Source: Candidatus Zixiibacteriota bacterium
GTDB taxonomy: Bacteria > Zixibacteria > MSB-5A5 > UBA10806
Assembly: GCA_036481315.1 (NCBI GenBank)
Contig: JAZGHS010000212.1
Location: 22,363 to 86,362, forward strand
Direction: 5' to 3'
Length of the DNA: 64,000 nt
Shown here: positions 1-64,000 of the stretch, one piece after another
Numbering within the stretch: position 1 is the first letter of the stretch
Layout: each line of letters starts with the position of its first letter
The notes under the pieces: model-generated
What the model was told of the DNA's origin: nothing
The model's database searches: none
Seen by the model: only the letters and a program-made list of their open reading frames with translations
Made by a program: the position numbers and the translations under genes

Positions 1-1
1 T

Positions 2-319
2 TCTCCCAAATACAACAACGGACGATCCATTAATGTCATCAACCAGAAGCTCGGTTACCTGGTTCGGGGCGGCGATCCCGACGCTACCGATTCTATAGTG
101 CCCATGGCCTATGGCAACCTGGCGCTCGATCTTATCCTCAAAGGGATTCACGGACGGCTCGTGGTTTTGAAAAACGGGCAGTATGGCGATATGCCTATCG
201 ACGTTGTTACCGGATCGAAGAAAATTGTCAACGTGGAAAAATACTACAATACCGATCGGTTACGGCCCAAATATAAGAGTTTCGAAAACCTGCCTATGTT
301 TATTATGACGAGTGATTAG
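2..319 (+). CDS. pfkA: 6-phosphofructokinase, C-terminal fragment (5' end lies outside the window)
   Basis: Open frame from base 2, so the track ORF 98..319 is only the Met-initiated tail. Translation ...KLGYLVRGGDPDATDSIVPMAYGNLALDLILKG... matches the conserved PFK C-terminal RGG-P-A-DR region. Ends TAG at 317-319, convergent with the next gene. Confidence 0.6.
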   Translation, partial: SPKYNNGRSINVINQKLGYLVRGGDPDATDSIVPMAYGNLALDLILKGIHGRLVVLKNGQYGDMPIDVVTGSKKIVNVEKYYNTDRLRPKYKSFENLPMFIMTSD

Positions 320-336
320 GAGGCCTGTAGTAGGAT

Positions 337-1389
337 TCAGGGAAAAATAATGGTGGATGTCGCGTCGTTATTTATATTCCCGGTAATCGTACAATTTCTA
401 ATCCCTATATATGTATGATCCCAGGCATGTATACCATCGCCTCCATCCAAGCCGGTCAAATGCGTTGAGAAAAAGAAAAGATTTATCGATGATCCGATAT
501 CAGCGCCGGATCCGCCCGGAGCTCCCATCCAACAATAATAATCACTGCCAATATTGCCGCTGAAATCCGAATTTTGTATTATAATGTTGGAGGAATTGGT
601 TATCCGAGCTCCTGGTCCTCCACCTGTACAAATCGGATAATCGGGATATTCGGGAGAAAACCATACGTTAAACGGTCCTCCATTTGCGATGACGTTATCA
701 ATTAATACAAAAGTGGAATTATAAATAATTAACCCTGGAGGTCCAGGGCTGGACGATTCATATCCATTATATTTATCAACCTTGAGGTTTTTCACAATAA
801 CGCTATCTGACTCAACACGCATGATATGATCATCGATTATTGTATTTTCACCATTACCTATTAAACTTAATGAGTGCGAAATAATAACATTCTCCTCATA
901 ACTACCGTCCGCCACCACGATAACATCACCTATATTTGACGCATATATGGCATCCTGAATCGTAGGGTAATTCTCGGGAACATATATGGTATCCGGGAAA
1001 GGGTTAACCGGCAAGAAAAGGGCCAAATTAACGGCTAATTCGGCTTCAGTTTCATTGTTATCATTATCGCGGGCAACGGCCTTAACATTAAACTCTCCTG
1101 ATTCATGCCAAAACGTCGTATCCACGTAATTGTAAGGCAATTCTGTATCGGTAAATTTCAGATCATTATTGGTATAAAACTCCACCGATTCAATAGTCCC
1201 ATCGCTGTCGGAAGCCTCAACCGTAATATCGATATCCCCGATTAAGACCGTGTCACCATCGCCCGGAAATGTAATAACACATTGAGGCGGTAAATTGGCC
1301 GCTTCGTCTGGGTCGGTTGGTTGTTTAGTATCACAGGCTAAAACTAATCCGACGATTATTAGGAATCTCACATAGGCGAAAACTCGCAT
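337..1389 (-). CDS. secreted or lipoprotein with an N-terminal Ig-like domain and a right-handed parallel beta-helix (pectin-lyase fold)
   Basis: Signal peptide with a lipobox-like LVLAC. Big-like segment (VITFPGDGDTVLIGDIDITVEASDSDGTIESVEF), then a beta-helix cap IYVPENYPTIQDAIYASNIGDVIVVADGSYEE, paralogous to the ORF at 7848. Confidence 0.5.
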   Translation of the reverse strand: MRVFAYVRFLIIVGLVLACDTKQPTDPDEAANLPPQCVITFPGDGDTVLIGDIDITVEASDSDGTIESVEFYTNNDLKFTDTELPYNYVDTTFWHESGEFNVKAVARDNDNNETEAELAVNLALFLPVNPFPDTIYVPENYPTIQDAIYASNIGDVIVVADGSYEENVIISHSLSLIGNGENTIIDDHIMRVESDSVIVKNLKVDKYNGYESSSPGPPGLIIYNSTFVLIDNVIANGGPFNVWFSPEYPDYPICTGGGPGARITNSSNIIIQNSDFSGNIGSDYYCWMGAPGGSGADIGSSINLFFFSTHLTGLDGGDGIHAWDHTYIGIRNCTITGNINNDATSTIIFP

Positions 1390-1437
1390 AAAATAAATAT
1401 GTTGCGTTGAGTCTATGATGTCAAGGGAAATCGCCGT

Positions 1438-3960
1438 TTACAGCACCCGCGCGGCCACGAGGGTGAAATCATCATCGAAAGATGTATCGCCGATAAACCG
1501 CTCGACATCCGATTCGAGATTTGTCAAAAGCTCACTGGCGGGAAGCCGACTATTTGCCGCGAGAAATTCTTTGATTCTCTCTTCGCCGTACATATCGTTA
1601 ACGTTATTCTCGGCCTCGCTGACACCGTCGGTATAGAGAAATAGCAGATCTCCCTTATTAAGAACTACCGAACCCTGCTCGTAAACGGCGTTGGGGAACG
1701 CTCCGAGAAGAAGTCCTCCCTCGCCAAGCTCTTCAATCTTCCCATTATCTCGAATAACCACCGGCGGGTTATGTCCCGCGTTAACATATGTGAACACCGA
1801 TTCTCGATTGTCGAATACCCCCACGAAAAAGGTGATAAATTGATCCTGTGTGGTATTCTCGAAGATCAGATCGTTGATCTGCGCCACGATCTCGGCCAGC
1901 TCGTTTTTAATTTTCAGGGCGGTTTTTAGCGACGCTTGCAGGTTGGACATTATCAACGCCGCCCCCGCCCCTTTGCCCGAAACGTCGCCGACGGTTAATA
2001 CCGTCCGGCTGTCATCGAGCTTGATAACATCGTAATAATCGCCAGCTACCTCCAGGCAGAAACGGCTTTTCGCGCCTACGTCGAGGCCGGGAGTTTCGGG
2101 CAGTTTCTCTGGAAATAATCGTTCCTGCACTTTACGGGCCATGCCCAGTTCATGTTCGAGCCGTCGCTTGTTGATATTCTCCTCGATAAGAACCATATTC
2201 TCGCTGGCCACAGCCACCTGCGATGCCAGCGACATGAGCACGGAAAGATCCTCCGCTTTGAAATCACCCTTGTCCGAGCTAAAAGGCAAAGCCAGAAACC
2301 CGATCAGGCGAGATCGGGTAACCAGAGGCAGGATCATGGCGATATGACGATCGTTGAGCCATTGCTCTTCTTCGTAGGCGATGTCGAACCGCTCGCTCGC
2401 TTCGGCCTCGTCGAGCATAAGTGGATGATTTTTCAAGCCTGAGAGTTCCTTGATAAACGCGCTATCGGGCTTGAATGGAAGCTCGGATTTCTCTCGCCAA
2501 TGATAAAATTTATCAGCTTTTTCGAAATACATTATGGGATACACGGTATCGATCTTCAGAGATTCGGCAAGCTTTTGTTCCAGTTGTATCCAGAAAGTCT
2601 CCTGCTCAGTAAATGTTTGCCCCTGCTCCAGAAAATCGCGGAGCATGCGTTTGAGGCGATTCCTCTCCGGGTAGATTTTATCCTCGGCGAATGTTTGGAT
2701 CTTCTGTTGGGCCGGTATAAAACCGATAGCCAGAAACAGGGCCACAAGCAATGCCGGTCCCCTGTCCACTATACCGATTGTGTCTAACAAAAATTCGCTG
2801 ACTCCATAGATGGTCAGGTAGAATACAATTAATAGAACCACAGTAACCGCCGCGTATCTGGTGCCCCGCTTGATCCTGCCTTCTATTTCAAGTAAACGAT
2901 ACCGTCCAAACGAATAAGCAAACGATATCGGCGATAAAAGCAGCCCGAATAACATGATGATCAATAAACCTACACGATAAAATTCGCCCAGTCCGGTCAG
3001 CCATTGTCCGGCCGCTATCGCGATTATAATAATTAAGAAAAATACCGCCAGTCCGATTCCGGTTCCCCAAAGAACCAGCCTGGTTTGCCTTTTTTCGAGG
3101 CTGTTTTTTGTTTTGATATGATATCGGGCCAGGATAACAAAACCGATCGTAACCTGCACAAGAACGGTCAATCCCAGAAGGGCGAGAATCGTATTACCGA
3201 ATTCAAAATAGTTTCCCGCTACCAGTACCGCCGGTAATGGCAGGTAGATAGCCAGGTATACCGGTATAGGGTGATTTTGAATGATCTTTCTCGGTCTCGG
3301 AAACAGAAGTTGGAGATTCAACCAGAACGCGCCAAACATCAATCCTATTCTATTCAAATAGGGAAATAATTCGCTTAAAAATATATTGGAATAAAGATCT
3401 ATCTGATCATGGCCGAAAGTGATCGCGGTGATAACGATCGAGGCCATAGCCAACGAGAATAAAAGAAGCGCCCGAACCGGGTTCGAATCGGGCCGTTTGA
3501 CGAATGCCCACAACCCCACACCGATAAAAGAAAGAACAATCAACAACCTTAAAATAGAAAGCAGTAAAAATTGAATAACCTCTTTATTAGTCGACGCCTT
3601 GGATTCCATCGTCGCGACCGATGTGTCACTGTCATGGATATATTTGAATTCGATTTGTCGGCCGGGAGGATGAGGCTTAAAAAGCGTGTCTCTTAAGTAT
3701 TCCTCGCTCGCGGGATAACCATCGATTGCCAGAATAGTATCGCCGGAATCCGGTACCGGTTTAGAGACGAAATCCTCGTCACCAATATCCGCGAAGGTAA
3801 CGACGCTATCGGGTTCGAAATTAAAGCCGGTTCCGATTACGCCCGATGATTTCCAATTGATAAAGTTAATAGTCTCGCCAACATAGAACAGAACTACAGT
3901 GATAATAACCATAGAGGTTATCAGAATTACTGTTGCTTTAACAAGCTTATTGAACATCAT
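1438..3960 (-). CDS. 7TM-sensor / GAF-like / PP2C (SpoIIE, RsbU-type) serine phosphatase
   Basis: N-terminal TM segment, a periplasmic domain, about 7 TM helices, then a cytoplasmic PP2C core (VGDVSGKGAGAALIMS... YTDGVSEAENN). Confidence 0.7.
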   Translation of the reverse strand: MMFNKLVKATVILITSMVIITVVLFYVGETINFINWKSSGVIGTGFNFEPDSVVTFADIGDEDFVSKPVPDSGDTILAIDGYPASEEYLRDTLFKPHPPGRQIEFKYIHDSDTSVATMESKASTNKEVIQFLLLSILRLLIVLSFIGVGLWAFVKRPDSNPVRALLLFSLAMASIVITAITFGHDQIDLYSNIFLSELFPYLNRIGLMFGAFWLNLQLLFPRPRKIIQNHPIPVYLAIYLPLPAVLVAGNYFEFGNTILALLGLTVLVQVTIGFVILARYHIKTKNSLEKRQTRLVLWGTGIGLAVFFLIIIIAIAAGQWLTGLGEFYRVGLLIIMLFGLLLSPISFAYSFGRYRLLEIEGRIKRGTRYAAVTVVLLIVFYLTIYGVSEFLLDTIGIVDRGPALLVALFLAIGFIPAQQKIQTFAEDKIYPERNRLKRMLRDFLEQGQTFTEQETFWIQLEQKLAESLKIDTVYPIMYFEKADKFYHWREKSELPFKPDSAFIKELSGLKNHPLMLDEAEASERFDIAYEEEQWLNDRHIAMILPLVTRSRLIGFLALPFSSDKGDFKAEDLSVLMSLASQVAVASENMVLIEENINKRRLEHELGMARKVQERLFPEKLPETPGLDVGAKSRFCLEVAGDYYDVIKLDDSRTVLTVGDVSGKGAGAALIMSNLQASLKTALKIKNELAEIVAQINDLIFENTTQDQFITFFVGVFDNRESVFTYVNAGHNPPVVIRDNGKIEELGEGGLLLGAFPNAVYEQGSVVLNKGDLLFLYTDGVSEAENNVNDMYGEERIKEFLAANSRLPASELLTNLESDVERFIGDTSFDDDFTLVAARVL

Positions 3961-4344
3961 TTGTTGTCCTGAAAATAATCGACAGTTTTACTTCATACCA
4001 TTTTCTAATTTTGAACGTCGATTTCATCAAGGTACTATATTATATCTTCATGGTGAAAAGGTCAATACGTCATTTCCCGCCCGTGGGTGCGAATCATGTT
4101 CCATTCGCGATAGGCTCGTCAAATGGAATCGAGAGTTAGAGGAAAGGGCGGCCAACCACCCTTCCCTCATTATCAATTCCAGCCCTAATGTCAATAATTG
4201 TATTACTTTAGAGGTTTATAACCAAATAGATATCGTGATAGGAAATAGGGCGGATTTAATAGAAGATTACCCTGATTTATCCGGCAAAGGGAACTTTCAG
4301 TATTTATCGGCTCAAAACCAGAGCTTTCCGTCCTTTATTTATCG

Positions 4345-4372
4345 TTGACAATTATAATAAAGGATTTATATT
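4345..4372 (+). promoter_or_regulatory. candidate sigma70 promoter for the 4462 gene (TTGACA-N16-TATATT)
   Basis: TTGACA at 4345-4350 and TATATT at 4367-4372, in an AT-rich 500-bp divergent intergenic region. Confidence 0.3.
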
Positions 4373-4461
4373 TAACATGCTTACTACTTCTTTGATAATT
4401 GGTTAGGGTTTACGTTTTTCAGTTTTAATCTTCGAGGGAATGCTCGAACCACGGAGGATCT

Positions 4462-7158
4462 ATGGTTTCCAAGCTAAGGGTTACAACATTTGTATTCGCT
4501 GCGATTCTGACTTTAGTGATTATCGCAAATGCCCAACAAAGAACTTATGAAAATTCGGGAGGATCCGGCAACCTGATAACATCTGTTCCCAGGACGATGA
4601 CCTATCAGGGAATTCTAAAAGATAATGCCGGAGATCCTGTTCCCAATGAAGTGGTAAATATCACTTTTAGAATCTTCAACGACCCGTCAGCCGGAGATTT
4701 GATGTGGGATGACGCACTTTCTATATCCACCGATGACGGCGGGTATTTCATGGCTTCCCTGGTAAATTTGAATATTCCATTCGATGAGAATTACTACCTG
4801 GAATTACAGGTAGAGGGCGAATCACCCATGGCTCCGCGGATACCGCTCGATATGTCGGCATACGCCGCCCGATCAGATACCAGCGATTACGCTTTCGCCG
4901 GTGGCGGCTGGGTCGACGACGGTTTCACTGTCAGACTTCAATCATCTATCGACAATGTCGGTATCGGGACATCGAGCCCATCGAACAAACTGCATGTTGT
5001 CGGTTCCGAATCTGTTCCCATACTCAATGTCGAGCAAACAGGATCGTTCAGGGCGGCCCGGTTCTTCAGCCAGAATGCATGTGCCCTATGGGTTGAGAGC
5101 GCCGGAAACCACGGGTTAAGAATCACTAACGCAGGTGGAAATGGAGTTTATGTCCAGAATGCTGGCGGTGATGGCATAAATGTAGCTAACGCTACCGGCT
5201 GGGCCGGGTATTTCAACGGCACCGGGTATTTCGCAGGAAATTTAGGGATAGGTACGGAGACACCAGCGGAGATGCTCGATGTGGCGGGAAATCTATTAGT
5301 AAGCGGTAAAGCAACCATCGGCCCGGGTCATACTAATACCGGGACCAGCGCATTTGTTGCGGGTCAGGATAACACCGCAAGCAACCAATATGCCACTGTC
5401 GGAGGCGGCAGGAACAACGCCGCAAGCGGCCAATATGCTACGGTAAGCGGCGGCGAATATAATGCCGCCAATGGTGACTATTCCACAGTCGGCGGCGGAA
5501 CCTTTAATATCGTAACGGGCTATTTTTCTACAATCGCCGGAGGCGTGGAAAACACAGTCAACGGTGAAAGTCATTCAATCGCCGGAGGAAACATGAATTC
5601 TATTTCGGGGCCAACTGGATCCTTTATCGGCGCCGGATATAGTAATAACATTACGGTTTCGAACTCCTTCATCGGCGGCGGATATGATAATACCATTACG
5701 GGTTGGGACTCCTTCATCGGGTGCGGACGGTTAAACAGCATAAGCGGCCGGCAAAGTTCAATTCCGGGAGGTCAATTCAATGCTGTTGCGGGCAACCTTA
5801 GTTTTGCCGCCGGGTACCGGGCAAAAGCCAACCATAACGGCACCTTCGTCTGGGCCGACCAGACCGACGCGAATTTTGCCTCGACCGCCGCGGATCAATT
5901 CCTCATTCGGGCATCTGGCGGCGTCGGTATCGGGACAACGAGCCCGGACTATAGGCTGGATGTACAGGGTACTGTCGGAATCGATGTCGGTTCTTTTTCT
6001 GCTGACATTCCGCTGACTATTGAAGTTCCATCCGACCACTCTGCCTTGATCTCCCGTATCGCCAAAGGCGGAAACGTCATAAACGTGGTTGACGGCGATG
6101 GTAATGTGGGTATTGGAACCTTCACCCCCGCTGAGAAATTGGATGTCGTCGGTACGGCCCAGGTGACGGGCTTAAAGATGCCTACGGGTGCTTCGAATGG
6201 TTACGTTTTAACGTCAGATGCTTCGGGAGTAGGGACCTGGCAGGCGGCGGCAGGCGGCGGAATTGGCGGAAGCGGTACGGCTAATTACGTCCCCAAGTTT
6301 ACGGCCTCCACAACTCTCGGCAATTCGATGATCTACGATGACGGAAGCAATGTCGGAATAGGGACGATAGCGCCGAACCATACACTTGAGGTGGGAGACG
6401 GCTTTGGTACTCGGTTTATTGCTATCAACGGGCAAAGCGGCGGCATGTCGGGTTATAAATTGCTGGCCGCGGGAACTCAAAAATGGTTTATGGGCATGCC
6501 CGGAATCTCACAGCTGTATTTTCGAAATGAAACAAACAACGATATAATGGTTTTACGGCAGGACGGTAATGTTGGTATCGGTACGACAACGCCAAATCAT
6601 ACTCTTGAGGTAGGAGACGGCTTTGGTACTCGGTTTATTGCTGTCAATGGACAAAGTGGCGGCATTTCGGGATATAAATTGATGGCTGGAGGATCTCAGA
6701 AATGGTTTATGGGCTTGCCTGGAATCTCACAGCTATATTTCCGAAATGAGACAAACGATGATATAATGGTTTTACGGCAGGACGGTAATGTTGGTATCGG
6801 TACGACAACTCCGGATTACAAATTGGATGTACAGGGTTCTGTCGGTATTGATACTCGTCCATATTCCGGCAATATTCCATTGACCATCGATGTTCCGGCC
6901 GACCAGGATGCGCTGATCTCCCGTATCGCCAAAGGGGGAAGCGTAATTAACGTGGTTGACAAGGATGGCCAAGTCGGCATAGGTACATTCTCCCCTCAGG
7001 GCGCGTTGGACGTTAGTTCGACTACAGGAGCATTTATCGTTCCAAGAATGACCACTACTCAGCGAGATGCCTTGACCGCGGTAAACGGCATGATTATTTA
7101 CAACACCACGGCTAATCAATTCAATTTCCGTGAAAACGGGGCCTGGGTGACAAAATGA
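4462..7158 (+). CDS. large secreted repeat protein: YadA-head-like GG-x-N repeats, eight IGT-x-P...L[DE]V tail-fibre-like repeats, Bacteroidetes-type C-terminal motif
   Basis: Signal peptide. Repeats ATVGGGRNNAASGQYATVSGGEYNAANGDYSTVGGG...; eight copies of (N/G)VGIGTxxPxxxL(D/E)V; C-terminus VPRMTTTQRDALTAVNGMIIYNTTANQFNFRENGAWV. Confidence 0.6.
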   Translation: MVSKLRVTTFVFAAILTLVIIANAQQRTYENSGGSGNLITSVPRTMTYQGILKDNAGDPVPNEVVNITFRIFNDPSAGDLMWDDALSISTDDGGYFMASLVNLNIPFDENYYLELQVEGESPMAPRIPLDMSAYAARSDTSDYAFAGGGWVDDGFTVRLQSSIDNVGIGTSSPSNKLHVVGSESVPILNVEQTGSFRAARFFSQNACALWVESAGNHGLRITNAGGNGVYVQNAGGDGINVANATGWAGYFNGTGYFAGNLGIGTETPAEMLDVAGNLLVSGKATIGPGHTNTGTSAFVAGQDNTASNQYATVGGGRNNAASGQYATVSGGEYNAANGDYSTVGGGTFNIVTGYFSTIAGGVENTVNGESHSIAGGNMNSISGPTGSFIGAGYSNNITVSNSFIGGGYDNTITGWDSFIGCGRLNSISGRQSSIPGGQFNAVAGNLSFAAGYRAKANHNGTFVWADQTDANFASTAADQFLIRASGGVGIGTTSPDYRLDVQGTVGIDVGSFSADIPLTIEVPSDHSALISRIAKGGNVINVVDGDGNVGIGTFTPAEKLDVVGTAQVTGLKMPTGASNGYVLTSDASGVGTWQAAAGGGIGGSGTANYVPKFTASTTLGNSMIYDDGSNVGIGTIAPNHTLEVGDGFGTRFIAINGQSGGMSGYKLLAAGTQKWFMGMPGISQLYFRNETNNDIMVLRQDGNVGIGTTTPNHTLEVGDGFGTRFIAVNGQSGGISGYKLMAGGSQKWFMGLPGISQLYFRNETNDDIMVLRQDGNVGIGTTTPDYKLDVQGSVGIDTRPYSGNIPLTIDVPADQDALISRIAKGGSVINVVDKDGQVGIGTFSPQGALDVSSTTGAFIVPRMTTTQRDALTAVNGMIIYNTTANQFNFRENGAWVTK
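6349..6798 (+). repeat. tandem direct duplication, 2 x 225 bp (75 aa) at about 90% nucleotide identity, inside the 4462 CDS
   Basis: NVGIGTIAPNHTLEVGDGFGTRFIAINGQSGGMSGYKLLAAGTQKWFMGMPGISQLYFRNETNNDIMVLRQDG, immediately followed by a near-identical copy. Confidence 0.8.
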
Positions 7159-7219
7159 AATATATTTTCTTTGAATCAATAGGGCAGGTAAGAGATCTCT
7201 TGATCGCGAGGAGGGTTAT

Positions 7220-7801
7220 ATGAGAATCAAAACGTTAATTATGTTTCTATTCTTCAGTTCGGCGGCATTTGCTCAAAATTACTCCATAGACTGGTACGTT
7301 ATCGCCTCCGGCGGCGGGCATGCCGAGTCTGACAATTATCAGACCGATGGTACGATAGGTCAATGGTTGGTCGGGACCATGTCATCGCCTAATTATATCG
7401 TGGAATCCGGCTACTGGGTCGGCGGCCAGGGTGGTGGTGGTGGTGGATGTGGCTTTTATGTTACTGGCGATTACAACGGAAGCGAATCTTTCAACGTGGC
7501 GGATATTATCAGTTCGTTCTCGAAACTGAAGACCGGCTCCCCCGACGCGGCGTTGCCGTGCGAATGTCCTCAGGGTAGCGGCAATGTCTGGGCGGTGGCT
7601 ATGGATGTCAATAACACCTGCGCTTTCAACGTAGCCGATGTCATCGCTGGATTCTCCAAGTTGAAAACCGGGTCGCCCGAATTGATTCCCTGTGAGCTTT
7701 GTCCCCCCGATTCACCGTCGCCTATACAGCCCGGGAACGAGATTATTCTTATCGTCCCGAACTTAGAGGCCAAAACCGAATTAAACCGTTCAAGCGATTG
7801 A
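7220..7801 (+). CDS. small secreted protein with a Gly-run linker and a C-terminal Cys-containing dockerin-like module
   Basis: Signal peptide ending AFA. (GGT)5 microsatellite at 7430-7444. Module GDYNGSESFNVADIISSFSKLKTGSPDAALPCECPQGSGNVWAVAMDVNNTCAFNVADVIAGFSKLKTGSPELIPCELCPP. Confidence 0.6.
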   Translation: MRIKTLIMFLFFSSAAFAQNYSIDWYVIASGGGHAESDNYQTDGTIGQWLVGTMSSPNYIVESGYWVGGQGGGGGGCGFYVTGDYNGSESFNVADIISSFSKLKTGSPDAALPCECPQGSGNVWAVAMDVNNTCAFNVADVIAGFSKLKTGSPELIPCELCPPDSPSPIQPGNEIILIVPNLEAKTELNRSSD

Positions 7802-7847
7802 ATTTGGGTTTTTTGAATTAATCGACTGTCATGTTAGCTGGGAGAGG

Positions 7848-8522
7848 GTGGTGCGAGCAGTATTCTCGTCTCTTATAACCTATATTCTCGTTTTCGCCTC
7901 CATAGCTTCAGCCACGATCATTAAGGTCCCCGAAGACTACACTACGATACAGGATGGGATAGATATAAGCGTTAACGGCGATACGGTGATGGTAGCCCCC
8001 GGGATCTATAGCGGAAGCAGGAATAGAAATATCACGACAGCTGGAAAAGCGATTCTCGTAATGGGAGAGTTCGGGGCGTTAAATACGATTATCGATTGCG
8101 CGTTCGACCAAACCGGGTTTATCATATCCGATTCGGAGGGGGCCAATACAGTTATTGCCGGTTTTACCATAAAAAATTCATTAAAGGGAATTTTTTGTGA
8201 CGGTACCTCACCGACAATCAAATCATGCATATTCAACGATTTCTTCGCCTATGGCGTTCATGTTGACGGTTATTCCGGAGACCCCGCAGTTTCTCCAATA
8301 ATAGAGGATTGCATTTTCGAACAGGTAAGCAACGATTATTTCGGTTGGGGAGACGGTATATACGGATATCGCGCGGCGAATATTACAATTTCCGGATCAA
8401 AATTCGCCAGATGCGAACACGGCATGAATTATCACGCTTATAACAACTTAAGACCTTATTTCGATATAACCAAGTGCCTGTTCCGCAATATTACCGGCAA
8501 CGGCATCTGGACTCATTCGTGA
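7848..8522 (+). CDS. secreted right-handed beta-helix protein; probably the N-terminal part of a single gene continuing in 8547..9269
   Basis: GTG start and signal peptide. Beta-helix cap IIKVPEDYTTIQDGIDISVNGDTVMVAPGIYSG. Ends at a TGA that is in frame with the next ORF. Confidence 0.55.
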   Translation: MVRAVFSSLITYILVFASIASATIIKVPEDYTTIQDGIDISVNGDTVMVAPGIYSGSRNRNITTAGKAILVMGEFGALNTIIDCAFDQTGFIISDSEGANTVIAGFTIKNSLKGIFCDGTSPTIKSCIFNDFFAYGVHVDGYSGDPAVSPIIEDCIFEQVSNDYFGWGDGIYGYRAANITISGSKFARCEHGMNYHAYNNLRPYFDITKCLFRNITGNGIWTHS

Positions 8523-8546
8523 AACTCCCTTTCACCGACGGGTTCG

Positions 8547-9269
8547 GTGCAACATTGCGATTTTCTGAATATCGGAAGCTACGATTTCTATGCCGCCTCT
8601 TGCAGTGATCCGACAACCGTTATTACCGCCGAAAACAATTTTTGGGAGGCCACCGATTCGGTAACCATAGCCGACGAGCATATTTTTGATCATGGGGATG
8701 ACGATACAGCGCCAACTGTCGATTTTATGCCGTTCCTTGCAGAACAGGTATTCGGTTTTATAACAGGAACGGTAATCAACGAGAACTCCAACCCTATCGC
8801 CGAGGTGGAGGTTTCCGTCGAAGGTACGTTGAATAATACTTTCACCGATATCGACGGCGAGTATTTACTCGAGAATCTCTCAACCGGTTATTTCAATATT
8901 GTCTTCGCTCATCCCGATTACAGGGATTCTACCGTTTCAGAATTATTCATCTCAATAGGCGATACCGTAACCATGAACATGACATTACAGCCGCCCTGCC
9001 CGTATACACTCGGGGATTTTAACGGAAATGAAATTGTGAATATCGCCGATCTGATCGCCGCTTTTTCAAAGTTGAGAACCGGATCGCCGGAACCGGCCCT
9101 GGTATGCGAATGCCCCGTCGGGAGAGATGCCTGGATCGTGGTAATGGACGTTAACAACAGTTGCGAATTTAACATCGCCGACATCATATTATTCTTCTCA
9201 AAGCTGTCGACCGGCTCACCCGATCTTATACCGTGCGAACTTTGCCCCCCGCCGGGATGGGAACCGTAG
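8547..9269 (+). CDS. beta-helix continuation, carboxypeptidase-regulatory-like beta-sandwich, C-terminal Cys-containing dockerin-like module
   Basis: No signal peptide of its own. Same frame as 7848..8522. Module GDFNGNEIVNIADLIAAFSKLRTGSPEPALVCECPVGRDAWIVVMDVNNSCEFNIADIILFFSKLSTGSPDLIPCELCPPP. Confidence 0.55.
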   Translation: MQHCDFLNIGSYDFYAASCSDPTTVITAENNFWEATDSVTIADEHIFDHGDDDTAPTVDFMPFLAEQVFGFITGTVINENSNPIAEVEVSVEGTLNNTFTDIDGEYLLENLSTGYFNIVFAHPDYRDSTVSELFISIGDTVTMNMTLQPPCPYTLGDFNGNEIVNIADLIAAFSKLRTGSPEPALVCECPVGRDAWIVVMDVNNSCEFNIADIILFFSKLSTGSPDLIPCELCPPPGWEP

Positions 9270-9336
9270 CCGTAAACGCTTTAAATAGATCTTTTCCGCC
9301 ATTCCGGCTCGCTATCACCATAAATCCATATAAGAC

Positions 9337-9366
9337 TTGACAAAAGATCTAACCGGACAATATATA
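9337..9366 (+). promoter_or_regulatory. candidate sigma70 promoter (TTGACA-N17/18-ATATAT)
   Basis: TTGACA at 9337-9342 with an AT-rich -10-like element about 17 bp downstream, upstream of the 9383 ORF. Confidence 0.25.
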
Positions 9367-9382
9367 ACTCTCAGAGTTTAGC

Positions 9383-10549
9383 ATGAGAATATTGAAGACC
9401 TTTATCCTGAGAAATTCAAGATGCAACGGCGGCCGAAACTGTTCTATTTCCCCGCTGATTATAATTGTCTTGATTTTTATGCTGTTCCCCCAAACTATAG
9501 GGCTTTGTCAAGAATCAAACTCTGAATATTATCATGATGGACCGTATATCTTCTGGGAAACCGATACCTCCGCCACAGTATTTTATCTTTGCGATGAGGA
9601 ATTGAAAAAAGAGAGCATTCCCGTATCCGAAACCCTTCGTTTTGTCGGCTTTTGTAGCGATACATCGAGCGATTATGTTATCGCGGCTGATTCTCCACAG
9701 ATCCAGCCTGACATTTTCGACGACGTTTCAAAGATAATGGCCATAAGCGATATTCACGGAGAATACGATCTATTCGAGGATATCCTGATAAAGGGCGGAG
9801 CAATCGACAACGAATTGAATTGGATCTGGGGCGACGGTCATCTTGTAATTGTCGGCGACGTCTTCGACAGAGGGGCGATGGTCACCGAATGTCTCTGGTT
9901 GATATATCGTTTGGAATCCGAGGCCCGAAAATTCGGCGGAGCGGTCCACTACATTCTGGGCAATCATGAGATGATGGTTCTGCGGGGGGATAACAGGTAT
10001 GTTCACGAAAAATATCTCGAAGGAATCGTAAAAAAATCAAGAATCAAGCATGAGGATCTTTATAGCCCGGATATGGAATTAGGGCGGTGGTTGCGCTCAA
10101 AACATTTAGTCGTTATAATTAACGATATCGTTTTCGTCCACGGGGGACTGTCCAGGTTCGTAATCGATCGTGGTCTAACTACACAACAGATTAACGATAA
10201 GATCCGTATCGTTATCGATCAATCGTCAGCAAGGCTGGCATTCGATGATTTCTCCCGATTCTTACTCGGAAGCAAAGGCCCCTTATGGTACCGCGGTTAC
10301 CATTACGAAATGGAGGGTAAATATTCGATGGAAACATCGGAGGATATTGATAAGATCCTCGTTTATTTCAACGCCGACGCTATAGTTGTCGGACATACCG
10401 AAGCGGACAGTCTTATGGCCCATTTCAATAACAGAATATTCTCCATCGATATCCCCATGGATGAATTGGGATCGCTCGAGGCGTTGTTCTGGGAAAATGG
10501 AGTATTTTACCGGATCGATTACAGGGGAAATAAAAAACGTCTCAAATAA
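9383..10549 (+). CDS. calcineurin-like metallophosphoesterase
   Basis: Motifs MAISDIHGEYD ... VIVGDVFDRGAM ... ILGNHEMM (D-x-H, GDxxDRG, GNHE). Confidence 0.7.
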   Translation: MRILKTFILRNSRCNGGRNCSISPLIIIVLIFMLFPQTIGLCQESNSEYYHDGPYIFWETDTSATVFYLCDEELKKESIPVSETLRFVGFCSDTSSDYVIAADSPQIQPDIFDDVSKIMAISDIHGEYDLFEDILIKGGAIDNELNWIWGDGHLVIVGDVFDRGAMVTECLWLIYRLESEARKFGGAVHYILGNHEMMVLRGDNRYVHEKYLEGIVKKSRIKHEDLYSPDMELGRWLRSKHLVVIINDIVFVHGGLSRFVIDRGLTTQQINDKIRIVIDQSSARLAFDDFSRFLLGSKGPLWYRGYHYEMEGKYSMETSEDIDKILVYFNADAIVVGHTEADSLMAHFNNRIFSIDIPMDELGSLEALFWENGVFYRIDYRGNKKRLK

Positions 10550-10703
10550 CCCCGGTTTAATGCCATATTCTTATCGAAAAAAACCGAATCATCGGCTCGT
10601 CAAGGCATAATCGCGAGGTTGAAAAACCAAGGATAATTCCTTATATTTAAAGCGTGTACGAACGTAGAACGATGATCGTCGATCTTAATTCATAAGAGGA
10701 AAT

Positions 10704-12032
10704 ATGATGAACATATTAGATTTTAGTTTCGATGGCAAAACAGCTCGGGACATCTTTTGCGTTGTTTTTATCGCGATCATATCGATCTCCGATCCTATCG
10801 TAACATACGGACAGCAATCGTCGGCGTATAACAGCGAATTCCAAACAGAGCATTTCAAAGCCCGCCGGGCCGCGCTTCTCGATTCGCTGAACGAGGGAAC
10901 TGCGATCCTATATTCGCGGGGACACGAAGGCGAAACCGGGTACCGCGCCGACGGAAGTTTCTGGTATCTCACCGGCTTGGATGAACCGGGGGCGATCTTG
11001 ATTCTATCCCCGAATGAGGTCGATCGGGAGATACTCCTGCTTCCACCGCGTGATATCGAGGCCGAACGCTGGATCGGTGAACGTCCCGCGCTGACCGAAT
11101 CACTTCAGGTAGCATGGGGATTCGATCGAATATATCGTGTCGGTTCTCTCGACCGTTTGATCGTATCGCGGATGAAGAGTTCCCCTGAATTACGCCTCAT
11201 ATCGCGACTCGTGGGGCCAACGAAGGACGTGCCGCCCGATCTCGAATATTACAAAAAAGTCTCCGAACGGATTCCGGGCGTTAAAATCGAAAACTCATCC
11301 CGGTTTCTGGAAAACATGAGGATGGTTAAATCCGAAAGGGAAATCGAAGCGATATCGAAAGCGATAGAGATCACCCATAACGGTTTGAACAATCTGTTTA
11401 AGGAAATCCATCCCGGAGTAATGGAATTCCAACTGGACGGTTTTTTGGAGCAGTCGTTTAAGAGGCAGGGCGCTCAACACATGGCTTTCGCGCCAATAAT
11501 CGGCTCCGGCATGGAGAGCACAATCCTTCATTACGAAAAATTGGATCGACCGGTTGAGGCCGGGCAATTGCTTCTGCTCGATATAGGCGCCCAATGGGAT
11601 CATTATTGTGCCGATATCTCGCGAACTATCCCTATCGACGGTATATTCACCGAAGAACAGGCGAAAATCTATGATATCGTGCTAAAAGCACAGAAGGCGG
11701 CAATCGACGCTGTTAAGCCTGGGGTCACCTTACGCGATATCGACAATGTCGCGAAGGATGTCATACGGAAAGCCGGTTATATCGATGATTTTATTCATTC
11801 GACGTCGCATCATCTCGGCCTTGACGTTCACGATGCCTCCGATTACGGGGCGCCCTTGGCACCGGGGATGGTCATCACGGTCGAGCCGGGGATATACCTG
11901 CCCGATTCGGGGATCGGCGTTCGTATCGAGGACGACGTGCTGGTGGCCAAAAAGGGATGTATAGTTCTTTCCAAACAAATTCCTAAAGAACGGAAAGATA
12001 TCGAGGCCTGGCTGGTCGAGAGCCGAAAGTAG
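10704..12032 (+). CDS. pepP: Xaa-Pro aminopeptidase (M24B)
   Basis: HHLGLDVHD ... VITVEPGIY ... RIEDDVLV, the M24 metal ligand motifs; N-terminal creatinase-like domain. Confidence 0.75.
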
Positions 12033-12207
12033 AATCTGCTTAAAAATCGCTAAAATTTCCGTATGGACGAGGTTTCCTCGCCCCTGTATCCCCAAAACCG
12101 CAACCTTTCTATCCATTTTACGTCTATTAATCCGGGGCGTTTGGTATTATAATATCGGGTAAATCGGAAGGGCTGACATTTCGACCCGCTTTCCGGGAGG
12201 AATCAAA

Positions 12208-14268
12208 ATGAAAATAATTAAAATATTTATCGTTTCGTTCGCCATATTAATAATCTCATCGGGTGCCGTCGCCCAACCGGCGATCTTCGAAAATCCGCTA
12301 AGCCCTCGTATCGCCAACTACGCTATCGATGTTCGACTCGATACCGAGGAAAAGAGACTTTATGGCAACGAAACTCTGGTCTGGCACAACCGATCCGATG
12401 ACAGAATCGACGAATTGCAATTTCATCTTTACCTTAACGCTTTCCGAAATAACAGATCGACACTTTTCGAGGAATCGGGCGGCGAGCTAAGAGGGATGGG
12501 GTTGGACGATGACGGTTGGGGATTTATCGAAGTGACGAAAATCGCTCTTGCCGACGGTATTGATCTGACCGATCAGATGGAGTTTATTCAACCCGATGAC
12601 GATTACATCAACGATAAGACCGTTTGCCGGCTTCCTTTGGCCAGAGCGATCTTGCCGGGCGATTCGATAATCGTCAATATAGATTTCTTTGCCAAACTTC
12701 CCTCTCCGCCGATTCGCACCGGTCACAAAGAGGAATTTTATTTTGTCGGGCAATGGTTTCCCAAGATCGGGGTTTATACCGACGATGGGTGGAATACTCA
12801 TCAATTTCACGCCCTAACCGAATTTTTCGCGGATTTCGGCGTATACGATATCAAAATCACCGTTCCGGATGATAATATTGTCGGCGCCACAGGTCTCGAG
12901 GTAAACGTAATCGACAACGGCGACGGCACAGCTACCCATTATTATCACGCGGAGGACGTGCACGATTTCGCCTGGACAGCCAGCCCCGAATTCGTGGTCT
13001 TTACCGACCGCTCGCAGGATGTCGACATCCGGATCCTGATGCAGCCCGATCGGCTGAACCAGGTCGATCGATATATGCAGGCGACCAAGGCGTCAATCGA
13101 ATATCTTCAGGATTGGATCGGAGATTATCCCTATCCCAACTTGACCGTAGTCGATCCACGTCGAGGGGCATTTAACGCCGGCGGAATGGAGTATCCGACT
13201 TTGATTACGTCGATCGGTATGTACGCCATGCCGGACGGTATCCGATTCACCGAGTCAGTTATCGCCCACGAATTCGCTCATAACTATTTCTATCACCTGC
13301 TTGCCTCCAATGAATTCGAAGACGAATGGCTGGATGAGGGATTTACAAGCTATGCCGAGGGGAAGATGATGGAAGGCATTTACGGCTCCGATGGTAATGC
13401 CGCTGATTTATTCGGTATAAAATTCAACATTTCGCAGATAAGCCGATTTCAGTATTTCGCCGTCCCCGACCTCGATTCTATTGCCGGCCGCGCCTATAAA
13501 TATTATTCTGAGGGGAGCGAAGCCTCGATTTCCTTTAGCAAAGCATCGTTGATGCTCCAAACTCTGGAAAATTACGTCGGCGAGGAGACAATGAACCGAA
13601 TCTTACGAACCTATTTCGAACGCTGGAAATTCAAACATCCCAAAACAAGAGATTTTATCGATCTCGCCAACGAAATCTCCGGACAAGACCTTAATTGGTA
13701 TTTTGATCAGGCTATTTACGGCACCTCTAAACTCGATTACCGAGTACGTTACCTCTTCACCAGAAAGGTAAGAGAAGACAAGGGTTACGATTTCACATTC
13801 GATCCCTATGAAAAACCATCTGAAACCGATGGCGACGATGACGGCGAGAAGGTCGCTGAAAACAATGATGATATCAAGGAGGATACATCGTCGGATTCGA
13901 CGGTCGACGAAACAACGGAAACGCTTTATTACAGCGGCGTAAATCTTCAGCGTATGGGGGGATTTATATTCCCGGTGGAGCTGGAGGTAGTATTCGAGGA
14001 CGGCGAGACAATCCGAGAAACCTGGGACGGCAAGGGTAAATGGAAAAAATTCCGCTACACACGATCTTCCAAATTGTTTTCCGCCAGGATCGACCCCGAC
14101 AACAAGGTTCGTCTCGATGTTAATTACACGAACAACAGTATGTCAGTCGAACCGCAGGGTTACGGGATCGCTAAACTCTCGGCAAAATTATTATTCTGGT
14201 TTCAATTTATGCTCGAACAACCCGATCTCTTAACAATTCTACCATCGCTCGCGCCAAGCCCCGAATGA
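12208..14268 (+). CDS. secreted M1-family zinc metallopeptidase with an acidic low-complexity insert
   Basis: Signal peptide. HEFAHNYF (HExxH) followed by WLDEGFTSY (the third Zn ligand, Glu). D/E/T-rich insert at about nt 13800-13930. Confidence 0.65.
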   Translation: MKIIKIFIVSFAILIISSGAVAQPAIFENPLSPRIANYAIDVRLDTEEKRLYGNETLVWHNRSDDRIDELQFHLYLNAFRNNRSTLFEESGGELRGMGLDDDGWGFIEVTKIALADGIDLTDQMEFIQPDDDYINDKTVCRLPLARAILPGDSIIVNIDFFAKLPSPPIRTGHKEEFYFVGQWFPKIGVYTDDGWNTHQFHALTEFFADFGVYDIKITVPDDNIVGATGLEVNVIDNGDGTATHYYHAEDVHDFAWTASPEFVVFTDRSQDVDIRILMQPDRLNQVDRYMQATKASIEYLQDWIGDYPYPNLTVVDPRRGAFNAGGMEYPTLITSIGMYAMPDGIRFTESVIAHEFAHNYFYHLLASNEFEDEWLDEGFTSYAEGKMMEGIYGSDGNAADLFGIKFNISQISRFQYFAVPDLDSIAGRAYKYYSEGSEASISFSKASLMLQTLENYVGEETMNRILRTYFERWKFKHPKTRDFIDLANEISGQDLNWYFDQAIYGTSKLDYRVRYLFTRKVREDKGYDFTFDPYEKPSETDGDDDGEKVAENNDDIKEDTSSDSTVDETTETLYYSGVNLQRMGGFIFPVELEVVFEDGETIRETWDGKGKWKKFRYTRSSKLFSARIDPDNKVRLDVNYTNNSMSVEPQGYGIAKLSAKLLFWFQFMLEQPDLLTILPSLAPSPE

Positions 14269-14300
14269 AAACCGTAAGTCTTATTGACAGGGAGAATTAG

Positions 14301-15179
14301 ATGATATTCGAGAGTGTAAAAACCGGATTCGGACAAACGTGGGCAAATAAACGTTTGATTGCTGTTTTCTATCTGGTAAACCTGATTCTGGGACTAGCCA
14401 TTGCAATCCCGATAGCCGGCTTGGTGGATAGTTTCGTCGGCAAAAGTATGATCCGGGACAGCCTGGCCGCAGGTATGGATTGGAATTTTCTTTTCGAGTT
14501 TTTAGATATCAACCATAAACAGCTACCGGGAATGGGAAACCTGTTCTTTTTCATACCTCTGATATTCGTTTTATCGATCCTGTTCCTCTCTGGCGGCGCT
14601 ATAGGTGTTTTCGCCGGACACGAAAAATATAAACCATCGGAATTCTGGGGCAACTGTGGCCAATATTTCGGACGATTCTTCAGGTTGGCTTTGATGAGTA
14701 TCCCGTTACTGGCTATATTATTTTCAATCCGATTGCTCGCAGACGGTATCGAACGTTTGTTTTTCGGCGCCGATCCGTATGAAAACTTAGCTTACTGGTT
14801 CGGCGTGGCGAAAATCGGTCTGGGTATTATCGGCTTGTTGCTTTACGGTTTGGTTTTGGATTACGCTCGGATCTACATGGTCATAAACGATGAGATTAAA
14901 TCGCGAGTTGCCCTATGGCGCGGATTGAAATTCGCCGTTGGAAATATCGGCAGAACGTTTTCTCTGGCGTTGATCCTGTTTCTGACAGGATTGGCGGTAT
15001 TGTTTGTCTATTATCACCTATCGAACTTATTGTCGTCGTCCCACGTTGCAATCATCCTGTTGCTCGTGTTATTTCAGCAGATATATATCCTCTGGCGGGT
15101 GATATTGCGTCTGACATTCTACTCGGGGCAGGTGAATTTTTATAAACGGATCAACCCTGGAGACACTATCTACCGGTAA
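14301..15179 (+). CDS. polytopic membrane protein, unknown function
   Basis: About 6-7 hydrophobic helices; no recognisable motif. Confidence 0.4.
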   Translation: MIFESVKTGFGQTWANKRLIAVFYLVNLILGLAIAIPIAGLVDSFVGKSMIRDSLAAGMDWNFLFEFLDINHKQLPGMGNLFFFIPLIFVLSILFLSGGAIGVFAGHEKYKPSEFWGNCGQYFGRFFRLALMSIPLLAILFSIRLLADGIERLFFGADPYENLAYWFGVAKIGLGIIGLLLYGLVLDYARIYMVINDEIKSRVALWRGLKFAVGNIGRTFSLALILFLTGLAVLFVYYHLSNLLSSSHVAIILLLVLFQQIYILWRVILRLTFYSGQVNFYKRINPGDTIYR

Positions 15180-15218
15180 TAGCTCGGGTATCGCGTGGTA
15201 ATAATAACTATATAATTA

Positions 15219-16706
15219 TTATTTAGATAATGACGTTTGCTGTAAATTCAATTTCGTCATGAACAGATTACGCTCTAGTGTGATAGCGCATTGGCTGGCA
15301 AGGGATACCATCGAACGAATAGCCTCTTTTTCTACGGGAATTGCCTTGCTGGGGGCGTCGACGAATAAAACGTATCGGACATCGCCTAAAATCCTGATAG
15401 GAATAGCGACGAATGCCAGCGGTTTAAGCCGCTCACCGTCATTGCTATTTTCAAAGGATTCTAAAAGCTCCCGGTTTTCATCGCCGACTGAAACAGCCTT
15501 CCCCTGTTCTCTCATCTCTTTAAATAGCCCGTTTTGAGCTGAAAAACAGAGTGCCTGTACTTCCTGTTGAGATTCCAGACCAAAACCGACCTTACCGGTA
15601 AAACTCTTCTTTTTCGGATCGAACGCGAAAAGAATTACGCGGCCCATTAGCAACCCCCGATAGACAGCTTCGCAGAAGACCTGTAATATCTCGTCGCTGG
15701 ATTTCGCTTCTAAAAGAGCGTCGGTAGCGTTATATAAAAACGAAAGCCGCATATCCCTACTTTTTATTTCCTGCTGCATCTTATCCGTGTCATCCTCGGC
15801 AAGTTTTGAGCTATCAAACATGCTCTCGATATCTACTTCCAGATCCTCCGCGATTTCCACCATCTGATCGCGGCAAACGGACAAAAGATCCATCATGTCG
15901 AATTTGGACACTTTGATTATTTTCTGGGTTTGCTTTATTAACGTGGCATATGTTGATGAATCCTGGGAGGTTTCACTCATTAGATAGGGGAAAATACGGT
16001 CGGCGAGGTATACGATATCTACCAACAGATCTCTCGATTTTTCGTCAGGTTGTTTTTTTACGCGATGATGCTTGGCGATCGGATTGATCAATTCAGGAGG
16101 GAGATTCCAACGTCGTGCCATAATGTCGCCCGCCCTCATATGGTCGATTCCCAGAAGTACCCTCTCCGTCTTATAGACGTCGTGCTGCCCTCCCTTGAGT
16201 TTGAGGATTTCATCATACTCTCTTGGAAACGCCCCGGCCAGCATTGGCTCACCTATATCGTGCATAAACCCCGAAATAAAAGCCAGTTCGATTAAATCAA
16301 ACTTGTTAATCTTCTCGCAAAGAAATTTCGCGATCAATCCGCAGCCCAGCGAGCGAATCCAGAACGCGATTATATCAAATTTACCGCATCTGGAAAGTTG
16401 ATTGACCATTTGATAAACGCCCATGGATACTGCAATATTACGGATAGGCCTAAAACCCATTAAGACAATCGCCCGTGTAACGGTACAGATCTTCCTCGAT
16501 TGCCCCCGATAGAATACAGAGTTTGCCATTCTAAGAACTCGACTGGTAAGTTGATGATCGGAAATAATGCAGTTAGCAAGATCCGCGGCTGACGCGTTGG
16601 GATCTTCCGAGATTCGCTTGATCCGAATGATCACCTGTGGAAGCGATTGAAGATTTGAGAACCGCTCCAATCTCTTCTTAATTTCATTATCTTTCAGAGC
16701 TTTCAT
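15219..16706 (-). CDS. HDOD-domain signalling protein with a C-terminal GAF-like region
   Basis: HD-related segment ...GFMHDIGEPMLAGAFPREYDEI... typical of HDOD. Confidence 0.55.
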   Translation of the reverse strand: MKALKDNEIKKRLERFSNLQSLPQVIIRIKRISEDPNASAADLANCIISDHQLTSRVLRMANSVFYRGQSRKICTVTRAIVLMGFRPIRNIAVSMGVYQMVNQLSRCGKFDIIAFWIRSLGCGLIAKFLCEKINKFDLIELAFISGFMHDIGEPMLAGAFPREYDEILKLKGGQHDVYKTERVLLGIDHMRAGDIMARRWNLPPELINPIAKHHRVKKQPDEKSRDLLVDIVYLADRIFPYLMSETSQDSSTYATLIKQTQKIIKVSKFDMMDLLSVCRDQMVEIAEDLEVDIESMFDSSKLAEDDTDKMQQEIKSRDMRLSFLYNATDALLEAKSSDEILQVFCEAVYRGLLMGRVILFAFDPKKKSFTGKVGFGLESQQEVQALCFSAQNGLFKEMREQGKAVSVGDENRELLESFENSNDGERLKPLAFVAIPIRILGDVRYVLFVDAPSKAIPVEKEAIRSMVSLASQCAITLERNLFMTKLNLQQTSLSK

Positions 16707-16933
16707 ATCATCGACTTTTTTCTATCTCTAATCAAAGTAAACGTAATACCCCCCCCATTATGCTTATCGGGATTTCCAACCCTTTGGATAGCTCGAGGGG
16801 CTCTTGTCGCCTTTTGAAACAAATCGCAAGCAACATCAAGTATAGTAATGCTTTGATTGATCTTATAGCGCTCGATCCGTCGCGTACAAGCCATATTAAA
16901 TTATAAATTAACTTCCAAATAATTCAACTTTGC

Positions 16934-16953
16934 ATGGCGGGGATTAGCGCCAT
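16934..16953. promoter_or_regulatory. perfect inverted repeat ATGGCG-N8-CGCCAT in the divergent region upstream of ccoI
   Basis: Seen directly; 100 bp upstream of the ccoI start. Confidence 0.25.
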
Positions 16954-17053
16954 CATCCATATTAAAAAGCTATTGCCATACAAGCCTTTATAAATTACAT
17001 TCGCCATCGTTGGGTTTGAGAATAATTTTACCCCAATAGGGTGAAATCGGGCG

Positions 17054-19468
17054 ATGACTAAGATCGAAACATTGGAAAAAATAAAATGCTACCATTGCGG
17101 CGACGATTGCCGTGAATCCGATATTTCCATCGATAATAAATATTTCTGTTGTTCGGGATGCAGGTTTGTCTACGAGCTTTTTCGCGGGAACAAACTCGAC
17201 GGGTACTATCGCCTTAACGCTAATCCGGGAGTAAACAGGCGTGTCGGAGCCAGATCCGATCGCTTCGCCTGTCTTGAAGATCGGGATATCGCCCGAAAGC
17301 TCGTCGATTTCGCTGACGACAAGATAAATCGTGTCACTTTCCATATCCCGGGGATTCATTGCTCGTCGTGCGTATGGCTTCTTGAAAACCTGAACAGGCT
17401 CCACCCCGGCATACCTCTTTCCAGGGTAAACTATATGCGCAAAGAGGTATCGCTGACCTTCATCCCCGAACAAATCTCCCTCCGCGAAGTTGTAGAACTG
17501 CTGTCCTCGGTTGGCTACGACCCGGAAATCAATTTAAGAAATCTCGAGAGGAAAACAGTCGGCATGCCGAAAGACCGTCTATATACCAGGCTTACGGTTG
17601 CCGGGTTCTGTTTCGCCAATATCATGCTTTTCAGTTTTCCGGAATATTTCGACGCCGCGCAAATAGCACCGAAATTCAGAAATTTCTTCGGTTTTCTAAA
17701 GGTTGCTCTGGCCCTGCCGGTCTTCTTTTATAGCTCAGCCGTTTTTTTCAAATCGGCTTATCACGGTCTTCGCCAAAGGATAGTCAATATGGACGTACCC
17801 ATATCGCTGGGTATCCTTATGCTTTTCGCGCGATCGTTTTACGAGCTTTTCAGCGCTACAGGTATCGGTTATATGGATTCGTTCACCGGGTTGGTTTTCT
17901 TCCTTCTCATCGGGCGCGTTTTTCAGAAGAAGACTTACCAGAGGTTATCGTTCGACCGCGATTATAAATCTTACTTCCCCATCTCCGTAAACCGCAAAGA
18001 GGGTAATACGGAAATTCCCGTTGCCGTAAACAGGCTTGGTATCGGCGATAGGATCATTATCCGCAACAAGGAACTGGTCCCCGCCGATTCGGTTCTGCTC
18101 GAGGGTAATGGACAATTCGATTACAGTTTCGTCACCGGCGAATCGCAACCGCTTGAGAAAAAACCAGGCGATATAATCTACGCCGGAGGAAGGATCGCCG
18201 GAAAAGCGGTCGAGCTCGAGGTGATCAAAAAGGTATCCGAAAGCTACCTGGTGGAGCTCTGGGGCGACAACATTTTCAATCGAACCGAACGGACGGGTAT
18301 AGAGAGCTTATCGAATACAATCAGCAAATATTTCACCGTCGCCGTGATTACATTATCGATCGCGACCGCGGTATATTGGTATTTCGTCGATCCATCGGTG
18401 GCCGCCAACGCCGCCACCGCTGTTTTGATAATCGCCTGCCCCTGCGCCCTTGCCCTTTCGACCCCTTTCACGTTGGGAACAGCGACAAGAATACTGGGCC
18501 GTAACGGCTTCTTTTTAAGAAACAGCAGAATAGTGGAATCTTTGGCCGGAATCAACTCGATCGTATTCGATAAAACCGGCACGCTCACCAGGACAGGTGA
18601 ATCGAAAATTAAATTTATTGGCGTGGATCTTTCCGCCAGACAGCGCGCGATTGTTAAATCGATCACCGGGCAATCGTCTCATCCATTAAGCAGGAAAATT
18701 TCCCGCCTGTTTTCCGATGATCCCGTCGCCAACATCGAATCGTTCGAGGAATTTCCCGGGCTGGGGCTTTCGGGTGTAATTGACGATTCGACCGTTAAAA
18801 TAGGATCGGCTGAATGGATCGGATTAACAAACTCGGAACAACAATCAAGCGATAACTTCAAAACAAGAGTCTATTGCTCAGTAAATGATAACATTCTCGG
18901 CTATTTCTCTTTCACCAACGTGTACCGGGATGGTCTCGAATCGCTGATAAACTCTTTGAGATCGAAATTTCGATTATACCTTCTCTCCGGTGATAACGAC
19001 GGCGAAAGAGAAAATATGAAAAGACTTTTCGGCGACGATTCGCGAATGCTTTTCAATCAATCTCCACACGATAAATTGGAATTCGTAAAACAACTTCAAT
19101 CGGGAGGTGATAGAGTCGCCATGCTGGGCGATGGTCTTAACGACGCGGGATCGTTGAAACAGAGCGATATCGGGATCGCCGTCACGGTGGATACATCGTC
19201 GTTCTCTCCCGCCAGCGACGCTATCCTCGATTCGAACAGCCTGCATGTTTTTGATAAATTAGTCTTATTATCGATAAAATGTCTGCGGGTAATCAAAATT
19301 AGTTTCGGTATTTCGTTTCTATATAATATCATTGGTCTGAGTTTCGCTGTATCAGGGACGATTTCGCCCCTTTTATGCGCGGTACTGATGCCGTTAAGTT
19401 CGGTTTCGGTGGTTCTTTTTACTACCCTGACGATTGCTTTCCTCGCCAGGAGGTTGGAACTGTACTGA
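17054..19468 (+). CDS. ccoI: copper-translocating P1B-type ATPase CcoI/FixI
   Basis: N-terminal CYHCGDDC...CCSGC metal-binding domain; DKTGTLT phosphorylation site; GDGLNDAGSL hinge; CPC (IACPCALAL). Confidence 0.8.
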   Translation: MTKIETLEKIKCYHCGDDCRESDISIDNKYFCCSGCRFVYELFRGNKLDGYYRLNANPGVNRRVGARSDRFACLEDRDIARKLVDFADDKINRVTFHIPGIHCSSCVWLLENLNRLHPGIPLSRVNYMRKEVSLTFIPEQISLREVVELLSSVGYDPEINLRNLERKTVGMPKDRLYTRLTVAGFCFANIMLFSFPEYFDAAQIAPKFRNFFGFLKVALALPVFFYSSAVFFKSAYHGLRQRIVNMDVPISLGILMLFARSFYELFSATGIGYMDSFTGLVFFLLIGRVFQKKTYQRLSFDRDYKSYFPISVNRKEGNTEIPVAVNRLGIGDRIIIRNKELVPADSVLLEGNGQFDYSFVTGESQPLEKKPGDIIYAGGRIAGKAVELEVIKKVSESYLVELWGDNIFNRTERTGIESLSNTISKYFTVAVITLSIATAVYWYFVDPSVAANAATAVLIIACPCALALSTPFTLGTATRILGRNGFFLRNSRIVESLAGINSIVFDKTGTLTRTGESKIKFIGVDLSARQRAIVKSITGQSSHPLSRKISRLFSDDPVANIESFEEFPGLGLSGVIDDSTVKIGSAEWIGLTNSEQQSSDNFKTRVYCSVNDNILGYFSFTNVYRDGLESLINSLRSKFRLYLLSGDNDGERENMKRLFGDDSRMLFNQSPHDKLEFVKQLQSGGDRVAMLGDGLNDAGSLKQSDIGIAVTVDTSSFSPASDAILDSNSLHVFDKLVLLSIKCLRVIKISFGISFLYNIIGLSFAVSGTISPLLCAVLMPLSSVSVVLFTTLTIAFLARRLELY

Positions 19469-19631
19469 TATGGAAGTTATTTTCGTTTTAATAGGATTCT
19501 CGCTTCTTTTGGCCGTGGGTTTCTTAGCCGCCTTTTTCTGGGCGGTGCGCGACGGTCAGTTCGACGATACCCATACGCCATCGATGAGGGTACTTTTCGA
19601 CGATACGCCTGAAAATAATATCGATAAATAG
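19434..19631 (+). CDS. ccoS: cbb3 oxidase maturation protein CcoS/FixS
   Basis: 65 aa with a single TM helix and a conserved WAVRDGQFDD...P..VLFDD tail; overlaps the ccoI 3' end. Confidence 0.7.
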   Translation: MLSSPGGWNCTDMEVIFVLIGFSLLLAVGFLAAFFWAVRDGQFDDTHTPSMRVLFDDTPENNIDK

Positions 19632-19651
19632 TAAATACGGAGAGCTGATGG

Positions 19652-21784
19652 ATGACAATTGAGACGGTCAATTACGATAACAGAATAGTTCGAAGTTTCG
19701 GTATCGCTACGCTGGTCTGGGGTTCGGTGGGGATGCTTGTCGGGGTGGTCATCGCCATACAGATGTTTTTTCCGGCTTTGAACCTCGGCCTTGCCTTTAC
19801 CACCTTCGGACGACTTCGCCCGCTTCACACCAACGCCGTAATTTTCGCCTTCGTGGGTAACGCCATTTTCATGTCGGTCTATCATTCCCTGCCGCGACTT
19901 TGCAAAGCCGAGATGTTCAATAAGGCCTTAAGTAAATTCCATTTCTGGGGATGGCAGGCAATTATCGTCGCCGCCACCCTGACCCTGGTAACGGGAATCA
20001 CCACCGGCAAAGAGTACGCCGAACTGGAGTGGCCGATCGATATCCTGATCGCGGTAGTCTGGCTCGCGTTTGGCGCGAACATGTTCGGAACCATTTTCAA
20101 ACGTAGAGAACAGCATATGTACGTGGCGGTCTGGTTCTATATCGCTACATTCATCACCGTTACGATCCTCCACGTAGTCAACTCGATCGAACTACCTGTA
20201 TCATTTTTAAAAAGCTATCCGGTCTATGCCGGCGTTCAGGACGCCCTAGTGCAATGGTGGTACGGCCACAACGCGGTCGCCTTCTTTTTAACAACTCCAT
20301 ATCTCGGCATGATGTATTACTACCTGCCCAAAGCGGCCAACAGGCCGGTCTTCTCCTACAGGCTTTCCATAGTCCACTTCTGGGCGCTCATATTTATCTA
20401 CATTTGGGCCGGACCGCATCACCTGCTCTACTCGGCAATCCCCGACTGGGTTCAATCATTGGGCACCGTTTTCTCCATCATGCTCATCGCGCCGTCGTGG
20501 GGCGGTATGCTTAACGGCCTGCTTACGTTACGCGGAGCGTGGGATAAGGTACGAACAAGCCATGTCCTGAAATTTATGGTGGTAGCGATTACCGCCTACG
20601 GCATGGCCACCTTCGAGGGGCCGATGCTCGCGTTGAAAAACGTAAACGCCCTCTCCCATTTCACCGACTGGACGATAGCCCATACACATGTGGGGGCGTT
20701 AGGATGGAACGGTTTTCTGACTTTCGGGATTTTGTACTGGCTTATACCTCGTCTGTACGGAACGAAACTGTATTCGGATAAAATGGCCAACGCTCATTTC
20801 TGGATCGGTTTTCTGGGCATTCTGATCTATGTGATACCAATGTATTTCGCCGGGATAATCGAGGGTTTGATGTGGAAAGAGTTCACTCCCGACGGTTTCC
20901 TGCGCTACCCTAATTTCCTTGAGACGGTGCTTCAGGTAATTCCGATGTATATCATCCGGGCTGTGGGCGGAACGCTCTTTTTAATCGGAATGCTGTTGAT
21001 GACATTCAATCTCTTCAAAACAATAAGACTGGGATCGCTTATAGCCGAGGAAAAGGTCGAAGTCCCCGCCCTGGAAAACAACCGCGAAGAAATATACAAT
21101 CGCCGCAATTTCCACAGGTGGATCGAGAGACGTCCGGTGAAGTTTATCCTGGCCGCCACGGTCGCGGTATTGATAGGCGGGATTGTCGAAATGGTTCCGA
21201 CCTTCTTGATAAAATCGAATATCCCGACCATATCAAGCGTGAAACCCTACACGCCGCTGGAACTTCAGGGAAGGGATATTTACATAGCAGAGGGATGCTA
21301 CAACTGCCATTCTCAAATGATCAGACCTTTCAGATCGGAAACCGAACGTTACGGCGAATATTCCAAAGCGGGTGAATATGTTTACGATCATCCGTTCCAA
21401 TGGGGATCTAAACGCACCGGCCCCGATCTGATGCGGGTGGGAGGTAAATACCCCGATGCCTGGCATTATGGCCACATGATCGATCCCCCCTCGATGTCGC
21501 CCGGTTCGATAATGCCGCCGTATCCGTGGCTTGCCAACAACGAACTCGATATCGGTTCCACTCCGGCAAAGATTAACGCGATGCGGAAACTCGGCGTACC
21601 CTATCCGGAAGGCTACGAGAATATAGCAATCGAGGATCTTAATTCCCAAGCCAGGCAGATTGTCGGTATTTTAGGCGAGGCCGGTATCGAAATAAAAACC
21701 GATAGACAGATAATCGCCCTTATCGCCTATCTGCAAAGGATGGGGACAGACATCAAAGTCCAGAGGGAAGGGGGAGCGCGATGA
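19652..21784 (+). CDS. ccoN: cbb3-type cytochrome c oxidase, fused subunits I and II (CcoNO)
   Basis: 710 aa. Haem-copper oxidase helices with conserved His. C-terminal CcoO moiety with CYNCHSQ and GPDL..VGGKY..WHYGHMIDP. Confidence 0.85.
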   Translation: MTIETVNYDNRIVRSFGIATLVWGSVGMLVGVVIAIQMFFPALNLGLAFTTFGRLRPLHTNAVIFAFVGNAIFMSVYHSLPRLCKAEMFNKALSKFHFWGWQAIIVAATLTLVTGITTGKEYAELEWPIDILIAVVWLAFGANMFGTIFKRREQHMYVAVWFYIATFITVTILHVVNSIELPVSFLKSYPVYAGVQDALVQWWYGHNAVAFFLTTPYLGMMYYYLPKAANRPVFSYRLSIVHFWALIFIYIWAGPHHLLYSAIPDWVQSLGTVFSIMLIAPSWGGMLNGLLTLRGAWDKVRTSHVLKFMVVAITAYGMATFEGPMLALKNVNALSHFTDWTIAHTHVGALGWNGFLTFGILYWLIPRLYGTKLYSDKMANAHFWIGFLGILIYVIPMYFAGIIEGLMWKEFTPDGFLRYPNFLETVLQVIPMYIIRAVGGTLFLIGMLLMTFNLFKTIRLGSLIAEEKVEVPALENNREEIYNRRNFHRWIERRPVKFILAATVAVLIGGIVEMVPTFLIKSNIPTISSVKPYTPLELQGRDIYIAEGCYNCHSQMIRPFRSETERYGEYSKAGEYVYDHPFQWGSKRTGPDLMRVGGKYPDAWHYGHMIDPPSMSPGSIMPPYPWLANNELDIGSTPAKINAMRKLGVPYPEGYENIAIEDLNSQARQIVGILGEAGIEIKTDRQIIALIAYLQRMGTDIKVQREGGAR

Positions 21785-21975
21785 TCGGCGAGGTACTACA
21801 AACGATAAAGGGAATTGCACTGTTTCCAACCGTATCCCTGGTGATCTTCTTTGGATTTTTCGTCTCTATGATCGTATGGGTGGCCGGTCTGGATAAAGGT
21901 TACCGCGAGAAAATGAAAAGCATGCCCCTTAACGAGGACGGCAGCTTAAGCGACGGAGATCGGGATGATGGATAA
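21781..21975 (+). CDS. ccoQ: small membrane subunit, CcoQ/FixQ-like
   Basis: 64 aa, one TM helix, acidic tail; 4-bp overlap with ccoNO, 11-bp overlap with ccoP. Confidence 0.45.
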   Translation: MIGEVLQTIKGIALFPTVSLVIFFGFFVSMIVWVAGLDKGYREKMKSMPLNEDGSLSDGDRDDG

Positions 21976-22636
21976 AGACGATAAATTATTGGACCACGAA
22001 TACGATGGTATCCGAGAACATGATAACGAGCTTCCGCGATGGTGGCTTTACCTGTTCTATTTCACAATCGTCTGGGGAATCATATATCTTCTTTACTTCC
22101 ATGTTCTAGATTTCGGATATCTTTCAGCGGACGAATATTACAAGGAAATGAACCCGGCGTACGTAAGAGCAGGCGAGGGCGATACCAAATTGTTAGGAGT
22201 ATTACCCGAATATCATTCGCCGTATTACAATCCCAGCGGTGACATTACTCCCGCGTCCGCGGCCCAGCGGCAACCGGCAGTCGCCTATATCGAGGAAACC
22301 GCCGCCGCCGATACGATCGTATACACCCTATTGGCAGATCAACAATCGCTCGATGAGGGAAAAGCGATATTTGATAAAAACTGCGCCCAATGTCATGGCA
22401 AAGTCGGGCAGGGAGGGATCGGACCCAACCTCACCGACAATTACTGGATTCATGGCGGCTCCTTTACCGATATCGTCAAAATAATAAAATACGGTTTCCC
22501 GTCGAAAGGGATGATCGCCTGGCGGGGGACATTAAAACCCGGGCAGATTTTACAGGCGGCCAGCTATATCGAAACTATTCGGGGGACAAATCCCTCTAAA
22601 GCCAAGGCTCCGCAGGGTGAGCTTTACTCAGAGTAA
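21965..22636 (+). CDS. ccoP: cbb3 oxidase subunit III CcoP, mono-haem variant
   Basis: FixP N-terminal motif EYDGIREHDNELPRWW. Only one CxxCH (CAQCHG) in 223 aa. Confidence 0.7.
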   Translation: MMDKDDKLLDHEYDGIREHDNELPRWWLYLFYFTIVWGIIYLLYFHVLDFGYLSADEYYKEMNPAYVRAGEGDTKLLGVLPEYHSPYYNPSGDITPASAAQRQPAVAYIEETAAADTIVYTLLADQQSLDEGKAIFDKNCAQCHGKVGQGGIGPNLTDNYWIHGGSFTDIVKIIKYGFPSKGMIAWRGTLKPGQILQAASYIETIRGTNPSKAKAPQGELYSE

Positions 22637-22738
22637 TCGGGATGGGCGTTTCCGATGACACTACCAGGTTAAAGCCGACGGGAAGGTAGTCGAGGAAATC
22701 AAAACCTCTTTTATGGGTCCCGGTCCACGGAGGAATAA

Positions 22739-23200
22739 GTGACAGCTCTTTCTAAAAAAAGCTGGGGAACAGCTATCGCTGTTTTATTTGGATCGTTCGC
22801 CGTATTTATCCTGGCCCTTGTAGGTTTCGCGTCTTTGCAGCGATTTAATCTTGTGGAAATAAATTATTACGAGCAGGAATTAAAATATCAGGAGAAAATC
22901 GATAAGCTTAACCGGACTCATGCTATTCCCGATGGAATAACTCTGTTTCACAATCAACGAACCGGAATATTAAGCGTTATCTTCGATTTTGACGATTCGA
23001 CATCTACTATCGACGGTACCATCACATTTTTCAGACCTTCTGATTCAGCGCTCGATTTCATTGTACCGGTTAAGCCTGAAGAAAGCGGTATTCAATCAAT
23101 AAACATTACCGGACTTGCAAACGGACTCTGGAGAATCAAGGTGGATTGGCGTGTCGCCGGTGAAGATTATTATTTCGAGGATATTCTAGTAATAGATTAA
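22739..23200 (+). CDS. ccoH: CcoH/FixH-like assembly protein
   Basis: N-terminal TM helix plus a periplasmic beta-rich domain; its position in the cco cluster. Confidence 0.5.
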   Translation: MTALSKKSWGTAIAVLFGSFAVFILALVGFASLQRFNLVEINYYEQELKYQEKIDKLNRTHAIPDGITLFHNQRTGILSVIFDFDDSTSTIDGTITFFRPSDSALDFIVPVKPEESGIQSINITGLANGLWRIKVDWRVAGEDYYFEDILVID

Positions 23201-23206
23201 TGTAAA

Positions 23207-23965
23207 TTGATTATGGAAATCTGGACCGGATTCATTTTAGGACTGCTGGGAAGCCTCCACTGCGCCGGCATGTGCGGCCCCATAGTACTTGCGATCCCCT
23301 GGGGTTACGATAGAAAATTTGAATCTATTCTTAAACGACTCCTCTATCATACGGGGCGGATTTTTACATACTCGATAATTGGTTTGGTAGTTGGCTATAT
23401 CGGCGGGGCGATCGCTATTACAGGCTACCAGAACGTTTTATCCATCACGGTCGGGACTATTATTATAATCGCGTTTCTAATCCCTGCACGTTTCAAAGAG
23501 CGAATCATCACGGCTATCGGAATAAGCAAAATTTATAAGCAAATAAAAAAGCTCTGGGGATCTCTTTTTGGAATTAATTCTTTATTGTCAATATTCGTTC
23601 TGGGGATACTAAACGGGTTTTTACCCTGCGGGCTTGTCTATATCGCCTTGGCCGGGGCGGTGACGACCGGAGGATCATTGCAGGGGATGGCTTACATGAC
23701 CGCGTTCGGGCTTGGAACCGCTCCGATCCTTCTCGCCCTCTCATTTTTAGGCAACATTATCGGTCGAAACGCTCGTAAAATCATCGGCAAGCTGATTCCT
23801 GTAGCGGCAGTTGTTCTTGCCGTGTTATTCATTCTACGGGGGCTTTCCCTTGGAATTCCGTACATCAGCCCGAAAACAATGACAGATTCTAAAGGCGCCA
23901 CAAATATGGAATGCTGTCATCCTGCAAAACCGCCCGTAGAAAACTCGGTCGAGTCAGAACGATAG
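23207..23965 (+). CDS. DsbD_2-like polytopic membrane protein (HCAGMCGP motif)
   Basis: LHCAGMCGP and LPCGLVY motifs, 6 TM helices; family commonly found adjacent to cco clusters. Confidence 0.45.
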   Translation: MIMEIWTGFILGLLGSLHCAGMCGPIVLAIPWGYDRKFESILKRLLYHTGRIFTYSIIGLVVGYIGGAIAITGYQNVLSITVGTIIIIAFLIPARFKERIITAIGISKIYKQIKKLWGSLFGINSLLSIFVLGILNGFLPCGLVYIALAGAVTTGGSLQGMAYMTAFGLGTAPILLALSFLGNIIGRNARKIIGKLIPVAAVVLAVLFILRGLSLGIPYISPKTMTDSKGATNMECCHPAKPPVENSVESER

Positions 23966-24175
23966 ATATAGTTTGTCATTTTGTTGGTGAGCGCCCGTCG
24001 AATTTATTACTTGTAGTTATTCCCCTTCCCCGGAAAATACCGGATCTTCATTTCATTCTTGCCAAAAGGTACAATTTATAGTACTTGATTACCCGAAATA
24101 AGTATCTTACCGGATGTTCGGCGTAAATAGTAAATCCGCGGGTACTTTTGGAAAACTAAAAACTGGAGCGGTATC

Positions 24176-25078
24176 ATGATTAATAATAAATTAAATAAAT
24201 TTATCGCGGTAATTATAATTACAGTAATCTTAACCGGTTGCGAATCGAAGAAATCCCGGGAATTAATTTCCGCCGCTGATTTCCTTCCAGAAAAAATCGA
24301 ATCCGCGGAGATCGAACGATCCTCCGAGGTGAGAACTTTCGTCGGCGAATCGCTTTATGAGTATATCAACGGCGGCGCGGAGATCTATCATAAATATAAA
24401 TTTATAGAGGTCCTCACAGCCGATTACAATACAGGCGATATCGAAATGACCGTCGATATATTCAAGTTCGAAGACGGCGATCATTCCTACGGGCTTTACG
24501 CGACACATCGACCGCCCGAACCCGATTTTATCAATCTCGGCGCGGAGGGATTTAGAACCGATGTCACGGTAGATTTTGTCAAAGGCCAGTTTTATGTAAA
24601 AATAATAGGCTTTGAAGAGGTTGAACAAACCCCGGTAAGCGTGATTACCCTAGCCCGGGAAATCGAGAAATTAATCCCAGGTGACAAATTCCTTCCCCGT
24701 CCGTTCGCCCTTTTCCCGGTCGGAGAGATTTTGGAGGCCAACGACAAGATGTTCGCCGACTCCTTTTTAGGGCAGCGGTTTCTAACCTATTTTTTCGTCC
24801 GGAAATATCAGGTGGACAACGATACCCTAACCCTTTTTATCACCGAGAAAGACGCTGGCGGTAAATTCTCGCGCTGGTTCGAGCTGGCGTCCGAAGAGGG
24901 GATGGCCGAACCGGGTCCGGAGGAGCTTCCTTTCGACGATGGCATGGTATTGGTGATGGATTATGTTTATTACGGCAAGATTATCGCCGGATTCAAAGAC
25001 GGCAGGCTATTGGGTATTACCAATTACGATGACGATAAAAGTGACTTTTTAATCGAATGGCTCGAATCGCTGCCTTGA
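24176..25078 (+). CDS. lipoprotein of unknown function; paralog of 56138..57049
   Basis: Lipobox LTGC. Shared motif Y(E/R)YINGGAE(I/V)Y with the 56138 product. Confidence 0.5.
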   Translation: MINNKLNKFIAVIIITVILTGCESKKSRELISAADFLPEKIESAEIERSSEVRTFVGESLYEYINGGAEIYHKYKFIEVLTADYNTGDIEMTVDIFKFEDGDHSYGLYATHRPPEPDFINLGAEGFRTDVTVDFVKGQFYVKIIGFEEVEQTPVSVITLAREIEKLIPGDKFLPRPFALFPVGEILEANDKMFADSFLGQRFLTYFFVRKYQVDNDTLTLFITEKDAGGKFSRWFELASEEGMAEPGPEELPFDDGMVLVMDYVYYGKIIAGFKDGRLLGITNYDDDKSDFLIEWLESLP

Positions 25079-25107
25079 AATAAGAAAATTAAAACGCTGG
25101 CTTATTA

Positions 25108-26325
25108 TCAAGCGTACATCGATTTCAACTCACCTATATTCCTATCGATATCTATGGCTCTGATACAACGGGCGCCGCATGATGAGCATAAACCGCATAC
25201 CCCGATGCTTTTGTTTTTCGGGATATCATCAATAGTGACCCGGGCGTGAACAAGGTTGCCATAGGAAGCGGCGTACATATGTGTGCGCATCAACGTGGGG
25301 ATATCCACACCGTTTGGGCAGGTCGGTTCGCATTGACGGCATTGACGGCAGAATCCCATGCCAAGTTTGATATTGTTGTCTGATAAAAGTTCCTCTTCCT
25401 CAGGCGTATATTCGAGATCGGAAGCGACCGAGAAATCCTCGCGCATATGTTGGAAATTATCGAAACCGGGGATCGACGTCGAGATACTCTTATTACGCAA
25501 AACCCATTTTAATGAGGCTTTCATTATGGTCGAGCTATCGAATTTACGTGAAGCATCGGACGACGCCAATCGTTGTCCCCCGGATTGCGTTTTCATAGCT
25601 ATTAAGCCCACCCCTTTGGACGCGGCGTTTTCGATAGCGTTCAGCATTCCGTCATCGTCGGCCATAGTCACGTTGAATCCCGTCAGCACTACATCGTAGA
25701 ATCCGCCCTCGGCCACCGCGTTTATAACGTCGGTCATGTTTTCATGGGTAGAGACGGCAGCGAACCTGATCTTGCCCTGTTTCTTCAGGGTCGTTAACGC
25801 GTCTTGAATATTGTCGTCGTTGACATCGTCGACGCTGGCAACGGAGTGAATATACAGAATATCGATATAATCGGTTTTCAGGCGGCTTAAACTCCCTTCG
25901 CAAAGGTTGATCAGTTTAGCCCGAACCTGTTTCGATGACATTTCGCCCCTTTGTGCCGGCCTCAATTCCTTCGTGCCGACTATAACCTTATCTCTTACTC
26001 CCAACCTGCTGATTACCTCTCCCAACATCTGCTCGTTTCGGCCGTACTGATATCTGGCCGCCGTATCGAAATGCCGAATACCTGCCTCATAGGCGGCATG
26101 AACGATCTCGGGATTGTCGGCATTCATCACACCCATGCTGACAACCGGAATGCTCAAGCCGGTCTTTCCCAGAGTGCGATGGATAATCTCATCTGTCCCT
26201 GTTTTCCCGTCCGACCCCTTCTGGGCGAAGGCAAGCCCGGGGGAGATGCCGAAAACGCCCGCCGCGGCAAGGCCGGTTGTGGCCGTAGAAAGAAATCCTC
26301 TTCTCGTAACTTTAGATTTTCCCAT
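25108..26325 (-). CDS. Tat-exported aldo/keto reductase with a C-terminal 4Fe-4S ferredoxin-like domain
   Basis: Twin-arginine signal VTRRGFLSTATTGLAAAGVFG; AKR core; C-terminal CRQCRQCEPTCP ... CGLCSSCGARC. Confidence 0.7.
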   Translation of the reverse strand: MGKSKVTRRGFLSTATTGLAAAGVFGISPGLAFAQKGSDGKTGTDEIIHRTLGKTGLSIPVVSMGVMNADNPEIVHAAYEAGIRHFDTAARYQYGRNEQMLGEVISRLGVRDKVIVGTKELRPAQRGEMSSKQVRAKLINLCEGSLSRLKTDYIDILYIHSVASVDDVNDDNIQDALTTLKKQGKIRFAAVSTHENMTDVINAVAEGGFYDVVLTGFNVTMADDDGMLNAIENAASKGVGLIAMKTQSGGQRLASSDASRKFDSSTIMKASLKWVLRNKSISTSIPGFDNFQHMREDFSVASDLEYTPEEEELLSDNNIKLGMGFCRQCRQCEPTCPNGVDIPTLMRTHMYAASYGNLVHARVTIDDIPKNKSIGVCGLCSSCGARCIRAIDIDRNIGELKSMYA

Positions 26326-26419
26326 TATCTCCTCCGTAAATTCCCGTTGTCGATAGCCGTTGCCTTACAAACTGAATTTTATCTCAATTTCAAATAGTTG
26401 GCAATAAATTATCTCTCAT

Positions 26420-27982
26420 TTATTTTTCGAGCCTTTGTATTGCCTCTTGGGCGTGATTTTTTATCTGCTCTTTGAATCGAGCGTCGGTGGTTGTATCCGA
26501 CGGTAATATCTCAAGGACCTTTTTTAAATACTTTATCGCCTCTTCCGTTCTCCCCGCCGCCTCGCATACTTCGCCGAGACTATCCCATGAATTAGGTGAA
26601 TCGGGATAAGCGTCGGCATTCATCTCGAAAATTAGAATAGCATTATCGATATCGCCGCCCTGAAACATCCGGTAACCGATAGAATTGAAGTTTGCTTCGC
26701 TAAAAAAGGACCGCCCGGTATGTTTGTATTTATTATAAATCTCGTGTGTCGTTTCCACGCCTTTTTCAGCCAGCATATTCATAAACTGTTCGGGGCTGGG
26801 AGGTGGAGTCTCCCCCTTAGTATACGAATAGGTTACCCGGTCGGTTTTATCGGGCGGGTCACCGATGAACTTCTTACTTTTCTCATCCCCGTTGAGATGA
26901 CCGTTGAAAAAGTGATAAAGGTATTGGCATGCGATCTCATAGCCTTTATTAAATGGCGACGGTTGCTTTTCTTCCGAATAGATATTAAACGACGGCAGAA
27001 TACCGTAGCCTGTCAGTTCCCCTCCGGTAAGATCGCTGATTCCACAGGAATATTTATGTGAATAAACCAGCGAATCGAGAAGCGAAAAATCGAGGGCAGG
27101 ATCATCGTTGGAGTATATCGTAAGAAGCGGTAGGTTCATTTTCTCCTGATTAAAAAAGGGGTTTTGCCTTGTGAATTCAAAATGTTGTTTATACAAATAC
27201 AGCCCATCGAGACTGGCGACAATATCGATATTGGAGTTGCGAGCGCCCAGTATTAATGATACTGAACCGCCGGCTCTATATCCCAGCGCTCCTATCCTCT
27301 CCGGATTCACATTGGGATAATCCCGCATCAAAGACAGCAAAAATCCGGCATCGTCAATCTGCGTTTCTCTATCCGCGGCGTTTAATTCCGCGTTTAAGGC
27401 AAAAGCCCCGACCGAATGGGTCGCGGCTACTATAAATCCATGACTTGCCAGATATTCGCATAGAATAAAATTTTCTGCCGCTCCTCTACCGAGATCGGGA
27501 GTATGGATAATTAACGGAAAAGAGCCCTTCGACGACGGGGCTTTGTGAATTGCCCCGACCTTTACGCTCAACAAATCAAGCACAGCCCCGCGATCGTTAT
27601 TTAATATGGTAAACAGATACGCTATCTCTCGATCCTGAATCGCCGAGACAAACTCGAAAAAGTCGCCGTCGTTCGGATAAGGAAAAATATATTCCCCCAG
27701 TATCATCGATTTTGCATCCTCTGTCTTTTCAGCGGGATACCAAATACATATCTGAATCGGCCTGGCTCTTTCGCCAGTCAGCGTCTGTCCGAAATAATCG
27801 CGTTTAGGTCTGATCGTCCTCGTATAATCGTACTTTTCGATAGTGTCGAATCCTACGGCATAAGATCCCGGCTCGAGACCGCCCCAGAGAGGCAGTATCT
27901 GACTTCGCAGCTCACTTGCGCAAATCGAATAAAACAAAACAAGAATTATCGATAAAGCCGATAGTGTCCTGACCCTGCTCAT
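26420..27982 (-). CDS. secreted alpha/beta-hydrolase-fold protein (PAF-acetylhydrolase / dienelactone hydrolase-like) with C-terminal TPR repeats
   Basis: Signal peptide. Nucleophile-elbow region reads RIGALGYRAGGSVSL, i.e. G-Y-R-A-G-G instead of G-H-S-x-G-G. TPR-like C-terminus. Confidence 0.5.
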   Translation of the reverse strand: MSRVRTLSALSIILVLFYSICASELRSQILPLWGGLEPGSYAVGFDTIEKYDYTRTIRPKRDYFGQTLTGERARPIQICIWYPAEKTEDAKSMILGEYIFPYPNDGDFFEFVSAIQDREIAYLFTILNNDRGAVLDLLSVKVGAIHKAPSSKGSFPLIIHTPDLGRGAAENFILCEYLASHGFIVAATHSVGAFALNAELNAADRETQIDDAGFLLSLMRDYPNVNPERIGALGYRAGGSVSLILGARNSNIDIVASLDGLYLYKQHFEFTRQNPFFNQEKMNLPLLTIYSNDDPALDFSLLDSLVYSHKYSCGISDLTGGELTGYGILPSFNIYSEEKQPSPFNKGYEIACQYLYHFFNGHLNGDEKSKKFIGDPPDKTDRVTYSYTKGETPPPSPEQFMNMLAEKGVETTHEIYNKYKHTGRSFFSEANFNSIGYRMFQGGDIDNAILIFEMNADAYPDSPNSWDSLGEVCEAAGRTEEAIKYLKKVLEILPSDTTTDARFKEQIKNHAQEAIQRLEK

Positions 27983-28276
27983 ATCACCCTCGATTCGTTA
28001 TTCCGTTCATTTGGATTTCATGATTTCCGACGCGAAACAATAATGTGCATGCTCTTATACATTACGGTAACTTGGATATCCAGGTTTCCCTTTACCTGTT
28101 TTTTTAACAATTCAACGGCCTTTAAATTATCGTCCAACTCCCTCTTCCAGTTGATATGTTAGGCAGGCTTAACTTTTTCCGCTTGTATCGAACGTCCGGG
28201 ACAGGCATTCCGGATAATGGTTGCCGGTTTATGATATTTTGGAACGAATTTTCGGCCAAATACAGTTGACATTATA

Positions 28277-28302
28277 GGATAATCGGGTATGTTTGATTAT
28301 CC
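28277..28302. promoter_or_regulatory. perfect 8-bp inverted repeat GGATAATC-N10-GATTATCC next to a TTGACA hexamer, upstream of the protease gene
   Basis: Seen directly: TTGACA at 28266-28271, IR arms at 28277-28284 and 28295-28302, 60 bp before the 28362 start. Confidence 0.35.
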
Positions 28303-28361
28303 GTAATAAACTGATTCGTTGAAAAAAGAATAAAAAATCCAACTAAACGCTGGAGAGATTT

Positions 28362-31238
28362 ATGAAAAAAGTTACTGTTTTCGCACTGCTTCCACTCATG
28401 TTGATCGCACTCCTCATGAATGTCGCCTCGAGTGAGCAAAACGCCAAATCCGACGCATTGCGCAGCCTTAAGGCCGATTTTCCCGGTATTCGGGCCTATT
28501 CCGAGGGTCAAAATATCACACGTGTTTTCGGGAAACAAATCGGGAACGGATCATCGCCGGAAAACTCAGCCGAGCTATTCAAAAACGAATATGTCGAACT
28601 TTTCGGGGTTTCCCCCGGGGATTTGAAGCCGGGAAGCAATCTCGTCGGCGGATTGAGAACGTTACCGCTGATGTACAACAAGGAGACAGGAGAACGTAAA
28701 TTCACGCTTGTCTACTATTCTCAATACGGAAATGACATCCCCGTCTTCAGGGCCGATCTCGGGCTTCTGGTCCGAAACGAATCGGGATTTCCCCTGGTAA
28801 TGGCGGCGTCGGCGCTGCGAGACCTTGACGGCTTCGAGGTCCCATTGGGTGTCGGGATCAATGCCCCGATGGCTCAAAACGCTGTTAAATCTTTCTACGC
28901 GGAACTTATCAATTTCAGCGAACCGAGGCTGGTAATATGGGCTGGGATCAACGATCAGATCGTCAGACCGGCCGTGGCTATGGAAATAATCGCTGACAAC
29001 GACAAATACGCGACACCCGATTACGAGAAATGGCTATTCTTGGTCGACGCGTTAACCGGGGAGTTGCTTTATACGGAAGATATGATCCTCAATACCGATA
29101 TCACCGGTAATGTAAGCGGTATGGCGACCGAAGGTTGGGGTGCCGATATCTGCTCTACCGAAGCAGTCACTTCGATGCCTTATGTTCGTGCCGAAATTCA
29201 GGGAGGGGAATGGGTTTACGCCGACGAGAGCGGCGATTTTGTTATCCCCAACGACGGGGATCTCGAGGACACGGTCATTTCCGAAATTCGCGGCCAGTGG
29301 TTCAGGGTGAATAACCAGTACGGCTCTAACGCCCGTTTGACAGAATCGGTTATCCCTCCGGGACCGGTCAATTTTATCCATAACGAAACGAATAACCGCG
29401 AACATAACCTGGCCGAGGTTAATGGTTATATTCACGCTAATGTAGTCCGCGATTATACGCTGACTTACAACGATACCTTTCCGACAATTCGCGACCAGGA
29501 AAATTTCCCCGTAAACGTTAATCTCAATGATAACTGTAACGCCTACTACGATTATAGCTCCATCAACTTTTATACCTCCGGCGGGGGATGTGCCAACACC
29601 GCTTTTTCGACCGTTGTTCATCACGAATACGGACATCACCTGGTAGCTGTGGCGGGAAGCGGGCAGGGCCAATACGGCGAGGGACTCGGCGATGTTATGG
29701 GGGTTTTAATCTCCGGGGAATCCGGACTCGCCTATGGATTCTTTAATAACTGCAGTCAGCCAATGCGCGACGCTGACAACAACCTTCAATATCCCTGCAC
29801 TGGCGAGATTCACGCTTGCGGACGATTGATTTCCGGATGTATATGGGATTTGCGTAACGAGCTTATGGCTAATTATCCCGATGAGTATGAGGATATAATA
29901 GGCACCCTTCTTACTAATTCAATACCTTTGCACAGGGGAGACCTAATCACTCCTAGTATCACTATCGATTTTCTGGTTTTGGATGATGACGACGGGGATA
30001 TCGATAACGGCACCCCTCATTACGACGAAATCTGCGCCGGATTCGGTGCGCACAATATGGATTGCCCCGTAATCGTCTTGATAGATTTTGACTATCCCGA
30101 TGGTCTTCCCGAACTGGTTAACCCCTCCGGCGAGACGACGGTAGCTGTCGAGGTTATCGGAGTAACCGAAAATCCTGAACCCGGAACCGGTATGCTTTAT
30201 TACAACGACGGCTCCGGCTGGGAATCGATTGCCATGGATGAAAGTCCGGAGAATGACTACGTCGGGACTTTTCCGGAGTTCGAATGCGGATCGACGATTT
30301 CATATTATTTCAGCGCCGAGACCGAAGGCGGGACGTTGGTAACCGATCCGGGTGACGCTCCCGCAACGACATTCTCCGCGTTCGCCGCTACAGGCTATAT
30401 AACCATTTTCGCTGATGATTTCGAGACCGATCAGGGCTGGGTGGTGGAGAATTCCTCCGGCCTTACCGATGGTCAATGGGATAGAGGAATACCGGTAAAT
30501 TGCCAGAGAGGCGATCCCGATAGCGATTATGACGGTTCCGGACAGTGCTACCTTACCGACAATGACGCGGGAAATGGCTGTAACAGCGATGTCGATGGTG
30601 GAAATACATATCTCATTTCGCCCGCGTTCGACCTTACGGATATGGAAGTTATCTTCAGGTTCGCACTGTGGTACACGAACGGTTTCGGCGACGATCCCCA
30701 CAACGACGTTTTCAATGTTTGGATTTCGCCCAACGACGGCGCGGACTGGTCAATCGTCGAAACAATCGGCCCGGTGTCGGCTGCTGAGTGGCTGGACCAA
30801 TGGTATATTATCGACGATTTCATCACTCCCACCAATGAAGTAAGATTCAGGTTCGATGTCTCCGATCTCAATCAGGGTTCTATCGTTGAGGCCGCTATTG
30901 ACGCTTTCGAGATTGTCGGCTGGGAATGCGAACCGACCGATATCGCCGATGAGATAGACGATATCGATCTACCTGTCGAATTCGCTCTTATGGGAAGTTA
31001 TCCCAACCCATTCAACGCCACCGTAACGATTGAATACGCTCTGCCTGAACAATCGAAAGTCTCTATCGATATATTCGATCTGCTCGGTCGTAAGATAGAT
31101 ACTATCGTAGACGAAACCAGACAGGCCGGATATCATCAGGCATCGTGGAATGCCGGTCAAAACTCCACAGGCGTCTATTTCTACAGCATCAAAGCCGGAG
31201 ATTTCAACGACACGAAGAAAATGCTTCTGCTAAAATAA
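28362..31238 (+). CDS. secreted zincin metalloprotease (HExxH) with a T9SS C-terminal sorting domain
   Basis: Signal peptide. VVHHEYGHHLV ... GEGLGDV. MAM/jelly-roll-like segment (GQWDRG...GQCYLTDND). Canonical Por CTD SYPNPFNATVTIEYALPEQSKVSIDIFDLLGRKI...GVYFYSIKAGDF...KKMLLLK. Confidence 0.7.
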   Translation: MKKVTVFALLPLMLIALLMNVASSEQNAKSDALRSLKADFPGIRAYSEGQNITRVFGKQIGNGSSPENSAELFKNEYVELFGVSPGDLKPGSNLVGGLRTLPLMYNKETGERKFTLVYYSQYGNDIPVFRADLGLLVRNESGFPLVMAASALRDLDGFEVPLGVGINAPMAQNAVKSFYAELINFSEPRLVIWAGINDQIVRPAVAMEIIADNDKYATPDYEKWLFLVDALTGELLYTEDMILNTDITGNVSGMATEGWGADICSTEAVTSMPYVRAEIQGGEWVYADESGDFVIPNDGDLEDTVISEIRGQWFRVNNQYGSNARLTESVIPPGPVNFIHNETNNREHNLAEVNGYIHANVVRDYTLTYNDTFPTIRDQENFPVNVNLNDNCNAYYDYSSINFYTSGGGCANTAFSTVVHHEYGHHLVAVAGSGQGQYGEGLGDVMGVLISGESGLAYGFFNNCSQPMRDADNNLQYPCTGEIHACGRLISGCIWDLRNELMANYPDEYEDIIGTLLTNSIPLHRGDLITPSITIDFLVLDDDDGDIDNGTPHYDEICAGFGAHNMDCPVIVLIDFDYPDGLPELVNPSGETTVAVEVIGVTENPEPGTGMLYYNDGSGWESIAMDESPENDYVGTFPEFECGSTISYYFSAETEGGTLVTDPGDAPATTFSAFAATGYITIFADDFETDQGWVVENSSGLTDGQWDRGIPVNCQRGDPDSDYDGSGQCYLTDNDAGNGCNSDVDGGNTYLISPAFDLTDMEVIFRFALWYTNGFGDDPHNDVFNVWISPNDGADWSIVETIGPVSAAEWLDQWYIIDDFITPTNEVRFRFDVSDLNQGSIVEAAIDAFEIVGWECEPTDIADEIDDIDLPVEFALMGSYPNPFNATVTIEYALPEQSKVSIDIFDLLGRKIDTIVDETRQAGYHQASWNAGQNSTGVYFYSIKAGDFNDTKKMLLLK

Positions 31239-31260
31239 AAAAATCTTCGCTTGCGATATA

Positions 31261-31291
31261 GGGGAGCCTTTAAAGGCTCCCCTTTTTATTT
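31261..31291 (+). terminator. intrinsic terminator
   Basis: GGGGAGCC-TTTAAA-GGCTCCCC followed by TTTTTATTT. Confidence 0.6.
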
Positions 31292-31380
31292 AAAAATAAT
31301 TGCTGACATTCTCGCAATCTGTCACTATATGATGAGCATGAAAGTAGAGTTTTATTCGATATCATAACAGGGAGTAAACC

Positions 31381-33051
31381 ATGAGCAAAAACCGATATCT
31401 AAATTCGATTTATTTCTTGTGCCTGGTTTCTAGCGTGATAATTACCGGATGCGGAACAGACGGTGGGAAGGGCGATATAAATAAAAAAACGGTCGCCGGA
31501 TCCGAGAAGATCATGGGCCTCGAGTTCACCGATTCCGAAAGAGACTCGTTGATCGAAGATCTACAGGATAATCTCGAGTTTTATCAGGCTATGCGGACTG
31601 TAAATATCCCGAATTCTGTCGCTCCTGCTCTCCTGTTCAACCCCATCCCGGCGGGAATGAAAATCGACACAAAACAGAAACCGTTAAGGCTGGGATCGTT
31701 CAAGGCGGTTGAAGTCCCTAAAAACTTCGAGGATCTCGCCTTCTATTCTGTACGCGAACTATCCGAACTGATCCGTACTCGAAGGATAACATCGACACAG
31801 CTAACCAAACTTGCTCTGGAGAGACTGAAAAAATACAATTCTCAACTTCACTGTGTAGTTACATTAACCGAGGAGTTGGCGCTCAGGCAGGCGGCTCGTG
31901 CCGACGATGAAATCGAGGCCGGGAGGTACCGCGGTCCTCTTCATGGTATTCCCTACGGTGCAAAAGACCTCCTTGCGGCCAGGGGGTATAAAACAACCTG
32001 GGGCGCCACTCCTTACAAGGACCAGGTTTTAGATTACGACGCTACCGTGATCAAAAAACTCGGTGATGCCGGCGCGATATTGGTAGCCAAACTATCGCTG
32101 GGCGCGCTGGCCTGGGGCGACGTCTGGTACGCCGATACCACGCGCAACCCCTGGAACCTCGAACAGGGCTCCAGCGGATCATCGGCGGGCTCGGCCTCAG
32201 CGGTCTCCGCAGGGCTTGTCCCTTTCGCTATAGGCTCGGAGACCTGGGGATCGATCGTCTCGCCGTCAACACGTTGCGGCGTTACCGGCTTAAGGCCGAC
32301 CTACGGGCGTGTAAGCCGAGCCGGGGCGATGGCCCTGAGCTGGTCGATGGATAAACTCGGTCCCATATGCAGAACCGTGGAGGACTGCGCGCTTGTGTTT
32401 GACGCTATCCGCGGGCAGGACGGTATCGATCAAAGCGTATTCGATCCGGCGTTTAATTACAAGCCGAATATCGATTTGAAAAAACTAAAGATCGGATATC
32501 TAAAAAAAGATTTCGATCAAGACAGCACTTTTCGAAATCAAAATTCCGCGGCGTTGGAAAAACTGCGCCAGCTTGGCGTTAATTTAATCGAGATAGAATT
32601 GCCGGATATGCCGATCGAAGCAATGCAGATTATTCTCTCAGCCGAGGCGGCCGCCGCTTTCGATGAACTTACCAGGTCAAACCGCGATGATCTTCTTGTG
32701 AGGCAAATCAGAAACGCCTGGCCCAACGCGTTCCGTTCGGCGCGATTCATTCCCGCCGTAGAGTATATTCAGGCAAACCGCTTGCGAACGAAGCTAATTG
32801 CCGAAATGGCAGAATTGATGAGCAATATAGATCTCTACATTTCACCGTCGTTCGAGGGCGACAACCTGTTGCTGACCAACCTGACAGGCCATCCCTGCGT
32901 GGTGTTACCCAACGGTTTCAATGAGGACGGGGAACCGGTCAGCATAACATTTATTGGGCGTTTATACGATGACGCAACTCTTTTGGCCGCGGTGGAAAGA
33001 TACCAGAACGCCACCGATTTTCATACACAACATCCGCCGCTGTTCGAATAA
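31381..33051 (+). CDS. amidase-signature family amidase, lipoprotein
   Basis: Lipobox ITGC; GSSGSSAGSASAVSAGL...GSETWGS, the Ser-cisSer-Lys triad region. Confidence 0.75.
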   Translation: MSKNRYLNSIYFLCLVSSVIITGCGTDGGKGDINKKTVAGSEKIMGLEFTDSERDSLIEDLQDNLEFYQAMRTVNIPNSVAPALLFNPIPAGMKIDTKQKPLRLGSFKAVEVPKNFEDLAFYSVRELSELIRTRRITSTQLTKLALERLKKYNSQLHCVVTLTEELALRQAARADDEIEAGRYRGPLHGIPYGAKDLLAARGYKTTWGATPYKDQVLDYDATVIKKLGDAGAILVAKLSLGALAWGDVWYADTTRNPWNLEQGSSGSSAGSASAVSAGLVPFAIGSETWGSIVSPSTRCGVTGLRPTYGRVSRAGAMALSWSMDKLGPICRTVEDCALVFDAIRGQDGIDQSVFDPAFNYKPNIDLKKLKIGYLKKDFDQDSTFRNQNSAALEKLRQLGVNLIEIELPDMPIEAMQIILSAEAAAAFDELTRSNRDDLLVRQIRNAWPNAFRSARFIPAVEYIQANRLRTKLIAEMAELMSNIDLYISPSFEGDNLLLTNLTGHPCVVLPNGFNEDGEPVSITFIGRLYDDATLLAAVERYQNATDFHTQHPPLFE

Positions 33052-33056
33052 AAATA

Positions 33057-33079
33057 GGGGCCGAAATTAATTCGGCCCC
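33057..33079. terminator. hairpin between convergent genes; U-tract only on the minus strand
   Basis: GGGGCCGAA-ATTAA-TTCGGCCCC; minus-strand reading is followed by TATTTTTATT. Confidence 0.45.
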
Positions 33080-33115
33080 GGTTACTCAAACAGGATAAGT
33101 TATCTTAAGATCCTA

Positions 33116-35614
33116 TTATTTCATTTCAGAATTAGCATCTTTAGATTTATCATCCGATAATATGTCATTTCCTCTTCTTGGCGACGGGGATCCCGGAGGG
33201 CAACTCGGGCAGGAAAATAGCTCCGGGTTTCCAGTCTTCAGTTTAGAGAATCCCGCTATCACGTCCGCGACATTAAAGCCGCAGGAGGCGTTCAAATCCA
33301 TCGCGACCGCCCAGGTATTTCCGGATCCGGGGGGGCATTCACAAAGAAGAAAAGCATCGGGCAAACCGGTTTTCAGCTTGGAAAAGGCGCTGATTATATC
33401 GGCCACATTCATTGATTCACTACCGTTGTAATCGCCGATTACATACGACCCGCATCCGCCTGTTTCGCTTAAGAATATGTAATTTGTTTTAATCTCGATA
33501 TCGGAACCGTAGGCGTTGGTAGCCGTGAGAGTTACTGTAAAATGGTCAAGTTCATTGTAAACATGGGTAGGATTAGCAAGATCACTCGTGCCGCCATCCC
33601 CGAAATCCCATAACCAGCTTGTAGGGCCGTTAATGGATAGATCGAAGAAACTTACCTCCATAGGAGGGATACCCGCGAGGGGAGAGCCCACGAAATCGGC
33701 GATAGGGGCGGCGAGGATAACCTCGATATAATCTGGTTTGCTTTCCATATCCGTACCGTAACTGTTGGTAGCCGTTAAAGTGACCGTATATGTTCCCGCA
33801 TCTTGGTAAACATATGTGGGATTAGTTAAATCGCTCGTACCCCCATCTCCGAAATCCCATGACCAGCTTGCGGGGGCGTTCGTCGAAAGGTCGCTAAAGC
33901 TCACCTCCAGGGGTACGCCACCGTTTACCGGATCTCCGCTAAAATTCGCCACCGGGGCAAGACCGTATACGATATTAATCACTGTATCCCGCGCGACACT
34001 TACATTCGTGAAGGTGACAGTATCGGGTATATCCGAAAGTGAATCGGGGCTGTAGGTAAGATCGTAAGTCTCGGGCTTGACCAGAATTTCATAGAATCCT
34101 GTGACGTCCGATTTATTTCCGGGAGTGTGAACCTCCTGTTGAGTAATACTTTCGATCGCCGTGATCCTGACATCTACTTCCGGAGTACCGTTCTCCAGAG
34201 TAATTGTCCCGGAGACAACCATTCCGGTATCCAGAGAAACGTCGTATTGGATATCAGCGAAAATCGATTGATCAAACAGCTTTGTTGCCGCCAGTAAGCG
34301 GATTCTCGGCGGCTCGAATTCCAGATGATATGTTCCCTCCGCAAGAACGGTTTGATATTGGCCCAACCCATCTGTATGATCGCCCACCAGCGGAACACTT
34401 AGATCACTCAATACATCGATAGCGTCGATATCCACATCTACGACGCTCGCCCCGAACGAATTCAGCACCGTTCCGTATAGAAGAATTCCGGTTGAAAGAA
34501 CAACATCCAGCTGTGTATCGCTATTCACGGCAACCGAATCCTCCCTGATAGGCGCAAGGTAGGGAGGAACAACAGGTGGCTTATAAACAACATCATACAT
34601 CCCGAACTGTGGGAGAACCACCTGATAAAAACCGAATTCATCTGTATCATCGCCGGGAGTGAATAGATCGACGCCGTTATTCGAGTGCCTGATATCGAGA
34701 TCCACACCGGTAACACCCGCCCCGTCAGGATCCCTTACCGTTCCATAAAAAAGAAAACCGGGTTCGATTACAAAATTCTGGGTTATATCACCGAAAACCG
34801 CTACCCCGTAGACGATTCCGGGCAATAACCGAGTTTCCGGAAGCGGAGCTACATTTATTTCATATGTTCCCTGCGGAACGAGCATTTGATAATCGCCGTT
34901 ATCATCGGTGTTATCGCTTGGAGTATAGACTTTAATGCCTGTCAGGCTGTCTTTAGCGTCGAGATCGGCGTTAGTAACCGGATCGTCGTTTAGATCTATT
35001 ACCGTTCCGGTGATAAAAAAGCCGTCTTGAAGCGTAATATCGAGCTCGGTATTGGAGTTGATCGCCATATTTTCAATCTCGACGGCAACGTACCGTGGAT
35101 TGGATATGCCGCCTCGATACCGATAGGTCACTCGAAACAGACCCGCGGGTAGAATAATTTCGTAAAGACCGTCAACATCCGTGTTATCGCCGGGAGTAAA
35201 CAATTGGACTCCTGTAATTTGATCATATACGTTTAAATCGACATCCTCTATACCATTCCCCTGGGAATCGAAAACGGTACCTGTAAATAAATGCCCGTTT
35301 TGAAGTGTTATATCGAGCGTTACGTTTGAATTTACAGACACATCCGTTAAATATACTGGTATTAATCCCGTGGAAGTTCCTGGCCTGAAACTTATATCGT
35401 AAGTACCGGCATCGACAGAAACGCTGTAAAATCCCAAAATATCCGTAGTATCAATATACGGGCCTATTGGTGAACCGTCTGGCGCGTAAAGCTGCACGGC
35501 TACGTTGTCTTCATGCCCACCGTTGGCGTCGACTGTACCCGAAATGGATTGAGCAAACGCCGAAGATGATAAAGCCATAATTATCATTAGAAGTGTTTTC
35601 CTGATGTCGAGCAT
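33116..35614 (-). CDS. secreted multi-repeat protein: about 6 carboxypeptidase-regulatory-like beta-sandwich repeats, 2 PKD domains, C-terminal Cys-containing dockerin-like module
   Basis: Signal peptide. Repeats with the D-x-D...TG....TP.DNTD..G.Y motif. Two WDFGDGGTSDL PKD domains. C-terminus GDYNGSESMNVADIISAFSKLKTGLPDAFLLCECPPGSGNTWAVAMDLNASCGFNVADVIAGFSKLKTGNPELFSCPSCPP. Confidence 0.6.
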   Translation of the reverse strand: MLDIRKTLLMIIMALSSSAFAQSISGTVDANGGHEDNVAVQLYAPDGSPIGPYIDTTDILGFYSVSVDAGTYDISFRPGTSTGLIPVYLTDVSVNSNVTLDITLQNGHLFTGTVFDSQGNGIEDVDLNVYDQITGVQLFTPGDNTDVDGLYEIILPAGLFRVTYRYRGGISNPRYVAVEIENMAINSNTELDITLQDGFFITGTVIDLNDDPVTNADLDAKDSLTGIKVYTPSDNTDDNGDYQMLVPQGTYEINVAPLPETRLLPGIVYGVAVFGDITQNFVIEPGFLFYGTVRDPDGAGVTGVDLDIRHSNNGVDLFTPGDDTDEFGFYQVVLPQFGMYDVVYKPPVVPPYLAPIREDSVAVNSDTQLDVVLSTGILLYGTVLNSFGASVVDVDIDAIDVLSDLSVPLVGDHTDGLGQYQTVLAEGTYHLEFEPPRIRLLAATKLFDQSIFADIQYDVSLDTGMVVSGTITLENGTPEVDVRITAIESITQQEVHTPGNKSDVTGFYEILVKPETYDLTYSPDSLSDIPDTVTFTNVSVARDTVINIVYGLAPVANFSGDPVNGGVPLEVSFSDLSTNAPASWSWDFGDGGTSDLTNPTYVYQDAGTYTVTLTATNSYGTDMESKPDYIEVILAAPIADFVGSPLAGIPPMEVSFFDLSINGPTSWLWDFGDGGTSDLANPTHVYNELDHFTVTLTATNAYGSDIEIKTNYIFLSETGGCGSYVIGDYNGSESMNVADIISAFSKLKTGLPDAFLLCECPPGSGNTWAVAMDLNASCGFNVADVIAGFSKLKTGNPELFSCPSCPPGSPSPRRGNDILSDDKSKDANSEMK

Positions 35615-35648
35615 TCTCTTTCCTCCGAAGAATATATTACCTAAGATG

Positions 35649-37622
35649 CTATCGTACCAATAACATATTATGGGTTGAAGAACCCTTTGAAGTTTTCAAT
35701 TGATAAAAATACAAACCGCTGGCAACCTGCTCCCCACGGCCGTTATCGCCATCCCAGCTGATCGTATGGTAACCGGGTGATTTAATTCCTTTATCGATCT
35801 TTTTCACACGTTGACCGAGACTATTATAAATAATAAATGAAACATCGGTCTGAACAAATAAAACATACGATATCATGGTTCCCGCGTTAAACGGATTGGG
35901 AAAATTATCATTCAATATAAAACTGATCGGGGGCGCGCTTCCGCCCTCTGTTAGTAAAATTGTTACCGATGAATCCGACGAAATATTAAATCCCGGCAAT
36001 AACTGATTGTCCAAAGCCGTTCCGACGGGCGGCGTGACCTCTATCGTATACACGCCCGAGTGCACGGTAATGTCTGCCGTACCGTCAATATCGGTATTAT
36101 CATGCGGGGTGAAGATTGTAGACCCGGAACTTTCCAATACAAAATCGAAATCGGCGGCCTCCACCGGTGACCCCCTCGGGTCGAGCACAAGTGCGGAAAA
36201 TATATAGCCCTCTTTTAATATAATATCGTTCCAGGTAGAGTCCTGATCTATAAAGACTTTTCCCAGATTCTCACCTACGTAACGGCTTCCCCTGAGAGGC
36301 TCGATCTCGGCGTTGAAACCACCGATCGGTACAAGTATGCTGTAATTCCCCAGAGAATCGGTGATGTTATCCGCGACGTAAATTTTCGAGCCAGCCACCG
36401 TATCGGAGAAATTTATCTCGATATCCACGAGTCCGGCGCTATCGGTATTTATAATTCTCCCCGATATATTGACTTTGGGGACCTCGGGCAGGAGAAAATC
36501 CATACTGGTATCCGCGAAAATGGTTACACCGTTCAATACCAGCCGATCGTAAATAGAACCGGGAGGCGGCTGAACCCTGATAGTGTAGATATCCGCCGGA
36601 ATCGCAATTGTGGTTACGCCCATACTGTCAGTCTCATCGTTCGGAGTGAAAAGTTTCGCCCCCGTACTCTCCTGAATAATATCGAGATCGGCGCCCGCTA
36701 TGGGATTACCGGTTGAGTCATGGACAAACGTAGAAAGAAGCCATCCCGCCTCCAAAATTTGATTCCGCGCGATATCGGCGTCGACAACGAAACTATCCAA
36801 TACTACACCAACGTAAGGGCTTCCGAGAGGAGGTTCATAGCGAAGCCTATACATCCCCGCGGGAACCGCCACGTTGTGATAACCGATCATATCGGTCTCG
36901 TTATTCGTAAGGTAAATTTTCTCACCTGTTATCATCGCTCTAAGATCTATACTGATATTTTCAAGCCCCTGGCCGAGTTCATCGGTTACATATCCGCTTA
37001 ATAGCATCCCCTCCGATAAGGAAACATCGATAACAGTATCGGCATAAATAGATAGGGAATCCATCTGCATTCCGAGCCAACGGGTTCCCGCCGGCGGTTG
37101 ATATCTCAGCCTGTAATTCCCCTGCGGAACCACAATCCAGTAATTGCCCAGACTGTCGGTTTTATCGTTTGGCGTATAGATCCTCTCCCCGGTTGATAAA
37201 TTATCGGCGTCCAGATCAACTCCGAGCACCGGCGAACCGTTACCGATAACCACCCCGTGAATTATTTTACCGAATCCAAGCGTGACATCAATCCGCCGAT
37301 CCACATATATTGAATCGTTAAACCTCCGGTGCCCCAAAAGATTCGTCCCAGGCGGAGGACCGTAAGAGATATTATAAACTCCGTTAGGTACCCAGATGGC
37401 GTAATATCCATCCTGATCGGTATTATCTCCTGGTGTGGGCACTCGCTCACCGGTTACGGCGTCATCGAAATCAAGATCGACATCGGCCACCGGGTTACCG
37501 TTAGGATCGTAAACAAACCCGGTAACATACGATATCAATGTGTCGGATACGCCTAAGCTTGCAAAGGCGAGGACTATCAAAATTCCGATAATCTTTAATA
37601 ATGTCGGTAAACGATGACTCAT
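35649..37622 (-). CDS. secreted multi-repeat protein (about 6 CarboxypepD_reg-like repeats) with a T9SS C-terminal sorting domain
   Basis: Same repeat family as 33116..35614. Canonical CTD FPNPFNAGTMISYVL...IYNSLGQRV...SGLYFYQLKT...NMLLVR. Confidence 0.65.
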   Translation of the reverse strand: MSHRLPTLLKIIGILIVLAFASLGVSDTLISYVTGFVYDPNGNPVADVDLDFDDAVTGERVPTPGDNTDQDGYYAIWVPNGVYNISYGPPPGTNLLGHRRFNDSIYVDRRIDVTLGFGKIIHGVVIGNGSPVLGVDLDADNLSTGERIYTPNDKTDSLGNYWIVVPQGNYRLRYQPPAGTRWLGMQMDSLSIYADTVIDVSLSEGMLLSGYVTDELGQGLENISIDLRAMITGEKIYLTNNETDMIGYHNVAVPAGMYRLRYEPPLGSPYVGVVLDSFVVDADIARNQILEAGWLLSTFVHDSTGNPIAGADLDIIQESTGAKLFTPNDETDSMGVTTIAIPADIYTIRVQPPPGSIYDRLVLNGVTIFADTSMDFLLPEVPKVNISGRIINTDSAGLVDIEINFSDTVAGSKIYVADNITDSLGNYSILVPIGGFNAEIEPLRGSRYVGENLGKVFIDQDSTWNDIILKEGYIFSALVLDPRGSPVEAADFDFVLESSGSTIFTPHDNTDIDGTADITVHSGVYTIEVTPPVGTALDNQLLPGFNISSDSSVTILLTEGGSAPPISFILNDNFPNPFNAGTMISYVLFVQTDVSFIIYNSLGQRVKKIDKGIKSPGYHTISWDGDNGRGEQVASGLYFYQLKTSKGSSTHNMLLVR

Positions 37623-37636
37623 ATCACTTCTCTAAC

Positions 37637-39451
37637 TTATATATCGATTTTCAAATTAAATCTGTTTATCGTCGCTTTCTTATCAAAGGGCGAATAAGCC
37701 TCGCCAGGTGTGAACATACCGAAAACCCATCCAATATGAACCCGATTCCAGAGTTTGGAAACTCCCAAAACGATATCCAAAGACGTTCCGATATCGTCGC
37801 TTACCCCGTTAGGGCGGGCAGGAGGATCAATCAGGTCCCCTCGCAAATCGGCCTCAGGCTGATCCTGTTTATAGACATGATAAACAACCTCGATCGAACC
37901 GTTATAAATCGGCTTGAATCCTACGCCAAAAGTAGTAATTATTAAATTGCTTAATTCCGGATCGAGAAGTTCGCCGTAATATTTGAATATCCGTACGCCT
38001 CCGAAATAACCGGTATTATCCTGAAAACCGGTCTGCCTGAATTCGTTATCGTCGGCACCAGTCTTTTCGCCGCTTCCACGGGCATATGCCACGGTAATCG
38101 ACGGCGAATAATTGACGTTTTCGGCTATGGCCGTTACTCCCAGATCCATTGCCGAAGCGCTCAATGATTTGCCTTTATCCGTACCTTTCATTATCACCAA
38201 TTCAGCCCAGGGGTTAAAATAATCTCCAACCTTGCCCATATAACCGGCGCCATACCATGATGGTTCCCGGTTGCGGGCTTGATCGCTGTCTTTTCTTACC
38301 AGAAGATACCCGCTTACAGTATTCTTATTGTTTACCTGCCAGCGAGCCCGGGCAAAAATATCCGACCAGGTCCTATATTTATTTTTTAGCTGAAAATCGG
38401 AATGAATATAAGCGAGCTCGTATATAACCGGCGCCTTGCCGTAATAATATAATCTCACCGCGTCGAGATACTCATCGAAAAGCCATTCCCGGGGATCTTC
38501 GATATCCTGCCGTCCCACCTGGACCGCAAAACCCTGCACACCTATATTTTTCGCCAGCACATAAAGCTGAGTGACTCGGCTCTCGAGCTTTTTCGACGGC
38601 GGATTGATCCTTTCGCTGTCTAAATAGATCCTCTCTCTTATACTGATCTGTCCAAAAGCGCGAAAAATATCGTTGAAATATCCGGCAAGTTCGGCCCTTA
38701 TCTCCGGCTGAGCATCCCTCTGATCATTTAGATAAAGATCGGATAGATCATATTCGGATTCGTTTTTTGCAGACTGACGGAAATTCCCGCTGATCAAAAA
38801 CTTATCCCCCGCGATAAATCCATAGTCGCTGTAATAAGCACGCGCCCAGGCCAATTCATCGAAAAGGTCCTCTTCAATTTTTTGAAACGAACTGCCCGGA
38901 TAGTTAACATCGGTCTTTCGATTCAGCAGAATTTTCAACCCGTGAATCTCCAAGGTGTCGGGAGGGTTACCGTCGACCGAAACTCCGGTCAGGGTGCCTT
39001 TGATTTTATTGCTCTTTTTGATATTCTTATGGTTGATTTTCCTGGCTTCCCAATTACCATCCTCCCTCACCTTACAGGTAACCTCCAGCCACTGACCTTC
39101 TTTGAGATCATTTATAGTCGTTAACCCGTCTCCAGAATCTGTGAATTGAGTTTTATCATCGATCTCGATCGATATCCCGTACATGGTGATAGTTTCTTTC
39201 TTCGAATCGACAATCTGCAAAATTCCCCGTAGTTTCGGCCGCCTCGGCTGAGGAAGCTCCTCTATATCGGAGGTTATAAACGCCCCCTGATCATTATCCC
39301 AATCGCCTTTTATCTCCACAGCCGGGATCTTCTCGAAATCGAGCCTCATGTATTCAGGCTCTCCTTCGGCCACGGCAATCTGAGATGAGAAAAGATACAA
39401 ACAAATCCCAAACAATAATCCGATTGTCACGATGGGCTGTTTTAAAGTCAT
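37637..39451 (-). CDS. putative outer-membrane beta-barrel (alginate-export/AlgE-like) with an N-terminal periplasmic domain
   Basis: Signal peptide. Alternating amphipathic beta-strand pattern with aromatic girdle residues. First gene of the glycan-locus tail. Confidence 0.35.
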   Translation of the reverse strand: MTLKQPIVTIGLLFGICLYLFSSQIAVAEGEPEYMRLDFEKIPAVEIKGDWDNDQGAFITSDIEELPQPRRPKLRGILQIVDSKKETITMYGISIEIDDKTQFTDSGDGLTTINDLKEGQWLEVTCKVREDGNWEARKINHKNIKKSNKIKGTLTGVSVDGNPPDTLEIHGLKILLNRKTDVNYPGSSFQKIEEDLFDELAWARAYYSDYGFIAGDKFLISGNFRQSAKNESEYDLSDLYLNDQRDAQPEIRAELAGYFNDIFRAFGQISIRERIYLDSERINPPSKKLESRVTQLYVLAKNIGVQGFAVQVGRQDIEDPREWLFDEYLDAVRLYYYGKAPVIYELAYIHSDFQLKNKYRTWSDIFARARWQVNNKNTVSGYLLVRKDSDQARNREPSWYGAGYMGKVGDYFNPWAELVIMKGTDKGKSLSASAMDLGVTAIAENVNYSPSITVAYARGSGEKTGADDNEFRQTGFQDNTGYFGGVRIFKYYGELLDPELSNLIITTFGVGFKPIYNGSIEVVYHVYKQDQPEADLRGDLIDPPARPNGVSDDIGTSLDIVLGVSKLWNRVHIGWVFGMFTPGEAYSPFDKKATINRFNLKIDI

Positions 39452-40758
39452 CTTTTTTCTCCGCTTAAAATGTTTTTCCCCTCTTGTGAACTATTTATTT
39501 CAAGTAATAGATTTTTCGCTATGCTTTTCCACCTGGGGCGAAGCGAATATAACCCCGCGAGACGTAATAGCGCCGCCGCCCTCCACCAATTCACCCGTTT
39601 TGTAAATTCTTTACCCGCCGATTCGTAGCCGCTCACAAACGCTTCCGATCCGTCTATGATCATCATCTCGTTCTCGGGCGATTGATACCGTCGTAAATCC
39701 AAATGTGCCATGAAATTCCCATAATCTAAAGCCGGGTCGGATAAGGCCATGTTATCGAAATCGAGCAGGGTTGCCCGACCGGGAGAATGAAGAGTCTGTT
39801 TGTCGTAAAAATCGCGATGAACGGGCCCGACCGCATAATCATCGCCGATTCTTCCCCGCGTAATCCCCGAGTAGGCGTCGCCGAACGCCTCACCAAGTTC
39901 GGGAAAGACACTATTTATAATATCGACTATTTTACTCAAACTGTCAAGCTCGTCGTCGGCTGTGTAATAGGGCAGATCGCCTAACGAAATCGAATGCAGT
40001 TTGCGAATCAATCGTCCCGCTTCATGGCAGGATTCGGGAAAAGATCGATTTCCGATTAACGAATGCAAAGACCGACCCGAAACGAATTCCATGAGTATAA
40101 TCCCGTGATCATTATCGCAACCCAGATACTCCGGTACAGTCAAACCATCGGATGAATCCGCGGTCATTTCGGTTGCGGAAAACTTTTCGAAGATTTTCAA
40201 AGCAGCCGCGATCTTTTTAGGACGTGCTATTTTGGCGACAACCTTGATTCTCTCGATACCGTCATTTTGTTTCATATCAAGTGTATATTCGAACACGCAT
40301 CGACGTTCAAGACGGTAGCCAAGCAAACGGCATTCGATCACATCGAACTTTTTTCCCGCGAGAAAGGGAATCGCCCCAAGACGTTTTTTAGGTTTACCCG
40401 TGACAACAAAATCGGGAAGATATTTGAGTTTAGGATCGTAAGGGAATACAGGGACGACCAAACCTATATCATCGAATATTATGAGGTCTTGCCGAGGCGC
40501 TAATGTTTTACCGGGCAGTGTCTGATCAAGCCCCAGCAAGTGACCCCATAATATAATTTTCTCTTCGCCTTTTTCCGTCTTGTCTATTATCAAATTGTAA
40601 CTGATAGAAAATCCACCGTCATTCCGAGGGAAAGCCCTGGGGATATACAGATATTTCAATTCCCCTTCTTTTCCCAAAAATCGATCGATCTCCTTTTGAA
40701 AACGGGATTTCATCCGATCGATATCTGTCGCGGCTTTAAAATTAGAAACTATTCCCAT
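39448..40758 (-). CDS. APH/choline-kinase-fold phosphotransferase (kinase B)
   Basis: Catalytic loop GPVHRDFYDKQ and a DFD metal-binding motif (LLDFDNM); paralog of the upstream gene. Confidence 0.55.
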   Translation of the reverse strand: MGIVSNFKAATDIDRMKSRFQKEIDRFLGKEGELKYLYIPRAFPRNDGGFSISYNLIIDKTEKGEEKIILWGHLLGLDQTLPGKTLAPRQDLIIFDDIGLVVPVFPYDPKLKYLPDFVVTGKPKKRLGAIPFLAGKKFDVIECRLLGYRLERRCVFEYTLDMKQNDGIERIKVVAKIARPKKIAAALKIFEKFSATEMTADSSDGLTVPEYLGCDNDHGIILMEFVSGRSLHSLIGNRSFPESCHEAGRLIRKLHSISLGDLPYYTADDELDSLSKIVDIINSVFPELGEAFGDAYSGITRGRIGDDYAVGPVHRDFYDKQTLHSPGRATLLDFDNMALSDPALDYGNFMAHLDLRRYQSPENEMMIIDGSEAFVSGYESAGKEFTKRVNWWRAAALLRLAGLYSLRPRWKSIAKNLLLEINSSQEGKNILSGEKR

Positions 40759-42119
40759 TACGACTCCAGGATCTTCTTACATTCGGCCAAAATCGTTGTT
40801 ATGCCTTCCTTCCAATTCGGCTCCAGCCTGCGAAACGGTCCCACAGCCAGTTGATAAAGCCCGAAGGCTATCCAGAAATTTAGATTCGACATCTCAATAT
40901 CTTTAATCTCTTTATACGTCTTCAAAAAGATCGTTTCTATATCTTTCTCGCCGTCAAGCTCGCCTCTTAAGCGCAACAGCTTTATGTGAGCCAGGAAGTT
41001 CCCTATGTCGAATACAGTATCGCCCCGATGGGATCGGTCGAAATCCAGTATCGATACTTTTCTTGTACGACATAATACCTGGCCGTAATAAAAATCGCCG
41101 TGAACAAAACCGGGTTTATCCGCCGCCAGAGAGTGATTTTTTAATTCATCGAAAATAGTATCGGCCAGTTTCGCCTCGATGGGAAGTATTTTTGTCAGCA
41201 TTCTGCGGGTTTCCTCGGCGTCATCGATATAACTTGCCCGAGATTTCTCGCTCAACCCAGGGATATCAAAACCATGCATTGCCGCCAGCGCGATTGCCGT
41301 CTTCGATATATTAGCCGCGCGGTTATCGCCCTCGATACTCTCTAAAAATTGTTTCCCCCGCGCTTTTTCCATAATCAACGCTTTTCTTTCGGGCAAGTAT
41401 GTCAATGGACGCGGCGAAGTGAACAAACCGGAATCTTCCGAGAGCTTATGAATCTTCTCTTGCAACGAAAACAGAGCCGCGCCCCGATCGTCAGCGTAAA
41501 CCCTTATATACAACTTTAGCCATACCCATTTGCTAGTTTCCCTGTTCTTCGCTCTCGCTCTGCAACGAAGCACAACACGTCGTTCCGGCTTATATCTGAC
41601 CGTACTCAGACTGATCTGTCTATTCGAAATACGCCATTTATCTTCCGGGTATTGGTCATAGTTCTCGTATAAAATCCTCTGGATCTTTTTAAGATCGGAC
41701 AGGATGCGAAGACCGTCGATTAAACAATCGTTCGGATAAAAATAAAGGATAGTGGCGTGCTCGGGAAGAGTTATGTACGGCTCCAAATCGGGAATCGGAA
41801 TCCAGCGCGATGATGCCGCCTTGCGCGTGGCGTTTTCATAATCATCCTCAGTATATAATTTAGCGTAAAATAATATCTCTTTGGGTTCGCCGTCCTTTTC
41901 TAACTGAAGCTGATAAGCAACAATACAATTTGTACCTGGTTTATATCTTATATAGAGAATACGACATTCCTTTACAACGCCCACGCTTTCAGGAAGCAGG
42001 TCGGCCAATATCGAGCCGACATTTTCCGGAACCAACAACACCGAAAGCCCCGGAAGGCTGTCATCGACCGGAATGTCGTCCCTTTTAATTTTATCCGCGT
42101 AACGTTCGCTTTTTAGCAC
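40758..42119 (-). CDS. APH/choline-kinase-fold phosphotransferase (kinase A)
   Basis: GFVHGDFYYGQ and ILDFDRS; 1-bp overlap with kinase B. Confidence 0.55.
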   Translation of the reverse strand: MLKSERYADKIKRDDIPVDDSLPGLSVLLVPENVGSILADLLPESVGVVKECRILYIRYKPGTNCIVAYQLQLEKDGEPKEILFYAKLYTEDDYENATRKAASSRWIPIPDLEPYITLPEHATILYFYPNDCLIDGLRILSDLKKIQRILYENYDQYPEDKWRISNRQISLSTVRYKPERRVVLRCRARAKNRETSKWVWLKLYIRVYADDRGAALFSLQEKIHKLSEDSGLFTSPRPLTYLPERKALIMEKARGKQFLESIEGDNRAANISKTAIALAAMHGFDIPGLSEKSRASYIDDAEETRRMLTKILPIEAKLADTIFDELKNHSLAADKPGFVHGDFYYGQVLCRTRKVSILDFDRSHRGDTVFDIGNFLAHIKLLRLRGELDGEKDIETIFLKTYKEIKDIEMSNLNFWIAFGLYQLAVGPFRRLEPNWKEGITTILAECKKILES

Positions 42120-42176
42120 TTTTAATATGCTCCCGGTTTCCTTTAGTGATTTTCTCCGCCGATGTATCGACCGGTT

Positions 42177-44039
42177 TCACTTATCCTCTAATTTTGCGTT
42201 CTTAGTTCCCTCTGGGATTTCTTCAGGAGGTTTAGCCGCCTCATTATCCAAATAATAATAAAACTCTCCTTTGCGCTTCAATAGTTCCTCGACGGTGCCC
42301 TGCTCGATTAGACGTCCGTCCTCGATATAAGCCGCCCAATCGGCAAGCTCCAGAAAATTCAATCTGTGTGTTATTATCAATAATGTCCGTCCCGGTTTCA
42401 ACGCTCTCAACGCCTCTATGGCTCCCTTCTCGGAGTGAATATCGAGGCCGGTGGCCGGCTCGTCGAAAATCATAATAGGAGAATTTTTCAACGCCGCCCG
42501 GGCGAAACTTATCCTCTGACGCTGTCCACCGGATAAAGTATCGCCGCCCTCGCCCACCAACGTCTCATATCCTTCCGAAAACTTCTCGATGAAACCATCG
42601 GCGCCCACAAGACGAGCGGCCTCTTCGATCTCCTCCCTGGTTGCCCCCGATTTACCGAAAGATATATTCTCCTCGATTGTCGTACGAAATAAAAAAGAAT
42701 CCTGGGTCAAGCTGGTAACCCGTTTACGAAGAGATCGGATTCTATATTCGCCGATATCACGCTTATCGATATATATCGCCCCCGCCTGTGCTTCGTACAA
42801 TCGAAGTAAAAGCTTGGCGATTGTGGATTTTCCGGCCCCAGTCGAGCCGATCAAGACCGTGGTCTTGCCCGCCGGGATAAACAGATTCATCCCTTTAAGC
42901 ACTTCGTTGCCGTCGATATAAGAAAAATATACGTCTTCGAATTTAATATTGCCTTTTATTCTCTTAGCCGATTTCGCGCCGGGATGATCCTCGACCTCAG
43001 GATGGATATCCAGTATCTCCATAATCTTCTCGCCGCGTACTATCGCTTTCGATGTCCGAGCCGAAAGGCTGGCAACCGTGCGTATAGGACGATATATACC
43101 GCGAAGATATGTAACGAAAATAATCAGATCGCCCGGCGAAATATTTCCCTCTAACGCTTTATGCGCCCCGATCAATAATACTATTCCGGTACCAACCGCG
43201 GTTACAATCTCAACCACCCTGGCGTAATTGGCGGCGAGTTTTGTGGTTCTGAGATTGGCCCTGAAATCGCTCGAAATCGATTTGCCTATCAACTTTTCCC
43301 GGATCTTTTCCTGGGCGAATGCTTTCACCTGGCTTATCCCCGAGATCGATTCCTCCATGGAGGCCACCATCTTGCCATACTTTTCGCGTTGACGATTGGC
43401 CGCGCTTTTTATTCTCCCTGTAAACTTAAAGGCGGCGATTACGAATAATGGCATAACCGCTAGAATCAATAGCGCTAATTGCCAGTCTAAAAAGAAAGCT
43501 ACCGAAAGCATCCCGAATATGAGAACAAATTGACCCACCAGGCGAATCAGGGTCTCTACCATCAAATCCTGCAAGAGGTTTATATCGCCGGTAAGCCTGG
43601 TGATGATTTCTCCGGTCTCACTGTAATCGTGATATGATTGCGGTAACCGTTGTACATGAGAGAAAAGCTGAAGCCGTATGGCGGCCAGTACCGCATGGCC
43701 TACCGTCTTGGCCCAGACGCTTTGAGCGTACTCGAGCGAACTGCTTATCAGGGCCATGGAAAGAATCGACCCGGCGGCGAGGAAAATCACGGTCATCGGA
43801 TCCCAACCCTTCAGGGGATTTAAAAACGAGATATCCGATGCTCGATCCGGCATTAACGCATAATCAAAAATAATTTTCAACGGCCACGGACGCAGAAGGG
43901 TCATTGCCGACATACCCAGTAACGCGAACGTGCTTAAGATCAGCTTGCCCTTGTGTGGTTTCAGATGCACGGCAAAATGGGATATCACCCTTCGTAATGA
44001 GCCAAAATCGATTTTAGCAAGTCCGTATTTTATTTTCAT
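42177..44039 (-). CDS. ABC exporter, fused TMD-NBD (MsbA-like lipid/glycolipid flippase type)
   Basis: 6 TM helices; Walker A GSTGAGKST; signature LSGGQRQRISFARA; Walker B IMIFDE. Confidence 0.8.
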   Translation of the reverse strand: MKIKYGLAKIDFGSLRRVISHFAVHLKPHKGKLILSTFALLGMSAMTLLRPWPLKIIFDYALMPDRASDISFLNPLKGWDPMTVIFLAAGSILSMALISSSLEYAQSVWAKTVGHAVLAAIRLQLFSHVQRLPQSYHDYSETGEIITRLTGDINLLQDLMVETLIRLVGQFVLIFGMLSVAFFLDWQLALLILAVMPLFVIAAFKFTGRIKSAANRQREKYGKMVASMEESISGISQVKAFAQEKIREKLIGKSISSDFRANLRTTKLAANYARVVEIVTAVGTGIVLLIGAHKALEGNISPGDLIIFVTYLRGIYRPIRTVASLSARTSKAIVRGEKIMEILDIHPEVEDHPGAKSAKRIKGNIKFEDVYFSYIDGNEVLKGMNLFIPAGKTTVLIGSTGAGKSTIAKLLLRLYEAQAGAIYIDKRDIGEYRIRSLRKRVTSLTQDSFLFRTTIEENISFGKSGATREEIEEAARLVGADGFIEKFSEGYETLVGEGGDTLSGGQRQRISFARAALKNSPIMIFDEPATGLDIHSEKGAIEALRALKPGRTLLIITHRLNFLELADWAAYIEDGRLIEQGTVEELLKRKGEFYYYLDNEAAKPPEEIPEGTKNAKLEDK

Positions 44040-45298
44040 AGTTTACCCGATTCGGTTTTCGCTCCGGCCATCAGGTCTTCAAAAATACGGCTGACCGTTT
44101 TCAATCGGCTATTCCAGGTATGCTTAGCAACAGCCTCGATCCTGGCGTTTTCTCCGAGTTTTTTTCTCAAACCCGGATCGTTTTTAAGCCTTAAAAGGGC
44201 GTCCCGCAACGCCACGGCATCTCCAGGAGGAACAAGGAGGGCGGTTTGTTCGTGAACCAGTATTTCCTCTATCTGCCCTATCGACGATGCCACTATCGCT
44301 TTCCCGGCCGCCATATATTCGAAAATCTTCAACGCCGAAAAATAAAAATCGTTCAGATCGGGATAAGGAGCAACTAAAACATCAGCCATTTCCAGAAAAG
44401 CGGGTATCGTTTCATGTTCAACGGAGCCGGTGAATTTCACCCGACCCTTCAACCCGAGTTCGCGGCACTTCTGTTTTAATTCTGATTTCAGTTTTCCCTT
44501 GCCACCTACCACAAGAAGCCTGTCTTTAATTTCGTTTTTTGATAGATCCGCGAAAGAGTCGATCAGGATCTCCACACCGTGCCAGGGTTTGAGACTGCCC
44601 ACAAAACCGACCACAAAATCGGATTTGTCGAACCGATCGAATGAAAGATCTATATCTTTCAAGCCGTCTGAATTCGTAAATTGCTCCACCGTTACACCGT
44701 TTGGAATAACCGATACCGCAGCCCCTGGCGCGACACTCTTAATATACCCGGCGACCTCGTCGGAAACGGATATTATATGATCCGCATCCTCGAAAAGATG
44801 TTGTGCTACCGATATGGCCAGATCCTTCTGCGCTAACCCCCGATATTCCGCGGCTTCCACAACCAGAGGAGCGTTGACTTCTAGAGTAAATGGAAGTCCG
44901 TTCGCCCGAGCAAATTTTAATCCCGCCTGGCAAAATAACGAGTATCGTTCGTATATAAGATCAAAATTGCTCTGCGAATGAAGCATCGATATAAAAGTCT
45001 CGACAGCGTTATTATGGTCAAATAAATTCATCTCCGCTGATATTTTATTATCTACAGTAGCGGCCGCCGAATTCTCCCCCGCCACGCTATCCGGCAGAGG
45101 GGGAAGATCGAAATACAAAACCGAGTTATACTGATGGCCATTGGCATCGGCGCCCCGGGCGACAACCGTAATATCATACCCCTGCTTTTGGAGATTGCTC
45201 ACAAATTCCCGCATATGAATAGAACCGCCCTTGGTGCCCCAGTAAGGAATACCGGTATCGGCGCAGAGGTAGAGTATTTTTCTTTTCGATTCACTCAT
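44036..45298 (-). CDS. GT4-family glycosyltransferase
   Basis: N-terminal ILYLCADTGIPYWGTKGGS; C-terminal EYMAAGKAIVASSIG (the E-x7-E region). 4-bp overlap with the ABC gene. Confidence 0.75.
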   Translation of the reverse strand: MSESKRKILYLCADTGIPYWGTKGGSIHMREFVSNLQKQGYDITVVARGADANGHQYNSVLYFDLPPLPDSVAGENSAAATVDNKISAEMNLFDHNNAVETFISMLHSQSNFDLIYERYSLFCQAGLKFARANGLPFTLEVNAPLVVEAAEYRGLAQKDLAISVAQHLFEDADHIISVSDEVAGYIKSVAPGAAVSVIPNGVTVEQFTNSDGLKDIDLSFDRFDKSDFVVGFVGSLKPWHGVEILIDSFADLSKNEIKDRLLVVGGKGKLKSELKQKCRELGLKGRVKFTGSVEHETIPAFLEMADVLVAPYPDLNDFYFSALKIFEYMAAGKAIVASSIGQIEEILVHEQTALLVPPGDAVALRDALLRLKNDPGLRKKLGENARIEAVAKHTWNSRLKTVSRIFEDLMAGAKTESGKL

Positions 45299-45319
45299 AT
45301 TATCTCTCGATTTCCATTC

Positions 45320-46576
45320 TTAGCCAGTAACCTGCGACAGGTCCCTTTTTTCAAGATAATGCCCGATCATCGTTTCTATGTTTTGCTTAAGATCGAATTT
45401 ATCTTGTGCTTTCTTGCGTCCCGCCAAGGAAAATCGGGCCTGAAGTTCTCTCGACGATAAAATTCGCTCGATCCACTCGGTTAATTTTATCGGATTGTCC
45501 GGTTCCACCAAAGCCCCGTTGATCTCATGATCAACCATCTCCGGCACGCCGGATATGGTCGTGGAGATTACAGGCAGACCTAAAGCGAGCGCTTCTATGA
45601 TGACCGTGGGCAAGGCGTCCTGGTTACCGTCGTTATCGACCGTGCAGGGCAGGCAAAACAGAGTCGCCCTACGCATAAGATCGAGAACCTCGTCCAACGT
45701 CTTCGCTCCGGTAAATTCGACATCGTCATCGGTCAACCCCAGTTCCGTTTTTTTATTATGAAGATTTTCCCATTCGGAACCGTCGCCGACTATAAGACAT
45801 TTAAAATCAACGCCTTTGTCTTTTAAAAGCCTGCAAGCGTCGAGAAGAGTCCCGAATCCCTTCTTAGGTACCAGCCGACCGACTCCCAATATCAGGCTTT
45901 CCTCCCGACCCCTGGTTTCCACGGGCGTAAATTCATCAAGATCGATACCATTGTGGATTACCTTTATCACGGACGGGTCTATATGGGGTGCGTTTTCGGT
46001 TAGATATTTATAGTTATAATTAGTTACGGTCACGACAAATTTTGCCGCGGCGAGTTTCTCGGCCAGAAGATGCTCTTTCATATCGTAAACGAAAATATCC
46101 TTGGCGTGAGCGGTGAAGCTGAAAGGGATGCCGGATATCAAATGCGCGTAATAAGCCATCGTACTCGGCTGACTGGCGAAATGAGCGTGAAAATGCGAAA
46201 TCCCCATCTCGATCCCCCTGGCCGCGATCCAGGCCGCGTGGAGAACCATCTCGATTTTATGATTGTTTTTCTCGGCCAGGCCCTGCTCGAGTAACGGCCA
46301 GAACCTATCTGCTCGAGGCGCGAGATACTCCCAAAGTTCGCCCAGCCACGTTCCCCACTTTTTAACGTCGAATCCCTCGAGATAATAAGCCCTGGCTTTC
46401 AAATAGGCGACCTGTGGATGAAATATCCCTTCGTTCGGTTTCTTAAGTGAAAATATAGATATCCGCGCGCCGCGACGTTCGAGTTCGAGCATTTCATTTA
46501 AGATAAACGTTTCCGAAATTCGCGGATACATCTTTACTATATAGCCGAGTTTTAAGTCTATTCCCTCTTCTAACAT
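45320..46576 (-). CDS. GT4-family glycosyltransferase
   Basis: GT-B fold; C-terminal EALALGLPVISTTISGVPEMV. Confidence 0.7.
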   Translation of the reverse strand: MLEEGIDLKLGYIVKMYPRISETFILNEMLELERRGARISIFSLKKPNEGIFHPQVAYLKARAYYLEGFDVKKWGTWLGELWEYLAPRADRFWPLLEQGLAEKNNHKIEMVLHAAWIAARGIEMGISHFHAHFASQPSTMAYYAHLISGIPFSFTAHAKDIFVYDMKEHLLAEKLAAAKFVVTVTNYNYKYLTENAPHIDPSVIKVIHNGIDLDEFTPVETRGREESLILGVGRLVPKKGFGTLLDACRLLKDKGVDFKCLIVGDGSEWENLHNKKTELGLTDDDVEFTGAKTLDEVLDLMRRATLFCLPCTVDNDGNQDALPTVIIEALALGLPVISTTISGVPEMVDHEINGALVEPDNPIKLTEWIERILSSRELQARFSLAGRKKAQDKFDLKQNIETMIGHYLEKRDLSQVTG

Positions 46577-47847
46577 ACAGCTTTCTCTTTCGTTTTTTCA
46601 ATTTCAGCCAGAGATTCTCCTATATATCGCGCCAATCGACTCGCACCGTCAAGCCACAGAAGATTGTCGGCGCGCGCTTCTGCCAGCTTTTCGTCCGGCT
46701 CGGATAATCTCTCCTCGATAGCCTGACCGAGCGATTCAGGTGTTAAATCGTCCGGATGTATAAACCTAATAAGTCCCAGATCTCCAAACCTCTGTGCCCG
46801 GATAAGCTGTTCTTTCCTGTATAATATTCGGGGCACAACTACGGCCTGAGACGCGAAGCTCAAAATATCGGTCATGGTGTTGTATCCGCCCGTGGAGATT
46901 ACCAAGGCGCTTCGTTTCATCAAAGACCCGGGGTCCGAAACATATCTGAAAATACTTGCCCCAACCTCTTCCGCTTGCTTTTGAAAGGCCTCCCATTTCT
47001 CCTGTGATAAAAACGGGCCTGTCAGTATCACGCTTTTATGATCGCTTCTATTCTTCTTACGACGTAATACCTTTAAAAAATCATCGATCACCGTCTCGCC
47101 GCCGTCGCCGCCGCCGATCGTGACCAGCACCAACTTCTCCTGGGCCTCTTCCGGCTCGTTTGAAATAGACCCGTCATTATTATAGGTAGTGATAAATCCG
47201 CAATATCGGGTCTTGAACGCGATATCGTCGGGAAAATCATATTCGGCCACAGGATCGAAAATCGTCGGCATTCCATATATAAATATCCGATTATAAAGAT
47301 TGCGTATTATTTCGAAGATCCCCTGTTTGGTCCAACTTTCTATTGTACTCGATGGGCTGTCCAGGATATCCCTAAGCCCTAAAATAGCCCGCGATTTATC
47401 ATTGTTCGCGGCGATCCATTCCAGGCAGGGAACAATCTCCCTTTTCATCCCCAACGGAGCGTGATCGACAAGGAGAATATGAGGCTCGTAGTTCCTGACC
47501 GTTTCGAGCAATACACTCCTGCGAACCGCCAATATCCTTTTGAAGGTGATTCCAAGATATCTGGCCGCGTAACCCTCATCGTTTACCTTGTGCACCGAAG
47601 GTAACTTGATATAATCGGTACCGTCGGGAATAGTAAACTGATGAGCCTGCGGTGAACCGGTGGCGATTAAGACCGAAAGTTCGGGATAGGCGGCTTTAAG
47701 AGCCGAGGCTATTTTAAGATTCCTGCTCAAATGCCCCAAGCCAAAAGTATCATGAGAATATAACATAACCCGAAAACCGATGCCAACACCGTTGTATAGC
47801 GGTCTCTGTGTCTCGACCGATCGGGTATTTTCTCTTAACCTATCCAA
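46570..47847 (-). CDS. GT-B glycosyltransferase of the MurG/MGT-like (GT28/COG4671-type) family
   Basis: N-terminal MLYSHDTFGLGHLSRNLKIA, a Gly-rich UDP-sugar loop typical of GT28/GT1. Confidence 0.5.
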   Translation of the reverse strand: MDRLRENTRSVETQRPLYNGVGIGFRVMLYSHDTFGLGHLSRNLKIASALKAAYPELSVLIATGSPQAHQFTIPDGTDYIKLPSVHKVNDEGYAARYLGITFKRILAVRRSVLLETVRNYEPHILLVDHAPLGMKREIVPCLEWIAANNDKSRAILGLRDILDSPSSTIESWTKQGIFEIIRNLYNRIFIYGMPTIFDPVAEYDFPDDIAFKTRYCGFITTYNNDGSISNEPEEAQEKLVLVTIGGGDGGETVIDDFLKVLRRKKNRSDHKSVILTGPFLSQEKWEAFQKQAEEVGASIFRYVSDPGSLMKRSALVISTGGYNTMTDILSFASQAVVVPRILYRKEQLIRAQRFGDLGLIRFIHPDDLTPESLGQAIEERLSEPDEKLAEARADNLLWLDGASRLARYIGESLAEIEKTKEKAVC

Positions 47848-47862
47848 AAAGACCTCGGTTTT

Positions 47863-49263
47863 TTATATTTGCCCTATGCTCCGATATTCGAACCCGTAGC
47901 GGCGGATTAATTCCGGAGAGAGTATATTGCGAGCGTCGACAATCTTCTTATGCCTCATAATTTCCCCGGCTTTCTTCCAATCGAATAATTGAAATTCCGA
48001 CCATTCGGTTAATATAACGGCACAATCGACACCATCTAAAGCGTCATACGATGTTTCCGTCACATCAAGATCGGGCAACTGACGTTTGGCATCGACGCCG
48101 GCGGCGGGATCGTAAGCTTTAACGATAAAACCGTTATCCAGAAGCTTCCGCGCTATGGCCATGGCCGGAGAATCACGTAAATCGCTGGTCTCCGCTTTGA
48201 ACGAAAGCCCGAGAATTCCAATTCTCTTCTTTTCGATATCGGTTGTCAGATCCTTGATCTTGGATACCACAAAATCGTGTTGTATAATATTTGCTTTTTT
48301 TACCGCTTCTAATATCAACAAAGGGATACCACGGGAATTACCCAGTCCGGTAAATTCCTGCAGATCCTTGGGAAGGCACGACCCGCCCCACCCGGGACCG
48401 GGGTTTAAAAACTCCGAGCCGATTCTGGAATCCATGCCCATCGCCCGGGCAACCTCTAATACGTCGATACCAACATTATCACAAAGCATTGCCAGCTCGT
48501 TGATAAACCCGATCTTGGTGGCCAGAAAAGCGTTCGACGCGTATTTTATCATCTCGGCCGTCTCATTATTGGTCACTATGGTCGGTGACGGTTTAACCGC
48601 GCCCATCCTGTAAATATGCTGAATGGTATCGATGGCCTCCGATGAATCACCTCCTATTACAATCCGATGGGGATTGAAAAAATCGTAAACCGCGGTCCCC
48701 TCCCGCAAAAACTCGGGGTTACTTATAATCGCTATTTCGCCGTTTTCGCAACCGTTACGCTTCAAAATCTGTTTTAGCTCGGCAGCGGTTCCTATCGGAA
48801 CGGTGCTCCTGATCACCACCACCTGCCCCGGCTTGAGAACCTTACCCAGATTATCAACTATTCCGTAAATAGCGCTTAAATCTGCCCTACCGCTATCGTC
48901 CGACGGTGTGCCTACCGCGATAAACGCTGCCTTCTGTCCCGCAAGAGAATTCTCCAGATCCGACGAGAACGAAAGTCGTCCGCTCTTCACGTTGCTCTTT
49001 ATCAACTCCTCCAGATCTCGCTCAAAAAATGGTAGCCGCCCCTCCTTCAACATAGCCAGTTTGTCGGCGTCCTTCTCCACGCAAACCACATTATGCCCGA
49101 ATTTCGCGAGACCTGCGGCCGTAACACAACCGACGAACCCGGCGCCAATAACGCAAATGTTCACACCGGTCAAAGGCCCGGATAAAGGGGCCGCCGTTTC
49201 GGAAAACTCCTCGGTACGGATATGTGTCGCGTCATTAGATCGTTCATCATCCATCGCCAACAC
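47863..49263 (-). CDS. ugd: NAD-dependent nucleotide-sugar 6-dehydrogenase (UDP-glucose 6-dehydrogenase family)
   Basis: Rossmann motif ICVIGAGFVGCVTAAGLA; catalytic Cys GGSCLPKD. Confidence 0.8.
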   Translation of the reverse strand: MLAMDDERSNDATHIRTEEFSETAAPLSGPLTGVNICVIGAGFVGCVTAAGLAKFGHNVVCVEKDADKLAMLKEGRLPFFERDLEELIKSNVKSGRLSFSSDLENSLAGQKAAFIAVGTPSDDSGRADLSAIYGIVDNLGKVLKPGQVVVIRSTVPIGTAAELKQILKRNGCENGEIAIISNPEFLREGTAVYDFFNPHRIVIGGDSSEAIDTIQHIYRMGAVKPSPTIVTNNETAEMIKYASNAFLATKIGFINELAMLCDNVGIDVLEVARAMGMDSRIGSEFLNPGPGWGGSCLPKDLQEFTGLGNSRGIPLLILEAVKKANIIQHDFVVSKIKDLTTDIEKKRIGILGLSFKAETSDLRDSPAMAIARKLLDNGFIVKAYDPAAGVDAKRQLPDLDVTETSYDALDGVDCAVILTEWSEFQLFDWKKAGEIMRHKKIVDARNILSPELIRRYGFEYRSIGQI

Positions 49264-49527
49264 CTTTCTTTACAATGACGCCCAAAACGTCTCTATTATT
49301 CGAACCTCTATTTATCTCTAGAATCATGCTGCCAATCACCCTGGAGTCGAATTCAGAGTCAAATTAACAAGACAACAATTTAAATCAAGTCTTTTAATTA
49401 AACAAATAGTATGCCAAAAAATAGACTAATTTAACCTATTGCCAATAACAAGTTTATAAAAATCAACGTTTTGAAAATAGTAGTCAACACTAATTAAGTA
49501 TTGTTTATATAAACCAATTGGTTCTTT

Positions 49528-50925
49528 TTAACCGATAATCTTCGTTAATTTCGATATTGAGTGTTTAGTAATTCTATAACGTAGTGCCTCTCTACCAATT
49601 TTCAATTTACGGGCGGCCTCGCTGACATTACCGCCGGAAGATATCAACGCCTGCAGTATTACTTCTTTTTCGATAGATTCAAAATCGATACCTTCTTCAG
49701 GAAAATCGACTCTAATTTTCCCATCATTACTCAACGAAAATGTAGATTTTTCACTTTGAGGGATATTCAGGTCGATCGCCCCTATAGTCGAGCCGCCGGT
49801 AAGAAATATCACCCGTTCGATTAACTGCCTTAATTCCCTCACGTTGCCCGGCCAGTTGTACTCGGTCAGCGCGATGTTGGCGTCGTCGCTTAATTTCTTT
49901 TCCACTCCGTATTTGCGGCAGAATCGTCCCAGAAAATTCACGGCCAGATCAACTATATCCTCTATTCTCTCTCTTAAGGGAGGAACCCGCAAAACGAAAT
50001 TATTGAGCCTGTGGTAGAGATCTTCACGGAAAGCTCTTTTATCTCTCAGATCGCGATTGGTAGCGGCGATCACCCGGACATCAACATCAATATCTCTTAA
50101 CCCGCCGACGTGTCTTATGCTTTTATTCTCAATCGCCTGTAAAAGTTTGACTTGCGCCTCGAGGTTTAAATCGCCGACTTCATTTAGGAAAATCGTCCCC
50201 CCCTCGGCGGTCTCGAAAAGGCCCCGTTTCGATCTGTGGGCGCCGGTAAAAGCTCCTTTTTCGTGGCCGAAAAGTTCCGCCTCCTCCAATCCTTTGGGAA
50301 GACTCGAGCAATTGACCTCGACAAACGGTTTTGAAGAGAGTTTACCTCTGTAGTGGATAATTCTGGCAATCAGGTCTTTGCCGGTTCCGGTTTCGCCGAG
50401 GATTAATACCGGTGGGAACTCCGACGGGGAAGGTAGACTCATGTCCAGAAGTTTATCAATTATCTCCGATACCTCCCGCATCCTGGAGGAGTTGGTGATC
50501 AGCCGATCCTCATCGGTCTTTTCTACTTCTCGGCTATGATAGTATGCGACCTCCTGCTTCAGCCTGGCGTCGGTTAACGCTCTCTCCACCGCGAGGGCAA
50601 GCTCTTCGGTATCCAGCGGTTTACGCAGAAAATCACTGGCCCCGGAACGCATGGCCTCAACCGCCGAGGCCATAGTGCCGAACGCCGTAACCACTATGAC
50701 CGCGGTATCGGGGTCTCGTTGACGGATTTTTTTCATTGCTTCGAAACCGGAAATCCCCGGAAGTTGAAGGTCGACCAGCACAACGTCAGCCGGAAGCTGT
50801 TCGAGCATTTTGAGGCCGTCCTCCGCCGACGCCGCTATCAGGCATTCATGTCCTTTGCCCATAAGAGATCGGGCTAACGATTTCGCCAGTAAAACTTCGT
50901 CTTCTATTATTAAAATCTGAGCCAT
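49528..50925 (-). CDS. sigma54-dependent NtrC-family response regulator (REC-AAA+-HTH)
   Basis: REC domain with DLQLPG; AAA+ motif GETGTGKDLIARIIH; GAFTGA sigma54 contact loop; C-terminal HTH. Confidence 0.85.
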   Translation of the reverse strand: MAQILIIEDEVLLAKSLARSLMGKGHECLIAASAEDGLKMLEQLPADVVLVDLQLPGISGFEAMKKIRQRDPDTAVIVVTAFGTMASAVEAMRSGASDFLRKPLDTEELALAVERALTDARLKQEVAYYHSREVEKTDEDRLITNSSRMREVSEIIDKLLDMSLPSPSEFPPVLILGETGTGKDLIARIIHYRGKLSSKPFVEVNCSSLPKGLEEAELFGHEKGAFTGAHRSKRGLFETAEGGTIFLNEVGDLNLEAQVKLLQAIENKSIRHVGGLRDIDVDVRVIAATNRDLRDKRAFREDLYHRLNNFVLRVPPLRERIEDIVDLAVNFLGRFCRKYGVEKKLSDDANIALTEYNWPGNVRELRQLIERVIFLTGGSTIGAIDLNIPQSEKSTFSLSNDGKIRVDFPEEGIDFESIEKEVILQALISSGGNVSEAARKLKIGREALRYRITKHSISKLTKIIG

Positions 50926-50943
50926 TGCAAATCTACTCTCCGC

Positions 50944-52413
50944 TTACTCCCTTTTATCGTTTGTTGATTTTCGCAACGGCAGTAAAATTTCCACGGTCGT
51001 GCCCTTTCCCGGTTCGCTTTCGAGATTGATTCGTCCTTGGTGAATATCGATAATTCTTTTCGCCTGCGCCAGCCCTAAACCGGTCCCTTTAGCTTTGCTC
51101 GATTCGAATATCTTAAATAGCCTCGGTTTGATATGATTGGGAACGCCGATTCCGTTATCGGTGATTATTATACTAACGCTTTCTCCGTCAGAAAGATTCT
51201 GGTACGCGGTTTTCAGAGAAATCCGGCCGTCATCCGAAATCGCCTGAAATGCGTTGGTGACTATTACCACGATGGCTTGCTCCAATAAAATGCTGTCGAC
51301 CTCGATAGGGGGGATATTTTCCGCAAGGCGCCAGTCAAGTTTGGTGGAGGAGGTCTCGAGCGTTTTCGAGGCGATAGATACCGCTTCGGTCAAGAGCTCA
51401 TTTATATCACGTTTTTCCGGAATATAATCCAGCGGTTTTGCGAACTGCAGAAGACCTTTGAGCCAGCCGTCGAGCCTATCCACTGTCTTGATTATATCAT
51501 CAAGCGATTCCACTGCCGAATCCGGCAAAGAGTCCGTGTCGCTTAATAAAACCTGCACCGCGGCTCTGATACCGGAAAGGGGATTTCGTATATTGTGCGC
51601 GGCGTAAGCCGAGATTTCCCCTATAGCCGCCAAACGTTCATGATCGCTTAGTTTTTGAAGAGTTGATTTAAGCGAGTCGGCCATATCGCCGATAGCGTCG
51701 GCAACCTGCGCCCACTCGTCGTTTCCCTTCAAATCGATTCTGATATCGAGATTACCGTCGCTGATAGATTTTGTAGCATCGTTGACAAGCGCGATAGGTT
51801 TAACCAGCCAGCGTTGTAAAAAGAAGGCTAGTATTATAAACAAAACAATGGCGACAATAGACGTGGTAATAATAATTCCCACAGCCAGCCCGCCGGCGTC
51901 GGTGGCCGCTTTCAGCCATAAATCCTCCTGGGAATAATAATACCTGCTCAGAGCGGTAACGTCCCCGGCCACCTCGTCGGCCATCTCTCTAAGCCTTTCT
52001 CTGGCTTGAACAAAATTCTCTCCGGAAAGGGGTTTGGAGTCGTTTGCGAAAAAACGGTCCATTATCCAAGTGAGTTCGTATTGCGTTTCCTCGAAACCCT
52101 CGATGAAATAGGTTTCATTCTCGGCCAGAGAGTCCGTTTTCAACCGATCGATCAAGGAGGCGGATTCTCTTTGAGTCTCCTCAAACCTCTCCCGGGCGAC
52201 CGAATCGCCGTAGAGATAATCGAGTGCGAAATTTACCTGCAGGAATATATTCGAGCGAAGCCTTTCGGCCACCGCGCTTTTGGAATGTGTCTCGATCAGC
52301 CTGTCCGCGGCGTTACTCCAGCCGGAGACGGCTGATATCGAAATGGCGGAGGCCGCCAGAAAGGCGGCGATAATTAAGCCATAATAAAACAGAAGCTTGG
52401 AACGAATTTTCAT
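50944..52413 (-). CDS. membrane sensor histidine kinase (periplasmic sensor, HAMP, HisKA, HATPase)
   Basis: Two TM helices flank a roughly 150-aa periplasmic domain. H-box AHNIRNPL; G-boxes GIGVP ... GTGLGL. Confidence 0.75.
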   Translation of the reverse strand: MKIRSKLLFYYGLIIAAFLAASAISISAVSGWSNAADRLIETHSKSAVAERLRSNIFLQVNFALDYLYGDSVARERFEETQRESASLIDRLKTDSLAENETYFIEGFEETQYELTWIMDRFFANDSKPLSGENFVQARERLREMADEVAGDVTALSRYYYSQEDLWLKAATDAGGLAVGIIITTSIVAIVLFIILAFFLQRWLVKPIALVNDATKSISDGNLDIRIDLKGNDEWAQVADAIGDMADSLKSTLQKLSDHERLAAIGEISAYAAHNIRNPLSGIRAAVQVLLSDTDSLPDSAVESLDDIIKTVDRLDGWLKGLLQFAKPLDYIPEKRDINELLTEAVSIASKTLETSSTKLDWRLAENIPPIEVDSILLEQAIVVIVTNAFQAISDDGRISLKTAYQNLSDGESVSIIITDNGIGVPNHIKPRLFKIFESSKAKGTGLGLAQAKRIIDIHQGRINLESEPGKGTTVEILLPLRKSTNDKRE

Positions 52414-52532
52414 TTTTCCACCGGGTCGCTTTTCATAATGTCGCTTAAGTTATAGCTATTTTGAATTGGAGATATCAAGCTATAATCGGTATTCGTTGCT
52501 CAGATCGACTTGATTTAATAGATATCGCCATC

Positions 52533-53528
52533 TCAAATATGGAACTCGATTATATCTTTATCCGTGAGAACATAGCTGTTTTTCACTCTCTGCCCCTCGA
52601 ATTTGCCATCACCCCACAACTTGGCGAACTGAAGATCTCTAGCGAAATCCTTATGCAGAGTCCTGGCGGCATCCTCGACTGTCCCGCCTATCGGAAGGAT
52701 TATCGGATCGATAAAATCGGGGTCATCTCCTACGCGTTTGGTGTAAATCCTGATTATCCCCAACGATTCGAATATGGTCGTCATGAAATTCCGCATGGAT
52801 TCATCGTCCAGTATCGACGTGGGCACTATTATAAAATCGGGATAGAGGCGTCTTATCTCCTCGACCCCCTTCTGGCCGCCCTCGTCGAGGCACTTATGCG
52901 CGGCCATAAATGTCTTTTTGTAAGCGAATCTCTGATCCTCGATCTCGTCGGGGATCTCGGCTGTTAGAATGATCCGTTTCTCCTCGAGCTTATTGAAAAT
53001 TTCTTTCAATCTTTCTTCAAAACCGGGCACGCAGATATCGACCACGATACAGACAAGATCGGCCTGGCGCACGAGGTTCGCCAGGTACGATTCGAAATAC
53101 TCTTCGGAAATCGGCGGGGTGTCAATCAGTTCATACTGTACAGTTTCGAATATAGTCATACCGGCCAGCGGTTCCCGTGTGGTATAGGGATAATCGCCAA
53201 TCAACGGTTTCGCGTGTGTGAGTGTGTCGACTATACTCGATTTGCCGGAATTCGGAGCCCCGATCAGGATTATCTGGGCGGCGCCTTCTTTTTCGATATG
53301 AGTATGATCGTCAACCCGACGAGCGCCATGCTTTTTGTCGCCGCCCTGGATTTGCTTATTTAGCGTGGAGATTTTCGCTTTCATCTCGGCCTGAAGCTTA
53401 TCGGTGCCCTTATGCTTGGGCATCATGGCTAAAAGTTCTTTGGCCATACGCAGTTTTTCACGGGGATCGTTTTCTTTTTTGAACTCCCGTTCCAACTCGT
53501 AATATTGCGGTGGTAAATTTGCGGGCAT
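52533..53528 (-). CDS. DRG/Obg-superfamily GTPase with a C-terminal TGS domain (COG1163-like)
   Basis: G1 GAPNSGKSS; G2 YPYTT; G3 DTPP; basic/coiled-coil N-terminus and a TGS-like tail, reminiscent of developmentally regulated GTP-binding proteins. Confidence 0.55.
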   Translation of the reverse strand: MPANLPPQYYELEREFKKENDPREKLRMAKELLAMMPKHKGTDKLQAEMKAKISTLNKQIQGGDKKHGARRVDDHTHIEKEGAAQIILIGAPNSGKSSIVDTLTHAKPLIGDYPYTTREPLAGMTIFETVQYELIDTPPISEEYFESYLANLVRQADLVCIVVDICVPGFEERLKEIFNKLEEKRIILTAEIPDEIEDQRFAYKKTFMAAHKCLDEGGQKGVEEIRRLYPDFIIVPTSILDDESMRNFMTTIFESLGIIRIYTKRVGDDPDFIDPIILPIGGTVEDAARTLHKDFARDLQFAKLWGDGKFEGQRVKNSYVLTDKDIIEFHI

Positions 53529-53689
53529 AAATTGCCTCCCGATTAAATTTAAAAAAAGGAAGGGCCATGTTCAAGCGAAAACGGAGGAAATTTAAAAATA
53601 AGAAAATAGCTGTCCGAAAACGTGCAAATTAACTTGAATTCAATCAATGAAAACCCACATAATACGGAATCCATAGGGGGAGAGTCTTT

Positions 53690-54631
53690 GTGAATAGAAG
53701 GAAATTCATTAAAAATACCTGTTGGAGCGCGATTGCGTTCTCGCTTTTGGATCCCTCCGCGCTATTCGCCGGAAATAAAAGAACTCTCTCTATCACCATG
53801 GACGATCCCAATTTATTTAAAAGGCCTGTCATGCCACCGACGGATCGAAACCTGGCCATATTAAACGCTTTAAAAAACCATAACGATCTCAAGGCCGCTT
53901 TATTTGTCTGCGGAAAGCATATCGACAATCCGAAAGGGAAAAAGCTTCTCGAGTCATGGGATCGTAACGGTCATTTGATCGGAAATCATACTTATTCGCA
54001 TCATCATCTCAATTCGCCGAAGATCGATTCCGATTCTTTTATTGAAGATATAATTCGATGCGAGGAATTAATAAACACATATGGAAGTTTCGCCCGGCTT
54101 TTCAGGTTTCCATTTCTTAAAGAGGGGGAAACGGCCCAAAAGCGCGATCGTATCCGCTCGTTTCTGAAAAAACGGGGATATAAAACCGGCCATGTCACAA
54201 TCGATACGTCGGACTGGTACATCGAACAAAGAATGCGTCAACGTCTCGAAATCGATCCCGACGCCGACGTGGAGCCTTACAGGAATTATTATATCGATCA
54301 CATTTTAAGAGAGGCTGATTTTTATGACGACTTATGCTTGAAGGTTCTGGGATATAGTGTCAAACATACCCTGCTTATACATCATAACATTCTAAACGCT
54401 ATGTTTTTAAGCGATCTATTACTGGCATTGAAGAAGGCGGGATGGTCGCTTATCGATGCTGTCGACGCTTTCGACGATCCGGTATTCGCTCGGGAGCCGG
54501 ATATCGTTCCCGCCGGGGATAGCATCATTATGGCCCTCGCAAATGAAGCGGGAAGGTTCGAGGAATACTTGCGTTATCCGGGAGAGGACGGTAAATATGA
54601 GGAAGCCGGGATGGACGCGCTGGGACTTTAG
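53690..54631 (+). CDS. Tat-signal polysaccharide deacetylase (CE4 / NodB homology)
   Basis: RRKFIK twin-Arg; NodB motifs ITMDD, HTYSH, RFPF. Confidence 0.65.
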   Translation: MNRRKFIKNTCWSAIAFSLLDPSALFAGNKRTLSITMDDPNLFKRPVMPPTDRNLAILNALKNHNDLKAALFVCGKHIDNPKGKKLLESWDRNGHLIGNHTYSHHHLNSPKIDSDSFIEDIIRCEELINTYGSFARLFRFPFLKEGETAQKRDRIRSFLKKRGYKTGHVTIDTSDWYIEQRMRQRLEIDPDADVEPYRNYYIDHILREADFYDDLCLKVLGYSVKHTLLIHHNILNAMFLSDLLLALKKAGWSLIDAVDAFDDPVFAREPDIVPAGDSIIMALANEAGRFEEYLRYPGEDGKYEEAGMDALGL

Positions 54632-54647
54632 CGGAGAGTTTTAGTTT

Positions 54648-56120
54648 ATGAATTCTCGATTAAAAATTACGCTTCGAATCTCTATCGTTTTGATATCTTT
54701 ATACCTGCTCCTCCTTATTCCTGTTTCATCGATCCCGGAACCCGAACCCGGGGCGAAGGAACCGTTTCTATGGAACCAGGACGATTATTTCTCCCTTTTG
54801 GAATCCCTGTTTATAGAAGCCCGTTCCCTGGAACCCGATTCGTTATCGATTCGAATAAATCGGCAATTCGCGGAGATAAAAAAATCGATCAAGAAATTAT
54901 TTTCGGGCTTCTACGATCCCACCGACGTGATATTCGATAATATAGAGATTCAGCTTTTCGAGTTGGCGCCGCTGATCGCTGCCGAACCGGAAAAGTTATT
55001 GGAATTTATCAAGGTTTACGGAACCACCCGGAACGCCGTAAAAGATCAATCCCGTCGATGGGATATGAATACGAAAGAAGCGCGTCATAGGATATACCGT
55101 CTCATGTACGGCGGGCGAGCGGCGGTGGAAGAGGCGATGCTTCAATCCCCGGCCGGAACGTACCCGGCCATGATCCATTCACGCGACGAGCCTTCGGTGA
55201 CACCGTCAACTGAAATACGCGGGGTAACTATTCACAGCGGTGATATCCTGGTCTCACGCGGCGGAGCGCCAACATCGGCCTTGATAGCCCGCGGCAACGA
55301 TTATCCGGGCAATTTTTCGCATGTAGCATTTGTTTATATCGATGAGAAAACGGGCGAGCCGTTAATTATAGAATCGCATATCGAAATCGGGGTTACCGCG
55401 TCCACGGTCGAGCAGTACCTGGGTGATATGAAACTGCGGATAATGGCCCTGCGTTTGCGAGCCGATTTGCCGTCTTTAACCTCCAATCCGATGCTTCCTC
55501 ACAAAGCGGCGATGATAGCTTACGAGAGGGCAAAATCGGAGCATATCGCTTACGATTTCGAAATGGACTATAACGATCCGACGGAACTTTTCTGCTCGGA
55601 GGTGGCGTCGGCACCCTACTCGCGGCTCGGAATAAGATTGTGGGCTGGTATTTCGAACATCTCGAGCCCCGGTGTGCGTTCATGGCTTGCGGCGTTCGGG
55701 GTGAGGTATTTTCAGACACAAGAACCGTCGGATTTGGAATACGATCCCCAGCTTGCCGTGGTAGCCGAGTGGCGCGATCCGGAGACGTTGTATAAAGATC
55801 ATCTTGATAACGCGGTTATCGATATTATGCTGGAAGGAGCCGAAAAGGGTGAACGGCTAAAATACGATTGGTACATGCTTCCCATAGGCAGAATCGCGAA
55901 ATTATACAGCGTTATTTTAAACCGGTTCGGTAAAGCCGGTCCGATTCCCGAAGGGATGAGCGCCGAATCGGCATTGATTAACGATCGGTTTTCCAGGACT
56001 CATACCAAAATCAAAAAAAGCGCCGCAATCCTGGCCAAACAATTCGAAATCGAGAAAGGTTACAGACCGCCGTACTGGGAACTGGTGAGACTTACCCGCG
56101 AAGCGAAAGAGACTCAATAG
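54648..56120 (+). CDS. membrane-anchored hypothetical protein, possibly a permuted papain-like (YiiX/C92-type) hydrolase
   Basis: N-terminal TM helix; GDILVSRGGAPTSALIARG...FSHVAFVY resembles the permuted NlpC/P60 Cys/His arrangement. Confidence 0.3.
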   Translation: MNSRLKITLRISIVLISLYLLLLIPVSSIPEPEPGAKEPFLWNQDDYFSLLESLFIEARSLEPDSLSIRINRQFAEIKKSIKKLFSGFYDPTDVIFDNIEIQLFELAPLIAAEPEKLLEFIKVYGTTRNAVKDQSRRWDMNTKEARHRIYRLMYGGRAAVEEAMLQSPAGTYPAMIHSRDEPSVTPSTEIRGVTIHSGDILVSRGGAPTSALIARGNDYPGNFSHVAFVYIDEKTGEPLIIESHIEIGVTASTVEQYLGDMKLRIMALRLRADLPSLTSNPMLPHKAAMIAYERAKSEHIAYDFEMDYNDPTELFCSEVASAPYSRLGIRLWAGISNISSPGVRSWLAAFGVRYFQTQEPSDLEYDPQLAVVAEWRDPETLYKDHLDNAVIDIMLEGAEKGERLKYDWYMLPIGRIAKLYSVILNRFGKAGPIPEGMSAESALINDRFSRTHTKIKKSAAILAKQFEIEKGYRPPYWELVRLTREAKETQ

Positions 56121-56137
56121 CAGAATGGATTTATAAG

Positions 56138-57049
56138 ATGAGAAATAGATTGTTTTGGAATTGTGTTATTTTTATGATACCTATTGTATTGACAGCATGT
56201 GCCGGGGGAAAAATGGATAAAGACGATTTAAACCGCTACCTGCCGGATGAAATCGACGGCTGGAGGACAACTGGCGACGCCGAAAGTTACGATAGAGATG
56301 GTATTTTTAGATATATTAACGGCGCCGGTGAGGTATATCGTCAATACGATTACCGCCAACTTCTGGTAAAACGATATTCCGGTACGGGCAATATAAAAAT
56401 TACTGCAGAACTTTTCGACATGGGGATACCGTCCGACGCTTACGGGATATTCAGCCATTCCCGCGAGACGCCGGATATCGGTATGGGGCAGGGATCGGAA
56501 TTTAAAAGCGGCCTATTATGTTTCTGGAAAAACAGGTATTTCGTCTGCTTTTACTCCAAAGAACAAAATAACCGGACCGACATCGCGATAACAGAATTCG
56601 CCGCCATGATCGATTCGCTTATACCGGAGAATGGAAATATCCCGGAAATTGTCGGCTTTTTACCGAAAAGCGGATTAGCCGAGACCCGGGTACGTTTTTT
56701 CCATAAATACACATCCCTCAATCTGCATTACTACCTGGCCGATGATAACCTGTTGAATCTCGATGAAAATACCGACGTCGTCTTAGCCGAATACGAACCG
56801 GGCAAGATTCATTTACTTCTGGCTGGTTATCCCGGCAACAGAACCGCCTTAGATGCTCTGGATCGATTCAAATCCGCATATATACCCGAAGCTGACGAAT
56901 CGGGGTCTGTTCAAATCGAGGATGGTAAATGGGTATCGGCGCGGATTGTCGAAAATTTCGTTTTGGTCGTGCTCGATTCTCCCGATTTGGAAAAAGCGGA
57001 TGATTTGATTAATAAAACAATAGAGAATATAAGCGCTTCTATCAAATGA
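56138..57049 (+). CDS. lipoprotein of unknown function; paralog of 24176..25078
   Basis: Lipobox LTAC; shared FRYINGAGEVYRQY motif. Confidence 0.5.
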   Translation: MRNRLFWNCVIFMIPIVLTACAGGKMDKDDLNRYLPDEIDGWRTTGDAESYDRDGIFRYINGAGEVYRQYDYRQLLVKRYSGTGNIKITAELFDMGIPSDAYGIFSHSRETPDIGMGQGSEFKSGLLCFWKNRYFVCFYSKEQNNRTDIAITEFAAMIDSLIPENGNIPEIVGFLPKSGLAETRVRFFHKYTSLNLHYYLADDNLLNLDENTDVVLAEYEPGKIHLLLAGYPGNRTALDALDRFKSAYIPEADESGSVQIEDGKWVSARIVENFVLVVLDSPDLEKADDLINKTIENISASIK

Positions 57050-57062
57050 AAGGAATTCGCTT

Positions 57063-57956
57063 ATGAGTGAAAACTCAATTACTCGACGGGATTTCATAAA
57101 GGGAACGGCATGCGCCGGTCTGGCGGCGACTGTCGGTTTGCCTTTGGAGTTGAGCCTTGCAGAAGAACCGGCTTTTAAAACCAGGGTAGTTTTAGCGAGG
57201 GATTCCGGGGTCTTGTCCGCTGATGGCAATATAAACTCAGAGATCATTACCGATATGCTCGATAAAGCGGTAGCCACCCTCTGCGGAGAGGACGACCCGG
57301 ATAAAGCGTGGAATAAGTTCGTTTCTCCGGAAGATATTGTCGGCATCAAAAGCAACGTCTGGGATTACCTGCCGACACCGTCGGAAGTTGAGCAGGTTAT
57401 CAAAAACAGGGTGATGGACGTTGGTGTTGTCGAGAGTAACATTGCCATCGACGATCGCGGGGCGCTTGGCAATAAAACGTTTAAAAAAGCGACCGCTTTG
57501 ATAAATGTCCGCCCTCTAAAGACTCATCATTGGGCGGGTATAGGTGGTTGTATTAAAAATTACATCATGTTCGTCCCCAAACCCGACGAGTATCATGGCA
57601 ATTCCTGCGCCGATCTGGGCGCCCTCTGGAAACTCCCGCATATAAAGGGAAAAACCAGGTTGAATATACTTGTAATGCTCACTCCCCTATTCCACGGTAT
57701 CGGGCCCCATCATTTCGACCGGGAATACTTATGGGATTATAAGGGTATTGTCGTCGGCACCGATCCGGTGGCGGTCGATTCTATCGGTTTACAAATACTG
57801 GAGGCCAAGCGGCTCGAGGATTTCGGGGAATATCGTCCCATGACCCCGCCAGCCCATCATGTCAGGTTTGCCGATACGAGACACGGTATCGGTACCAGCG
57901 ATCCCGAAAAGATCGAACTTATCAAGCTGGGTTGGCAGGATGGAGCGTTAATATAA
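57063..57956 (+). CDS. Tat-signal DUF362-family protein
   Basis: TRRDFIKGTA twin-Arg signal; RPLKTHHWAGIGGCIKNY resembles the DUF362 KTH...KN core. Confidence 0.45.
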   Translation: MSENSITRRDFIKGTACAGLAATVGLPLELSLAEEPAFKTRVVLARDSGVLSADGNINSEIITDMLDKAVATLCGEDDPDKAWNKFVSPEDIVGIKSNVWDYLPTPSEVEQVIKNRVMDVGVVESNIAIDDRGALGNKTFKKATALINVRPLKTHHWAGIGGCIKNYIMFVPKPDEYHGNSCADLGALWKLPHIKGKTRLNILVMLTPLFHGIGPHHFDREYLWDYKGIVVGTDPVAVDSIGLQILEAKRLEDFGEYRPMTPPAHHVRFADTRHGIGTSDPEKIELIKLGWQDGALI

Positions 57957-57996
57957 TACCTCCCTTTATATAATATACGCCTAAAAGGAGTTAGAT

Positions 57997-59244
57997 TTGA
58001 TTGAATTAATAAAAAACTGGATTGAAGGAATAGGAATCGGCGAAACCGGAGAAACTATCCTAAGCTGGATCGTGGCTATCCTTATTATCGCTCTCTCGGC
58101 ATATCTTTCCGATTTGATCCTCAAGAAAATACTTCTACGTTTCCTTAAGATTGTAGTAAAGAAAACCAAAAGCAACTGGGATGATATAATTCTCGCAAGA
58201 AAGCTATTTCAACGAATATCGTACCTGGCGCCCGCAATGGTCCTTTACTTTTTCGCGCCTGGCATCCCCGAGGCCACCGATTGGATTCAACGATTGAGCT
58301 TAAGCGGAATGATAATTATCGGGGCATTTGCCTTCAACGCTCTACTCAACTCCACGGTCGATATCTACAACACGTATGAGATCTCACGGGAAAAGCCTAT
58401 TAAGAGCTACCTTCAAATTTTCATGATTTTCATATACGTTCTGGTGGGAGTGTTTGTTATCGCCACCCTGTTGAATCGCTCGCCTTGGGTGCTTCTAAGC
58501 GGCATCGGCGCCATGACCGCCATTTTGCTGTTGATTTTCAAAGATTCGATACTCGGGCTTGTAGCTGGTTTTCAACTATCCGCAAACAGGATGATCCGTC
58601 TGGGCGACTGGATCGAGATGCCCAAGTACGGGGCCGACGGCGATGTTATCGATATCTCCCTGCACACGGTTAAGGTTCAGAACTGGGATAAGACTATTAC
58701 TACTATACCGACCTATGCCCTTATCTCTGATTCATTCAAGAACTGGCGTGGGATGGAGGAATCCGGGGGCCGTCGAATCAAAAGAGCTATCTATATTGAT
58801 ATGAGTAGCGTTAAATTTTGTGATGACGATATGCTTTCACGATATGAGAAAATCGAGTTTCTAAAAGATTATATCGCCCCTAAGAAAAAGGAGATCGAGG
58901 AGTATAATCGATCGCATAATATCGATCCCGCAGAACCGGTAAACGGGCGAAAGCTCACTAACATCGGTACCTTCCGGGCGTATGTGGTAAATTTCCTGAA
59001 AAACCATCCTATGATCAACGACAATATGACTTTCTTAATCCGGCATTTGCCACCTTCGCAAACCGGCCTGCCGATCGAGATCTATGTGTTCAGCAAGGAT
59101 CAGGAATGGGCCAATTACGAGGCTATTCAAGCCGATATTTTCGATCATATTCTCGCGGTCGTCTCGGAATTTGAGCTTCGGGTATTTCAGAATCCCACCG
59201 GTTACGATTTCCGGGCCTTCGCCGAGAAGAGTAGACCTAAATAA
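57997..59244 (+). CDS. mechanosensitive channel, MscS family
   Basis: TM helices followed by the MscS beta-domain ...LGDWIEMPKYGADGDVIDISLHTVKVQNWDKTITTIPT. Confidence 0.75.
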   Translation: MIELIKNWIEGIGIGETGETILSWIVAILIIALSAYLSDLILKKILLRFLKIVVKKTKSNWDDIILARKLFQRISYLAPAMVLYFFAPGIPEATDWIQRLSLSGMIIIGAFAFNALLNSTVDIYNTYEISREKPIKSYLQIFMIFIYVLVGVFVIATLLNRSPWVLLSGIGAMTAILLLIFKDSILGLVAGFQLSANRMIRLGDWIEMPKYGADGDVIDISLHTVKVQNWDKTITTIPTYALISDSFKNWRGMEESGGRRIKRAIYIDMSSVKFCDDDMLSRYEKIEFLKDYIAPKKKEIEEYNRSHNIDPAEPVNGRKLTNIGTFRAYVVNFLKNHPMINDNMTFLIRHLPPSQTGLPIEIYVFSKDQEWANYEAIQADIFDHILAVVSEFELRVFQNPTGYDFRAFAEKSRPK

Positions 59245-59250
59245 AAAGAT

Positions 59251-59285
59251 GGGGCGGACCTAAGCCCGCCCCCTTTATCCTCCCA
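59251..59285. terminator. bidirectional intrinsic terminator between convergent genes
   Basis: GGGGCGG-loop-CCGCCCC; strong U-tract on the minus strand (ATCTTTTTATTT), weaker on the plus strand (CTTTATCC). Confidence 0.55.
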
Positions 59286-59296
59286 CCTATCGATAT

Positions 59297-61492
59297 TTAG
59301 TTCGGAAACAGTTGCCTTAATTCATCAACGGAAAGCGATTCTTTACCCGTATCGGCGATCTGCACGATTTGAGAACCGATATTAAAACGCACCTCGCTTC
59401 CAAGCGCCAGGTATCGTCCCAGCGACGGGTCCTTTTCCAGAAGCTGGAAATATGCTTTTGAGAACGGTTTTATCTCGATATCGAACCTGTCTTCTTTCAG
59501 ATTCGATTGGACCCAGTTTGTCCCCGATTGGAAGAACGCCTGGTTGCCGACCTGGGCAATATTGGAAAACCTCTTCTTCTGGTCGCCGATCATTACCTCG
59601 CCGGCCTGGGGAACCTGGGCGGCCCTATTCTGGGTACCGAGATTTTTCGATTGATTGAACGCCGATCTCCCGGTCTCCTGTTCGCCAAGGCTATCCATAG
59701 ATTTCTTGAGCCTTTTCGATACCTCGGGCGCCGGCATATACCAAAAATCATCGTGCCTTCGATTTTCGTCACCGGTTACCAGGTACGACGTGTACTCCGT
59801 TATGATCCCGAATTTCTTGGAAAGCTCCACTACCTCATTTAACAACTCGTCCGACGTTCCGTGCAGACGCATCTGCTGTAGCAAATACCCGATCCGTCGA
59901 TTAGCCCAGAGCATAGCGATATACTCATCCTGAGATGAACCGTCATCGAAACGCACCGGATACTCGTAAACAACCTCCTGCCTGCCGACCTTCCCCTTTA
60001 ATACAGCGTTTGACGTGCCGGAATCGTCATAACGGCCCAAGACGATTATCTCCGAACCGTAAAACAGATCGGGCAATAGTCGCGGATAAACATCGTGTAC
60101 TTCTTTTGGATTGAAAGCCAGGACCAGATCGGTCAGCGCCGGATGGCTGATCTTGGAAGCCAGCCTCGATACCTTTACCTCGATATTCTCGTTGGGAGCC
60201 ACGTATTCGGCGACTCCCCTGTTCCCCTCGGTAAGACGATCGAGAAGATGCGCGTTAACGTCGTAACCGACCCCGAAAACAAACAATCTCGCTCTACCCT
60301 CGTTAAGCCTGGAAGTATTGTCGATGATCTGCTTAATATCGGTATTGCCAACCGTCGGCAGGCCGTCTGTTAGAAATATAATGTAAGTGGGTTTATCGTC
60401 CGTCGGTATAAACCGGCAGGCCGATTCTAAAGCGTCGTAGATATTGGTTCCCCCGGCCGCCTCTATTCTTTCAGCAAATTTCAAAGCCAGGTCGATATTT
60501 TCCCTGTTAGCGCCGATAATACCGGATTGATATGGTTTGATAGTCTCGTCGTAATCTATGATATTGAAATAATCGCCGTCATTCAAGCCCAGCAGACAGA
60601 ATTTCATCGCCTCTTTCGCCTGTTCCATCTTTTCACCTCGCATACTGCCGGAGGAATCGAGCAGAAAGATAATATTCTTGTTAACCTTTTTGATATCCGT
60701 TCTTACCGGCGGGGAAATCAATCCGAGAAAATAACCGTCGCTTTCGCCCGGTTCTCTGTAGGTGAGCAAATGAAAGCCGTAATCGGTTTTCTGCCGTGTG
60801 AAATGAAGGATGAAATCCTTATCCGGCCTGATATCTTTCTCAAAATATACCGCTTTCAACGATTTTTCGTTAATCCGCTCGGTCGTAATTAAATGCGTCG
60901 GGCAGTATAGAGCGCCGATATCCTCGAAGGAATTCACGGTTACGTTTATCCGGCATTCCTCGAGTTTCGAGCCGGAGTGTTTTTCGGTATTGAGCGGATA
61001 AAGATAATCGACTGTGCCGTTATCCGCTTTTAACGTTTGCTGATATTCGATTTTGATTCGCACTTCGCCGCGCGCGGGAACCGGATATACCCTCAATCGG
61101 TACATACCCCGCCCGGCGTATTCCAGCAATGCCGGATCTTTACGCCGCCTTACTATATCCTCATAAATCTTTCGGGCCTGGTTGGCGTCGAGAAGCTCCG
61201 CCTCCATCTTATGCCCACCGAGCCAGGCTGTGAACCGTCCCACCGACGCGTTTTCCGGGATAGGGAAAATGTAATCGGCTTCGAGTTCGCGATGATAAGG
61301 GTTAACGAATACCTGATCGACCTTTGTGATAGCCACCGGATCGTTAATCTCGACGTCAACGTGGTGGTATTTAACATCCACCCGTGGCATAGGCGGTAGA
61401 TCGGGCATGGGACGGATAATCAGCATACCGTCCGCTGAAACCGGACCCGCCATCGCGGCCATTAAAAGAACGGCCAACAACAGATTGCGCAT
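59297..61492 (-). CDS. secreted VIT plus von Willebrand factor A domain protein
   Basis: Signal peptide; VIT-like N-terminus; VWA MIDAS motif LDSSGSM ... GGTNIYDAL ... TDG. Confidence 0.7.
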   Translation of the reverse strand: MRNLLLAVLLMAAMAGPVSADGMLIIRPMPDLPPMPRVDVKYHHVDVEINDPVAITKVDQVFVNPYHRELEADYIFPIPENASVGRFTAWLGGHKMEAELLDANQARKIYEDIVRRRKDPALLEYAGRGMYRLRVYPVPARGEVRIKIEYQQTLKADNGTVDYLYPLNTEKHSGSKLEECRINVTVNSFEDIGALYCPTHLITTERINEKSLKAVYFEKDIRPDKDFILHFTRQKTDYGFHLLTYREPGESDGYFLGLISPPVRTDIKKVNKNIIFLLDSSGSMRGEKMEQAKEAMKFCLLGLNDGDYFNIIDYDETIKPYQSGIIGANRENIDLALKFAERIEAAGGTNIYDALESACRFIPTDDKPTYIIFLTDGLPTVGNTDIKQIIDNTSRLNEGRARLFVFGVGYDVNAHLLDRLTEGNRGVAEYVAPNENIEVKVSRLASKISHPALTDLVLAFNPKEVHDVYPRLLPDLFYGSEIIVLGRYDDSGTSNAVLKGKVGRQEVVYEYPVRFDDGSSQDEYIAMLWANRRIGYLLQQMRLHGTSDELLNEVVELSKKFGIITEYTSYLVTGDENRRHDDFWYMPAPEVSKRLKKSMDSLGEQETGRSAFNQSKNLGTQNRAAQVPQAGEVMIGDQKKRFSNIAQVGNQAFFQSGTNWVQSNLKEDRFDIEIKPFSKAYFQLLEKDPSLGRYLALGSEVRFNIGSQIVQIADTGKESLSVDELRQLFPN

Positions 61493-61635
61493 TCTCTCCT
61501 CCTTTAGGAAAGGTTTTAGATAACAGGCCCGCTGTTTTGCTCTGTTCTTTCTACGTTTAAAAAATGGATATATTCCATATTATTTCGGCTAAAAACCGCC
61601 GAATTCTATTAAGGGAATTCTCAAAAGCTAAGGAT

Positions 61636-61668
61636 GGCGGCTCGATAATCGAGCCGCCACTTTTTTAT
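61636..61668 (+). terminator. strong plus-strand intrinsic terminator with no annotated gene upstream
   Basis: GGCGGCTCG-ATAAT-CGAGCCGCC followed by ACTTTTTT; lies in the divergent intergenic region. Confidence 0.55.
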
Positions 61669-61938
61669 CCAGTACTCGAGCGGGATACGGGTAACACGCT
61701 GTGAGAGTGTCAATATCTCCCAAGGACCCGTTTATCATATCTGTAATTGTGAAAGCGGTATGTATCATAGAGTTAAGATGATGTAAACGGTAACAAAACA
61801 TGGTGGGTTTCATATCGTTCGCTATTATATATCGTGCGCAACACTCCCCGAATAAACTGAATTATGGTATTTTAGGTGTCGATCTATATTCAAGGAATTG
61901 GTTTTTAATTCATAGAGCAAATTCGGCGAGGTGAACAA

Positions 61939-64000
61939 TTGGGCGGCTTAGGGGAATATAACAGCTCGGCTCAGAACAAGAATACCGGGAGAATATCAAA
62001 ATCCCGGACTATATTAATTATTACCATACTGGTGATATTGATCCTGGAATTTTTGGTCATGCTAATTCTCTCCCTGGTAACCAGCCTGCCCAGTATTGCC
62101 ATTGCATTTATCGACGCTGCATTTCTGGCGTTATTGATTTACCCCGTTCTTAAATTTCTCACATTCAAGCCCCTGATAAACAACTGTGATAGAACGAAAA
62201 AAGCGCTTCAGGAAGCTCTTCAGACTAGCAACTCGATTCTCAAAACCGCCTCCAATTTAATTCTGGTACTCGCCGAAAACGGGGTGATTAGGGATTGTAA
62301 CGATCGATGCTTGAATATACTCGGATATTCTCCCAAACAATTAAATAACATCCCAATTTCGAATATAATACATCCTGAATTTAAAATAAAGGCCAGAAAA
62401 CTATTAAGGGCGGTTATAAGAGATGAAGCTCTGTATAACGAAGAGATGAAGATGGTCAAGAATGACGGGACGGTTATTGACGTCTGCATAAACTCCTCAT
62501 CGCTTATTGACAAACATGGTCGATTTATTACAGCCGTATGGATCATTGACGATATAACCGCGCCTAAGAAAATCAAGGAGGACCTAGAACTCACCCAGTT
62601 CTCGATTGATAAAAGTTCCGACGCTGTTTACTGGATAGGCCAGGACGGCGAATTCGTAAACGTAAACGATACCGCCTGTGAAGTCCTGGAATATACTCGC
62701 GAAGAACTTTTAAGCATGACTGTTTTCGATATCGATCCCGTATTTCAGCAGCACGTTTGGATACCGCATTGGCTGGACGTGAAAGAAAGAAAGTCTTTTA
62801 TAATCGAAACAAAACACAAAACCAAAAGCGGCAAGCTGTATCCGGTTGAGGTGGCGGTGAATTATATGGAGTACGGCGGTAAAGAATATAATTGCGCCTT
62901 CGCTCGCGATATTACAGATCGCAAACAGAGCGAACGGGATCTTCGCGCCGCCAACGAGCAACTAAGAACGAGCGTAGAAAATATGCCCCTGGCTTATATC
63001 CTGTGGGATACCGATTACCGCGTAAAGGAATGGAATCGTTCCGCCGAACGTGTATTCGGATATTCAAGGGACGAGGTCATGGGTAAACAGTTGATTGACC
63101 TCATAATACCTTGGGAAAAACGTCCCGATACGGAAAAATCATTTCACCGGCTGGCGAACGGATACATTAAGGGGCTTTTAATAAACGAAAGCAATATTCG
63201 TAAAGATGGCGGCCGGATTTCCTGCAAATGGTATAATACTCCGCTTAGAAATAAGGAAGGGGAGATCTTCTCTGTGCTTTCTATGGTTGAGGACCTCACC
63301 GATCAATTACGAATACAAAATGAACTAAAAAATATCAACGAGAAGTTCAAAGAATTCACGGAATTATTACCCCAGACGGTATTAGAACTCGATATCGACG
63401 GTAAAATATTGTACACGAATCGTTATGGATTAGATTTTATCGGGTATTCGCCCGAAGATCTCGAAGACGGCCTTAACGTGGTAAAAATTATAGTGCCCGA
63501 AGAACAAGGTAAAATGATAAAATGGATGGCCAGAATTAGAAAAGGTCAAAGGGTCGACAGTACCGAACTGACATTACTCAAGAAAAACGGGGCCGAAGCG
63601 GACGTGGTCGTATTCGCAAACCCTGTTTTCGACGAGGAGCGGATTGTGGGAATCCGCGGCATCATGATAGATATCACCGAAACAAAAAGATTGCAGGAAT
63701 TCGCGTCCCAGGCGCAGAGGCTCGAAATCGCCGGAAGAATATCAGGACAGGTCGCCCACGATTTCAATAATCTTTTAGGGCCGCTGTTCGCTTTTCCCGA
63801 TTTCATAAAAGAGGAATTATCAGAGGAAAGCAAGGCAGTTCACTACCTCGATCATATTCAGGAAGCGGCTGAACAGATGGCCGAAATCAACCAACAGCTT
63901 CTTACCCTGGGAAGAAGAGGGCATTACAACCAGGCTCCCATGGATCTCAATAAAATTATTTCCCTAGCTATCGAAAGTATAGGCTCCTTGCCGGAAGCTA
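61939..64000 (+). CDS. membrane-anchored multi-PAS sensor histidine kinase (3' end outside the window)
   Basis: AGGTGA RBS, then TTG at 61939 (alternative ATG at 62059). TM region, at least 4 PAS repeats, H-box GQVAHDFNNLL near the end. The minus-strand ORFs at 62220, 62710 and 63546 are shadows of this frame. Confidence 0.65.
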   Translation, partial: MGGLGEYNSSAQNKNTGRISKSRTILIITILVILILEFLVMLILSLVTSLPSIAIAFIDAAFLALLIYPVLKFLTFKPLINNCDRTKKALQEALQTSNSILKTASNLILVLAENGVIRDCNDRCLNILGYSPKQLNNIPISNIIHPEFKIKARKLLRAVIRDEALYNEEMKMVKNDGTVIDVCINSSSLIDKHGRFITAVWIIDDITAPKKIKEDLELTQFSIDKSSDAVYWIGQDGEFVNVNDTACEVLEYTREELLSMTVFDIDPVFQQHVWIPHWLDVKERKSFIIETKHKTKSGKLYPVEVAVNYMEYGGKEYNCAFARDITDRKQSERDLRAANEQLRTSVENMPLAYILWDTDYRVKEWNRSAERVFGYSRDEVMGKQLIDLIIPWEKRPDTEKSFHRLANGYIKGLLINESNIRKDGGRISCKWYNTPLRNKEGEIFSVLSMVEDLTDQLRIQNELKNINEKFKEFTELLPQTVLELDIDGKILYTNRYGLDFIGYSPEDLEDGLNVVKIIVPEEQGKMIKWMARIRKGQRVDSTELTLLKKNGAEADVVVFANPVFDEERIVGIRGIMIDITETKRLQEFASQAQRLEIAGRISGQVAHDFNNLLGPLFAFPDFIKEELSEESKAVHYLDHIQEAAEQMAEINQQLLTLGRRGHYNQAPMDLNKIISLAIESIGSLPEA

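What the first reader, a model, noticed from the sequence alone, without database searches (positions are those of the whole stretch)
7220..9269. Undescribed Cys-containing dockerin-like C-terminal module on clustered secreted proteins
Two adjacent secreted proteins, and a third at 33.2-33.5 kb, end in the same ~90-aa module. It is built from two dockerin-type Ca-binding-like segments (GDYNGSESFNVADIISSFSKLKTG / MDVNNTCAFNVADVIAGFSKLKTG) joined by invariant Cys motifs (P-C-E-C-P, N-x-C-x-F-N, C-E-L-C-P-P). Canonical dockerins have no such cysteines and occur in cellulosomal Firmicutes. Here the module sits on beta-helix and PKD cargo in a T9SS-bearing FCB genome, alternating with T9SS CTDs on paralogous neighbours. 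That pattern suggests a second cell-surface anchoring or sorting route, perhaps via a cohesin-like partner or disulfide/metal stabilisation. No cohesin is visible in this window.
Basis: partly seen in the sequence, partly recalled or inferred. Interest (0 to 1): 0.8.

Follow-up and report, generated by a model that had tools for sequence, protein, structure and literature searches.

The report
Cysteine-stapled dockerins of Zixibacteria
The repeated C-terminal module is real: it is a divergent, six-cysteine version of the calcium-binding dockerin plug, present in dozens of copies per genome in Zixibacteria, whose relatives also carry previously unannotated cohesin "sockets", so this is a new variant of a known protein-assembly system and not a new kind of sorting signal.

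Summary
Three proteins in the window end in the same 85-87-aa module: two EF-hand-type loops and six conserved Cys.

It is a dockerin. An alignment profile matches almost only solved dockerins (best E 1.4e-4). The AlphaFold model (pLDDT 96.9) matches only dockerins among its top 30 PDB hits. Ca-ligand positions are near invariant. The window copies fail Pfam Dockerin_1 and NCBIfam has no model, but relatives sit at the Pfam threshold.

The family is large: 828 cluster representatives, and at least 36 carriers in one 3.8-Mb Zixibacteria chromosome.

The missing partner exists in the lineage, though not in this window:
- Pfam-detectable cohesins are fused to this dockerin, to ordinary dockerins, or to a T9SS sorting domain.

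The module also occurs internally, and in the same chain as a T9SS sorting domain. It is therefore an assembly plug, not a secretion signal. A comparable system with a T9SS-anchored scaffoldin was already proposed for Cloacimonadota. The Cys staple and the cryptic cohesins look undescribed.

Separately, the second "protein" is one reading frame broken by a TGA. The TGA is conserved in two other genomes, making it a selenocysteine or read-through candidate.

The parts
7220..7801 (+). Small secreted protein of 193 aa. Order of parts: signal peptide (…AFA/QN), 'NYxxxW…GTIGQ…SSxNY…SGYW' domain, Gly linker, Cys-dockerin, tail.
   Evidence: Orthologues are P0005 and P0019 and L001:5734-6363.
7448..7708 (+). 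Cys-dockerin module, copy 1 (87 aa, type A helix signature FNVAD..FSKLKTG in both repeats).
   Evidence: (E 1e-37). This sequence was the one modelled: pLDDT 96.9 with dockerin-only PDB matches.
7709..7798 (+). 30-aa C-terminal tail carrying the family motif (…IILIVPNLEAKTELNRSSD).
   Evidence: The consensus in relatives is PLVVPNLESKAK plus 8 aa.
7848..9269 (+). One reading frame of 473 codons: signal peptide, right-handed beta-helix, in-frame TGA, CarboxypepD_reg domain, Cys-dockerin.
8520..8522 (+). In-frame TGA, conserved at the same aligned position in orthologues from two other Zixibacteria genomes. Candidate selenocysteine or read-through codon.
   Evidence: TGA is otherwise an ordinary stop in this window (13 of 39 ORFs).
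8530..8552 (+). Hairpin whose main 6-bp stem (8533-8549, 5-nt G-rich loop) starts 11 nt after the TGA. It is conserved in the three orthologues, with a compensatory pair in the main stem and another in its extension.
   Evidence: It is not more stable than shuffled sequence, so the evidence is weak.
8997..9251 (+). Cys-dockerin module, copy 2 (85 aa). It is followed by only PGWEP, with no tail.
   Evidence: (E 6e-34).
33116..35614 (-). Secreted protein of 832 aa: signal peptide, about 6 CarboxypepD_reg repeats, 2 PKD domains, Cys-dockerin, degenerate tail.
33194..33454 (-). Cys-dockerin module, copy 3 (87 aa).
   Evidence: (E 5e-35).
35649..37622 (-). Paralogous CarboxypepD_reg-repeat protein that ends in a T9SS C-terminal sorting domain instead of the dockerin.
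   Evidence: 28-29% identity over about 500 aa.
28362..31238 (+). Another secreted protein ending in a T9SS sorting domain. It shows that the genome uses T9SS-type cargo signals.
   Evidence: Por_Secre_tail 44.7 bits.

Best explanation
The module is a divergent bacterial dockerin. It is a pair of EF-hand-like Ca2+ loops, each followed by a helix. Three family-specific additions are pinned to this core by six conserved cysteines: an N-terminal strand, a beta-hairpin in the inter-repeat linker, and a C-terminal C-x-x-C-P-P extension.

The host is most probably a Zixibacteria-lineage bacterium. Its proteins are exported through Sec using their signal peptides, and the Cys would be oxidised in the periplasm or outside the cell (inferred).

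The dockerin then serves as a Ca2+-dependent plug. It attaches varied cargo to cohesin-fold modules. That cargo includes beta-helix, PKD, CarboxypepD_reg, S8 protease and cupredoxin-like proteins. The cohesin-fold modules sit on other members of the same protein set. Some cohesins are themselves fixed to the cell surface by a T9SS C-terminal domain (inferred).

Many carriers hold both cohesin and dockerin modules, so the expected product is a chained or networked extracellular assembly, not one scaffoldin loaded with enzymes.

Shown here: the sequence pattern, the family size and taxonomy, the dockerin fold of the model, and the cohesin fold of the co-occurring domain. Inferred: Ca2+ binding, disulfides, actual cohesin-dockerin binding, and location outside the outer membrane.
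For: Dockerin identity:
- A 60-sequence profile against all PDB sequences gives 28 hits, of which 27 are dockerins. The best is 6kg9 at E 1.4e-4, and the alignment spans both repeats.
- The AF2 model has pLDDT 96.9. The top 30 Foldseek PDB hits are all dockerins, with target-normalised TM 0.52-0.85, 0.7 or more for 27 of them.
- Ca-ligand positions are nearly fixed across 266 copies: D1 264-265, N3 261-263, D12 266/266, in both loops.
- Relatives score 19.8-25.9 bits on Pfam Dockerin_1, whose threshold is 22.9. About a quarter of relatives carry a precomputed PF00404 hit.

Family size and distribution:
- 828 cluster representatives at E<=1e-3 and 348 at E<=1e-10. The module is almost always at the C-terminus, on proteins of 90-1770 aa.
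- 219 confirmed genomic matches, 51 of the 80 listed in MAGs named Zixibacteria and the rest in MAGs labelled 'uncultured Ignavibacteria' or 'uncultured bacterium'.
- At least 36 carriers in chromosome CP070813.1, often as tandem genes.

Evidence for a shared partner:
- Both repeats of each copy keep the same helix face. That face is uniform among paralogues but differs between lineages: type A (NVAD..SKLKTG) here, type B (NGLD..YFKGG) elsewhere.
- An HMM of that domain finds it in 40 carriers. These include small proteins (signal peptide, cohesin, type-A dockerin) such as L004:4330-5196 in the sister MAG.
- P0026 and P0136 combine a Pfam Cohesin domain (35.1 and 28.2 bits, threshold 24.1) with the Cys-dockerin.
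- L079:1436-2236 combines a cohesin with a T9SS type A sorting domain (TIGR04183, 36 bits).

Cys pairing: C1 and C38 are lost together in six members, while the other four Cys are almost never lost.
Against: - No cohesin of either kind lies in this window. Among non-carrier genes of the 75 fetched genome loci the only trace is one weak, truncated candidate, L066:3-644. It has a firm T9SS CTD, but its cohesin-like start scores only E 1e-3.
- Every cohesin-fold domain I found lies on a protein that also carries a dockerin. My sample was, however, selected for dockerins.
- No binding, Ca2+ or disulfide data exist.
- Most carriers lack any recognisable outer-membrane export signal. An extracellular location is shown only indirectly, by the two subtilases that have dockerin plus T9SS CTD.
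- The window copies themselves fail Pfam Dockerin_1. The best is 13 bits at E 0.12, for one copy of three.
Confidence: 0.62

Rival explanations
1. The module, perhaps together with its conserved tail, is a C-terminal secretion or sorting signal. It would be used as an alternative to the T9SS CTD and recognised by an export or attachment machine, not by a cohesin.
For: - About 95% of copies lie within 40 aa of the C-terminus.
- Paralogous neighbours carry either this module or a T9SS CTD.
- About 110 of 350 carriers have a 20-40-aa tail. In the type-A carriers that have it, a conserved motif ends 8 aa before the C-terminus.
- Most carriers have no other recognisable outer-membrane export signal.
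Against: - The module also occurs right after the signal peptide and in the middle of large proteins.
- In two S8 subtilases it is internal and the chain ends in a T9SS CTD.
- Fold and profile say dockerin, and cohesin-fold partners co-occur.
- About half of the carriers have no tail.
Confidence: 0.12
2. It is an orphan Ca2+-binding stabilising or ligand-binding domain with no dedicated protein partner. The ligand could be a polysaccharide, a mineral or the cell envelope. This has been assumed for many non-cellulosomal dockerins.
For: - No cohesin is present in the window, and none is found on non-carrier genes in about 900 kb of flanking DNA apart from one weak, truncated candidate.
- Dockerin copies appear to outnumber detected cohesins.
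- Non-cellulosomal dockerins without known partners are widespread. This rests on my own knowledge of Peer et al. 2009, which could not be read here.
Against: - Cohesin-fold modules are fused to, or adjacent to, the module in 40 proteins.
- Helix faces are uniform among paralogues and lineage-specific. That is what a shared protein partner predicts.
Confidence: 0.14
3. The dockerins bind the cohesin in their own chain. They would act as an intramolecular clasp or auto-inhibitor and would not link different proteins.
For: - Every cohesin-fold domain found so far is in a chain that also holds a dockerin.
- Internal dockerin copies sit 15-20 aa upstream of a cohesin.
- Small dockerin-cohesin-dockerin proteins exist: P0079 and P0090.
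Against: - Most carriers, including all three in this window, have a dockerin but no cohesin. At least these must bind in trans or not at all.
- Cohesins fused to a T9SS CTD have no dockerin in cis.
Confidence: 0.07
4. Four of the six Cys (C40, C58, C82, C85: a C-x-C plus C-x-x-C arrangement) form a tetrahedral metal site, or a redox switch, and not two disulfides. Only C1-C38 would be a disulfide. This rival concerns the chemistry of the staple, not the role of the module.
For: - These four Cys are almost never lost (263-266 of 266 copies), whereas C1 and C38 are dispensable together.
- A C-x-C … C-x-x-C spacing is typical of Zn sites (my own knowledge).
Against: - The proteins are exported by Sec into an oxidising compartment, where disulfides are the rule (inference).
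- C58 is position 6 of a Ca loop, 24 residues away from C82.
- No coordinates were available to check the geometry.
Confidence: 0.2

Closest known systems
Type I dockerin of bacterial cellulosomes (Pfam PF00404 Dockerin_1; e.g. PDB 1OHZ, 4DH2, 5NRK, 6KG9)
   Same: - Two tandem repeats, each a 12-residue EF-hand-like Ca loop with D1, N3, D12 followed by a helix.
- Near two-fold internal symmetry.
- Usually C-terminal on secreted modular proteins.
- Same predicted fold.
   Different: - Six conserved Cys and three extra elements: an N-terminal strand, a linker beta-hairpin about 10 residues longer, and a C-x-x-C-P-P extension.
- Position 5 of the loops is S or N instead of D, and loop 2 has Cys at position 6.
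- The window copies fall below the Pfam threshold.
- Cargo is not carbohydrate-active enzymes.
- The host is a diderm FCB-group candidate phylum.
Cellulosome-like system proposed for Cloacimonadota 'Ca. Stygibacter' (PMC8542988)
   Same: - FCB-group bacterium.
- Signal-peptide enzymes with C-terminal dockerins, including an S8 peptidase.
- Cohesin-bearing protein anchored by a T9SS C-terminal domain.
   Different: - There, the domains were found with standard InterPro models, and one giant scaffoldin carries tandem cohesins plus CBMs.
- Here the dockerins are Cys-stapled.
- Most cohesins here are invisible to Pfam.
- Cohesins are scattered over many proteins that also carry dockerins. No multi-cohesin scaffoldin and no CBM was seen.
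Intramolecular clasp of the Ruminococcus flavefaciens ScaA dockerin (PMC3821032, listed; title only read)
   Same: A dockerin stabilised by tying its termini together.
   Different: By its title that dockerin is stabilised by an intramolecular clasp; how the clasp is made is my recollection, not read here. In this module the tie would be covalent, with C1-C38 inferred from co-loss.
Fungal dockerins of anaerobic fungi (Cys-rich, disulfide-bonded)
   Same: A Cys-rich C-terminal docking module.
   Different: An unrelated small beta fold with no EF-hand loops. No Pfam hit to it at E<=10.
T9SS type A C-terminal sorting domain (TIGR04183 / PF18962)
   Same: An ~80-aa C-terminal module on the same kinds of cargo in the same genome. 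It is interchangeable with this module among paralogues.
   Different: - It is a beta-sandwich, not a helical EF-hand pair.
- There is no sequence match.
- The two modules can occur in one chain.

Membership tests
Dockerin (type I-like, Pfam PF00404) | Two tandem ~22-residue segments, each a 12-residue Ca-binding loop followed by a helix | tested here: met
   The motif scan finds exactly two loops per module. The model has helices 17-29 and 62-74, each following a loop.
Dockerin (type I-like, Pfam PF00404) | Conserved Ca ligands at loop positions 1, 3, 5, 9 and 12 | tested here: met
   Across 266 copies and both loops: D1 264-265, N3 261-263, S/N/D at position 5, N9 232-239, D12 266/266.
Dockerin (type I-like, Pfam PF00404) | Score at or above the Pfam gathering threshold (22.9 bits) | tested here: not met
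   Window copies: no hit for two, and 13 bits at E 0.12 for one. Relatives are borderline at 19.8-25.9 bits, and about a quarter carry a precomputed PF00404 hit.
Dockerin (type I-like, Pfam PF00404) | Profile-level sequence similarity to solved dockerins | tested here: met
   27 of 28 PDB hits are dockerins. The best is E 1.4e-4 and spans both repeats.
Dockerin (type I-like, Pfam PF00404) | Dockerin three-dimensional fold | tested here: met
   This is a predicted structure only: pLDDT 96.9. The top 30 Foldseek hits are all dockerins, with TMt mostly 0.7-0.85.
Dockerin (type I-like, Pfam PF00404) | Ca2+-dependent binding to a cohesin | not testable with these tools
   Evidence is indirect only. 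Cohesin-fold modules co-occur on carriers and on T9SS-anchored proteins.
Cohesin (for the 165-aa domain of alignment A7, in relatives, not in the window) | Pfam PF00963 at the gathering threshold | tested here: not met
   No Cohesin hit at E<=10 for the isolated domain, nor at E<=0.01 in the full proteins. hhalign against Pfam-type Zixibacteria cohesins is weak.
Cohesin (for the 165-aa domain of alignment A7, in relatives, not in the window) | Cohesin beta-sandwich fold | tested here: met
Cohesin (P0026, P0136, L079, L081, L082 proteins) | Pfam PF00963 at the gathering threshold (24.1 bits) | tested here: met
   Scores of 35.1, 28.2, 38.8, 38.2 and 33.8 bits.
T9SS type A C-terminal sorting domain | Match to TIGR04183 / PF18962 at the extreme C-terminus | tested here: not met
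   No such hit on the three carriers. The neighbours 28362-31238 and 35649-37622 do have it.
Fungal (Cys-rich) dockerin | Match to the fungal dockerin/CBM10 model | tested here: not met
   No Pfam hit at E<=10 other than a weak Dockerin_1 hit.
Bacterial selenoprotein gene (for TGA 8520-8522) | In-frame UGA conserved among orthologues, with conserved coding sequence on both sides | tested here: met
   Three genomes at about 45% aa identity have the TGA at the same aligned position.
Bacterial selenoprotein gene (for TGA 8520-8522) | SECIS hairpin just downstream of the UGA | tested here: inconclusive
   A 6-bp hairpin starts 11 nt after the TGA and has a compensatory pair in its main stem. It is not more stable than shuffled sequence, z +0.44 to -0.34. 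No Rfam match.
Bacterial selenoprotein gene (for TGA 8520-8522) | Sec machinery (selA, selB, selD, tRNA-Sec) in the genome; Cys-containing homologues | not testable with these tools
   The window has no tRNA and no sel gene among the annotated ORFs. Whole genomes could not be scanned.

The most novel reading that the evidence does not exclude
Zixibacteria build a self-assembling extracellular protein lattice from dozens of Sec-exported proteins. Each protein ends in a covalently stapled dockerin, and many also carry a cryptic cohesin.

In this reading the strictly conserved four-Cys cluster is a metal or redox switch that gates docking. The conserved C-terminal tail (…PLVVPNLESKAK…) is a new signal for crossing or attaching to the outer membrane, independent of T9SS. 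At least one lattice component, 7848-9269, would be an exported selenoprotein.
Probability: 0.12. Interest if true: 0.85.

Novelty: new variant of a known kind. Interest (0 to 1): 0.55.

Why it matters
- Cohesin-dockerin pairs are the standard natural 'plug and socket' for building extracellular protein machines, and they are widely used in synthetic biology.
- A phylum-wide expansion would extend the system well beyond plant cell-wall degradation. Here the plug is pinned by cysteines, the sockets escape current domain models, and the cargo is adhesin-like and proteolytic instead of cellulolytic.
- The result gives Zixibacteria, an uncultured sediment phylum, a concrete and testable surface architecture.
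- Covalently stapled dockerins could be useful as unusually robust assembly tags.
- Standard Pfam- or InterPro-based surveys probably undercount cohesin-dockerin systems.
- The conserved in-frame TGA, if it encodes Sec, would be a rare case of an exported non-redox-enzyme selenoprotein.

Tried and rejected
- Pfam and NCBIfam on the module alone and on whole proteins gave nothing usable for the window copies.
- Literature searches found no description of the module: dockerin+Zixibacteria gave 0 papers. Searches on Cys, disulfide and T9SS with dockerin found only fungal dockerins and the Cloacimonadota case. Peer et al. 2009 is not held.
- Provenance look-ups by exact protein failed for three proteins, so the source contig is unknown. 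Assignment to Zixibacteria rests on the nearest homologues.
- The afdb50 fold library was unavailable.
- Pfam-type cohesins were searched in the window and 75 loci by jackhmmer and a mixed HMM. This gave no firm hit, only the truncated candidate L066:3-644. Its T9SS CTD is solid, but the cohesin part is not confirmed by Pfam.
- The metagenome scan for that cohesin family returned only 5 loci, because the search patterns were narrow.
- hhalign between the cryptic and the Pfam-type cohesins was weak. Their relationship rests on fold only.
- I considered a global TGA reassignment and rejected it: 13 of 39 window ORFs end in TGA.
- I considered the 8547 ORF as an independent gene. This is unlikely, because it has no signal peptide, the 8 codons between the TGA and its GTG are conserved as protein, and three genomes show the same frame continuity.
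- A strict regular expression for the tail motif matched only 25 of 110 tails. The motif is well defined only in type-A carriers.
Full report
**1. What is in the sequence**

Three ORFs in the window end in the same module. A six-frame motif scan finds exactly six EF-hand-type loops (D-x-N-x-[ST]-x-x-x-N-x-x-D), two in each of three places and nowhere else. The modules lie at 7448-7708 (+), 8997-9251 (+) and 33194-33454 (-), all confirmed by translation.

Each module runs from a first Cys to C-x-x-C-P-P and is 85-87 aa long. The six Cys fall at the same places in all three copies. The copies are 62-79% identical, while the upstream cargo differs:
- a small 'NY…GTIGQ…' domain;
- a beta-helix plus a CarboxypepD_reg domain;
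- six CarboxypepD_reg repeats plus two PKD domains.

All three proteins start with a signal peptide if the second gene is read from 7848.

**2. A correction to the gene model**

ORFs 7848-8522 and 8547-9269 lie in the same frame and are separated by a single TGA at 8520-8522. The first holds the signal peptide and beta-helix. The second holds CarboxypepD_reg and the dockerin, and has no signal peptide of its own.

Orthologues in two other Zixibacteria genomes are about 45% identical to the window protein. These are L047 (from CP070742.1) and L015 (from CP070813.1). Both have a TGA at exactly the same aligned position, inside a conserved motif: GIWTHS-TGA-(N/H)(S/Q)xSP(T/A)GS(V/A)Q(H/Y)C.

Eleven nucleotides downstream, all three have the same 6-bp hairpin with a G-rich 5-nt loop. 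One compensatory pair in its main stem is created by two non-synonymous changes. The hairpin is no more stable than shuffled sequence, and Rfam has nothing there.

TGA is an ordinary stop for 13 of 39 window ORFs, so the code is not reassigned. I read this as a candidate selenocysteine or programmed read-through site. It is unproven.

**3. What the module is**

Pfam does not recognise the window copies. The best result is Dockerin_1 at 13 bits, E 0.12, for one of three. NCBIfam has no model for them.

Other evidence identifies it as a dockerin:
- A profile of 60 family members searched against all PDB sequences returns 28 hits, of which 27 are dockerins. The best is 6kg9 at E 1.4e-4, aligned across both repeats.
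- The AlphaFold2 model of copy 1 is very confident: pLDDT 96.9, with two helices after the two loops and a beta-hairpin in the linker.
- The top 30 Foldseek matches in the PDB are all dockerins, with target-normalised TM mostly 0.7-0.85.
- Across 266 aligned copies the Ca-ligand positions are almost fixed: D1, N3 and D12 in at least 261 of 266, in both loops.
- More canonical relatives in the same family reach or approach the Pfam threshold, at 19.8-25.9 bits against 22.9. About a quarter of short relatives carry a precomputed PF00404 hit.

The module is therefore a divergent branch of the dockerin family, not a new fold.

**4. The cysteines**

Of 249 full-length copies, 228 have all six Cys. 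Cys at position 6 of loop 2 and Cys82 are present in 266 of 266 copies, and Cys40 and Cys85 in 263 of 266.

Six members lack both C1 and C38 and keep the other four. This argues for a C1-C38 pair that ties the N-terminal strand to the linker hairpin.

The remaining four (C40, C58, C82, C85) could form two disulfides, fixing the C-terminal extension to loop 2 and to the hairpin. Alternatively they could form one four-Cys metal site.

In the library I could search, only fungal dockerins are associated with disulfides, and they have an unrelated fold.

**5. How widespread it is**

An exhaustive HMM search of 1.84 billion representatives gives 828 proteins at E<=1e-3 and 348 at E<=1e-10. The module is nearly always at the C-terminus of proteins of 90 to 1770 aa.

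In species-representative genomes there are 219 confirmed matches. Of the 80 listed, 51 are in MAGs named Zixibacteria. The rest are in MAGs labelled 'uncultured Ignavibacteria' or 'uncultured bacterium'. One complete 3.83-Mb chromosome, CP070813.1, contributes 20 loci holding at least 36 carrier genes, often in tandem runs of three or four.

Two helix signatures exist:
- type A (FNVAD..FSKLKTG) in this window and in its sister MAG;
- type B (FNGLD..YFKGGP) in other Zixibacteria.

Within a genome the paralogues share the signature. Within a module both repeats share it. That is the pattern expected when many plugs must fit one kind of socket, possibly in two orientations.

About 30% of carriers add a 20-40-aa tail. 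In type A the tail reads …GGDxPLVVPNLESKAK… plus 8 aa. Copy 1 in the window has it, copy 3 has a degenerate version, and copy 2 has none. Its role is unexplained.

**6. The partner**

The window has no cohesin, and none turned up among non-carrier genes in 75 genomic loci, about 900 kb. The only trace there is one weak, truncated candidate, L066:3-644. The lineage does have cohesins, of two kinds.

(a) Pfam-detectable cohesins:
- P0026 (with a type-A dockerin) and P0136 (type B) are about 275-aa proteins made of signal peptide, Cohesin (35.1 and 28.2 bits, threshold 24.1) and Cys-dockerin.
- The same cohesin family also occurs fused to an ordinary dockerin (P0263, L081, L082).
- In L079:1436-2236 it is fused to a T9SS type A sorting domain, making a surface-anchored socket (TIGR04183, 36 bits).

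(b) A cryptic cohesin:
- A conserved ~165-aa domain directly follows internal or N-terminal dockerin copies in large carriers. It has no Pfam hit even at E<=10.
- It models at pLDDT 93.
- An HMM of this domain finds one to three copies in 40 carriers in my sample. These include ~285-aa proteins of signal peptide, cohesin and type-A dockerin, such as L004:4330-5196 in the sister MAG and P0034, P0036, P0041. They also include dockerin-cohesin-dockerin minis, P0079 and P0090.

**7. Sorting signal or plug?**

The module alternates with the T9SS CTD among paralogues. Proteins 33116-35614 and 35649-37622 are 28-29% identical over their repeats.

However, the module also occurs straight after the signal peptide and in the middle of chains. 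In two S8 subtilases (L013, L016) it is internal while the chain ends in a T9SS CTD.

This fits a binding module that works after export, not a signal that drives export. How carriers without a T9SS CTD cross the outer membrane is unknown. The conserved tail is the only candidate signal I can point to.

**8. Most likely mechanism**

- Sec export: inferred from the signal peptides.
- Oxidative stapling and Ca2+ loading of the dockerin: inferred.
- Docking of helices 1 and 3 onto cohesin-fold modules on other carriers, or on T9SS-anchored cohesin proteins: inferred from fold, co-occurrence and the conservation pattern.
- Result: a chained or networked surface assembly of adhesin-like and proteolytic proteins.

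My confidence that the module is a dockerin-fold Ca module is about 0.9. My confidence that it works by cohesin docking in trans is about 0.6.

**9. Comparison with what is known**

Non-cellulosomal dockerins and cohesins are known (Peer et al. 2009, cited in PMC8542988; not readable here). A dockerin/cohesin complex with a T9SS-anchored scaffoldin has been proposed for the FCB phylum Cloacimonadota from standard domain hits (PMC8542988). The concept is therefore not new.

Within what I could search, the new elements appear to be:
- the six-Cys stapled dockerin architecture;
- its scale in Zixibacteria;
- the Pfam-invisible cohesins distributed over dockerin-bearing proteins;
- the conserved tail.

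No paper in the library mentions dockerins in Zixibacteria. My verdict is a new variant of a known kind, of moderate interest. The conserved in-frame TGA is a separate lead worth following.

Noticed in passing
window 8520-8552 (also L047:5512, L015:4086): An in-frame TGA splits the beta-helix/dockerin gene 7848-9269. It is conserved at the same position in orthologues from two other Zixibacteria genomes. A conserved hairpin starts 11 nt downstream and has a compensatory pair in its main stem. This is a candidate selenocysteine or read-through site in an exported protein. The hairpin is not more stable than shuffled sequence.
   Followed up: partly
window 7709-7798 and 33119-33193; relatives P0030, P0043, P0060, P0064-P0072: A 20-40-aa tail follows the dockerin in about 30% of carriers. 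The type-A consensus is GGDxPLVVPNLESKAK(L/I)xTGSGM(D/E), and the motif ends 8 aa before the C-terminus. There is no Pfam or NCBIfam match, and the function is unknown. It could be a processing, export or binding signal.
   Followed up: partly
window 4462-7158 (+) and L001:35-5743: The 898-aa protein upstream of the small dockerin protein reaches no Pfam family threshold. It has YadA-head-like Gly-rich repeats and repeated 'NVGIGTxxP' units. In the sister MAG, the orthologue of the small dockerin protein also follows several tail-fibre-like genes. Some of those have an endosialidase-chaperone-like C-terminus, so the synteny is conserved.
   Followed up: partly
window 7277-7447 (residues 20-76 of ORF 7220-7801): The N-terminal 'NYSIDWYVIASGGG…S.NY…GTIGQ…SS.NY.V.SGYW' domain gives only a weak NCBIfam hit to the CPR pilus protein PamT (E 1e-4, 21.8 bits against a cut-off of 240). 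It is conserved in orthologues P0005, P0019 and L001:5734-6363.
   Followed up: no
L076:941-6243, L079:3-2236, L082:2095-8609: Small Pfam-type cohesin genes always sit immediately after, and partly overlap, a 1500-1900-aa Gly-rich beta-helix giant. That giant has a weak dockerin near its N-terminus. This is a conserved two-gene unit with interchangeable cohesin C-termini: a T9SS CTD or an ordinary dockerin in these loci (the Cys-dockerin version, P0026 and P0136, has no genomic context here).
   Followed up: partly
L013:3865-7176 and L016:1348-4524: Two S8 subtilases carry the Cys-dockerin internally (residues ~710-790). It is followed by ~190 aa of unannotated sequence and then a T9SS C-terminal sorting domain.
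   Followed up: partly
L066:3-644 (CP070742.1, cut at the locus start): A protein starts 'PGDTVIIPLQV…' with a cohesin-like first strand (E 1e-3 against my mixed cohesin HMM only). It ends in a solid T9SS CTD (Por_Secre_tail 37.5 bits) and lies 1 kb upstream of a 1534-aa Cys-dockerin protein. It is a possible anchored socket, but Pfam does not confirm the cohesin part.
   Followed up: partly
window 19652-23965; 37637-49263; 24176-25078 and 56138-57049: Other content of the window: cbb3-type cytochrome oxidase genes; an alginate-export-like porin, kinase-like genes, an ABC exporter, a glycosyltransferase cluster and a UDP-glucose dehydrogenase; and two DUF6599 genes.
   Followed up: no

What the first reader, a model, noticed from the sequence alone, without database searches (positions are those of the whole stretch)
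8490..8560. In-frame TGA splits a single beta-helix/dockerin-like gene, with a stable hairpin 10 nt downstream
ORFs 7848..8522 and 8547..9269 are in the same frame, separated only by TGA and 8 sense codons (NSLSPTGS). The first has the signal peptide but no C-terminal domain; the second has the secretion-dependent dockerin-like tail but no signal peptide. They therefore look like one ~473-aa gene. Immediately after the TGA lies a perfect 6-bp hairpin CACCGA-CGGGT-TCGGTG, at about 8532-8548, the spacing where bacterial SECIS or readthrough-stimulating structures sit. TGA is an ordinary stop elsewhere in the window, so the options are programmed readthrough or Sec, a recent nonsense mutation (pseudogene), or an assembly error.
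Basis: partly seen in the sequence, partly recalled or inferred. Interest (0 to 1): 0.6.

Follow-up and report, generated by a model that had tools for sequence, protein, structure and literature searches.

The report
Candidate selenocysteine codon in secreted beta-helix protein
The "stop" that splits this gene is kept, with a small RNA hairpin just after it, in every relative found, so it most likely encodes selenocysteine in one 473-residue secreted beta-helix protein, a type absent from a 2026 catalogue of 119 bacterial selenoprotein families.

Summary
ORFs 7848-8522 and 8547-9269 share a frame, separated by TGA (8520-8522) and 8 sense codons. A 6-bp/5-nt-loop hairpin lies at 8533-8549, 10 nt after the TGA.

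On this sequence alone the hairpin is not above chance. Comparison makes it significant:
- About 25 protein clusters of the N-terminal half (39-67% identity among the 21 aligned) all end at the same residue.
- In 10 distinct orthologous DNAs, including two complete Zixibacteria genomes, the codon is always TGA and the spacer is always 10 nt but variable in sequence.
- The hairpin always pairs (60/60 cells), with A-U / G-U / G-C covariation.
- It is the most conserved stretch of the gene at third codon positions (rank 1 of 438).
- The GTG "start" of the second ORF is GCG in 4 of 10. In the complete genomes the next in-frame start is 69 codons downstream.

Assembly error, recent pseudogene and two separate genes are therefore excluded. 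The hairpin meets the published bacterial SECIS geometry. A related beta-helix family with a T9SS tail has its own conserved TGA and hairpin.

Best reading: a new selenoprotein family (confidence 0.75). Not shown: Sec machinery in the host, any Cys homologue, or the chemistry of the Sec residue.

The parts
7848..8519 (+). N-terminal coding segment of the single gene, residues 1-224: signal peptide plus right-handed beta-helix coils. NCBI starts it at the second GTG, 7851.
   Evidence: ORF list and translation. Pfam Beta_helix PF13229 at 40.2 bits against a cut-off of 25.9. The AlphaFold2 model has pLDDT 91.7, is a parallel beta-helix, and ends inside a strand with no C-terminal cap. Generic beta-helix glycanase/lyase fold matches. 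It equals MEE9554971.1.
7848..7913 (+). Putative Sec-pathway signal peptide (MVRAVFSSLITYILVFASIASA|TII).
   Evidence: By inspection of the translation. No signal-peptide predictor was available. The equivalent hydrophobic N-termini occur in 20 of the 21 family members aligned; P0047 was called from a later start.
8520..8522 (+). In-frame UGA, proposed selenocysteine codon (residue 225). It is preceded by an invariant His at -2 and by an NCG codon.
   Evidence: TGA in 10 of 10 distinct orthologous DNAs. 21 aligned protein clusters end exactly here.
8523..8532 (+). 10-nt spacer between the UGA and the hairpin. It is variable in sequence and constant in length.
   Evidence: Alignment A7. Codon +2 shows only synonymous Ser changes (TCC/TCT/TCA) in one clade.
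8533..8549 (+). SECIS-like hairpin: 5' arm 8533-8538, loop CGGGU 8539-8543, 3' arm 8544-8549.
   Evidence: 60 of 60 cells paired. Stem pair 2 is AU x5, GC x4, GU x1; pair 6 is AU x6, GU x4. RNAalifold predicts the same helix independently. It is the top-ranked of 438 six-codon windows for third-position identity, 0.874 against a median of 0.44. The geometry fits the bSECIS model quoted in PMC13188914.
8523..9269 (+). C-terminal coding segment (residues 226-473) ending at TAG 9267-9269. NCBI calls it a separate protein starting at GTG 8547.
   Evidence: Translation. Protein conservation begins directly after the TGA. No conserved start codon. It equals MEE9554972.1.
8760..8990 (+). CarboxypepD_reg (Ig-like) domain.
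   Evidence: Pfam PF13620, E = 4.4e-14, residues 80-156 of the C-terminal segment.
8997..9266 (+). Cys-rich two-repeat dockerin-like C-terminal module, probably a surface-anchoring or assembly module.
   Evidence: Coordinates. 65% identical to the tail of the neighbouring ORF 7220-7801. The same tail is found on unrelated enzymes P0003-P0007. Weak profile match to X-module-dockerin chains 4WI0/4U3S. No Pfam dockerin hit.

Best explanation
Window 7848-9269 is one gene for a ~473-residue secreted protein: signal peptide, right-handed beta-helix, CarboxypepD_reg domain, dockerin-like tail. Codon 225 (UGA, 8520-8522) is decoded as selenocysteine. Inferred mechanism: the 17-nt hairpin that starts 10 nt after the UGA acts as a bacterial SECIS element. 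When the ribosome reaches the UGA, the hairpin is held just outside the mRNA entrance. SelB-GTP-Sec-tRNA(Sec) binds its G-rich apical loop (CGGGU) and delivers Sec in competition with RF2. Translation then continues through the rest of the beta-helix and the C-terminal modules. Without selenium or SelB, translation would end in a 224-residue helix fragment with no C-terminal cap, which is probably non-functional. Shown here: conservation of the UGA, of the spacing and of the hairpin with covariation; coding continuity; absence of a second start codon. Inferred: that the decoder is SelB/Sec, and what the Sec does. Its position next to an invariant His (H-S/A-U) in an enlarged turn suggests a catalytic or metal/chalcogen-binding site on a polysaccharide-active or binding beta-helix.
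For: (1) About 25 clusters (at 90% identity) of the N-terminal half are all 202-225 aa long, most of them 222-225. The 21 that were aligned (39-67% identity to the window's protein) all end at the same residue...[WY]xH[SA].
(2) Ten distinct orthologous DNAs from ENA, JGI, Logan and NCBI assemblies all carry TGA there. They include the complete genomes CP070742.1 and CP070813.1. With TGA at 35% of stops in this window, a freely varying stop would be all-TGA with p ~3e-5 if the lineages were independent.
(3) The spacer is always 10 nt but varies in sequence. The hairpin pairs in 60 of 60 cells, with an A-U/G-U/G-C series at one pair and A-U/G-U at another, at the price of Thr-to-Ala and Val-to-Ala changes in the protein.
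(4) The hairpin codons are the most conserved in the whole gene at third positions, rank 1 of 438 windows.
(5) The geometry meets the published bSECIS model: loop 5 nt (allowed 3-9), stem 6 bp (allowed 4-16), G at loop position 2 followed by G, and 16 nt from UGA to loop (allowed 16-37).
(6) The second ORF has no conserved start. The GTG is GCG in 4 of 10 orthologues, and the next in-frame start is at codon 69 in both complete genomes, although the 68 codons in between are conserved protein.
(7) The N-terminal half alone models as a beta-helix that stops inside a strand.
(8) A related family (L018-L021, L051, L107) has its own conserved in-frame TGA (SG-U-G-x-x-C). A covarying 7-9 bp hairpin places its loop 17-20 nt after that TGA. 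The frame then continues for 335-555 codons to a T9SS sorting domain, which needs the upstream signal peptide.
(9) TGA is a normal stop in the window, so this is not genome-wide reassignment.
Against: No Sec machinery (selA, selB, selC, selD) could be looked for in any host genome. None lies in the 64-kb window, which also has no tRNA, and no paper on Sec use in Zixibacteria was found. No Cys-containing or otherwise unsplit close orthologue was found in 5.8 billion proteins, so the classical Sec/Cys homology criterion is unmet. The hairpin is short and only -6.5 to -7.5 kcal/mol on its own, borderline for the <= -7.5 criterion, and sits at the minimum allowed distance. No Rfam SECIS family matches. 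The local sequence has no UxxC/CxxU redox motif. A fused-protein structure could not be computed.
Confidence: 0.75

Rival explanations
1. SelB-independent programmed readthrough. The conserved hairpin slows or remodels termination at the UGA, so that a near-cognate or suppressor tRNA inserts a standard amino acid. This would give a mixture of a short protein and a full-length protein.
For: The conserved UGA, hairpin and frame continuity are equally required by this model. No Sec machinery and no Cys homologue were demonstrated.
Against: From general knowledge, no hairpin-stimulated readthrough system of this kind is established in bacteria, whereas UGA plus a hairpin at this spacing with a G-rich loop is the signature of Sec. 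The short product would be a beta-helix cut inside a coil, and in family 2 also cut in mid-repeat, so a functional short isoform is unlikely. The loop sequence is invariant (CGGG[U/C]) rather than only the stem, which suggests a sequence-specific binder.
Confidence: 0.1
2. Two genuine adjacent genes. The conserved hairpin would be an intergenic regulatory element (translational coupling, RNA processing or attenuation) that overlaps the GTG start of the second gene.
For: Gene callers and NCBI annotate two genes, MEE9554971.1 and MEE9554972.1. In 6 of 10 orthologues a GTG lies in the 3' arm of the hairpin.
Against: The GTG is GCG in 4 of 10 orthologues. In the two complete genomes the first in-frame start is 69 codons downstream, yet the intervening codons are conserved protein sequence with invariant C, D, P, N and W residues. 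There is no Shine-Dalgarno-like sequence upstream of the GTG. The stop is never TAA or TAG. The second product would carry a secretion-dependent tail (T9SS CTD in family 2) without a signal peptide. The first product would be an uncapped half helix.
Confidence: 0.04
3. Translational bypassing (T4 gene 60-like hop) from the TCG before the UGA to the TCG in the 3' arm of the hairpin, skipping 27 nt.
For: In the window and most orthologues, the codon before the UGA (TCG) is repeated 27 nt downstream, just before GTG/GCG, with a hairpin inside the gap.
Against: L016 has GCG before the UGA and no matching GCG landing codon. The gap is in frame, never contains a second stop and never changes length. 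Its second codon shows synonymous-only variation within one clade, as expected if it is translated. Family 2 has no matched codon pair.
Confidence: 0.02
4. Artefact or decay: an assembly or sequencing error, or a recent nonsense mutation (pseudogene).
For: A single in-frame stop in an otherwise intact gene is what either would look like in one sequence.
Against: The same TGA at the same position occurs in 10 distinct orthologous DNAs from independent projects and assemblers. Both halves are under purifying selection at 42-68% amino-acid identity.
Confidence: 0.01

Closest known systems
Bacterial SECIS elements (consensus bSECIS model; prototype E. coli fdhF)
   Same: A stem-loop inside the coding sequence, immediately 3' of an in-frame UGA. 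[quoted passage not shown] From memory, unchecked here: the minimal fdhF element is a 17-nt upper stem-loop placed 11 nt after the UGA with a GGUC loop. Here the hairpin is 17 nt, placed 10 nt after the UGA, with tip GGGUUC.
   Different: No bulged U. It is very short and of marginal stability (-6.5 to -7.5 kcal/mol). There is no match to any Rfam family. SelB binding is untested, and the host's SelB is unknown.
Catalogued prokaryotic selenoprotein families (119 families/subfamilies, Table 1 of PMC13188914)
   Same: A single Sec encoded by a conserved UGA followed by a SECIS-like hairpin. [quoted passage not shown] Family 2's local SG-U-G resembles the 'SGUG' motif listed for selenobacteriocin.
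   Different: No listed family has a right-handed beta-helix, NosD or Pel9A-like domain. There is no thioredoxin fold and no UxxC/CxxU motif in family 1 (H-S-U-x11-C). No Cys-form homologues were found. NCBIfam has no model for it.
Right-handed parallel beta-helix proteins (Pfam Beta_helix PF13229, NosD PF05048, Pel9A-like PF22842; GH87, PL6, PL9 enzymes)
   Same: Pfam hits above threshold. A high-confidence beta-helix model. Best fold matches are GH87 alpha-1,3-glucanase, PL6 chondroitinase/alginate lyase and Pel9A. It has the typical secreted multi-domain architecture.
   Different: The matches are generic (11-16% identity, E about 1e-3 to 1e-4), so no catalytic residues can be transferred. 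No member of these families is known to contain Sec.
X-module-dockerin dyads of cellulosomal scaffoldins (PDB 4WI0, 4U3S)
   Same: An Ig-like module followed by a duplicated Ca-loop-like segment (GDFNGNExxNIADL / MDVNNSCEFNIADI). Weak profile match at E ~1e-3.
   Different: No Pfam dockerin hit. The tail is Cys-rich (CxC...C...CxxC) and ends in PCELCPPPG. It appears to be a lineage-specific module shared by many Zixibacteria surface proteins.
Phage T4 gene 60 translational bypass
   Same: A stop codon directly after a potential take-off codon, a hairpin in the gap, and a matching codon downstream in most orthologues.
   Different: The matched codons are not conserved (L016). The gap is in frame and behaves as coding sequence. 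Rejected.

Membership tests
Bacterial selenoprotein gene (Sec-UGA + bSECIS) | In-frame UGA conserved at the same position across diverged orthologues, never TAA or TAG | tested here: met
   10 of 10 distinct DNAs have TGA. 21 aligned clusters end at the same residue.
Bacterial selenoprotein gene (Sec-UGA + bSECIS) | Protein-coding conservation continues in frame downstream of the UGA, with no independent start | tested here: met
   Alignments A4 and A6. The GTG is absent in 4 of 10 orthologues; the next start is at codon 69 in the complete genomes.
Bacterial selenoprotein gene (Sec-UGA + bSECIS) | Stem-loop with a 3-9 nt apical loop and a 4-16 bp upper stem | tested here: met
   5-nt loop and 6-bp stem, conserved with covariation. 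Criteria taken from PMC13188914.
Bacterial selenoprotein gene (Sec-UGA + bSECIS) | G in one of the first two loop positions, usually followed by G or U | tested here: met
   The loop is CGGGU, or CGGGC in L102; G at positions 2-4 is invariant.
Bacterial selenoprotein gene (Sec-UGA + bSECIS) | 16-37 nt between the UGA and the apical loop | tested here: met
   16 nt (10-nt spacer plus 6-nt arm) in all 10 sequences, which is the lower limit. Family 2: 17-20 nt.
Bacterial selenoprotein gene (Sec-UGA + bSECIS) | Minimum free energy <= -7.5 kcal/mol | tested here: inconclusive
   Hairpin alone: -6.5 to -7.5. The 45-52 nt after the UGA: -7.4 to -13.8.
Bacterial selenoprotein gene (Sec-UGA + bSECIS) | Homologues with Cys aligned to the Sec position | tested here: not met
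   No unsplit close orthologue was found. The nearest unsplit homologues diverge before the junction. This criterion is supportive rather than obligatory.
Bacterial selenoprotein gene (Sec-UGA + bSECIS) | Host genome encodes selA, selB, selC (tRNA-Sec) and selD | not testable with these tools
   None is in the window. The literature was silent.
Bacterial selenoprotein gene (Sec-UGA + bSECIS) | Selenium incorporated into the protein (75Se labelling or mass spectrometry) | not testable with these tools
   Requires an experiment.
Right-handed parallel beta-helix (Pfam PF13229) | Profile match above the gathering score, and a beta-helix fold | tested here: met
   40.2 bits against a cut-off of 25.9. 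The AF2 model has pLDDT 91.7 and is all-beta coils. Beta-helix PDB matches.
NosD (TIGR04247 / PF05048) | Equivalog-level score to NosD | tested here: not met
   TIGR04247 gives 14.7 bits against a cut-off of 300. PF05048 is just above threshold at 24.9 against 23.6, so this is generic repeat similarity only.
Dockerin (PF00404) | Pfam dockerin profile match | tested here: not met
   No hit at E <= 0.1. Only a weak X-Doc match in PDB, E = 1.4e-3.
T4 gene 60-type bypass | Identical take-off and landing codons flanking a non-coding gap | tested here: not met
   L016 has GCG before the UGA and no GCG landing codon. The gap is in frame and coding-like.
Ordinary two-gene operon | Conserved start codon and ribosome-binding site for the downstream ORF | tested here: not met
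   GTG changes to GCG in 4 of 10 orthologues, and there is no SD-like sequence upstream.

The most novel reading that the evidence does not exclude
The lineage lacks the Sec machinery, and the conserved 17-nt hairpin with its invariant CGGGU loop drives a SelB-independent recoding of UGA in secreted beta-helix proteins: programmed readthrough, or insertion of another residue by an unknown factor. That would be a kind of bacterial recoding signal not described so far.
Probability: 0.07. Interest if true: 0.85.

Novelty: new member of a known kind. Interest (0 to 1): 0.58.

Why it matters
If confirmed, this adds a selenoprotein family of a kind missing from the current 119-family catalogue: a secreted, surface-anchored right-handed beta-helix protein rather than a thioredoxin-like or metallo-redox enzyme. 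No Cys-form relatives were found, and a sister family has acquired Sec at a different point of the helix coil. That would widen what selenocysteine is thought to be used for, for example extracellular or periplasmic chemistry on polysaccharide-type scaffolds. It would also imply Sec use in Zixibacteria and related T9SS-bearing lineages. Practically, public annotation splits these genes in two (MEE9554971.1/MEE9554972.1, UCE65787.1, UCC80030.1), so the family is invisible to homology-based selenoproteome surveys. The compact, nearly invariant 17-nt SECIS at a fixed 10-nt distance would be a convenient minimal element for studying SelB recognition.

Tried and rejected
- Rfam scan of 8300-8800 at E <= 10: only chance hits (CRISPR-DR20, a snoRNA), no SECIS family.
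- NCBIfam: no specific family for either half.
- A longer alternative structure that pairs CUGGACUC with GGGUUCGG and puts the UGA in a stem is not conserved. The upstream arm differs in L014, L016 and L104.
- Bypass model with matched TCG codons: rejected because of L016.
- Other same-frame TGA-split ORF pairs in the window: only 42177-42179, which is an ordinary ABC-transporter/APH gene pair. There is no second copy of the hairpin in the window.
- The genome-contig scan and the metagenome-contig scan picked generic N-terminal motifs and returned only distant beta-helix genes. They still yielded two more in-frame-TGA cases, L045 and L051.
- The exhaustive representative search with the N-half profile was swamped by giant multi-repeat beta-helix proteins and found no unsplit orthologue.
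- HMM and regex searches of all retrieved proteins for a residue aligned with the Sec position: nothing reliable.
- The C-half model was unusable (pLDDT 41, 3-sequence alignment).
- Literature searches for Sec use in Zixibacteria or for beta-helix selenoproteins returned nothing relevant.
Full report
**1. The observation**

- ORF 7848..8522 (224 aa) and ORF 8547..9269 (240 aa) are in the same frame.
- They are separated by TGA at 8520-8522 and eight sense codons, AAC TCC CTT TCA CCG ACG GGT TCG (NSLSPTGS).
- The inverted repeat CACCGA/TCGGTG with loop CGGGT lies at 8533-8549, one base to the right of the estimate, and begins after a 10-nt spacer.
- TGA ends 14 of the 40 large ORFs in the window (TAA 19, TAG 7), so it is a normal stop in this organism.
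- The first ORF starts with a signal-peptide-like segment (...FASIASA|TII, by inspection) and matches Pfam Beta_helix (40.2 bits, cut-off 25.9).
- The second ORF matches CarboxypepD_reg (E = 4e-14). It ends in a Cys-rich, internally duplicated tail that Pfam does not recognise.

Taken alone the hairpin is weak. It is -6.9 kcal/mol, and the local fold is no better than shuffled sequence (z = +0.3). Nothing in the single sequence proves function.

**2. What relatives show**

- A search with the fused protein found an ENA contig (L001) whose orthologue has ~59% amino-acid identity. It has the same two ORFs, the same 24-nt gap and a TGA at the same codon.
- Profile searches then returned about 25 clusters (at 90% identity) of the N-terminal half. 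The 21 that were aligned have 39-67% identity to the window's protein, and most are 222-225 residues long.
- All 21 end at the same position with ...[WY]xH[SA]. The His two residues before the end is invariant.
- One cluster is the window's own protein, MEE9554971.1, from a candidate division Zixibacteria MAG. Its neighbour MEE9554972.1 is annotated as a separate protein.
- No unsplit close orthologue exists in the 5.8-billion-protein collection. The nearest unsplit homologues (P0002, P0095, P0096 and others, about 35-45% identity in their best local alignment to the query) diverge before the junction.

I fetched DNA for ten distinct orthologues: window, L001, L013, L014, L016, L017, L102, L103, L104 and L105. 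L102 and L103 are from the complete Zixibacteria genomes CP070742.1 and CP070813.1. In all ten:
- the codon is TGA;
- the codon before it is NCG;
- exactly 10 nt follow, and they differ in sequence (AACTCCCTTT, GGTTCTCTTT, CACCAGGCTT, ...);
- then comes a 6-bp hairpin with loop CGGG[U/C].

Four hairpin variants occur: CACCGA...TCGGTG, CGCCGG...TCGGCG (with loop CGGGT, or CGGGC in L102) and CGCCGA...TCGGTG.
- All 60 pair cells are standard pairs.
- Stem pair 2 is A-U in five sequences, G-C in four and G-U in one, the classical compensatory path.
- Stem pair 6 is A-U in six and G-U in four.
- RNAalifold predicts the same helix without being told.
- The compensating changes cost amino-acid replacements (Thr to Ala, Val to Ala), so the RNA pairing is being preserved rather than the peptide.
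- In a codon alignment of the whole gene, the six codons forming the hairpin have the highest third-position identity of all 438 six-codon windows: 0.874 against a median of 0.44.

**3. Explanations that fall**

- Assembly error and recent pseudogene are excluded. The same TGA occurs in independent assemblies from four sources, with both halves under purifying selection.
- A freely evolving stop would vary. With TGA at 35% of stops here, ten independent TGAs would have p ~3e-5. The lineages are not fully independent, so this is only indicative.
- Two separate genes are excluded.
  - The GTG at 8547 is GCG in four of the ten orthologues.
  - In both complete genomes the next in-frame ATG/GTG/TTG is 69 codons downstream, although those 68 codons are conserved protein with invariant Cys, Asp, Pro, Asn and Trp.
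  - No Shine-Dalgarno-like sequence precedes the GTG.
  - The second product would carry a surface-targeting tail without a signal peptide.
  - The first product, modelled with high confidence (pLDDT 91.7), is a beta-helix that simply stops inside a strand, with no C-terminal cap.
- A gene 60-like hop between the TCG before the UGA and the TCG in the 3' arm is contradicted by L016, which has GCG with no matching landing codon. The gap also keeps constant length in frame, and the second gap codon shows synonymous-only variation in one clade.
- A longer alternative structure that buries the UGA in a stem is not conserved.
- Genome-wide reassignment of TGA is excluded by ordinary TGA stops.

**4. 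Best explanation**

A conserved in-frame UGA followed at a fixed distance by a small conserved hairpin inside the coding sequence is the signature of bacterial selenocysteine insertion. The consensus bSECIS model quoted in a 2026 review (PMC13188914) sets these criteria:

| Criterion | Model | Observed here |
|---|---|---|
| Apical loop length | 3-9 nt | 5 nt |
| Upper stem | 4-16 bp | 6 bp |
| G in first two loop positions, usually followed by G or U | required | CGGGU |
| Distance from UGA to loop | 16-37 nt | 16 nt, the minimum |
| MFE | <= -7.5 kcal/mol | -6.5 to -7.5 hairpin alone; -7.4 to -13.8 with flanks: borderline |

From memory, not checked here: the minimal E. coli fdhF SECIS is likewise a 17-nt stem-loop, 11 nt after the UGA, with a GGUC loop.

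I therefore propose that 7848-9269 is one gene. SelB carrying Sec-tRNA(Sec) binds the hairpin tip and inserts Sec at codon 225. The 473-residue product is exported and displayed through its C-terminal module. That the decoder is SelB/Sec is inferred, not shown.

**5. A second family**

More distant N-terminal halves are about 190-208 aa long and end ...N-x-x-S/G-G (P0054-56, P0058, P0063, P0097, P0108, P0120). DNA was fetched for four of them (P0054, P0058, P0097, P0108), and there they are also truncated by a conserved TGA.
- The context is SG-U-G-[AS]-x-C-G-G-I-Y-C.
- The frame then continues for 335-555 codons through more beta-helix coils to a T9SS C-terminal sorting domain.
- A 7-9 bp hairpin (UGCGGUGG-GAU-CUACUGCA) follows, placing the loop 17-20 nt after the UGA. 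It shows a U-A to C-G double change in L051 and one-sided changes in L107; 31 of 32 cells are paired.
- The hairpin is built from the codons of the helix's own C-G-G-I-Y-C repeat motif, which suggests how easily such an element could arise.
- The Sec lies at a different point of the coil than in family 1. In family 1 it follows the G-I-W strand; in family 2 it precedes the G-G-I strand.

**6. What the protein is**

- The N-terminal model matches solved beta-helix glycanases and lyases only generically: GH87 alpha-1,3-glucanase, PL6 chondroitinase/alginate lyase and Pel9A, at 11-16% identity and E about 1e-3 to 1e-4.
- NosD similarity is far below the family threshold.
- The C-terminal part weakly resembles X-module-dockerin dyads, 4WI0 and 4U3S.
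- The tail itself is 65% identical to that of the neighbouring ORF 7220-7801. It recurs on sialidase-, peptidase- and PKD-type proteins of Zixibacteria, so it is a lineage-specific surface module.
- The role of the Sec is unknown. It sits beside an invariant His in an enlarged turn. There is no UxxC/CxxU motif in family 1, whereas family 2 has UxxxC.

**7. Comparison with what is known, and limits**

The review's catalogue of 119 prokaryotic selenoprotein families contains no beta-helix, NosD or Pel9A-like family. NCBIfam has no model for it, and public annotation splits the gene. I found no paper linking Sec to beta-helix proteins or to Zixibacteria.

The mechanism would be the known one. The family would be new, hence 'new member of a known kind'.

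Three things are missing.
- The host's selA/B/C/D genes could not be examined.
- No Cys homologue was found.
- The fused structure could not be predicted, and the C-half model was unusable.

If the closed genomes turned out to lack Sec machinery, the same data would indicate a SelB-independent hairpin-driven recoding. I consider that unlikely (~0.07), but it would be far more novel.

**Verdict**

Confidence that this is a selenoprotein gene is 0.75. Interest is 0.58.

Noticed in passing
window 7220-7801 (+): A 193-aa ORF directly upstream, with no Pfam hit. It has a signal-peptide-like start, a Gly run, and the same Cys-rich two-repeat dockerin-like tail as the target gene (65% identity over 84 aa). 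The same tail occurs on sialidase-, peptidase-M1- and PKD-type proteins (P0003-P0007), so it looks like a Zixibacteria-specific C-terminal surface module.
   Followed up: partly
L018:869, L020:3607, L051:482, L107:3571 (also L019, L021, L108): A second, related beta-helix family with its own conserved in-frame TGA (SG-U-G-x-x-C-G-G) and a covarying hairpin. The frame continues for 335-555 codons to a T9SS sorting domain. It is annotated everywhere as two genes.
   Followed up: partly
L045:1101-1103: Another beta-helix gene with a single in-frame TGA (GFTIQN*HAYSGGGILC...), after which 464 codons continue in frame. Only one sequence is available and the hairpin is unclear, so it could be a third Sec site or a pseudogene.
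   Followed up: no
window 4462-7158 (+): An 898-aa secreted protein with a long internal tandem duplication (...NVGIGTTTPNHTLEVGDGFGTRFIA.NGQSGG.SGYKL...FRNETN.DIMVLRQDGNVGIGTTTP... appears twice). Pfam hits are only weak.
   Followed up: no
window 42177-42179 (- strand): A TGA between an ABC-transporter gene (42177-44039) and an APH-like kinase gene (40758-42119), which happen to share a frame. They are ordinary adjacent genes with unrelated domains and no hairpin copy.
   Followed up: yes
window 19652-21784 (+): The cbb3-type oxidase subunits CcoN (COX1) and CcoO (FixO) are fused in one 710-aa ORF, followed by FixP-, FixH- and DsbD_2-family genes. This implies microaerobic respiration in the host.
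   Followed up: no
window 8517-8519 and all orthologues: The codon before the UGA is always NCG (TCG nine times, GCG once), and the His at -2 is invariant in 21 clusters. It is unclear whether the constraint acts on the RNA context of the UGA or on the protein.
   Followed up: partly

Follow-up and report, generated by a model that had tools for sequence, protein, structure and literature searches.

The forward strand of the 64-kb stretch of DNA analysed here (the window), which belongs to a Zixibacteria metagenome-assembled genome (MAG), carries the genes ccoI-ccoS-ccoNO-ccoQ-like-ccoP-ccoH-DsbD_2 between positions 17054 and 23965, and the locus is a standard high-affinity (cbb3) O2-respiration operon of the Bacteroidota/Ignavibacteriota/Zixibacteria type. 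It is very probably a normal FCB-type cbb3 operon, with the ancestral order ccoI-ccoS-ccoNO-ccoQ-ccoP-ccoG-ccoH-DsbD_2, from which a deletion of ~1.3 kb has taken almost all of ccoG in this lineage. Three of the four features deemed odd in a preliminary description of this DNA are the norm for the operon type, and the loss of ccoG is its sole peculiarity. The gene order and identities claimed in that description are borne out: every ORF lies at the position given there, and the identities are based on profile matches.

In cbb3 oxidases of this type, CcoNO reduces O2 at the haem b3-CuB site and receives electrons via its fused c-haem, and the mono-haem CcoP is a membrane-anchored subunit for electron entry. 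The Cu(I) to be inserted as CuB is exported from the cytoplasm by CcoI, assembly is assisted by CcoS and CcoH, and CcoG is a cupric reductase providing Cu(I). From the ccoGHIS assembly set, the window encodes CcoH (FixH), CcoI (P1B Cu-ATPase), and CcoS (FixS), and CcoG is present only as remnants.

The first gene, ccoI (17054-19468, +), encodes an 804 aa Cu-translocating P1B ATPase of the CopA2/FixI type with a Cys-rich metal-binding domain at the N-terminus, an HMA domain, and a CPC motif; its Pfam domains are PF00122 (E1-E2_ATPase), PF00702 (Hydrolase), PF12156 (ATPase-cat_bd), and PF00403 (HMA), and its score against TIGR01525 (340 bits) is marginally short of the cut-off of 346. The gene ccoS (19470-19631, +) codes for a small cbb3 maturation protein matching PF03597 (FixS) with 76 bits and TIGR00847 with 52.2 bits (cut-off 28.35); the mechanical ORF (19434-19631) starts from TTG 19434, and the FixS match starts at ATG 19470, one base past the ccoI stop, which is the likely start. 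In ccoNO (19652-21784, +, 710 aa), COX1 and FixO lie within a single ORF, so that catalytic subunit I (haem b / haem b3-CuB) is fused to the mono-haem cytochrome c subunit II, whose single CxxCH is located in the O part. This protein passes the curated cut-offs for the fused form of a C-family (cbb3-type) haem-copper oxidase, with 1267 bits against NF011053 "bifunctional subunit I/II" (cut-off 1080), 664 bits against TIGR00780 (cut-off 583), and 253 bits against TIGR00781 (cut-off 201). The ccoQ-like gene (21781-21975, +) encodes a small single-helix membrane protein of 64 aa without a match in Pfam or NCBIfam; a custom HMM, trained on this protein together with its counterparts from four Zixibacteria relatives, detects a homologue at the equivalent position in nearly all of 80 genome loci. 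Finally, ccoH (22739-23200, +) encodes a FixH-family assembly factor of 153 aa (PF05751, 52.8 bits) and has a GTG start with GGAGG upstream. A scan for promoters and terminators between 16600 and 24300 gave counts not clearly above the shuffled expectation.

The locus was compared with 84 related loci, namely 80 genome loci from Ignavibacteriota, Bacteroidota, and Zixibacteria and four close Zixibacteria relatives, in which the usual order is ccoI-S-NO-Q-P-G-H-DsbD_2. In particular, ccoI is likewise the first gene in the four relatives and in most genome loci, and all related loci that cover that region have a fused CcoNO, in agreement with the proposal of the N/O fusion as an FCB-group trait. 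In every comparison locus holding both ccoP and ccoH, ccoG is located between them. The closest relative, L004, whose CcoP is 81% identical, shares the upstream genes with the window, and L005 (CcoP 70% identical) shares the downstream DUF6599, AKR-Fer4, and TPR genes; both have a ccoG of 470-473 aa between ccoP and ccoH, as is also the case for ccoG in the other two close relatives, L001 and L003.

In the window this position is occupied by a spacer of only 102 nt (22637-22738), which retains a few codons from the start of ccoG and the last 24. Remnants of both ends of the gene, recognized by tblastn and blastn against L004, extend over 22642-22742 (+). The 5' remnant begins at ATG 22642, extends to ~22669 ("MGVSDDTTR"), and continues out of frame until TAG 22687-22689; it is weakly conserved, with 18 of 33 nt identical. 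The 3' remnant (22668-22742, "VKADGKVVEEIKTSFMGPGPRRNK*") lies in a different reading frame and is identical to L004 at 64 of 74 nt including the stop codon, a divergence slight enough to mark the deletion as recent; as in the relatives, its TGA and the GTG start of ccoH overlap. The tblastn match with the CcoG of L004 covers window positions 22668-22733 (residues 450-471 of 473, 86% identity, E = 9e-6). Collinear blastn blocks place window 22305-22634 on L004 8467-8796 and window 22668 onward on L004 10142 onward, so that the junction falls at ~22667-22670 and ~1,310 nt are missing. Among the 75 loci with ccoP and ccoH, a scar in place of ccoG is unique to the window. Judging from these alignments, the gap is a deletion scar and the loss is specific to this lineage.

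The source being a MAG, the organism could possess an intact ccoG, with the contig misassembled or representing a minority deletion variant; a search of the JGI metagenome collection for the 28-mer spanning the junction found no independent second instance, and an event as recent as the little diverged 3' remnant implies is also in keeping with such a variant. However, the junction shows a microhomology of only 2-3 nt and no repeat able to collapse an assembly graph, and its flanks are collinear with the relatives on both sides. CcoP and DsbD_2 of the window are 100% identical to the NCBI proteins MEE9554982.1 and MEE9554984.1 of a candidate division Zixibacteria MAG, and this numbering leaves space for one annotated protein between them (ccoH), so that in the deposited contig, too, a single protein is annotated there. 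An artefact is thus quite unlikely, and a genuine deletion is the preferred reading.

The absence of ccoG from the cluster, reported in the preliminary description, extends to the whole window: a CcoG-like ORF, defined by Fer4_5/Fer4_18 Fe-S domains together with a FixG_C domain, was found in the 64 kb neither by motif scan, nor by tblastn with four CcoG proteins, nor by Pfam scans of the flanking ORFs. A ccoG lying just outside the cluster is therefore refuted for the window, where the CxxCxxCxxxC motif occurs in one ORF, an aldo-keto-reductase/ferredoxin fusion at 25108-26325 (-). This ORF is also found beside the operons of relatives that bear ccoG. Some bacteria have more than one ccoG/yccM-like gene, and since the window covers no more than 64 kb, the genome could encode a functional CcoG or a paralogue elsewhere, the copy in the cluster having been redundant and hence deleted. 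This explanation is unlikely, given that the window has no CcoG-like ORF and that the MAG to which it belongs, whose CcoP and DsbD_2 were retrieved at 100% identity, gave no near match to the CcoG of L004, a result that speaks against an orthologue-like copy and not against a divergent paralogue. In the same homologue search no NCBI protein was more than 61% identical to L004 CcoG, and the best NCBI-sourced match (61%) is located on a contig of another cco cluster.

With one operon gene already reduced to a remnant, ccoG could also be the first gene to go in an operon that is decaying as the lineage abandons aerobic respiration. Against this, the seven remaining genes are full length in comparison with their orthologues, are free of internal stops, and retain every catalytic and ligand motif, which makes general decay extremely improbable; the lengths of CcoI, CcoNO, CcoP, CcoH, and DsbD_2 are 804, 710, 223, 153, and 250 aa in the window versus 803, 710, 220, 153, and 251 aa in L004. 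The significance of the deletion in this otherwise intact operon is modest, as a clean and recent lineage-specific loss of ccoG. In Rhodobacter capsulatus the loss of CcoG, a cupric reductase, lowers cbb3 activity and does not abolish it (PMC7558416), and the window, as a natural experiment, is consistent with a CcoG that is helpful but dispensable. The oxidase would still be produced without CcoG, and Cu(I) could be supplied by non-specific reductants or by an already reducing habitat. For annotators, the case is a caution that a "compact" cluster may be a deletion.

The gene ccoP (21965-22636, +) encodes a membrane-anchored mono-haem cytochrome c subunit III of 223 aa, composed of FixP_N and one Cytochrome_CBB3 domain. 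The haem motif is C140-A-Q-C143-H144 and the axial ligand is probably Met183; across 26 homologues, C140, C143, H144, and M183 never vary. The score of 103 bits against the dihaem equivalog TIGR00782, below the cut-off of 180, indicates that this is not a dihaem CcoP. A six-frame regex scan of the 64 kb confirmed the single CxxCH of this subunit, the motif being present in CcoO and CcoP only, once in each. A frameshift masking a second haem domain was considered and rejected: the second CxxCH that its correction would reveal was looked for in all six frames and not found, the gap between ccoP and ccoH is 102 nt, and the lengths of the best 120 CcoP homologues all fall within 205-243 aa, each with FixP_N and a single cytochrome c domain, so that the mono-haem form is not a frameshift artefact. 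Nor is it an oddity of this cluster, as had been supposed, since CcoP has a single CxxCH in 70 of 71 genome loci and in all four close relatives (74/75); the mono-haem CcoP is the normal form of the clade. The assignment of its haem domain was sought in a consistently better match to one of the haem domains of solved dihaem CcoPs: with the chains of 8smr and 8snh, the N-terminal haem domain scored 42-43 bits versus 31-33 bits for the C-terminal one, a preference that other dihaem CcoP structures contradict.

The FCB-type cbb3 operon, as found in Bacteroidota, Ignavibacteriota, Zixibacteria, and coral-associated Prosthecochloris (PMC10158934), shares with the window the gene order, the strand, the fused CcoNO, the mono-haem CcoP anchored by FixP_N, and a "TauE/DsbD_2" gene directly after ccoH, and differs in that ccoG of the window is reduced to a scar of ~100 nt. 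The extra TauE gene and a half-length CcoP have already been mentioned for green sulfur bacteria and Kangiella (PMC10158934, PMC6000758). In contrast, the proteobacterial ccoNOQP-ccoGHIS clusters, as in Rhodobacter capsulatus and Pseudomonas (3mk7, 6xkx, 8smr), have homologous CcoN, CcoO, CcoP N-terminal anchor, CcoH, CcoI, and CcoS, but their N and O genes are separate, they encode a dihaem CcoP, their assembly genes lie downstream of the structural ones, and ccoG is present.

The last gene of the operon, DsbD_2 (23213-23965, +; mechanical ORF from TTG 23207), encodes from its ATG a six-helix membrane protein of 250 aa that matches PF13386 with 157 bits (cut-off 24.9) over profile positions 2-198 of 199. 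The protein is named "sulfite exporter TauE/SafE" at NCBI; it matches PF13386 only and not the TauE profile PF01925 at E <= 0.01, and this database name is a mislabel that should not be taken as a function. The preliminary description had placed DsbD_2 in the position of ccoG, and had thus proposed a non-orthologous displacement in which it took over the function as well. In favour of this proposal, ccoG is missing, DsbD_2 is intact and kept, and its Cys/His/Met motifs may be redox- or metal-active. However, the co-occurrence of DsbD_2 with cco genes, analysed in the 84 loci, shows that it is terminal after ccoH in the presence of ccoG in 74 of 80 genome loci and in all four close relatives (78/84), and therefore it predates the loss of ccoG and does not occupy the slot of this gene, which is itself filled by ccoG remnants. 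Moreover, the window protein is indistinguishable in motifs and length from the DsbD_2 of ccoG-containing genomes. Displacement is hence very improbable, and DsbD_2 belongs to the operon as a further regular gene alongside ccoG rather than replacing it. Across the 80 genome loci it almost always adjoins ccoH, and it may act as a regular accessory factor tightly coupled to this gene. Two ccoH-DsbD_2 pairs (L067 and L086) are located away from cco genes, among unrelated housekeeping genes that give no functional clue.

The motifs of DsbD_2 make a role in thiol redox or copper handling a reasonable suggestion. The protein contains H16-C17-A-G-M20-C21-G-P23, L137-P-C139-G, G214-I-P-Y-I-S-P220, and a C-terminal C234-C235-H; HCxGMCGP and LPCG are invariant among the homologues, and the helices are broken at both Cys motifs. 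In the C-terminal tail of 82 homologues, CC is present in 26, CH in 30, a single Cys in 15, a Met/His-rich segment without Cys in 7, and none of these in 4; this variation favours Cu(I) handling over dithiol exchange. The membrane-embedded His/Cys/Met/Cys, together with the Pro-Cys, where helices 1 and 4 are broken, would form a putative Cu(I) site, of which the periplasmic Cys/His/Met tail would be the second part. Binding and passing on of Cu(I), favoured by motif chemistry and synteny, is the preferred mechanism, with roughly even chances of being correct, and a CcdA-like export of reducing equivalents is a possible but rather unlikely alternative.

The CcdA/DsbD thiol-disulfide transporters (PDB 5vkv) are characterized by a 3+3 arrangement of helices, in which helices 1 and 4 each bear one redox Cys, and by thioredoxin-dependent electron transfer. 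The fold of DsbD_2 is weakly CcdA-like, with 12% sequence identity, and a Foldseek comparison of its model with the PDB returned nothing significant; in contrast to the single Cys of CcdA/DsbD, helix 1 of the window protein has H-C-x-G-M-C, and a thioredoxin-like partner is not encoded nearby. With CcoA, the Cu importer that Rhodobacter capsulatus needs for the CuB of its cbb3 oxidase (PMC3266609, PMC5829832), no more than a functional analogy is possible, in that a membrane protein with Cu motifs of the Met/His type would be devoted to the biogenesis of cbb3; in fold and family (MFS) CcoA is unrelated to DsbD_2. In the literature searched, a functional study of a DsbD_2 protein from a cbb3 operon was not found.

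More speculatively, and with a low probability, DsbD_2, as a CcdA-like membrane protein, could be an unrecognised dedicated factor of cbb3 maturation, at least in the FCB group and in some Gammaproteobacteria (Kangiella). Together with CcoH it would serve as a relay linking its membrane core and the periplasmic tail, carrying either Cu(I) or the electrons with which Cu(II) is reduced; the ccoG deletion in the window would then show that this factor is able to sustain the supply of CuB without CcoG. DsbD_2-family proteins are sensible candidates for the next factor of cbb3 biogenesis or copper trafficking, a point that is general and not specific to the window. In Kangiella, too, a gene of the "sulfite exporter TauE/SafE family" is located at the end of the cluster (PMC6000758).

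The cbb3 oxidase cluster comprises seven genes, all on the plus strand, as defined by an ORF listing and profile scans of the window. ccoI (17054-19468), encoding a P1B ATPase with ATPase-cat_bd and HMA domains, is followed by ccoS (ATG 19470 to 19631; FixS match) and by ccoNO (19652-21784), a single 710-aa ORF that combines COX1 and FixO and scores 1267 bits against NF011053 (cut-off 1080). The ccoQ position is occupied by a 64-aa ORF (21781-21975) with no match in Pfam or NCBIfam; its product is recognisably conserved at the same position in Zixibacteria, Ignavibacteriota, and Bacteroidota loci. Then come ccoP (21965-22636; FixP_N and one Cytochrome_CBB3 domain), ccoH (22739-23200; FixH), and a terminal gene (23213-23965) for a PF13386 (DsbD_2) membrane protein (157 bits) with HCAGMCGP near its start. 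Scanned for motifs in all six frames, the 64 kb contains CxxCH once in CcoO, once in CcoP, and nowhere else, and the ferredoxin-type CxxCxxCxxxC is confined to an aldo-keto reductase fusion at 25108-26325 (-). Since ORFs, profiles, and motif scan agree, the cluster content reported in the preliminary description is correct.

The window CcoP and DsbD_2 proteins are 100% identical to MEE9554982.1 and MEE9554984.1 from a candidate division Zixibacteria MAG, and exactly one annotated protein fits between these accessions. Four Zixibacteria relatives (L001, L003, L004, and L005) were obtained via CcoP homologues, and all four have the gene order ccoI-ccoS-ccoNO-ccoQ-ccoP-ccoG-ccoH-DsbD_2. The CcoP of L004 is 81% identical to that of the window, and the upstream genes for an M1 peptidase and a membrane protein of about 291-292 aa are common to both; in L005, CcoP is 70% identical and the shared genes, encoding DUF6599, AKR-Fer4, and TPR proteins, lie downstream.

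Comparison with L004 reveals the remnants of ccoG between ccoP and ccoH. Two collinear blastn blocks link window 22305-22634 to L004 8467-8796 (the ccoP end) and window 22668 onward to L004 10142 onward (the ccoG end, then ccoH and DsbD_2). The L004 CcoG gives one significant tblastn match in the window, at 22668-22733, corresponding to residues 450-471 of 473 (86% identity, E = 9e-6). This 3' remnant is identical to L004 at 64 of 74 nt, and its TGA and the GTG start codon of ccoH overlap just as they do in the relatives, with GGAGG just upstream. The 5' remnant starts from ATG 22642 with MGVSDDTTR, similar to MSTPDDTAG of L004 (18/33 nt), and then reads out of frame as far as TAG 22687-22689; it does not share the frame of the 3' remnant. 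The missing stretch is about 1,310 nt, and the deposited annotation likewise has nothing encoded at the junction, which lies at about 22667-22670 and shows a microhomology of only 2-3 nt. Such a junction, known here from the assembled contig alone, is unlike what an assembler collapses; a search of the JGI metagenome collection for a second occurrence of the junction 28-mer found none. That the 3' remnant has diverged little suggests either that the event was recent or that the translation-initiation region of ccoH is under constraint. The remaining genes of the cluster are all full length relative to their L004 counterparts. As assembled, the cluster reads as a known operon type from which ccoG has been lost by simple deletion.

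The absence of ccoG from the cluster, noted in the preliminary description, extends to the whole 64-kb window, in which a motif scan, tblastn, and Pfam scans of the flanking ORFs found no CcoG-like gene beyond these remnants; a copy just outside the cluster is ruled out over the same range. When the L004 CcoG was used to search for homologues, the best NCBI-sourced match had 61% identity and came from a contig of another cco cluster, whereas the MAG's own CcoP and DsbD_2 surface at 100% in their respective searches, which makes an orthologue-like copy elsewhere in the MAG unlikely. A divergent paralogue may be present elsewhere, or a copy may be absent from an incomplete bin. CcoG is described in a review as an Fe-S cupric reductase of the membrane (PMC7558416); in its absence the oxidase would still be assembled, with Cu(I) possibly supplied by unspecific reductants or by a reducing habitat.

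The other features of the cluster belong to the operon type. A DsbD_2 alignment searched against one genome per species yielded 80 loci from Ignavibacteriota, many Bacteroidota orders, and Zixibacteria, which were annotated with HMMs made from the window proteins plus those of the four relatives. ccoG-ccoH-DsbD_2 is present in 74 of them, mostly within the complete eight-gene order, and no locus with ccoP and ccoH lacking an intervening ccoG was found among the 80. The six exceptions are three loci cut at contig ends, two ccoH-DsbD_2 pairs amid unrelated genes, and one DsbD_2 alone. On the survey and the four relatives, the N/O fusion, regarded from the outset as a lineage trait, the mono-haem CcoP, and the terminal DsbD_2 gene are standard anatomy. 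The co-occurrence of DsbD_2 with cco genes also shows that this protein accompanies CcoG, in the relatives as in the survey, and does not take its place as had been proposed. A terminal gene of this kind has already been noted in passing: a Kangiella cluster legend places it after ccoS (PMC6000758). The two isolated pairs, in Bacteroidota MAGs (L067:9548-10699 and L086:9489-10747), lie away from the cco structural genes, next to Usp, GNAT, cytidylate kinase, and PPK2 genes, suggesting that ccoH and DsbD_2 form a separable module.

Nor is the mono-haem CcoP an oddity of this cluster, a single CxxCH being found at 70 of 71 survey loci. The best 120 homologues are all 205-243 aa long with FixP_N and one cytochrome c domain, and an alignment of 26 of them shows no variation at C140, C143, H144, or M183; judged from these sequences, the mono-haem form is conserved and does not stem from a sequencing error. 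A second CxxCH hidden by a frameshift is ruled out by the six-frame scan. As to which haem domain is kept, the dihaem structures point both ways: for the mono-haem profile the better match is the C-terminal domain of CcoP in 6xkx/6xkw and 9g83, and the N-terminal one in 8smr/8snh. The TIGR00782 match of the window CcoP falls on the first domain. The exceptional locus, L065 of Pontibacter pamirensis (ccoP upstream of the match at 10001), encodes a 378-aa protein with two CxxCH that seems to be a dihaem variant arisen secondarily inside the mono-haem clade.

The uncharacterised, ccoH-linked DsbD_2 protein is the only broader lead and is not peculiar to the window; the literature searched yielded no paper on the family's part in cbb3 biogenesis. 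Among 58 homologues, the invariant or near-invariant residues are H16, C17, G19, M20, C21, G22, and P23; N134, G135, L137, P138, C139, and G140; G214, I215, P216, S219, and P220; and a C-terminal CC. An AlphaFold model (pLDDT 79, pTM 0.71) has six long helices, of which helices 1 and 4 break exactly at the two Cys motifs. Loops 1, 3, and 5 contain 4, 7, and 4 Lys/Arg; a by-eye reading under the positive-inside rule would thus put the N-terminus, loops 2 and 4, and the C-tail in the periplasm. In the region after GIPxxSP, the tails of 82 homologues carry CC (26), CH (30), one Cys (15), a Met/His-rich stretch with no Cys (7), or none of these (4). Tails in which Cys-Cys, Cys-His, and Met/His clusters replace one another are expected of a Cu(I) ligand set and not of a dithiol relay; the pattern therefore favours Cu(I) handling linked to CcoH, a role with roughly an even chance of being right, over a CcdA-like export of reductant, which seems rather doubtful.

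Between the gene for the membrane protein of about 291-292 aa and ccoI, the window carries a gene for a 495-aa HDOD/HD signalling protein with a weak GAF match (15219-16706, -), divergently transcribed from the operon. The same two flanking genes are only about 170 nt apart in L004, so this gene looks like an insertion in the window lineage; it might be a local regulator. Directly downstream of the operon (24176-26325), as in L005 (8337-10447), come a DUF6599 gene and a gene whose product has a Tat-like N-terminus and joins an aldo-keto reductase to a 2x[4Fe-4S] ferredoxin domain. Further on lies a long stretch of minus-strand genes (33116-49263) in which GC skew is strongly negative. Their products are PKD/CarboxypepD_reg surface proteins, an alginate-export-like porin, two APH-type kinases, an ABC exporter, and glycosyltransferases; the locus is probably one for exopolysaccharide or the cell surface.

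Follow-up and report, generated by a model that had tools for sequence, protein, structure and literature searches.

A predicted cysteine-rich dockerin as an alternative C-terminal tag to the T9SS sorting domain in Zixibacteria

Two adjacent genes in a 64,000-nucleotide stretch of a Candidatus Zixiibacteriota contig (JAZGHS010000212.1; the whole stretch is referred to as the window) encode proteins with a common repeat body and different C-terminal ends, a T9SS sorting domain in the 657-aa protein and a cysteine-rich module in the 832-aa protein. The locus raises the question of what this module is and whether it serves as an alternative address to the T9SS tail. The explanation that we favour, with a probability of about 0.6, is that a cysteine-stapled, Ca2+-binding dockerin acts as a portable C-terminal tag on varied Sec-exported surface or extracellular cargo in Zixibacteria, docking on a receptor and having the T9SS domain as its alternative. 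The features of the locus are collected in Table 1.

Table 1. Coordinates of the features discussed, numbered from the first letter of the window
Feature	Position	Strand	Remarks
Module copy 1	7439..7732	+	In 193-aa protein 7220..7801
Module copy 2	8985..9266	+	End of beta-helix and CarboxypepD_reg gene 7848..9269
958-aa HExxH protein with T9SS C-terminal sorting domain	28362..31238	+	
Intrinsic-terminator-like hairpin	33057..33079	-	9-bp stem, 7 GC, then T run
832-aa ORF (module-bearing protein)	33116..35614	-	
23-aa hydrophilic tail	33119..33187	-	PSPRRGNDILSDDKSKDANSEMK; after the module; degenerate form of the family tail
Cys-rich dockerin module (predicted)	33188..33472	-	Residues 715-809 of the 832-aa protein
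Two PKD domains	33473..33958	-	Residues ~553-714; PKD_4 117.6 bits, 2 stretches
Six CarboxypepD_reg-type beta-sandwich repeats	33980..35551	-	~88 aa each; body common to 657-aa paralogue
Putative Sec-type signal peptide	35552..35614	-	MLDIRKTLLMIIMALSSSAFA/QS, read by eye from the sequence
657-aa paralogue	35649..37622	-	Signal peptide, six CarboxypepD_reg repeats, T9SS type A C-terminal sorting domain
T9SS type A sorting domain	35652-35912	-	Last 87 residues of the 657-aa protein
604-aa outer-membrane barrel (DUF5666 and Alginate_exp)	37637..39451	-	14 nt upstream of the pair
Two APH-like kinases, ABC exporter, three glycosyltransferases, UDP-glucose dehydrogenase	39448..49263	-	Upstream, same strand unit
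Sigma-54 two-component pair	49528-52413		

The paralogous pair and its operon

The 832-aa and 657-aa proteins align along roughly 470-510 aa (BLASTP E 5e-51, 28-29% identity) and are true paralogues, not proteins resembling each other in low-complexity regions only, a possibility that the sequence-only reading had allowed for. CarboxypepD_reg (PF13620) was recognised in the two paralogues with 85.5 and 83.4 bits (cutoff 32.3), and each protein contains six units of about 88 aa. The beta-sandwich repeats that the earlier reading had attributed to both proteins are thus common to the pair, but their period is not the ~95 aa given there, and the label of PKD repeats does not apply to the shared body. 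It holds only for the two PKD domains of the 832-aa protein, which are lacking in the 657-aa paralogue and missing from the 832-aa orthologues in two related loci (L014 and L016). The description of the protein as a giant was likewise inaccurate, its length being only 832 aa. The N-terminus of the 832-aa protein reads as a Sec-type signal peptide.

A Por C-terminal domain had also been proposed for the 657-aa neighbour, and TIGR04183 was indeed matched at its extreme C-terminus (residues 574-652) with 37.1 bits against a cutoff of 23, while PF18962 remained below threshold (20.3 vs 27) and FlgD_ig scored 43.7 bits. Genes for the T9SS machinery (SprA/Sov, PorV, PorU and others) were absent from the window; the 44 proteins with a T9SS C-terminal domain in related loci speak indirectly for its presence in the genome.

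The genes upstream of the 604-aa barrel form an exopolysaccharide synthesis and export cluster, which is followed on the same strand by the T9SS/dockerin pair with spacings of 14 and 34 nt. The terminator-like hairpin lies 37 nt past the stop codon of the 832-aa gene, at the end of this minus-strand operon. The gene order ABC-APH-APH-barrel is conserved in related loci and the position of the barrel is kept in five of them, as seen from Pfam-labelled genes in L012, L013, L014 and L016 and by direct inspection in L001. The pair itself, in the order T9SS then dockerin, stands last in the exopolysaccharide export operon of 9 syntenic loci whose identity goes down to 42%, and the gene for the 958-aa HExxH protein is a conserved neighbour past a convergent amidase gene.

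The 832-aa module had been called a third copy, and tblastn returned exactly three copies in the window. Copy 1 showed 70% identity to the 832-aa module (E 6e-46) and lies in an ORF (7220..7801) whose 193-aa product has the same sequence as P0001, a candidate division Zixibacteria protein that NCBI lists as hypothetical, while copy 2, in ORF 8547..9269, showed 56% identity (E 6e-29). The gene bearing copy 2 is broken by an in-frame TGA at 8520-8522; selenocysteine at this position is unlikely, a SECIS-like structure being absent (z 0.09).

Relationship of the module to type I dockerins

The module had been located exactly by the sequence-only reading, and translation of its stretch on the minus strand, within the 832-aa ORF, gave LSETGGCGSYVIGDYNGSESMNVADIISAFSKLKTGLPDAFLLCECPPGSGNTWAVAMDLNASCGFNVADVIAGFSKLKTGNPELFSCPSCPPGS. 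It consists of two segments, each with a Ca-loop and a helix, separated by a linker in which a CxC-bearing beta-hairpin (CECPPGSGNTWAV) is inserted, and is closed by C-x-x-C-P-P. The module arose as an internal duplication, its halves sharing 18 of 34 residues, a value matched by none of 100,000 shuffles. The two loops, DYNGSESMNVAD and DLNASCGFNVAD, are both EF-hand-like and follow the near-invariant pattern D1-x-N3-x-S5-x-x-x-N9-x-x-D12, so that putative Ca2+ ligands occur at positions 1, 3, 5, 9 and 12 of each repeat and the module may bind Ca2+. Among 160 family instances D1, N3 and D12 were conserved at 97-100% and N9 at 82-89%, while position 5 of loop 2 was Ser in 82% and N, T or D in the others; the six cysteines were conserved at 96-99%.

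The module alone gave nothing significant against Pfam and NCBIfam with E values up to 10, and the family escapes both collections, having previously had no model in either. None of the window copies reached the gathering threshold of the type I dockerin model PF00404: the 832-aa copy and copy 1 gave no match and copy 2 gave the best score in the window (E 0.2, 12.3 bits vs 22.9). Divergent family members, in contrast, matched PF00404 inside the module (P0087 with 40.2 bits and P0107 with 23.9 bits). The family was then compared by hhalign with an alignment (A6) of 12 canonical-length, Cys-containing dockerin tails carried by homologues of the same repeat body, 11 of which are recognised as Pfam Dockerin_1, resulting in a probability of 97.1% and an E value of 6e-11. 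The module is homologous to dockerins on account of this profile-profile match to Pfam-positive tails and of the PF00404 matches in divergent members.

Structure prediction pointed in the same direction. The AF2 model of the module (pLDDT 84.6, pTM 0.75) showed by DSSP two helices, at 23-35 and 68-80, each preceded by a loop, and the best 28 Foldseek matches of the model in the PDB were all dockerins, with probabilities up to 0.99. A sequence-profile search of the PDB returned sub-significant matches only (best E 0.24), six of the eight being dockerins. The predicted fold is thus that of a type I dockerin, and the module, which had been named dockerin-like from its sequence, is according to profiles and model a divergent cysteine-rich version of this domain.

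Type I dockerins (PF00404, Dockerin_1) of clostridial and ruminococcal cellulosomes (PDB 4dh2, 4fl4, 5nrk, 2ccl) share with the module the duplicated segment of about 22 residues, in which a 12-residue EF-hand-like loop precedes a helix, the C-terminal location on secreted modular proteins and the occasional occurrence of double modules. The Zixibacteria module differs from them in its six conserved cysteines, the 8-residue beta-hairpin insertion in the linker, the invariant C-x-x-C-P-P end, a conserved tail of about 28 aa that is not always present and a score below the PF00404 threshold, as well as in its diderm candidate-phylum host, its mostly non-CAZyme cargo and the lack of a cohesin in the searches made. 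The A6 tails (e.g. P0201, P0203 and P0224) belong to the same cargo family, are C-terminal and have cysteines ahead of loop 1, behind helix 1 and at their extreme end, as the module does; unlike it, they reach PF00404 (up to E 4.5e-10) and have neither the inserted hairpin, nor a Cys in loop 2, nor the CxxCPP terminus.

After the protein has left the cytoplasm, the six cysteines of its module are most probably joined in disulfides. A tendency to lose the N-terminal Cys jointly with one linker Cys, seen in a few variant modules, is a weak hint that the two may be disulfide partners. The cysteines could also bind metal instead of forming disulfides, a possibility that is considered below.

A portable tag that excludes the T9SS domain

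The module family comprises 813 representative clusters at E<=1e-3 and 220 at E<=1e-10, and all but one of its named sources are Zixibacteria. In about 96% of the members the module lies within 35 aa of the C-terminus; about half end at or near CPP, no more than 4 residues past the module, and about 45% carry a tail of 15-35 aa with the consensus ..P.GGD.PLVVPNLESKAK.. after it. The tagged cargo is diverse, including CarboxypepD_reg arrays, beta-helices, PKD, BACON, LVIVD and FG-GAP proteins and S8 and C25 peptidases, and one MAG encodes 15 tagged ORFs across 11 of its loci.

The use of the two tags was surveyed in loci totalling 880 kb, which contained 106 dockerin-tagged and 44 T9SS-tagged genes. 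None of these 150 genes carried both tags; in the loci examined the dockerin tag is therefore an alternative to the T9SS tail. Five cargo families or clusters had members with either tag, and T9SS genes accounted for 20% of the immediate neighbours of dockerin-tagged genes and for 4.7% of the genes at greater distance (odds ratio 5.1, p 9e-7, in a statistic that counts orthologous loci and hence non-independent cases). The claim that paralogous cargo carries alternative tags was thus borne out beyond the pair from which it had been drawn, and such tagging is a general feature of the genomes of these uncultured Zixibacteria. Swapping of tags between related genomes, which had been put forward as a check, was not seen between orthologues in the 9 syntenic loci, where the pair is fixed, and occurred only between deeper clades of the family, as judged from a crude neighbour-joining tree of the repeat bodies (BLOSUM distances, no support values).

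The T9SS type A domain (TIGR04183 / PF18962) resembles the module in being a portable C-terminal unit of about 80-90 aa found on diverse secreted cargo and on paralogues of the same cargo families. It is an Ig-like beta-sandwich, unrelated to the two-helix Ca-binding fold predicted for the dockerin module, and is a cleaved export signal, whereas an export role of the dockerin module would be hypothetical. The module might nevertheless be mainly an export or sorting signal, read by a secretion machine and leading to a route across the outer membrane other than T9SS type A. Its C-terminal position on many unrelated cargos, the strict exclusivity with the T9SS domain, which would be expected of two alternative export signals, the failure to find a cohesin in the searches made and the conserved PLVVPNLESKAK tail, which could be a recognition or cleavage motif, are all consistent with such a role. 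We consider it unlikely, as both the fold and the profile homology point to a docking module, 14 of 146 proteins contain at least two modules and the module is sometimes internal or N-terminal, a pattern usual among dockerins but not among secretion signals, and no secretion-system genes were linked to the module in the loci examined.

Still less probable is a purely structural role without any addressing function, in which the module would stabilise the protein as a Ca2+- or metal-binding cap, or serve for oligomerisation, and would bind metal through CxC ... CxxC. The combination of CxC and CxxC is a common metal-ligand arrangement and no partner emerged from the searches, but neither the strict exclusivity with the T9SS tail nor the spread over many cargo types at the extreme C-terminus would be expected of a structural cap, and the joint loss of two cysteines in a few variants resembles that of a disulfide pair.

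Possible receptors and surface display

Dockerins are known from textbooks as the plug of Gram-positive cellulosomes, and non-cellulosomal dockerin/cohesin systems were reportedly surveyed more widely by Peer and co-workers in 2009. A cohesin partner (PF00963) was searched for and none was detected in Pfam scans of most window ORFs of at least 150 aa, among the best 25 of the 51 families listed for 31 genes next to dockerin genes in one MAG, or in 10 large T9SS proteins (C25, S8, M28 and M14 peptidases and BNR proteins). Jackhmmer with approximate cohesin sequences also returned nothing in 664 genes, a weak negative, as are all these cohesin searches, which covered the window and related loci. 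A literature search gave nothing on Zixibacteria together with dockerin, cohesin or type IX secretion, and nothing relevant on dockerin with Latescibacteria or with disulfide.

A close parallel is found in Ca. Stygibacter (Cloacimonadota), where dockerin-tagged enzymes occur together with a cohesin scaffoldin of 3,755 aa that ends in a T9SS C-terminal domain, these FCB-group dockerins being non-cellulosomal and detected by standard models (Williams et al. 2021, PMC8542988). Both systems belong to T9SS-bearing diderm lineages, secrete proteins with dockerin tags, S8 and C25 peptidases among them, and combine dockerin and T9SS tails within one genome. The Zixibacteria differ in that their Cys-rich dockerin is missed by standard models, no scaffoldin was found in the searches made and tandem paralogues bear alternate tags.

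In the mechanism that we favour, the tagged protein would most likely dock non-covalently and in a Ca2+-dependent manner with a receptor module located at the cell surface or within the matrix, while the T9SS-tagged paralogues would instead be exported and covalently anchored by T9SS. The 657-aa and 832-aa proteins are an ancient tandem-paralogue pair, and since their genes appear to be co-transcribed as the last two of the exopolysaccharide synthesis and export operon, the pair probably brings one and the same carbohydrate-binding-like repeat array to two separate envelope or matrix sites. A dockerin is a docking module and not a proven sorting or export signal, and we know of no way across the outer membrane that it provides, so the tagged proteins could stay periplasmic.

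The receptor might also be the adjacent T9SS-tagged paralogue, or its repeat body, the two proteins forming a display unit for which no cohesin is needed. The roughly five-fold enrichment of T9SS genes directly beside dockerin-tagged genes speaks for this arrangement, together with the same-cargo tandem pairs in several families, which include an alternating dockerin-T9SS-dockerin-T9SS array (L072), the fixation of the 832/657 pair in 9 loci and the absence of a cohesin from the searches. About three quarters of the dockerin-tagged genes, including the window copies at 7220 and 8547, nevertheless have no T9SS neighbour, the T9SS forms of the alternating array have, besides the cargo in common and the sorting domain at the C-terminus, no domain that could be a distinct receptor module, and replacement of the tag after a tandem duplication would likewise yield adjacency; we therefore regard a paralogue receptor as improbable. 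A cohesin-independent, two-tag surface display, in which the dockerin form docks on a T9SS-anchored partner or leaves the cell with it via T9SS, a system that can move folded proteins, and in which layered or polymeric surface arrays attached to the exopolysaccharide export operon are built, is similarly doubtful. If a T9SS-anchored partner were the receptor, it would represent a new way of bacterial surface assembly.

Cargo proteins occurring as matched pairs that differ in their address tag could serve to test the role of each tag, with the limit that in the pair described here the 832-aa protein also has two PKD domains that its partner lacks. The family defines a large dockerin subfamily, with at least 220 representative clusters that escape Pfam and NCBIfam, and a profile built from it would better annotate hundreds of surface proteins now called hypothetical.

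Identification of the module as a Cys-rich dockerin

The segment under study, close to the C-terminus of the 832-aa protein, reads C-x-x-Y-V-I-G-DYNGSESMNVAD-IISAFSKLKTG ... C-E-C-PPGSGNTWAV-A-M-DLNASCGFNVAD-VIAGFSKLKTG ... C-P-S-C-P-P, and its halves are identical at 18 of 34 residues, a level reached in 0 of 100,000 shuffles. The sequence-only reading was correct in calling it a third copy and in its coordinates, as tblastn returned exactly three copies in the window and the exact translation was obtained (Table). The 193-aa and 832-aa products are identical to the homologous proteins P0001 and P0173, the latter named 'PKD domain-containing protein [candidate division Zixibacteria bacterium]' at NCBI, and the window derives from a Zixibacteria MAG.

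The last 118 residues of the 832-aa protein have no Pfam match, and the module reached none of the Pfam and NCBIfam models, the best being Dockerin_1 (E 0.2) on the copy in ORF 8547..9269. When 17 modules were aligned (A1), both D-x-N-x-x-x-x-x-N-x-x-D loops proved invariant, as did one Trp, C-x-x-C-P-P and another three Cys, and the sixth, N-terminal Cys was nearly so. A PDB profile search with the module gave weak matches only, six of the eight being dockerins. The AlphaFold2 model built from A1 (pLDDT 84.6, pTM 0.75) showed two helices, each preceded by a loop, with a short hairpin in between; dockerins were its top 28 Foldseek matches in the PDB (probability up to 0.99, target TM 0.66-0.88). 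Dockerin tails of canonical length occur on homologues of the 832-aa protein's repeat body, and Pfam Dockerin_1 recognizes 11 of 12 such tails (best E 4.5e-10); hhalign matched A1 to them across both repeats with 97.1% probability (E 6e-11), PPGSGNTW being an insertion in A1. In divergent members the Dockerin_1 match falls within the module itself (P0087, 40.2 bits; P0107, 23.9 bits). The motifs, the predicted fold, the hhalign result and these matches together define the module, earlier described as dockerin-like, as a divergent, Cys-rich subfamily of type I dockerin, new within the known dockerins.

A full HMMER search over 1.84 billion representatives returned 813 proteins at E<=1e-3, of which 220 remained at E<=1e-10 and 58 at E<=1e-30; lengths run from 87 to 1,770 aa. 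Organism-named sources were all Zixibacteria except one MAG labelled Ignavibacteria (11 loci, 15 tagged ORFs). Across 160 instances of the module, taken from the 146 top-scoring proteins, conservation was 96-99% in all Cys columns but one; the remaining, N-terminal Cys occurred in 149, its column drifting by a residue or two, and its co-loss with a linker Cys in rare variants hints that the two may be paired. At least two modules were present in 14 of the 146 proteins. The module lies <=35 aa from the C-terminus in ~96% of members, roughly half of which end at or near CPP (<=4 residues), while ~45% carry an extra hydrophilic tail after it (..P.GGD.PLVVPNLESKAK..., or in longer form ..P.GGD.PLVVPNLESKAKL.TGSGMD), which might serve as a motif for recognition or processing. 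Cargo types included CarboxypepD_reg, beta-helix/NosD, BACON, LVIVD, GEVED, FG-GAP, PKD, cupredoxin, S8 peptidase and BNR. A second Cys-rich motif, GACC..C.....E..C....GG.W..GE.C..F.C, not recognised as a named domain, stands directly before or after the module in P0023-P0025, P0094-P0097 and P0103.

Table. Features of the window
Feature	Position	Strand	Remark
Tail-fibre-like 'GNVGIGTTTP'-repeat protein, 898 aa	4462-7158	+	5' of 7220-7801
193-aa ORF with a module copy	7220..7801	+	70% identity to 832-aa copy (tblastn)
Split beta-helix + CarboxypepD_reg + Cys-dockerin gene	7848-9269	+	one in-frame TGA, 8520-8522
Module copy, ORF 8547..9269	8985-9266	+	56% identity to 832-aa copy (tblastn)
958-aa protein	28362-31238	+	HExxH motif (VVHHEYGHH), T9SS tail
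Terminator-like hairpin	33079-33057		strong
832-aa protein ORF	33116..35614	-	ORF translation
Degenerate version of family tail	33119-33187	-	in 832-aa protein
Module	33188-33472	-	residues 715-809 of 832-aa protein, exact translation
657-aa neighbour	35649..37622	-	CarboxypepD_reg, 83.4 bits; C-terminal FlgD_ig / Por_Secre_tail region (Pfam)
Minus-strand unit closed by the pair	37637-52413	-	upstream of pair; exopolysaccharide-type cluster

Paralogous cargo with alternative C-terminal tags

The 832-aa and 657-aa proteins are, judged from their alignment (BLASTP E 5e-51, 28-29% identity across 470-510 aa), genuine paralogues, as had been proposed, with six ~88-aa units each. The Por CTD assigned to the 657-aa protein was likewise verified, residues 574-652 matching the T9SS type A sorting domain TIGR04183 of NCBIfam (37.1 bits, cutoff 23). 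The description as a PKD-repeat giant did not hold: the common repeats are CarboxypepD_reg beta-sandwiches (85.5 bits in the 832-aa protein) rather than PKD, and 'giant' overstates 832 aa. Two PKD domains do occur in the 832-aa protein, and this pair is found only in its closer orthologues.

Of the 105 repeat-body homologues, ~45 ended in a Cys-dockerin (by HMM), 24 in a T9SS CTD, ~15 in a canonical dockerin and ~9 in an 'ALSHVLAL' tail; the others had different ends. The bodies of T9SS-tagged P0211 and P0221-P0234 are distinctly nearer to the 832 type (237-345 bits) than to the 657 type (150-206 bits). In a crude NJ tree the Cys-dockerin proteins, bar two marginal HMM matches (P0209, P0261), formed one clade, which includes the untagged P0187 and P0192 and adjoins clades whose members bear canonical dockerins or T9SS tails. 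The 832-like bodies with T9SS tags and this clade layout thus indicate that tags were replaced between clades. The swap looked for over a conserved body did not extend to the syntenic pair: a T9SS paralogue is directly followed by a Cys-dockerin paralogue at nine loci (the window, L001, L012, L013, L014, L016, L017, L018 and L036), with tags fixed while orthologue identity falls from 87% to 42%. The distant ~520-aa clade P0265-P0275 ends in a conserved '...AQLAVRDP.A..G.ALSHVLAL', without dockerin or T9SS domain; this tail may be another C-terminal tag.

The pattern proved general in 95 loci (880 kb, 664 genes) drawn from the window, a genome scan and a metagenome scan. None of 150 tagged genes (106 Cys-dockerin, 44 T9SS-tail) combined both tags, and with tags masked five cargo clusters mixed the two kinds, including the 832/657 family (10 and 8 members) and the S8 and C25 peptidase families, bearing out the idea of paralogous cargo with alternative tags. 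T9SS-tail genes were 25/125 (20%) of those directly beside a dockerin gene and 18/383 (4.7%) of those further away (Fisher's odds ratio 5.1, p 9e-7, a significance overstated because the orthologous loci counted are not independent). At L072 (9425-13471), four tandem paralogues of ~280-300 aa, in the order dockerin, T9SS, dockerin, T9SS, have one cargo domain of ~200 aa in common, a cleaner matched set than the 832/657 pair.

Genomic context of the tagged genes

The pair closes an exopolysaccharide synthesis and export cluster, encoding in order a sigma-54 histidine kinase and regulator, UDP-glucose dehydrogenase, three glycosyltransferases, an ABC exporter, two APH-like kinases and an AlgE-like outer-membrane barrel (N-terminal DUF5666, Alginate_exp), followed by the 657-aa gene (gap 14 nt) and the 832-aa gene (gap 34 nt). 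The order ABC exporter-APH-APH-barrel-pair is the same in L012, L013, L014 and L016, and L001 has the same barrel-pair-protease arrangement. The repeat proteins may be linked to the polysaccharide. The 958-aa HExxH protein, lying beyond the convergent amidase, has no catalytic-domain match in Pfam and is kept as a neighbour in L001, L013 and L017. A cbb3 oxidase and a DsbD_2 protein, also encoded in the window, are compatible with an oxidising envelope.

In the split gene, the TGA separates ORFs of 224 and 240 aa, the latter without signal peptide. The homologues P0057 and P0066 continue uninterrupted through this position; P0062 (55% identical) is likewise called as a 240-aa ORF with the same start, 62 nt into its contig. 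No SECIS-like fold was found 3' of the TGA (z 0.09). The TGA may mark a pseudogene, stem from an error in sequencing or be recoded. The 193-aa ORF belongs to a small family (~190-209 aa) with signal peptide, ~50-aa 'NYSIDWYVIASGGG...' domain, Gly linker, module and tail, whose genes lie directly 3' of one to three tail-fibre-like genes at 6/6 loci with upstream sequence (also L004, L023, L037, L042 and L052). Its products may be adaptors for surface fibrils.

Proposed role of the module

The best-supported reading is that the predicted Ca2+-binding, disulfide-stapled module would act as a docking tag, holding cargo non-covalently on a putative receptor, in place of export and anchoring by the T9SS. 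Pfam found no cohesin in most window ORFs of at least 150 aa, in 31 genes neighbouring dockerin genes of one MAG (best 25 of 51 families) or in 10 T9SS proteins, and a probe of the 664 genes with approximate cohesin sequences gave no match. The nearest published precedent comes from Cloacimonadota, where a dockerin/cohesin system has a scaffoldin bearing a T9SS CTD (PMC8542988). A literature search for Zixibacteria together with dockerins, cohesins or T9SS returned no linking paper, and the pattern of tandem paralogues bearing either a T9SS or a dockerin tag, never both, appears to be undescribed. The matched pairs offer a way to test what dockerins do in diderm bacteria.
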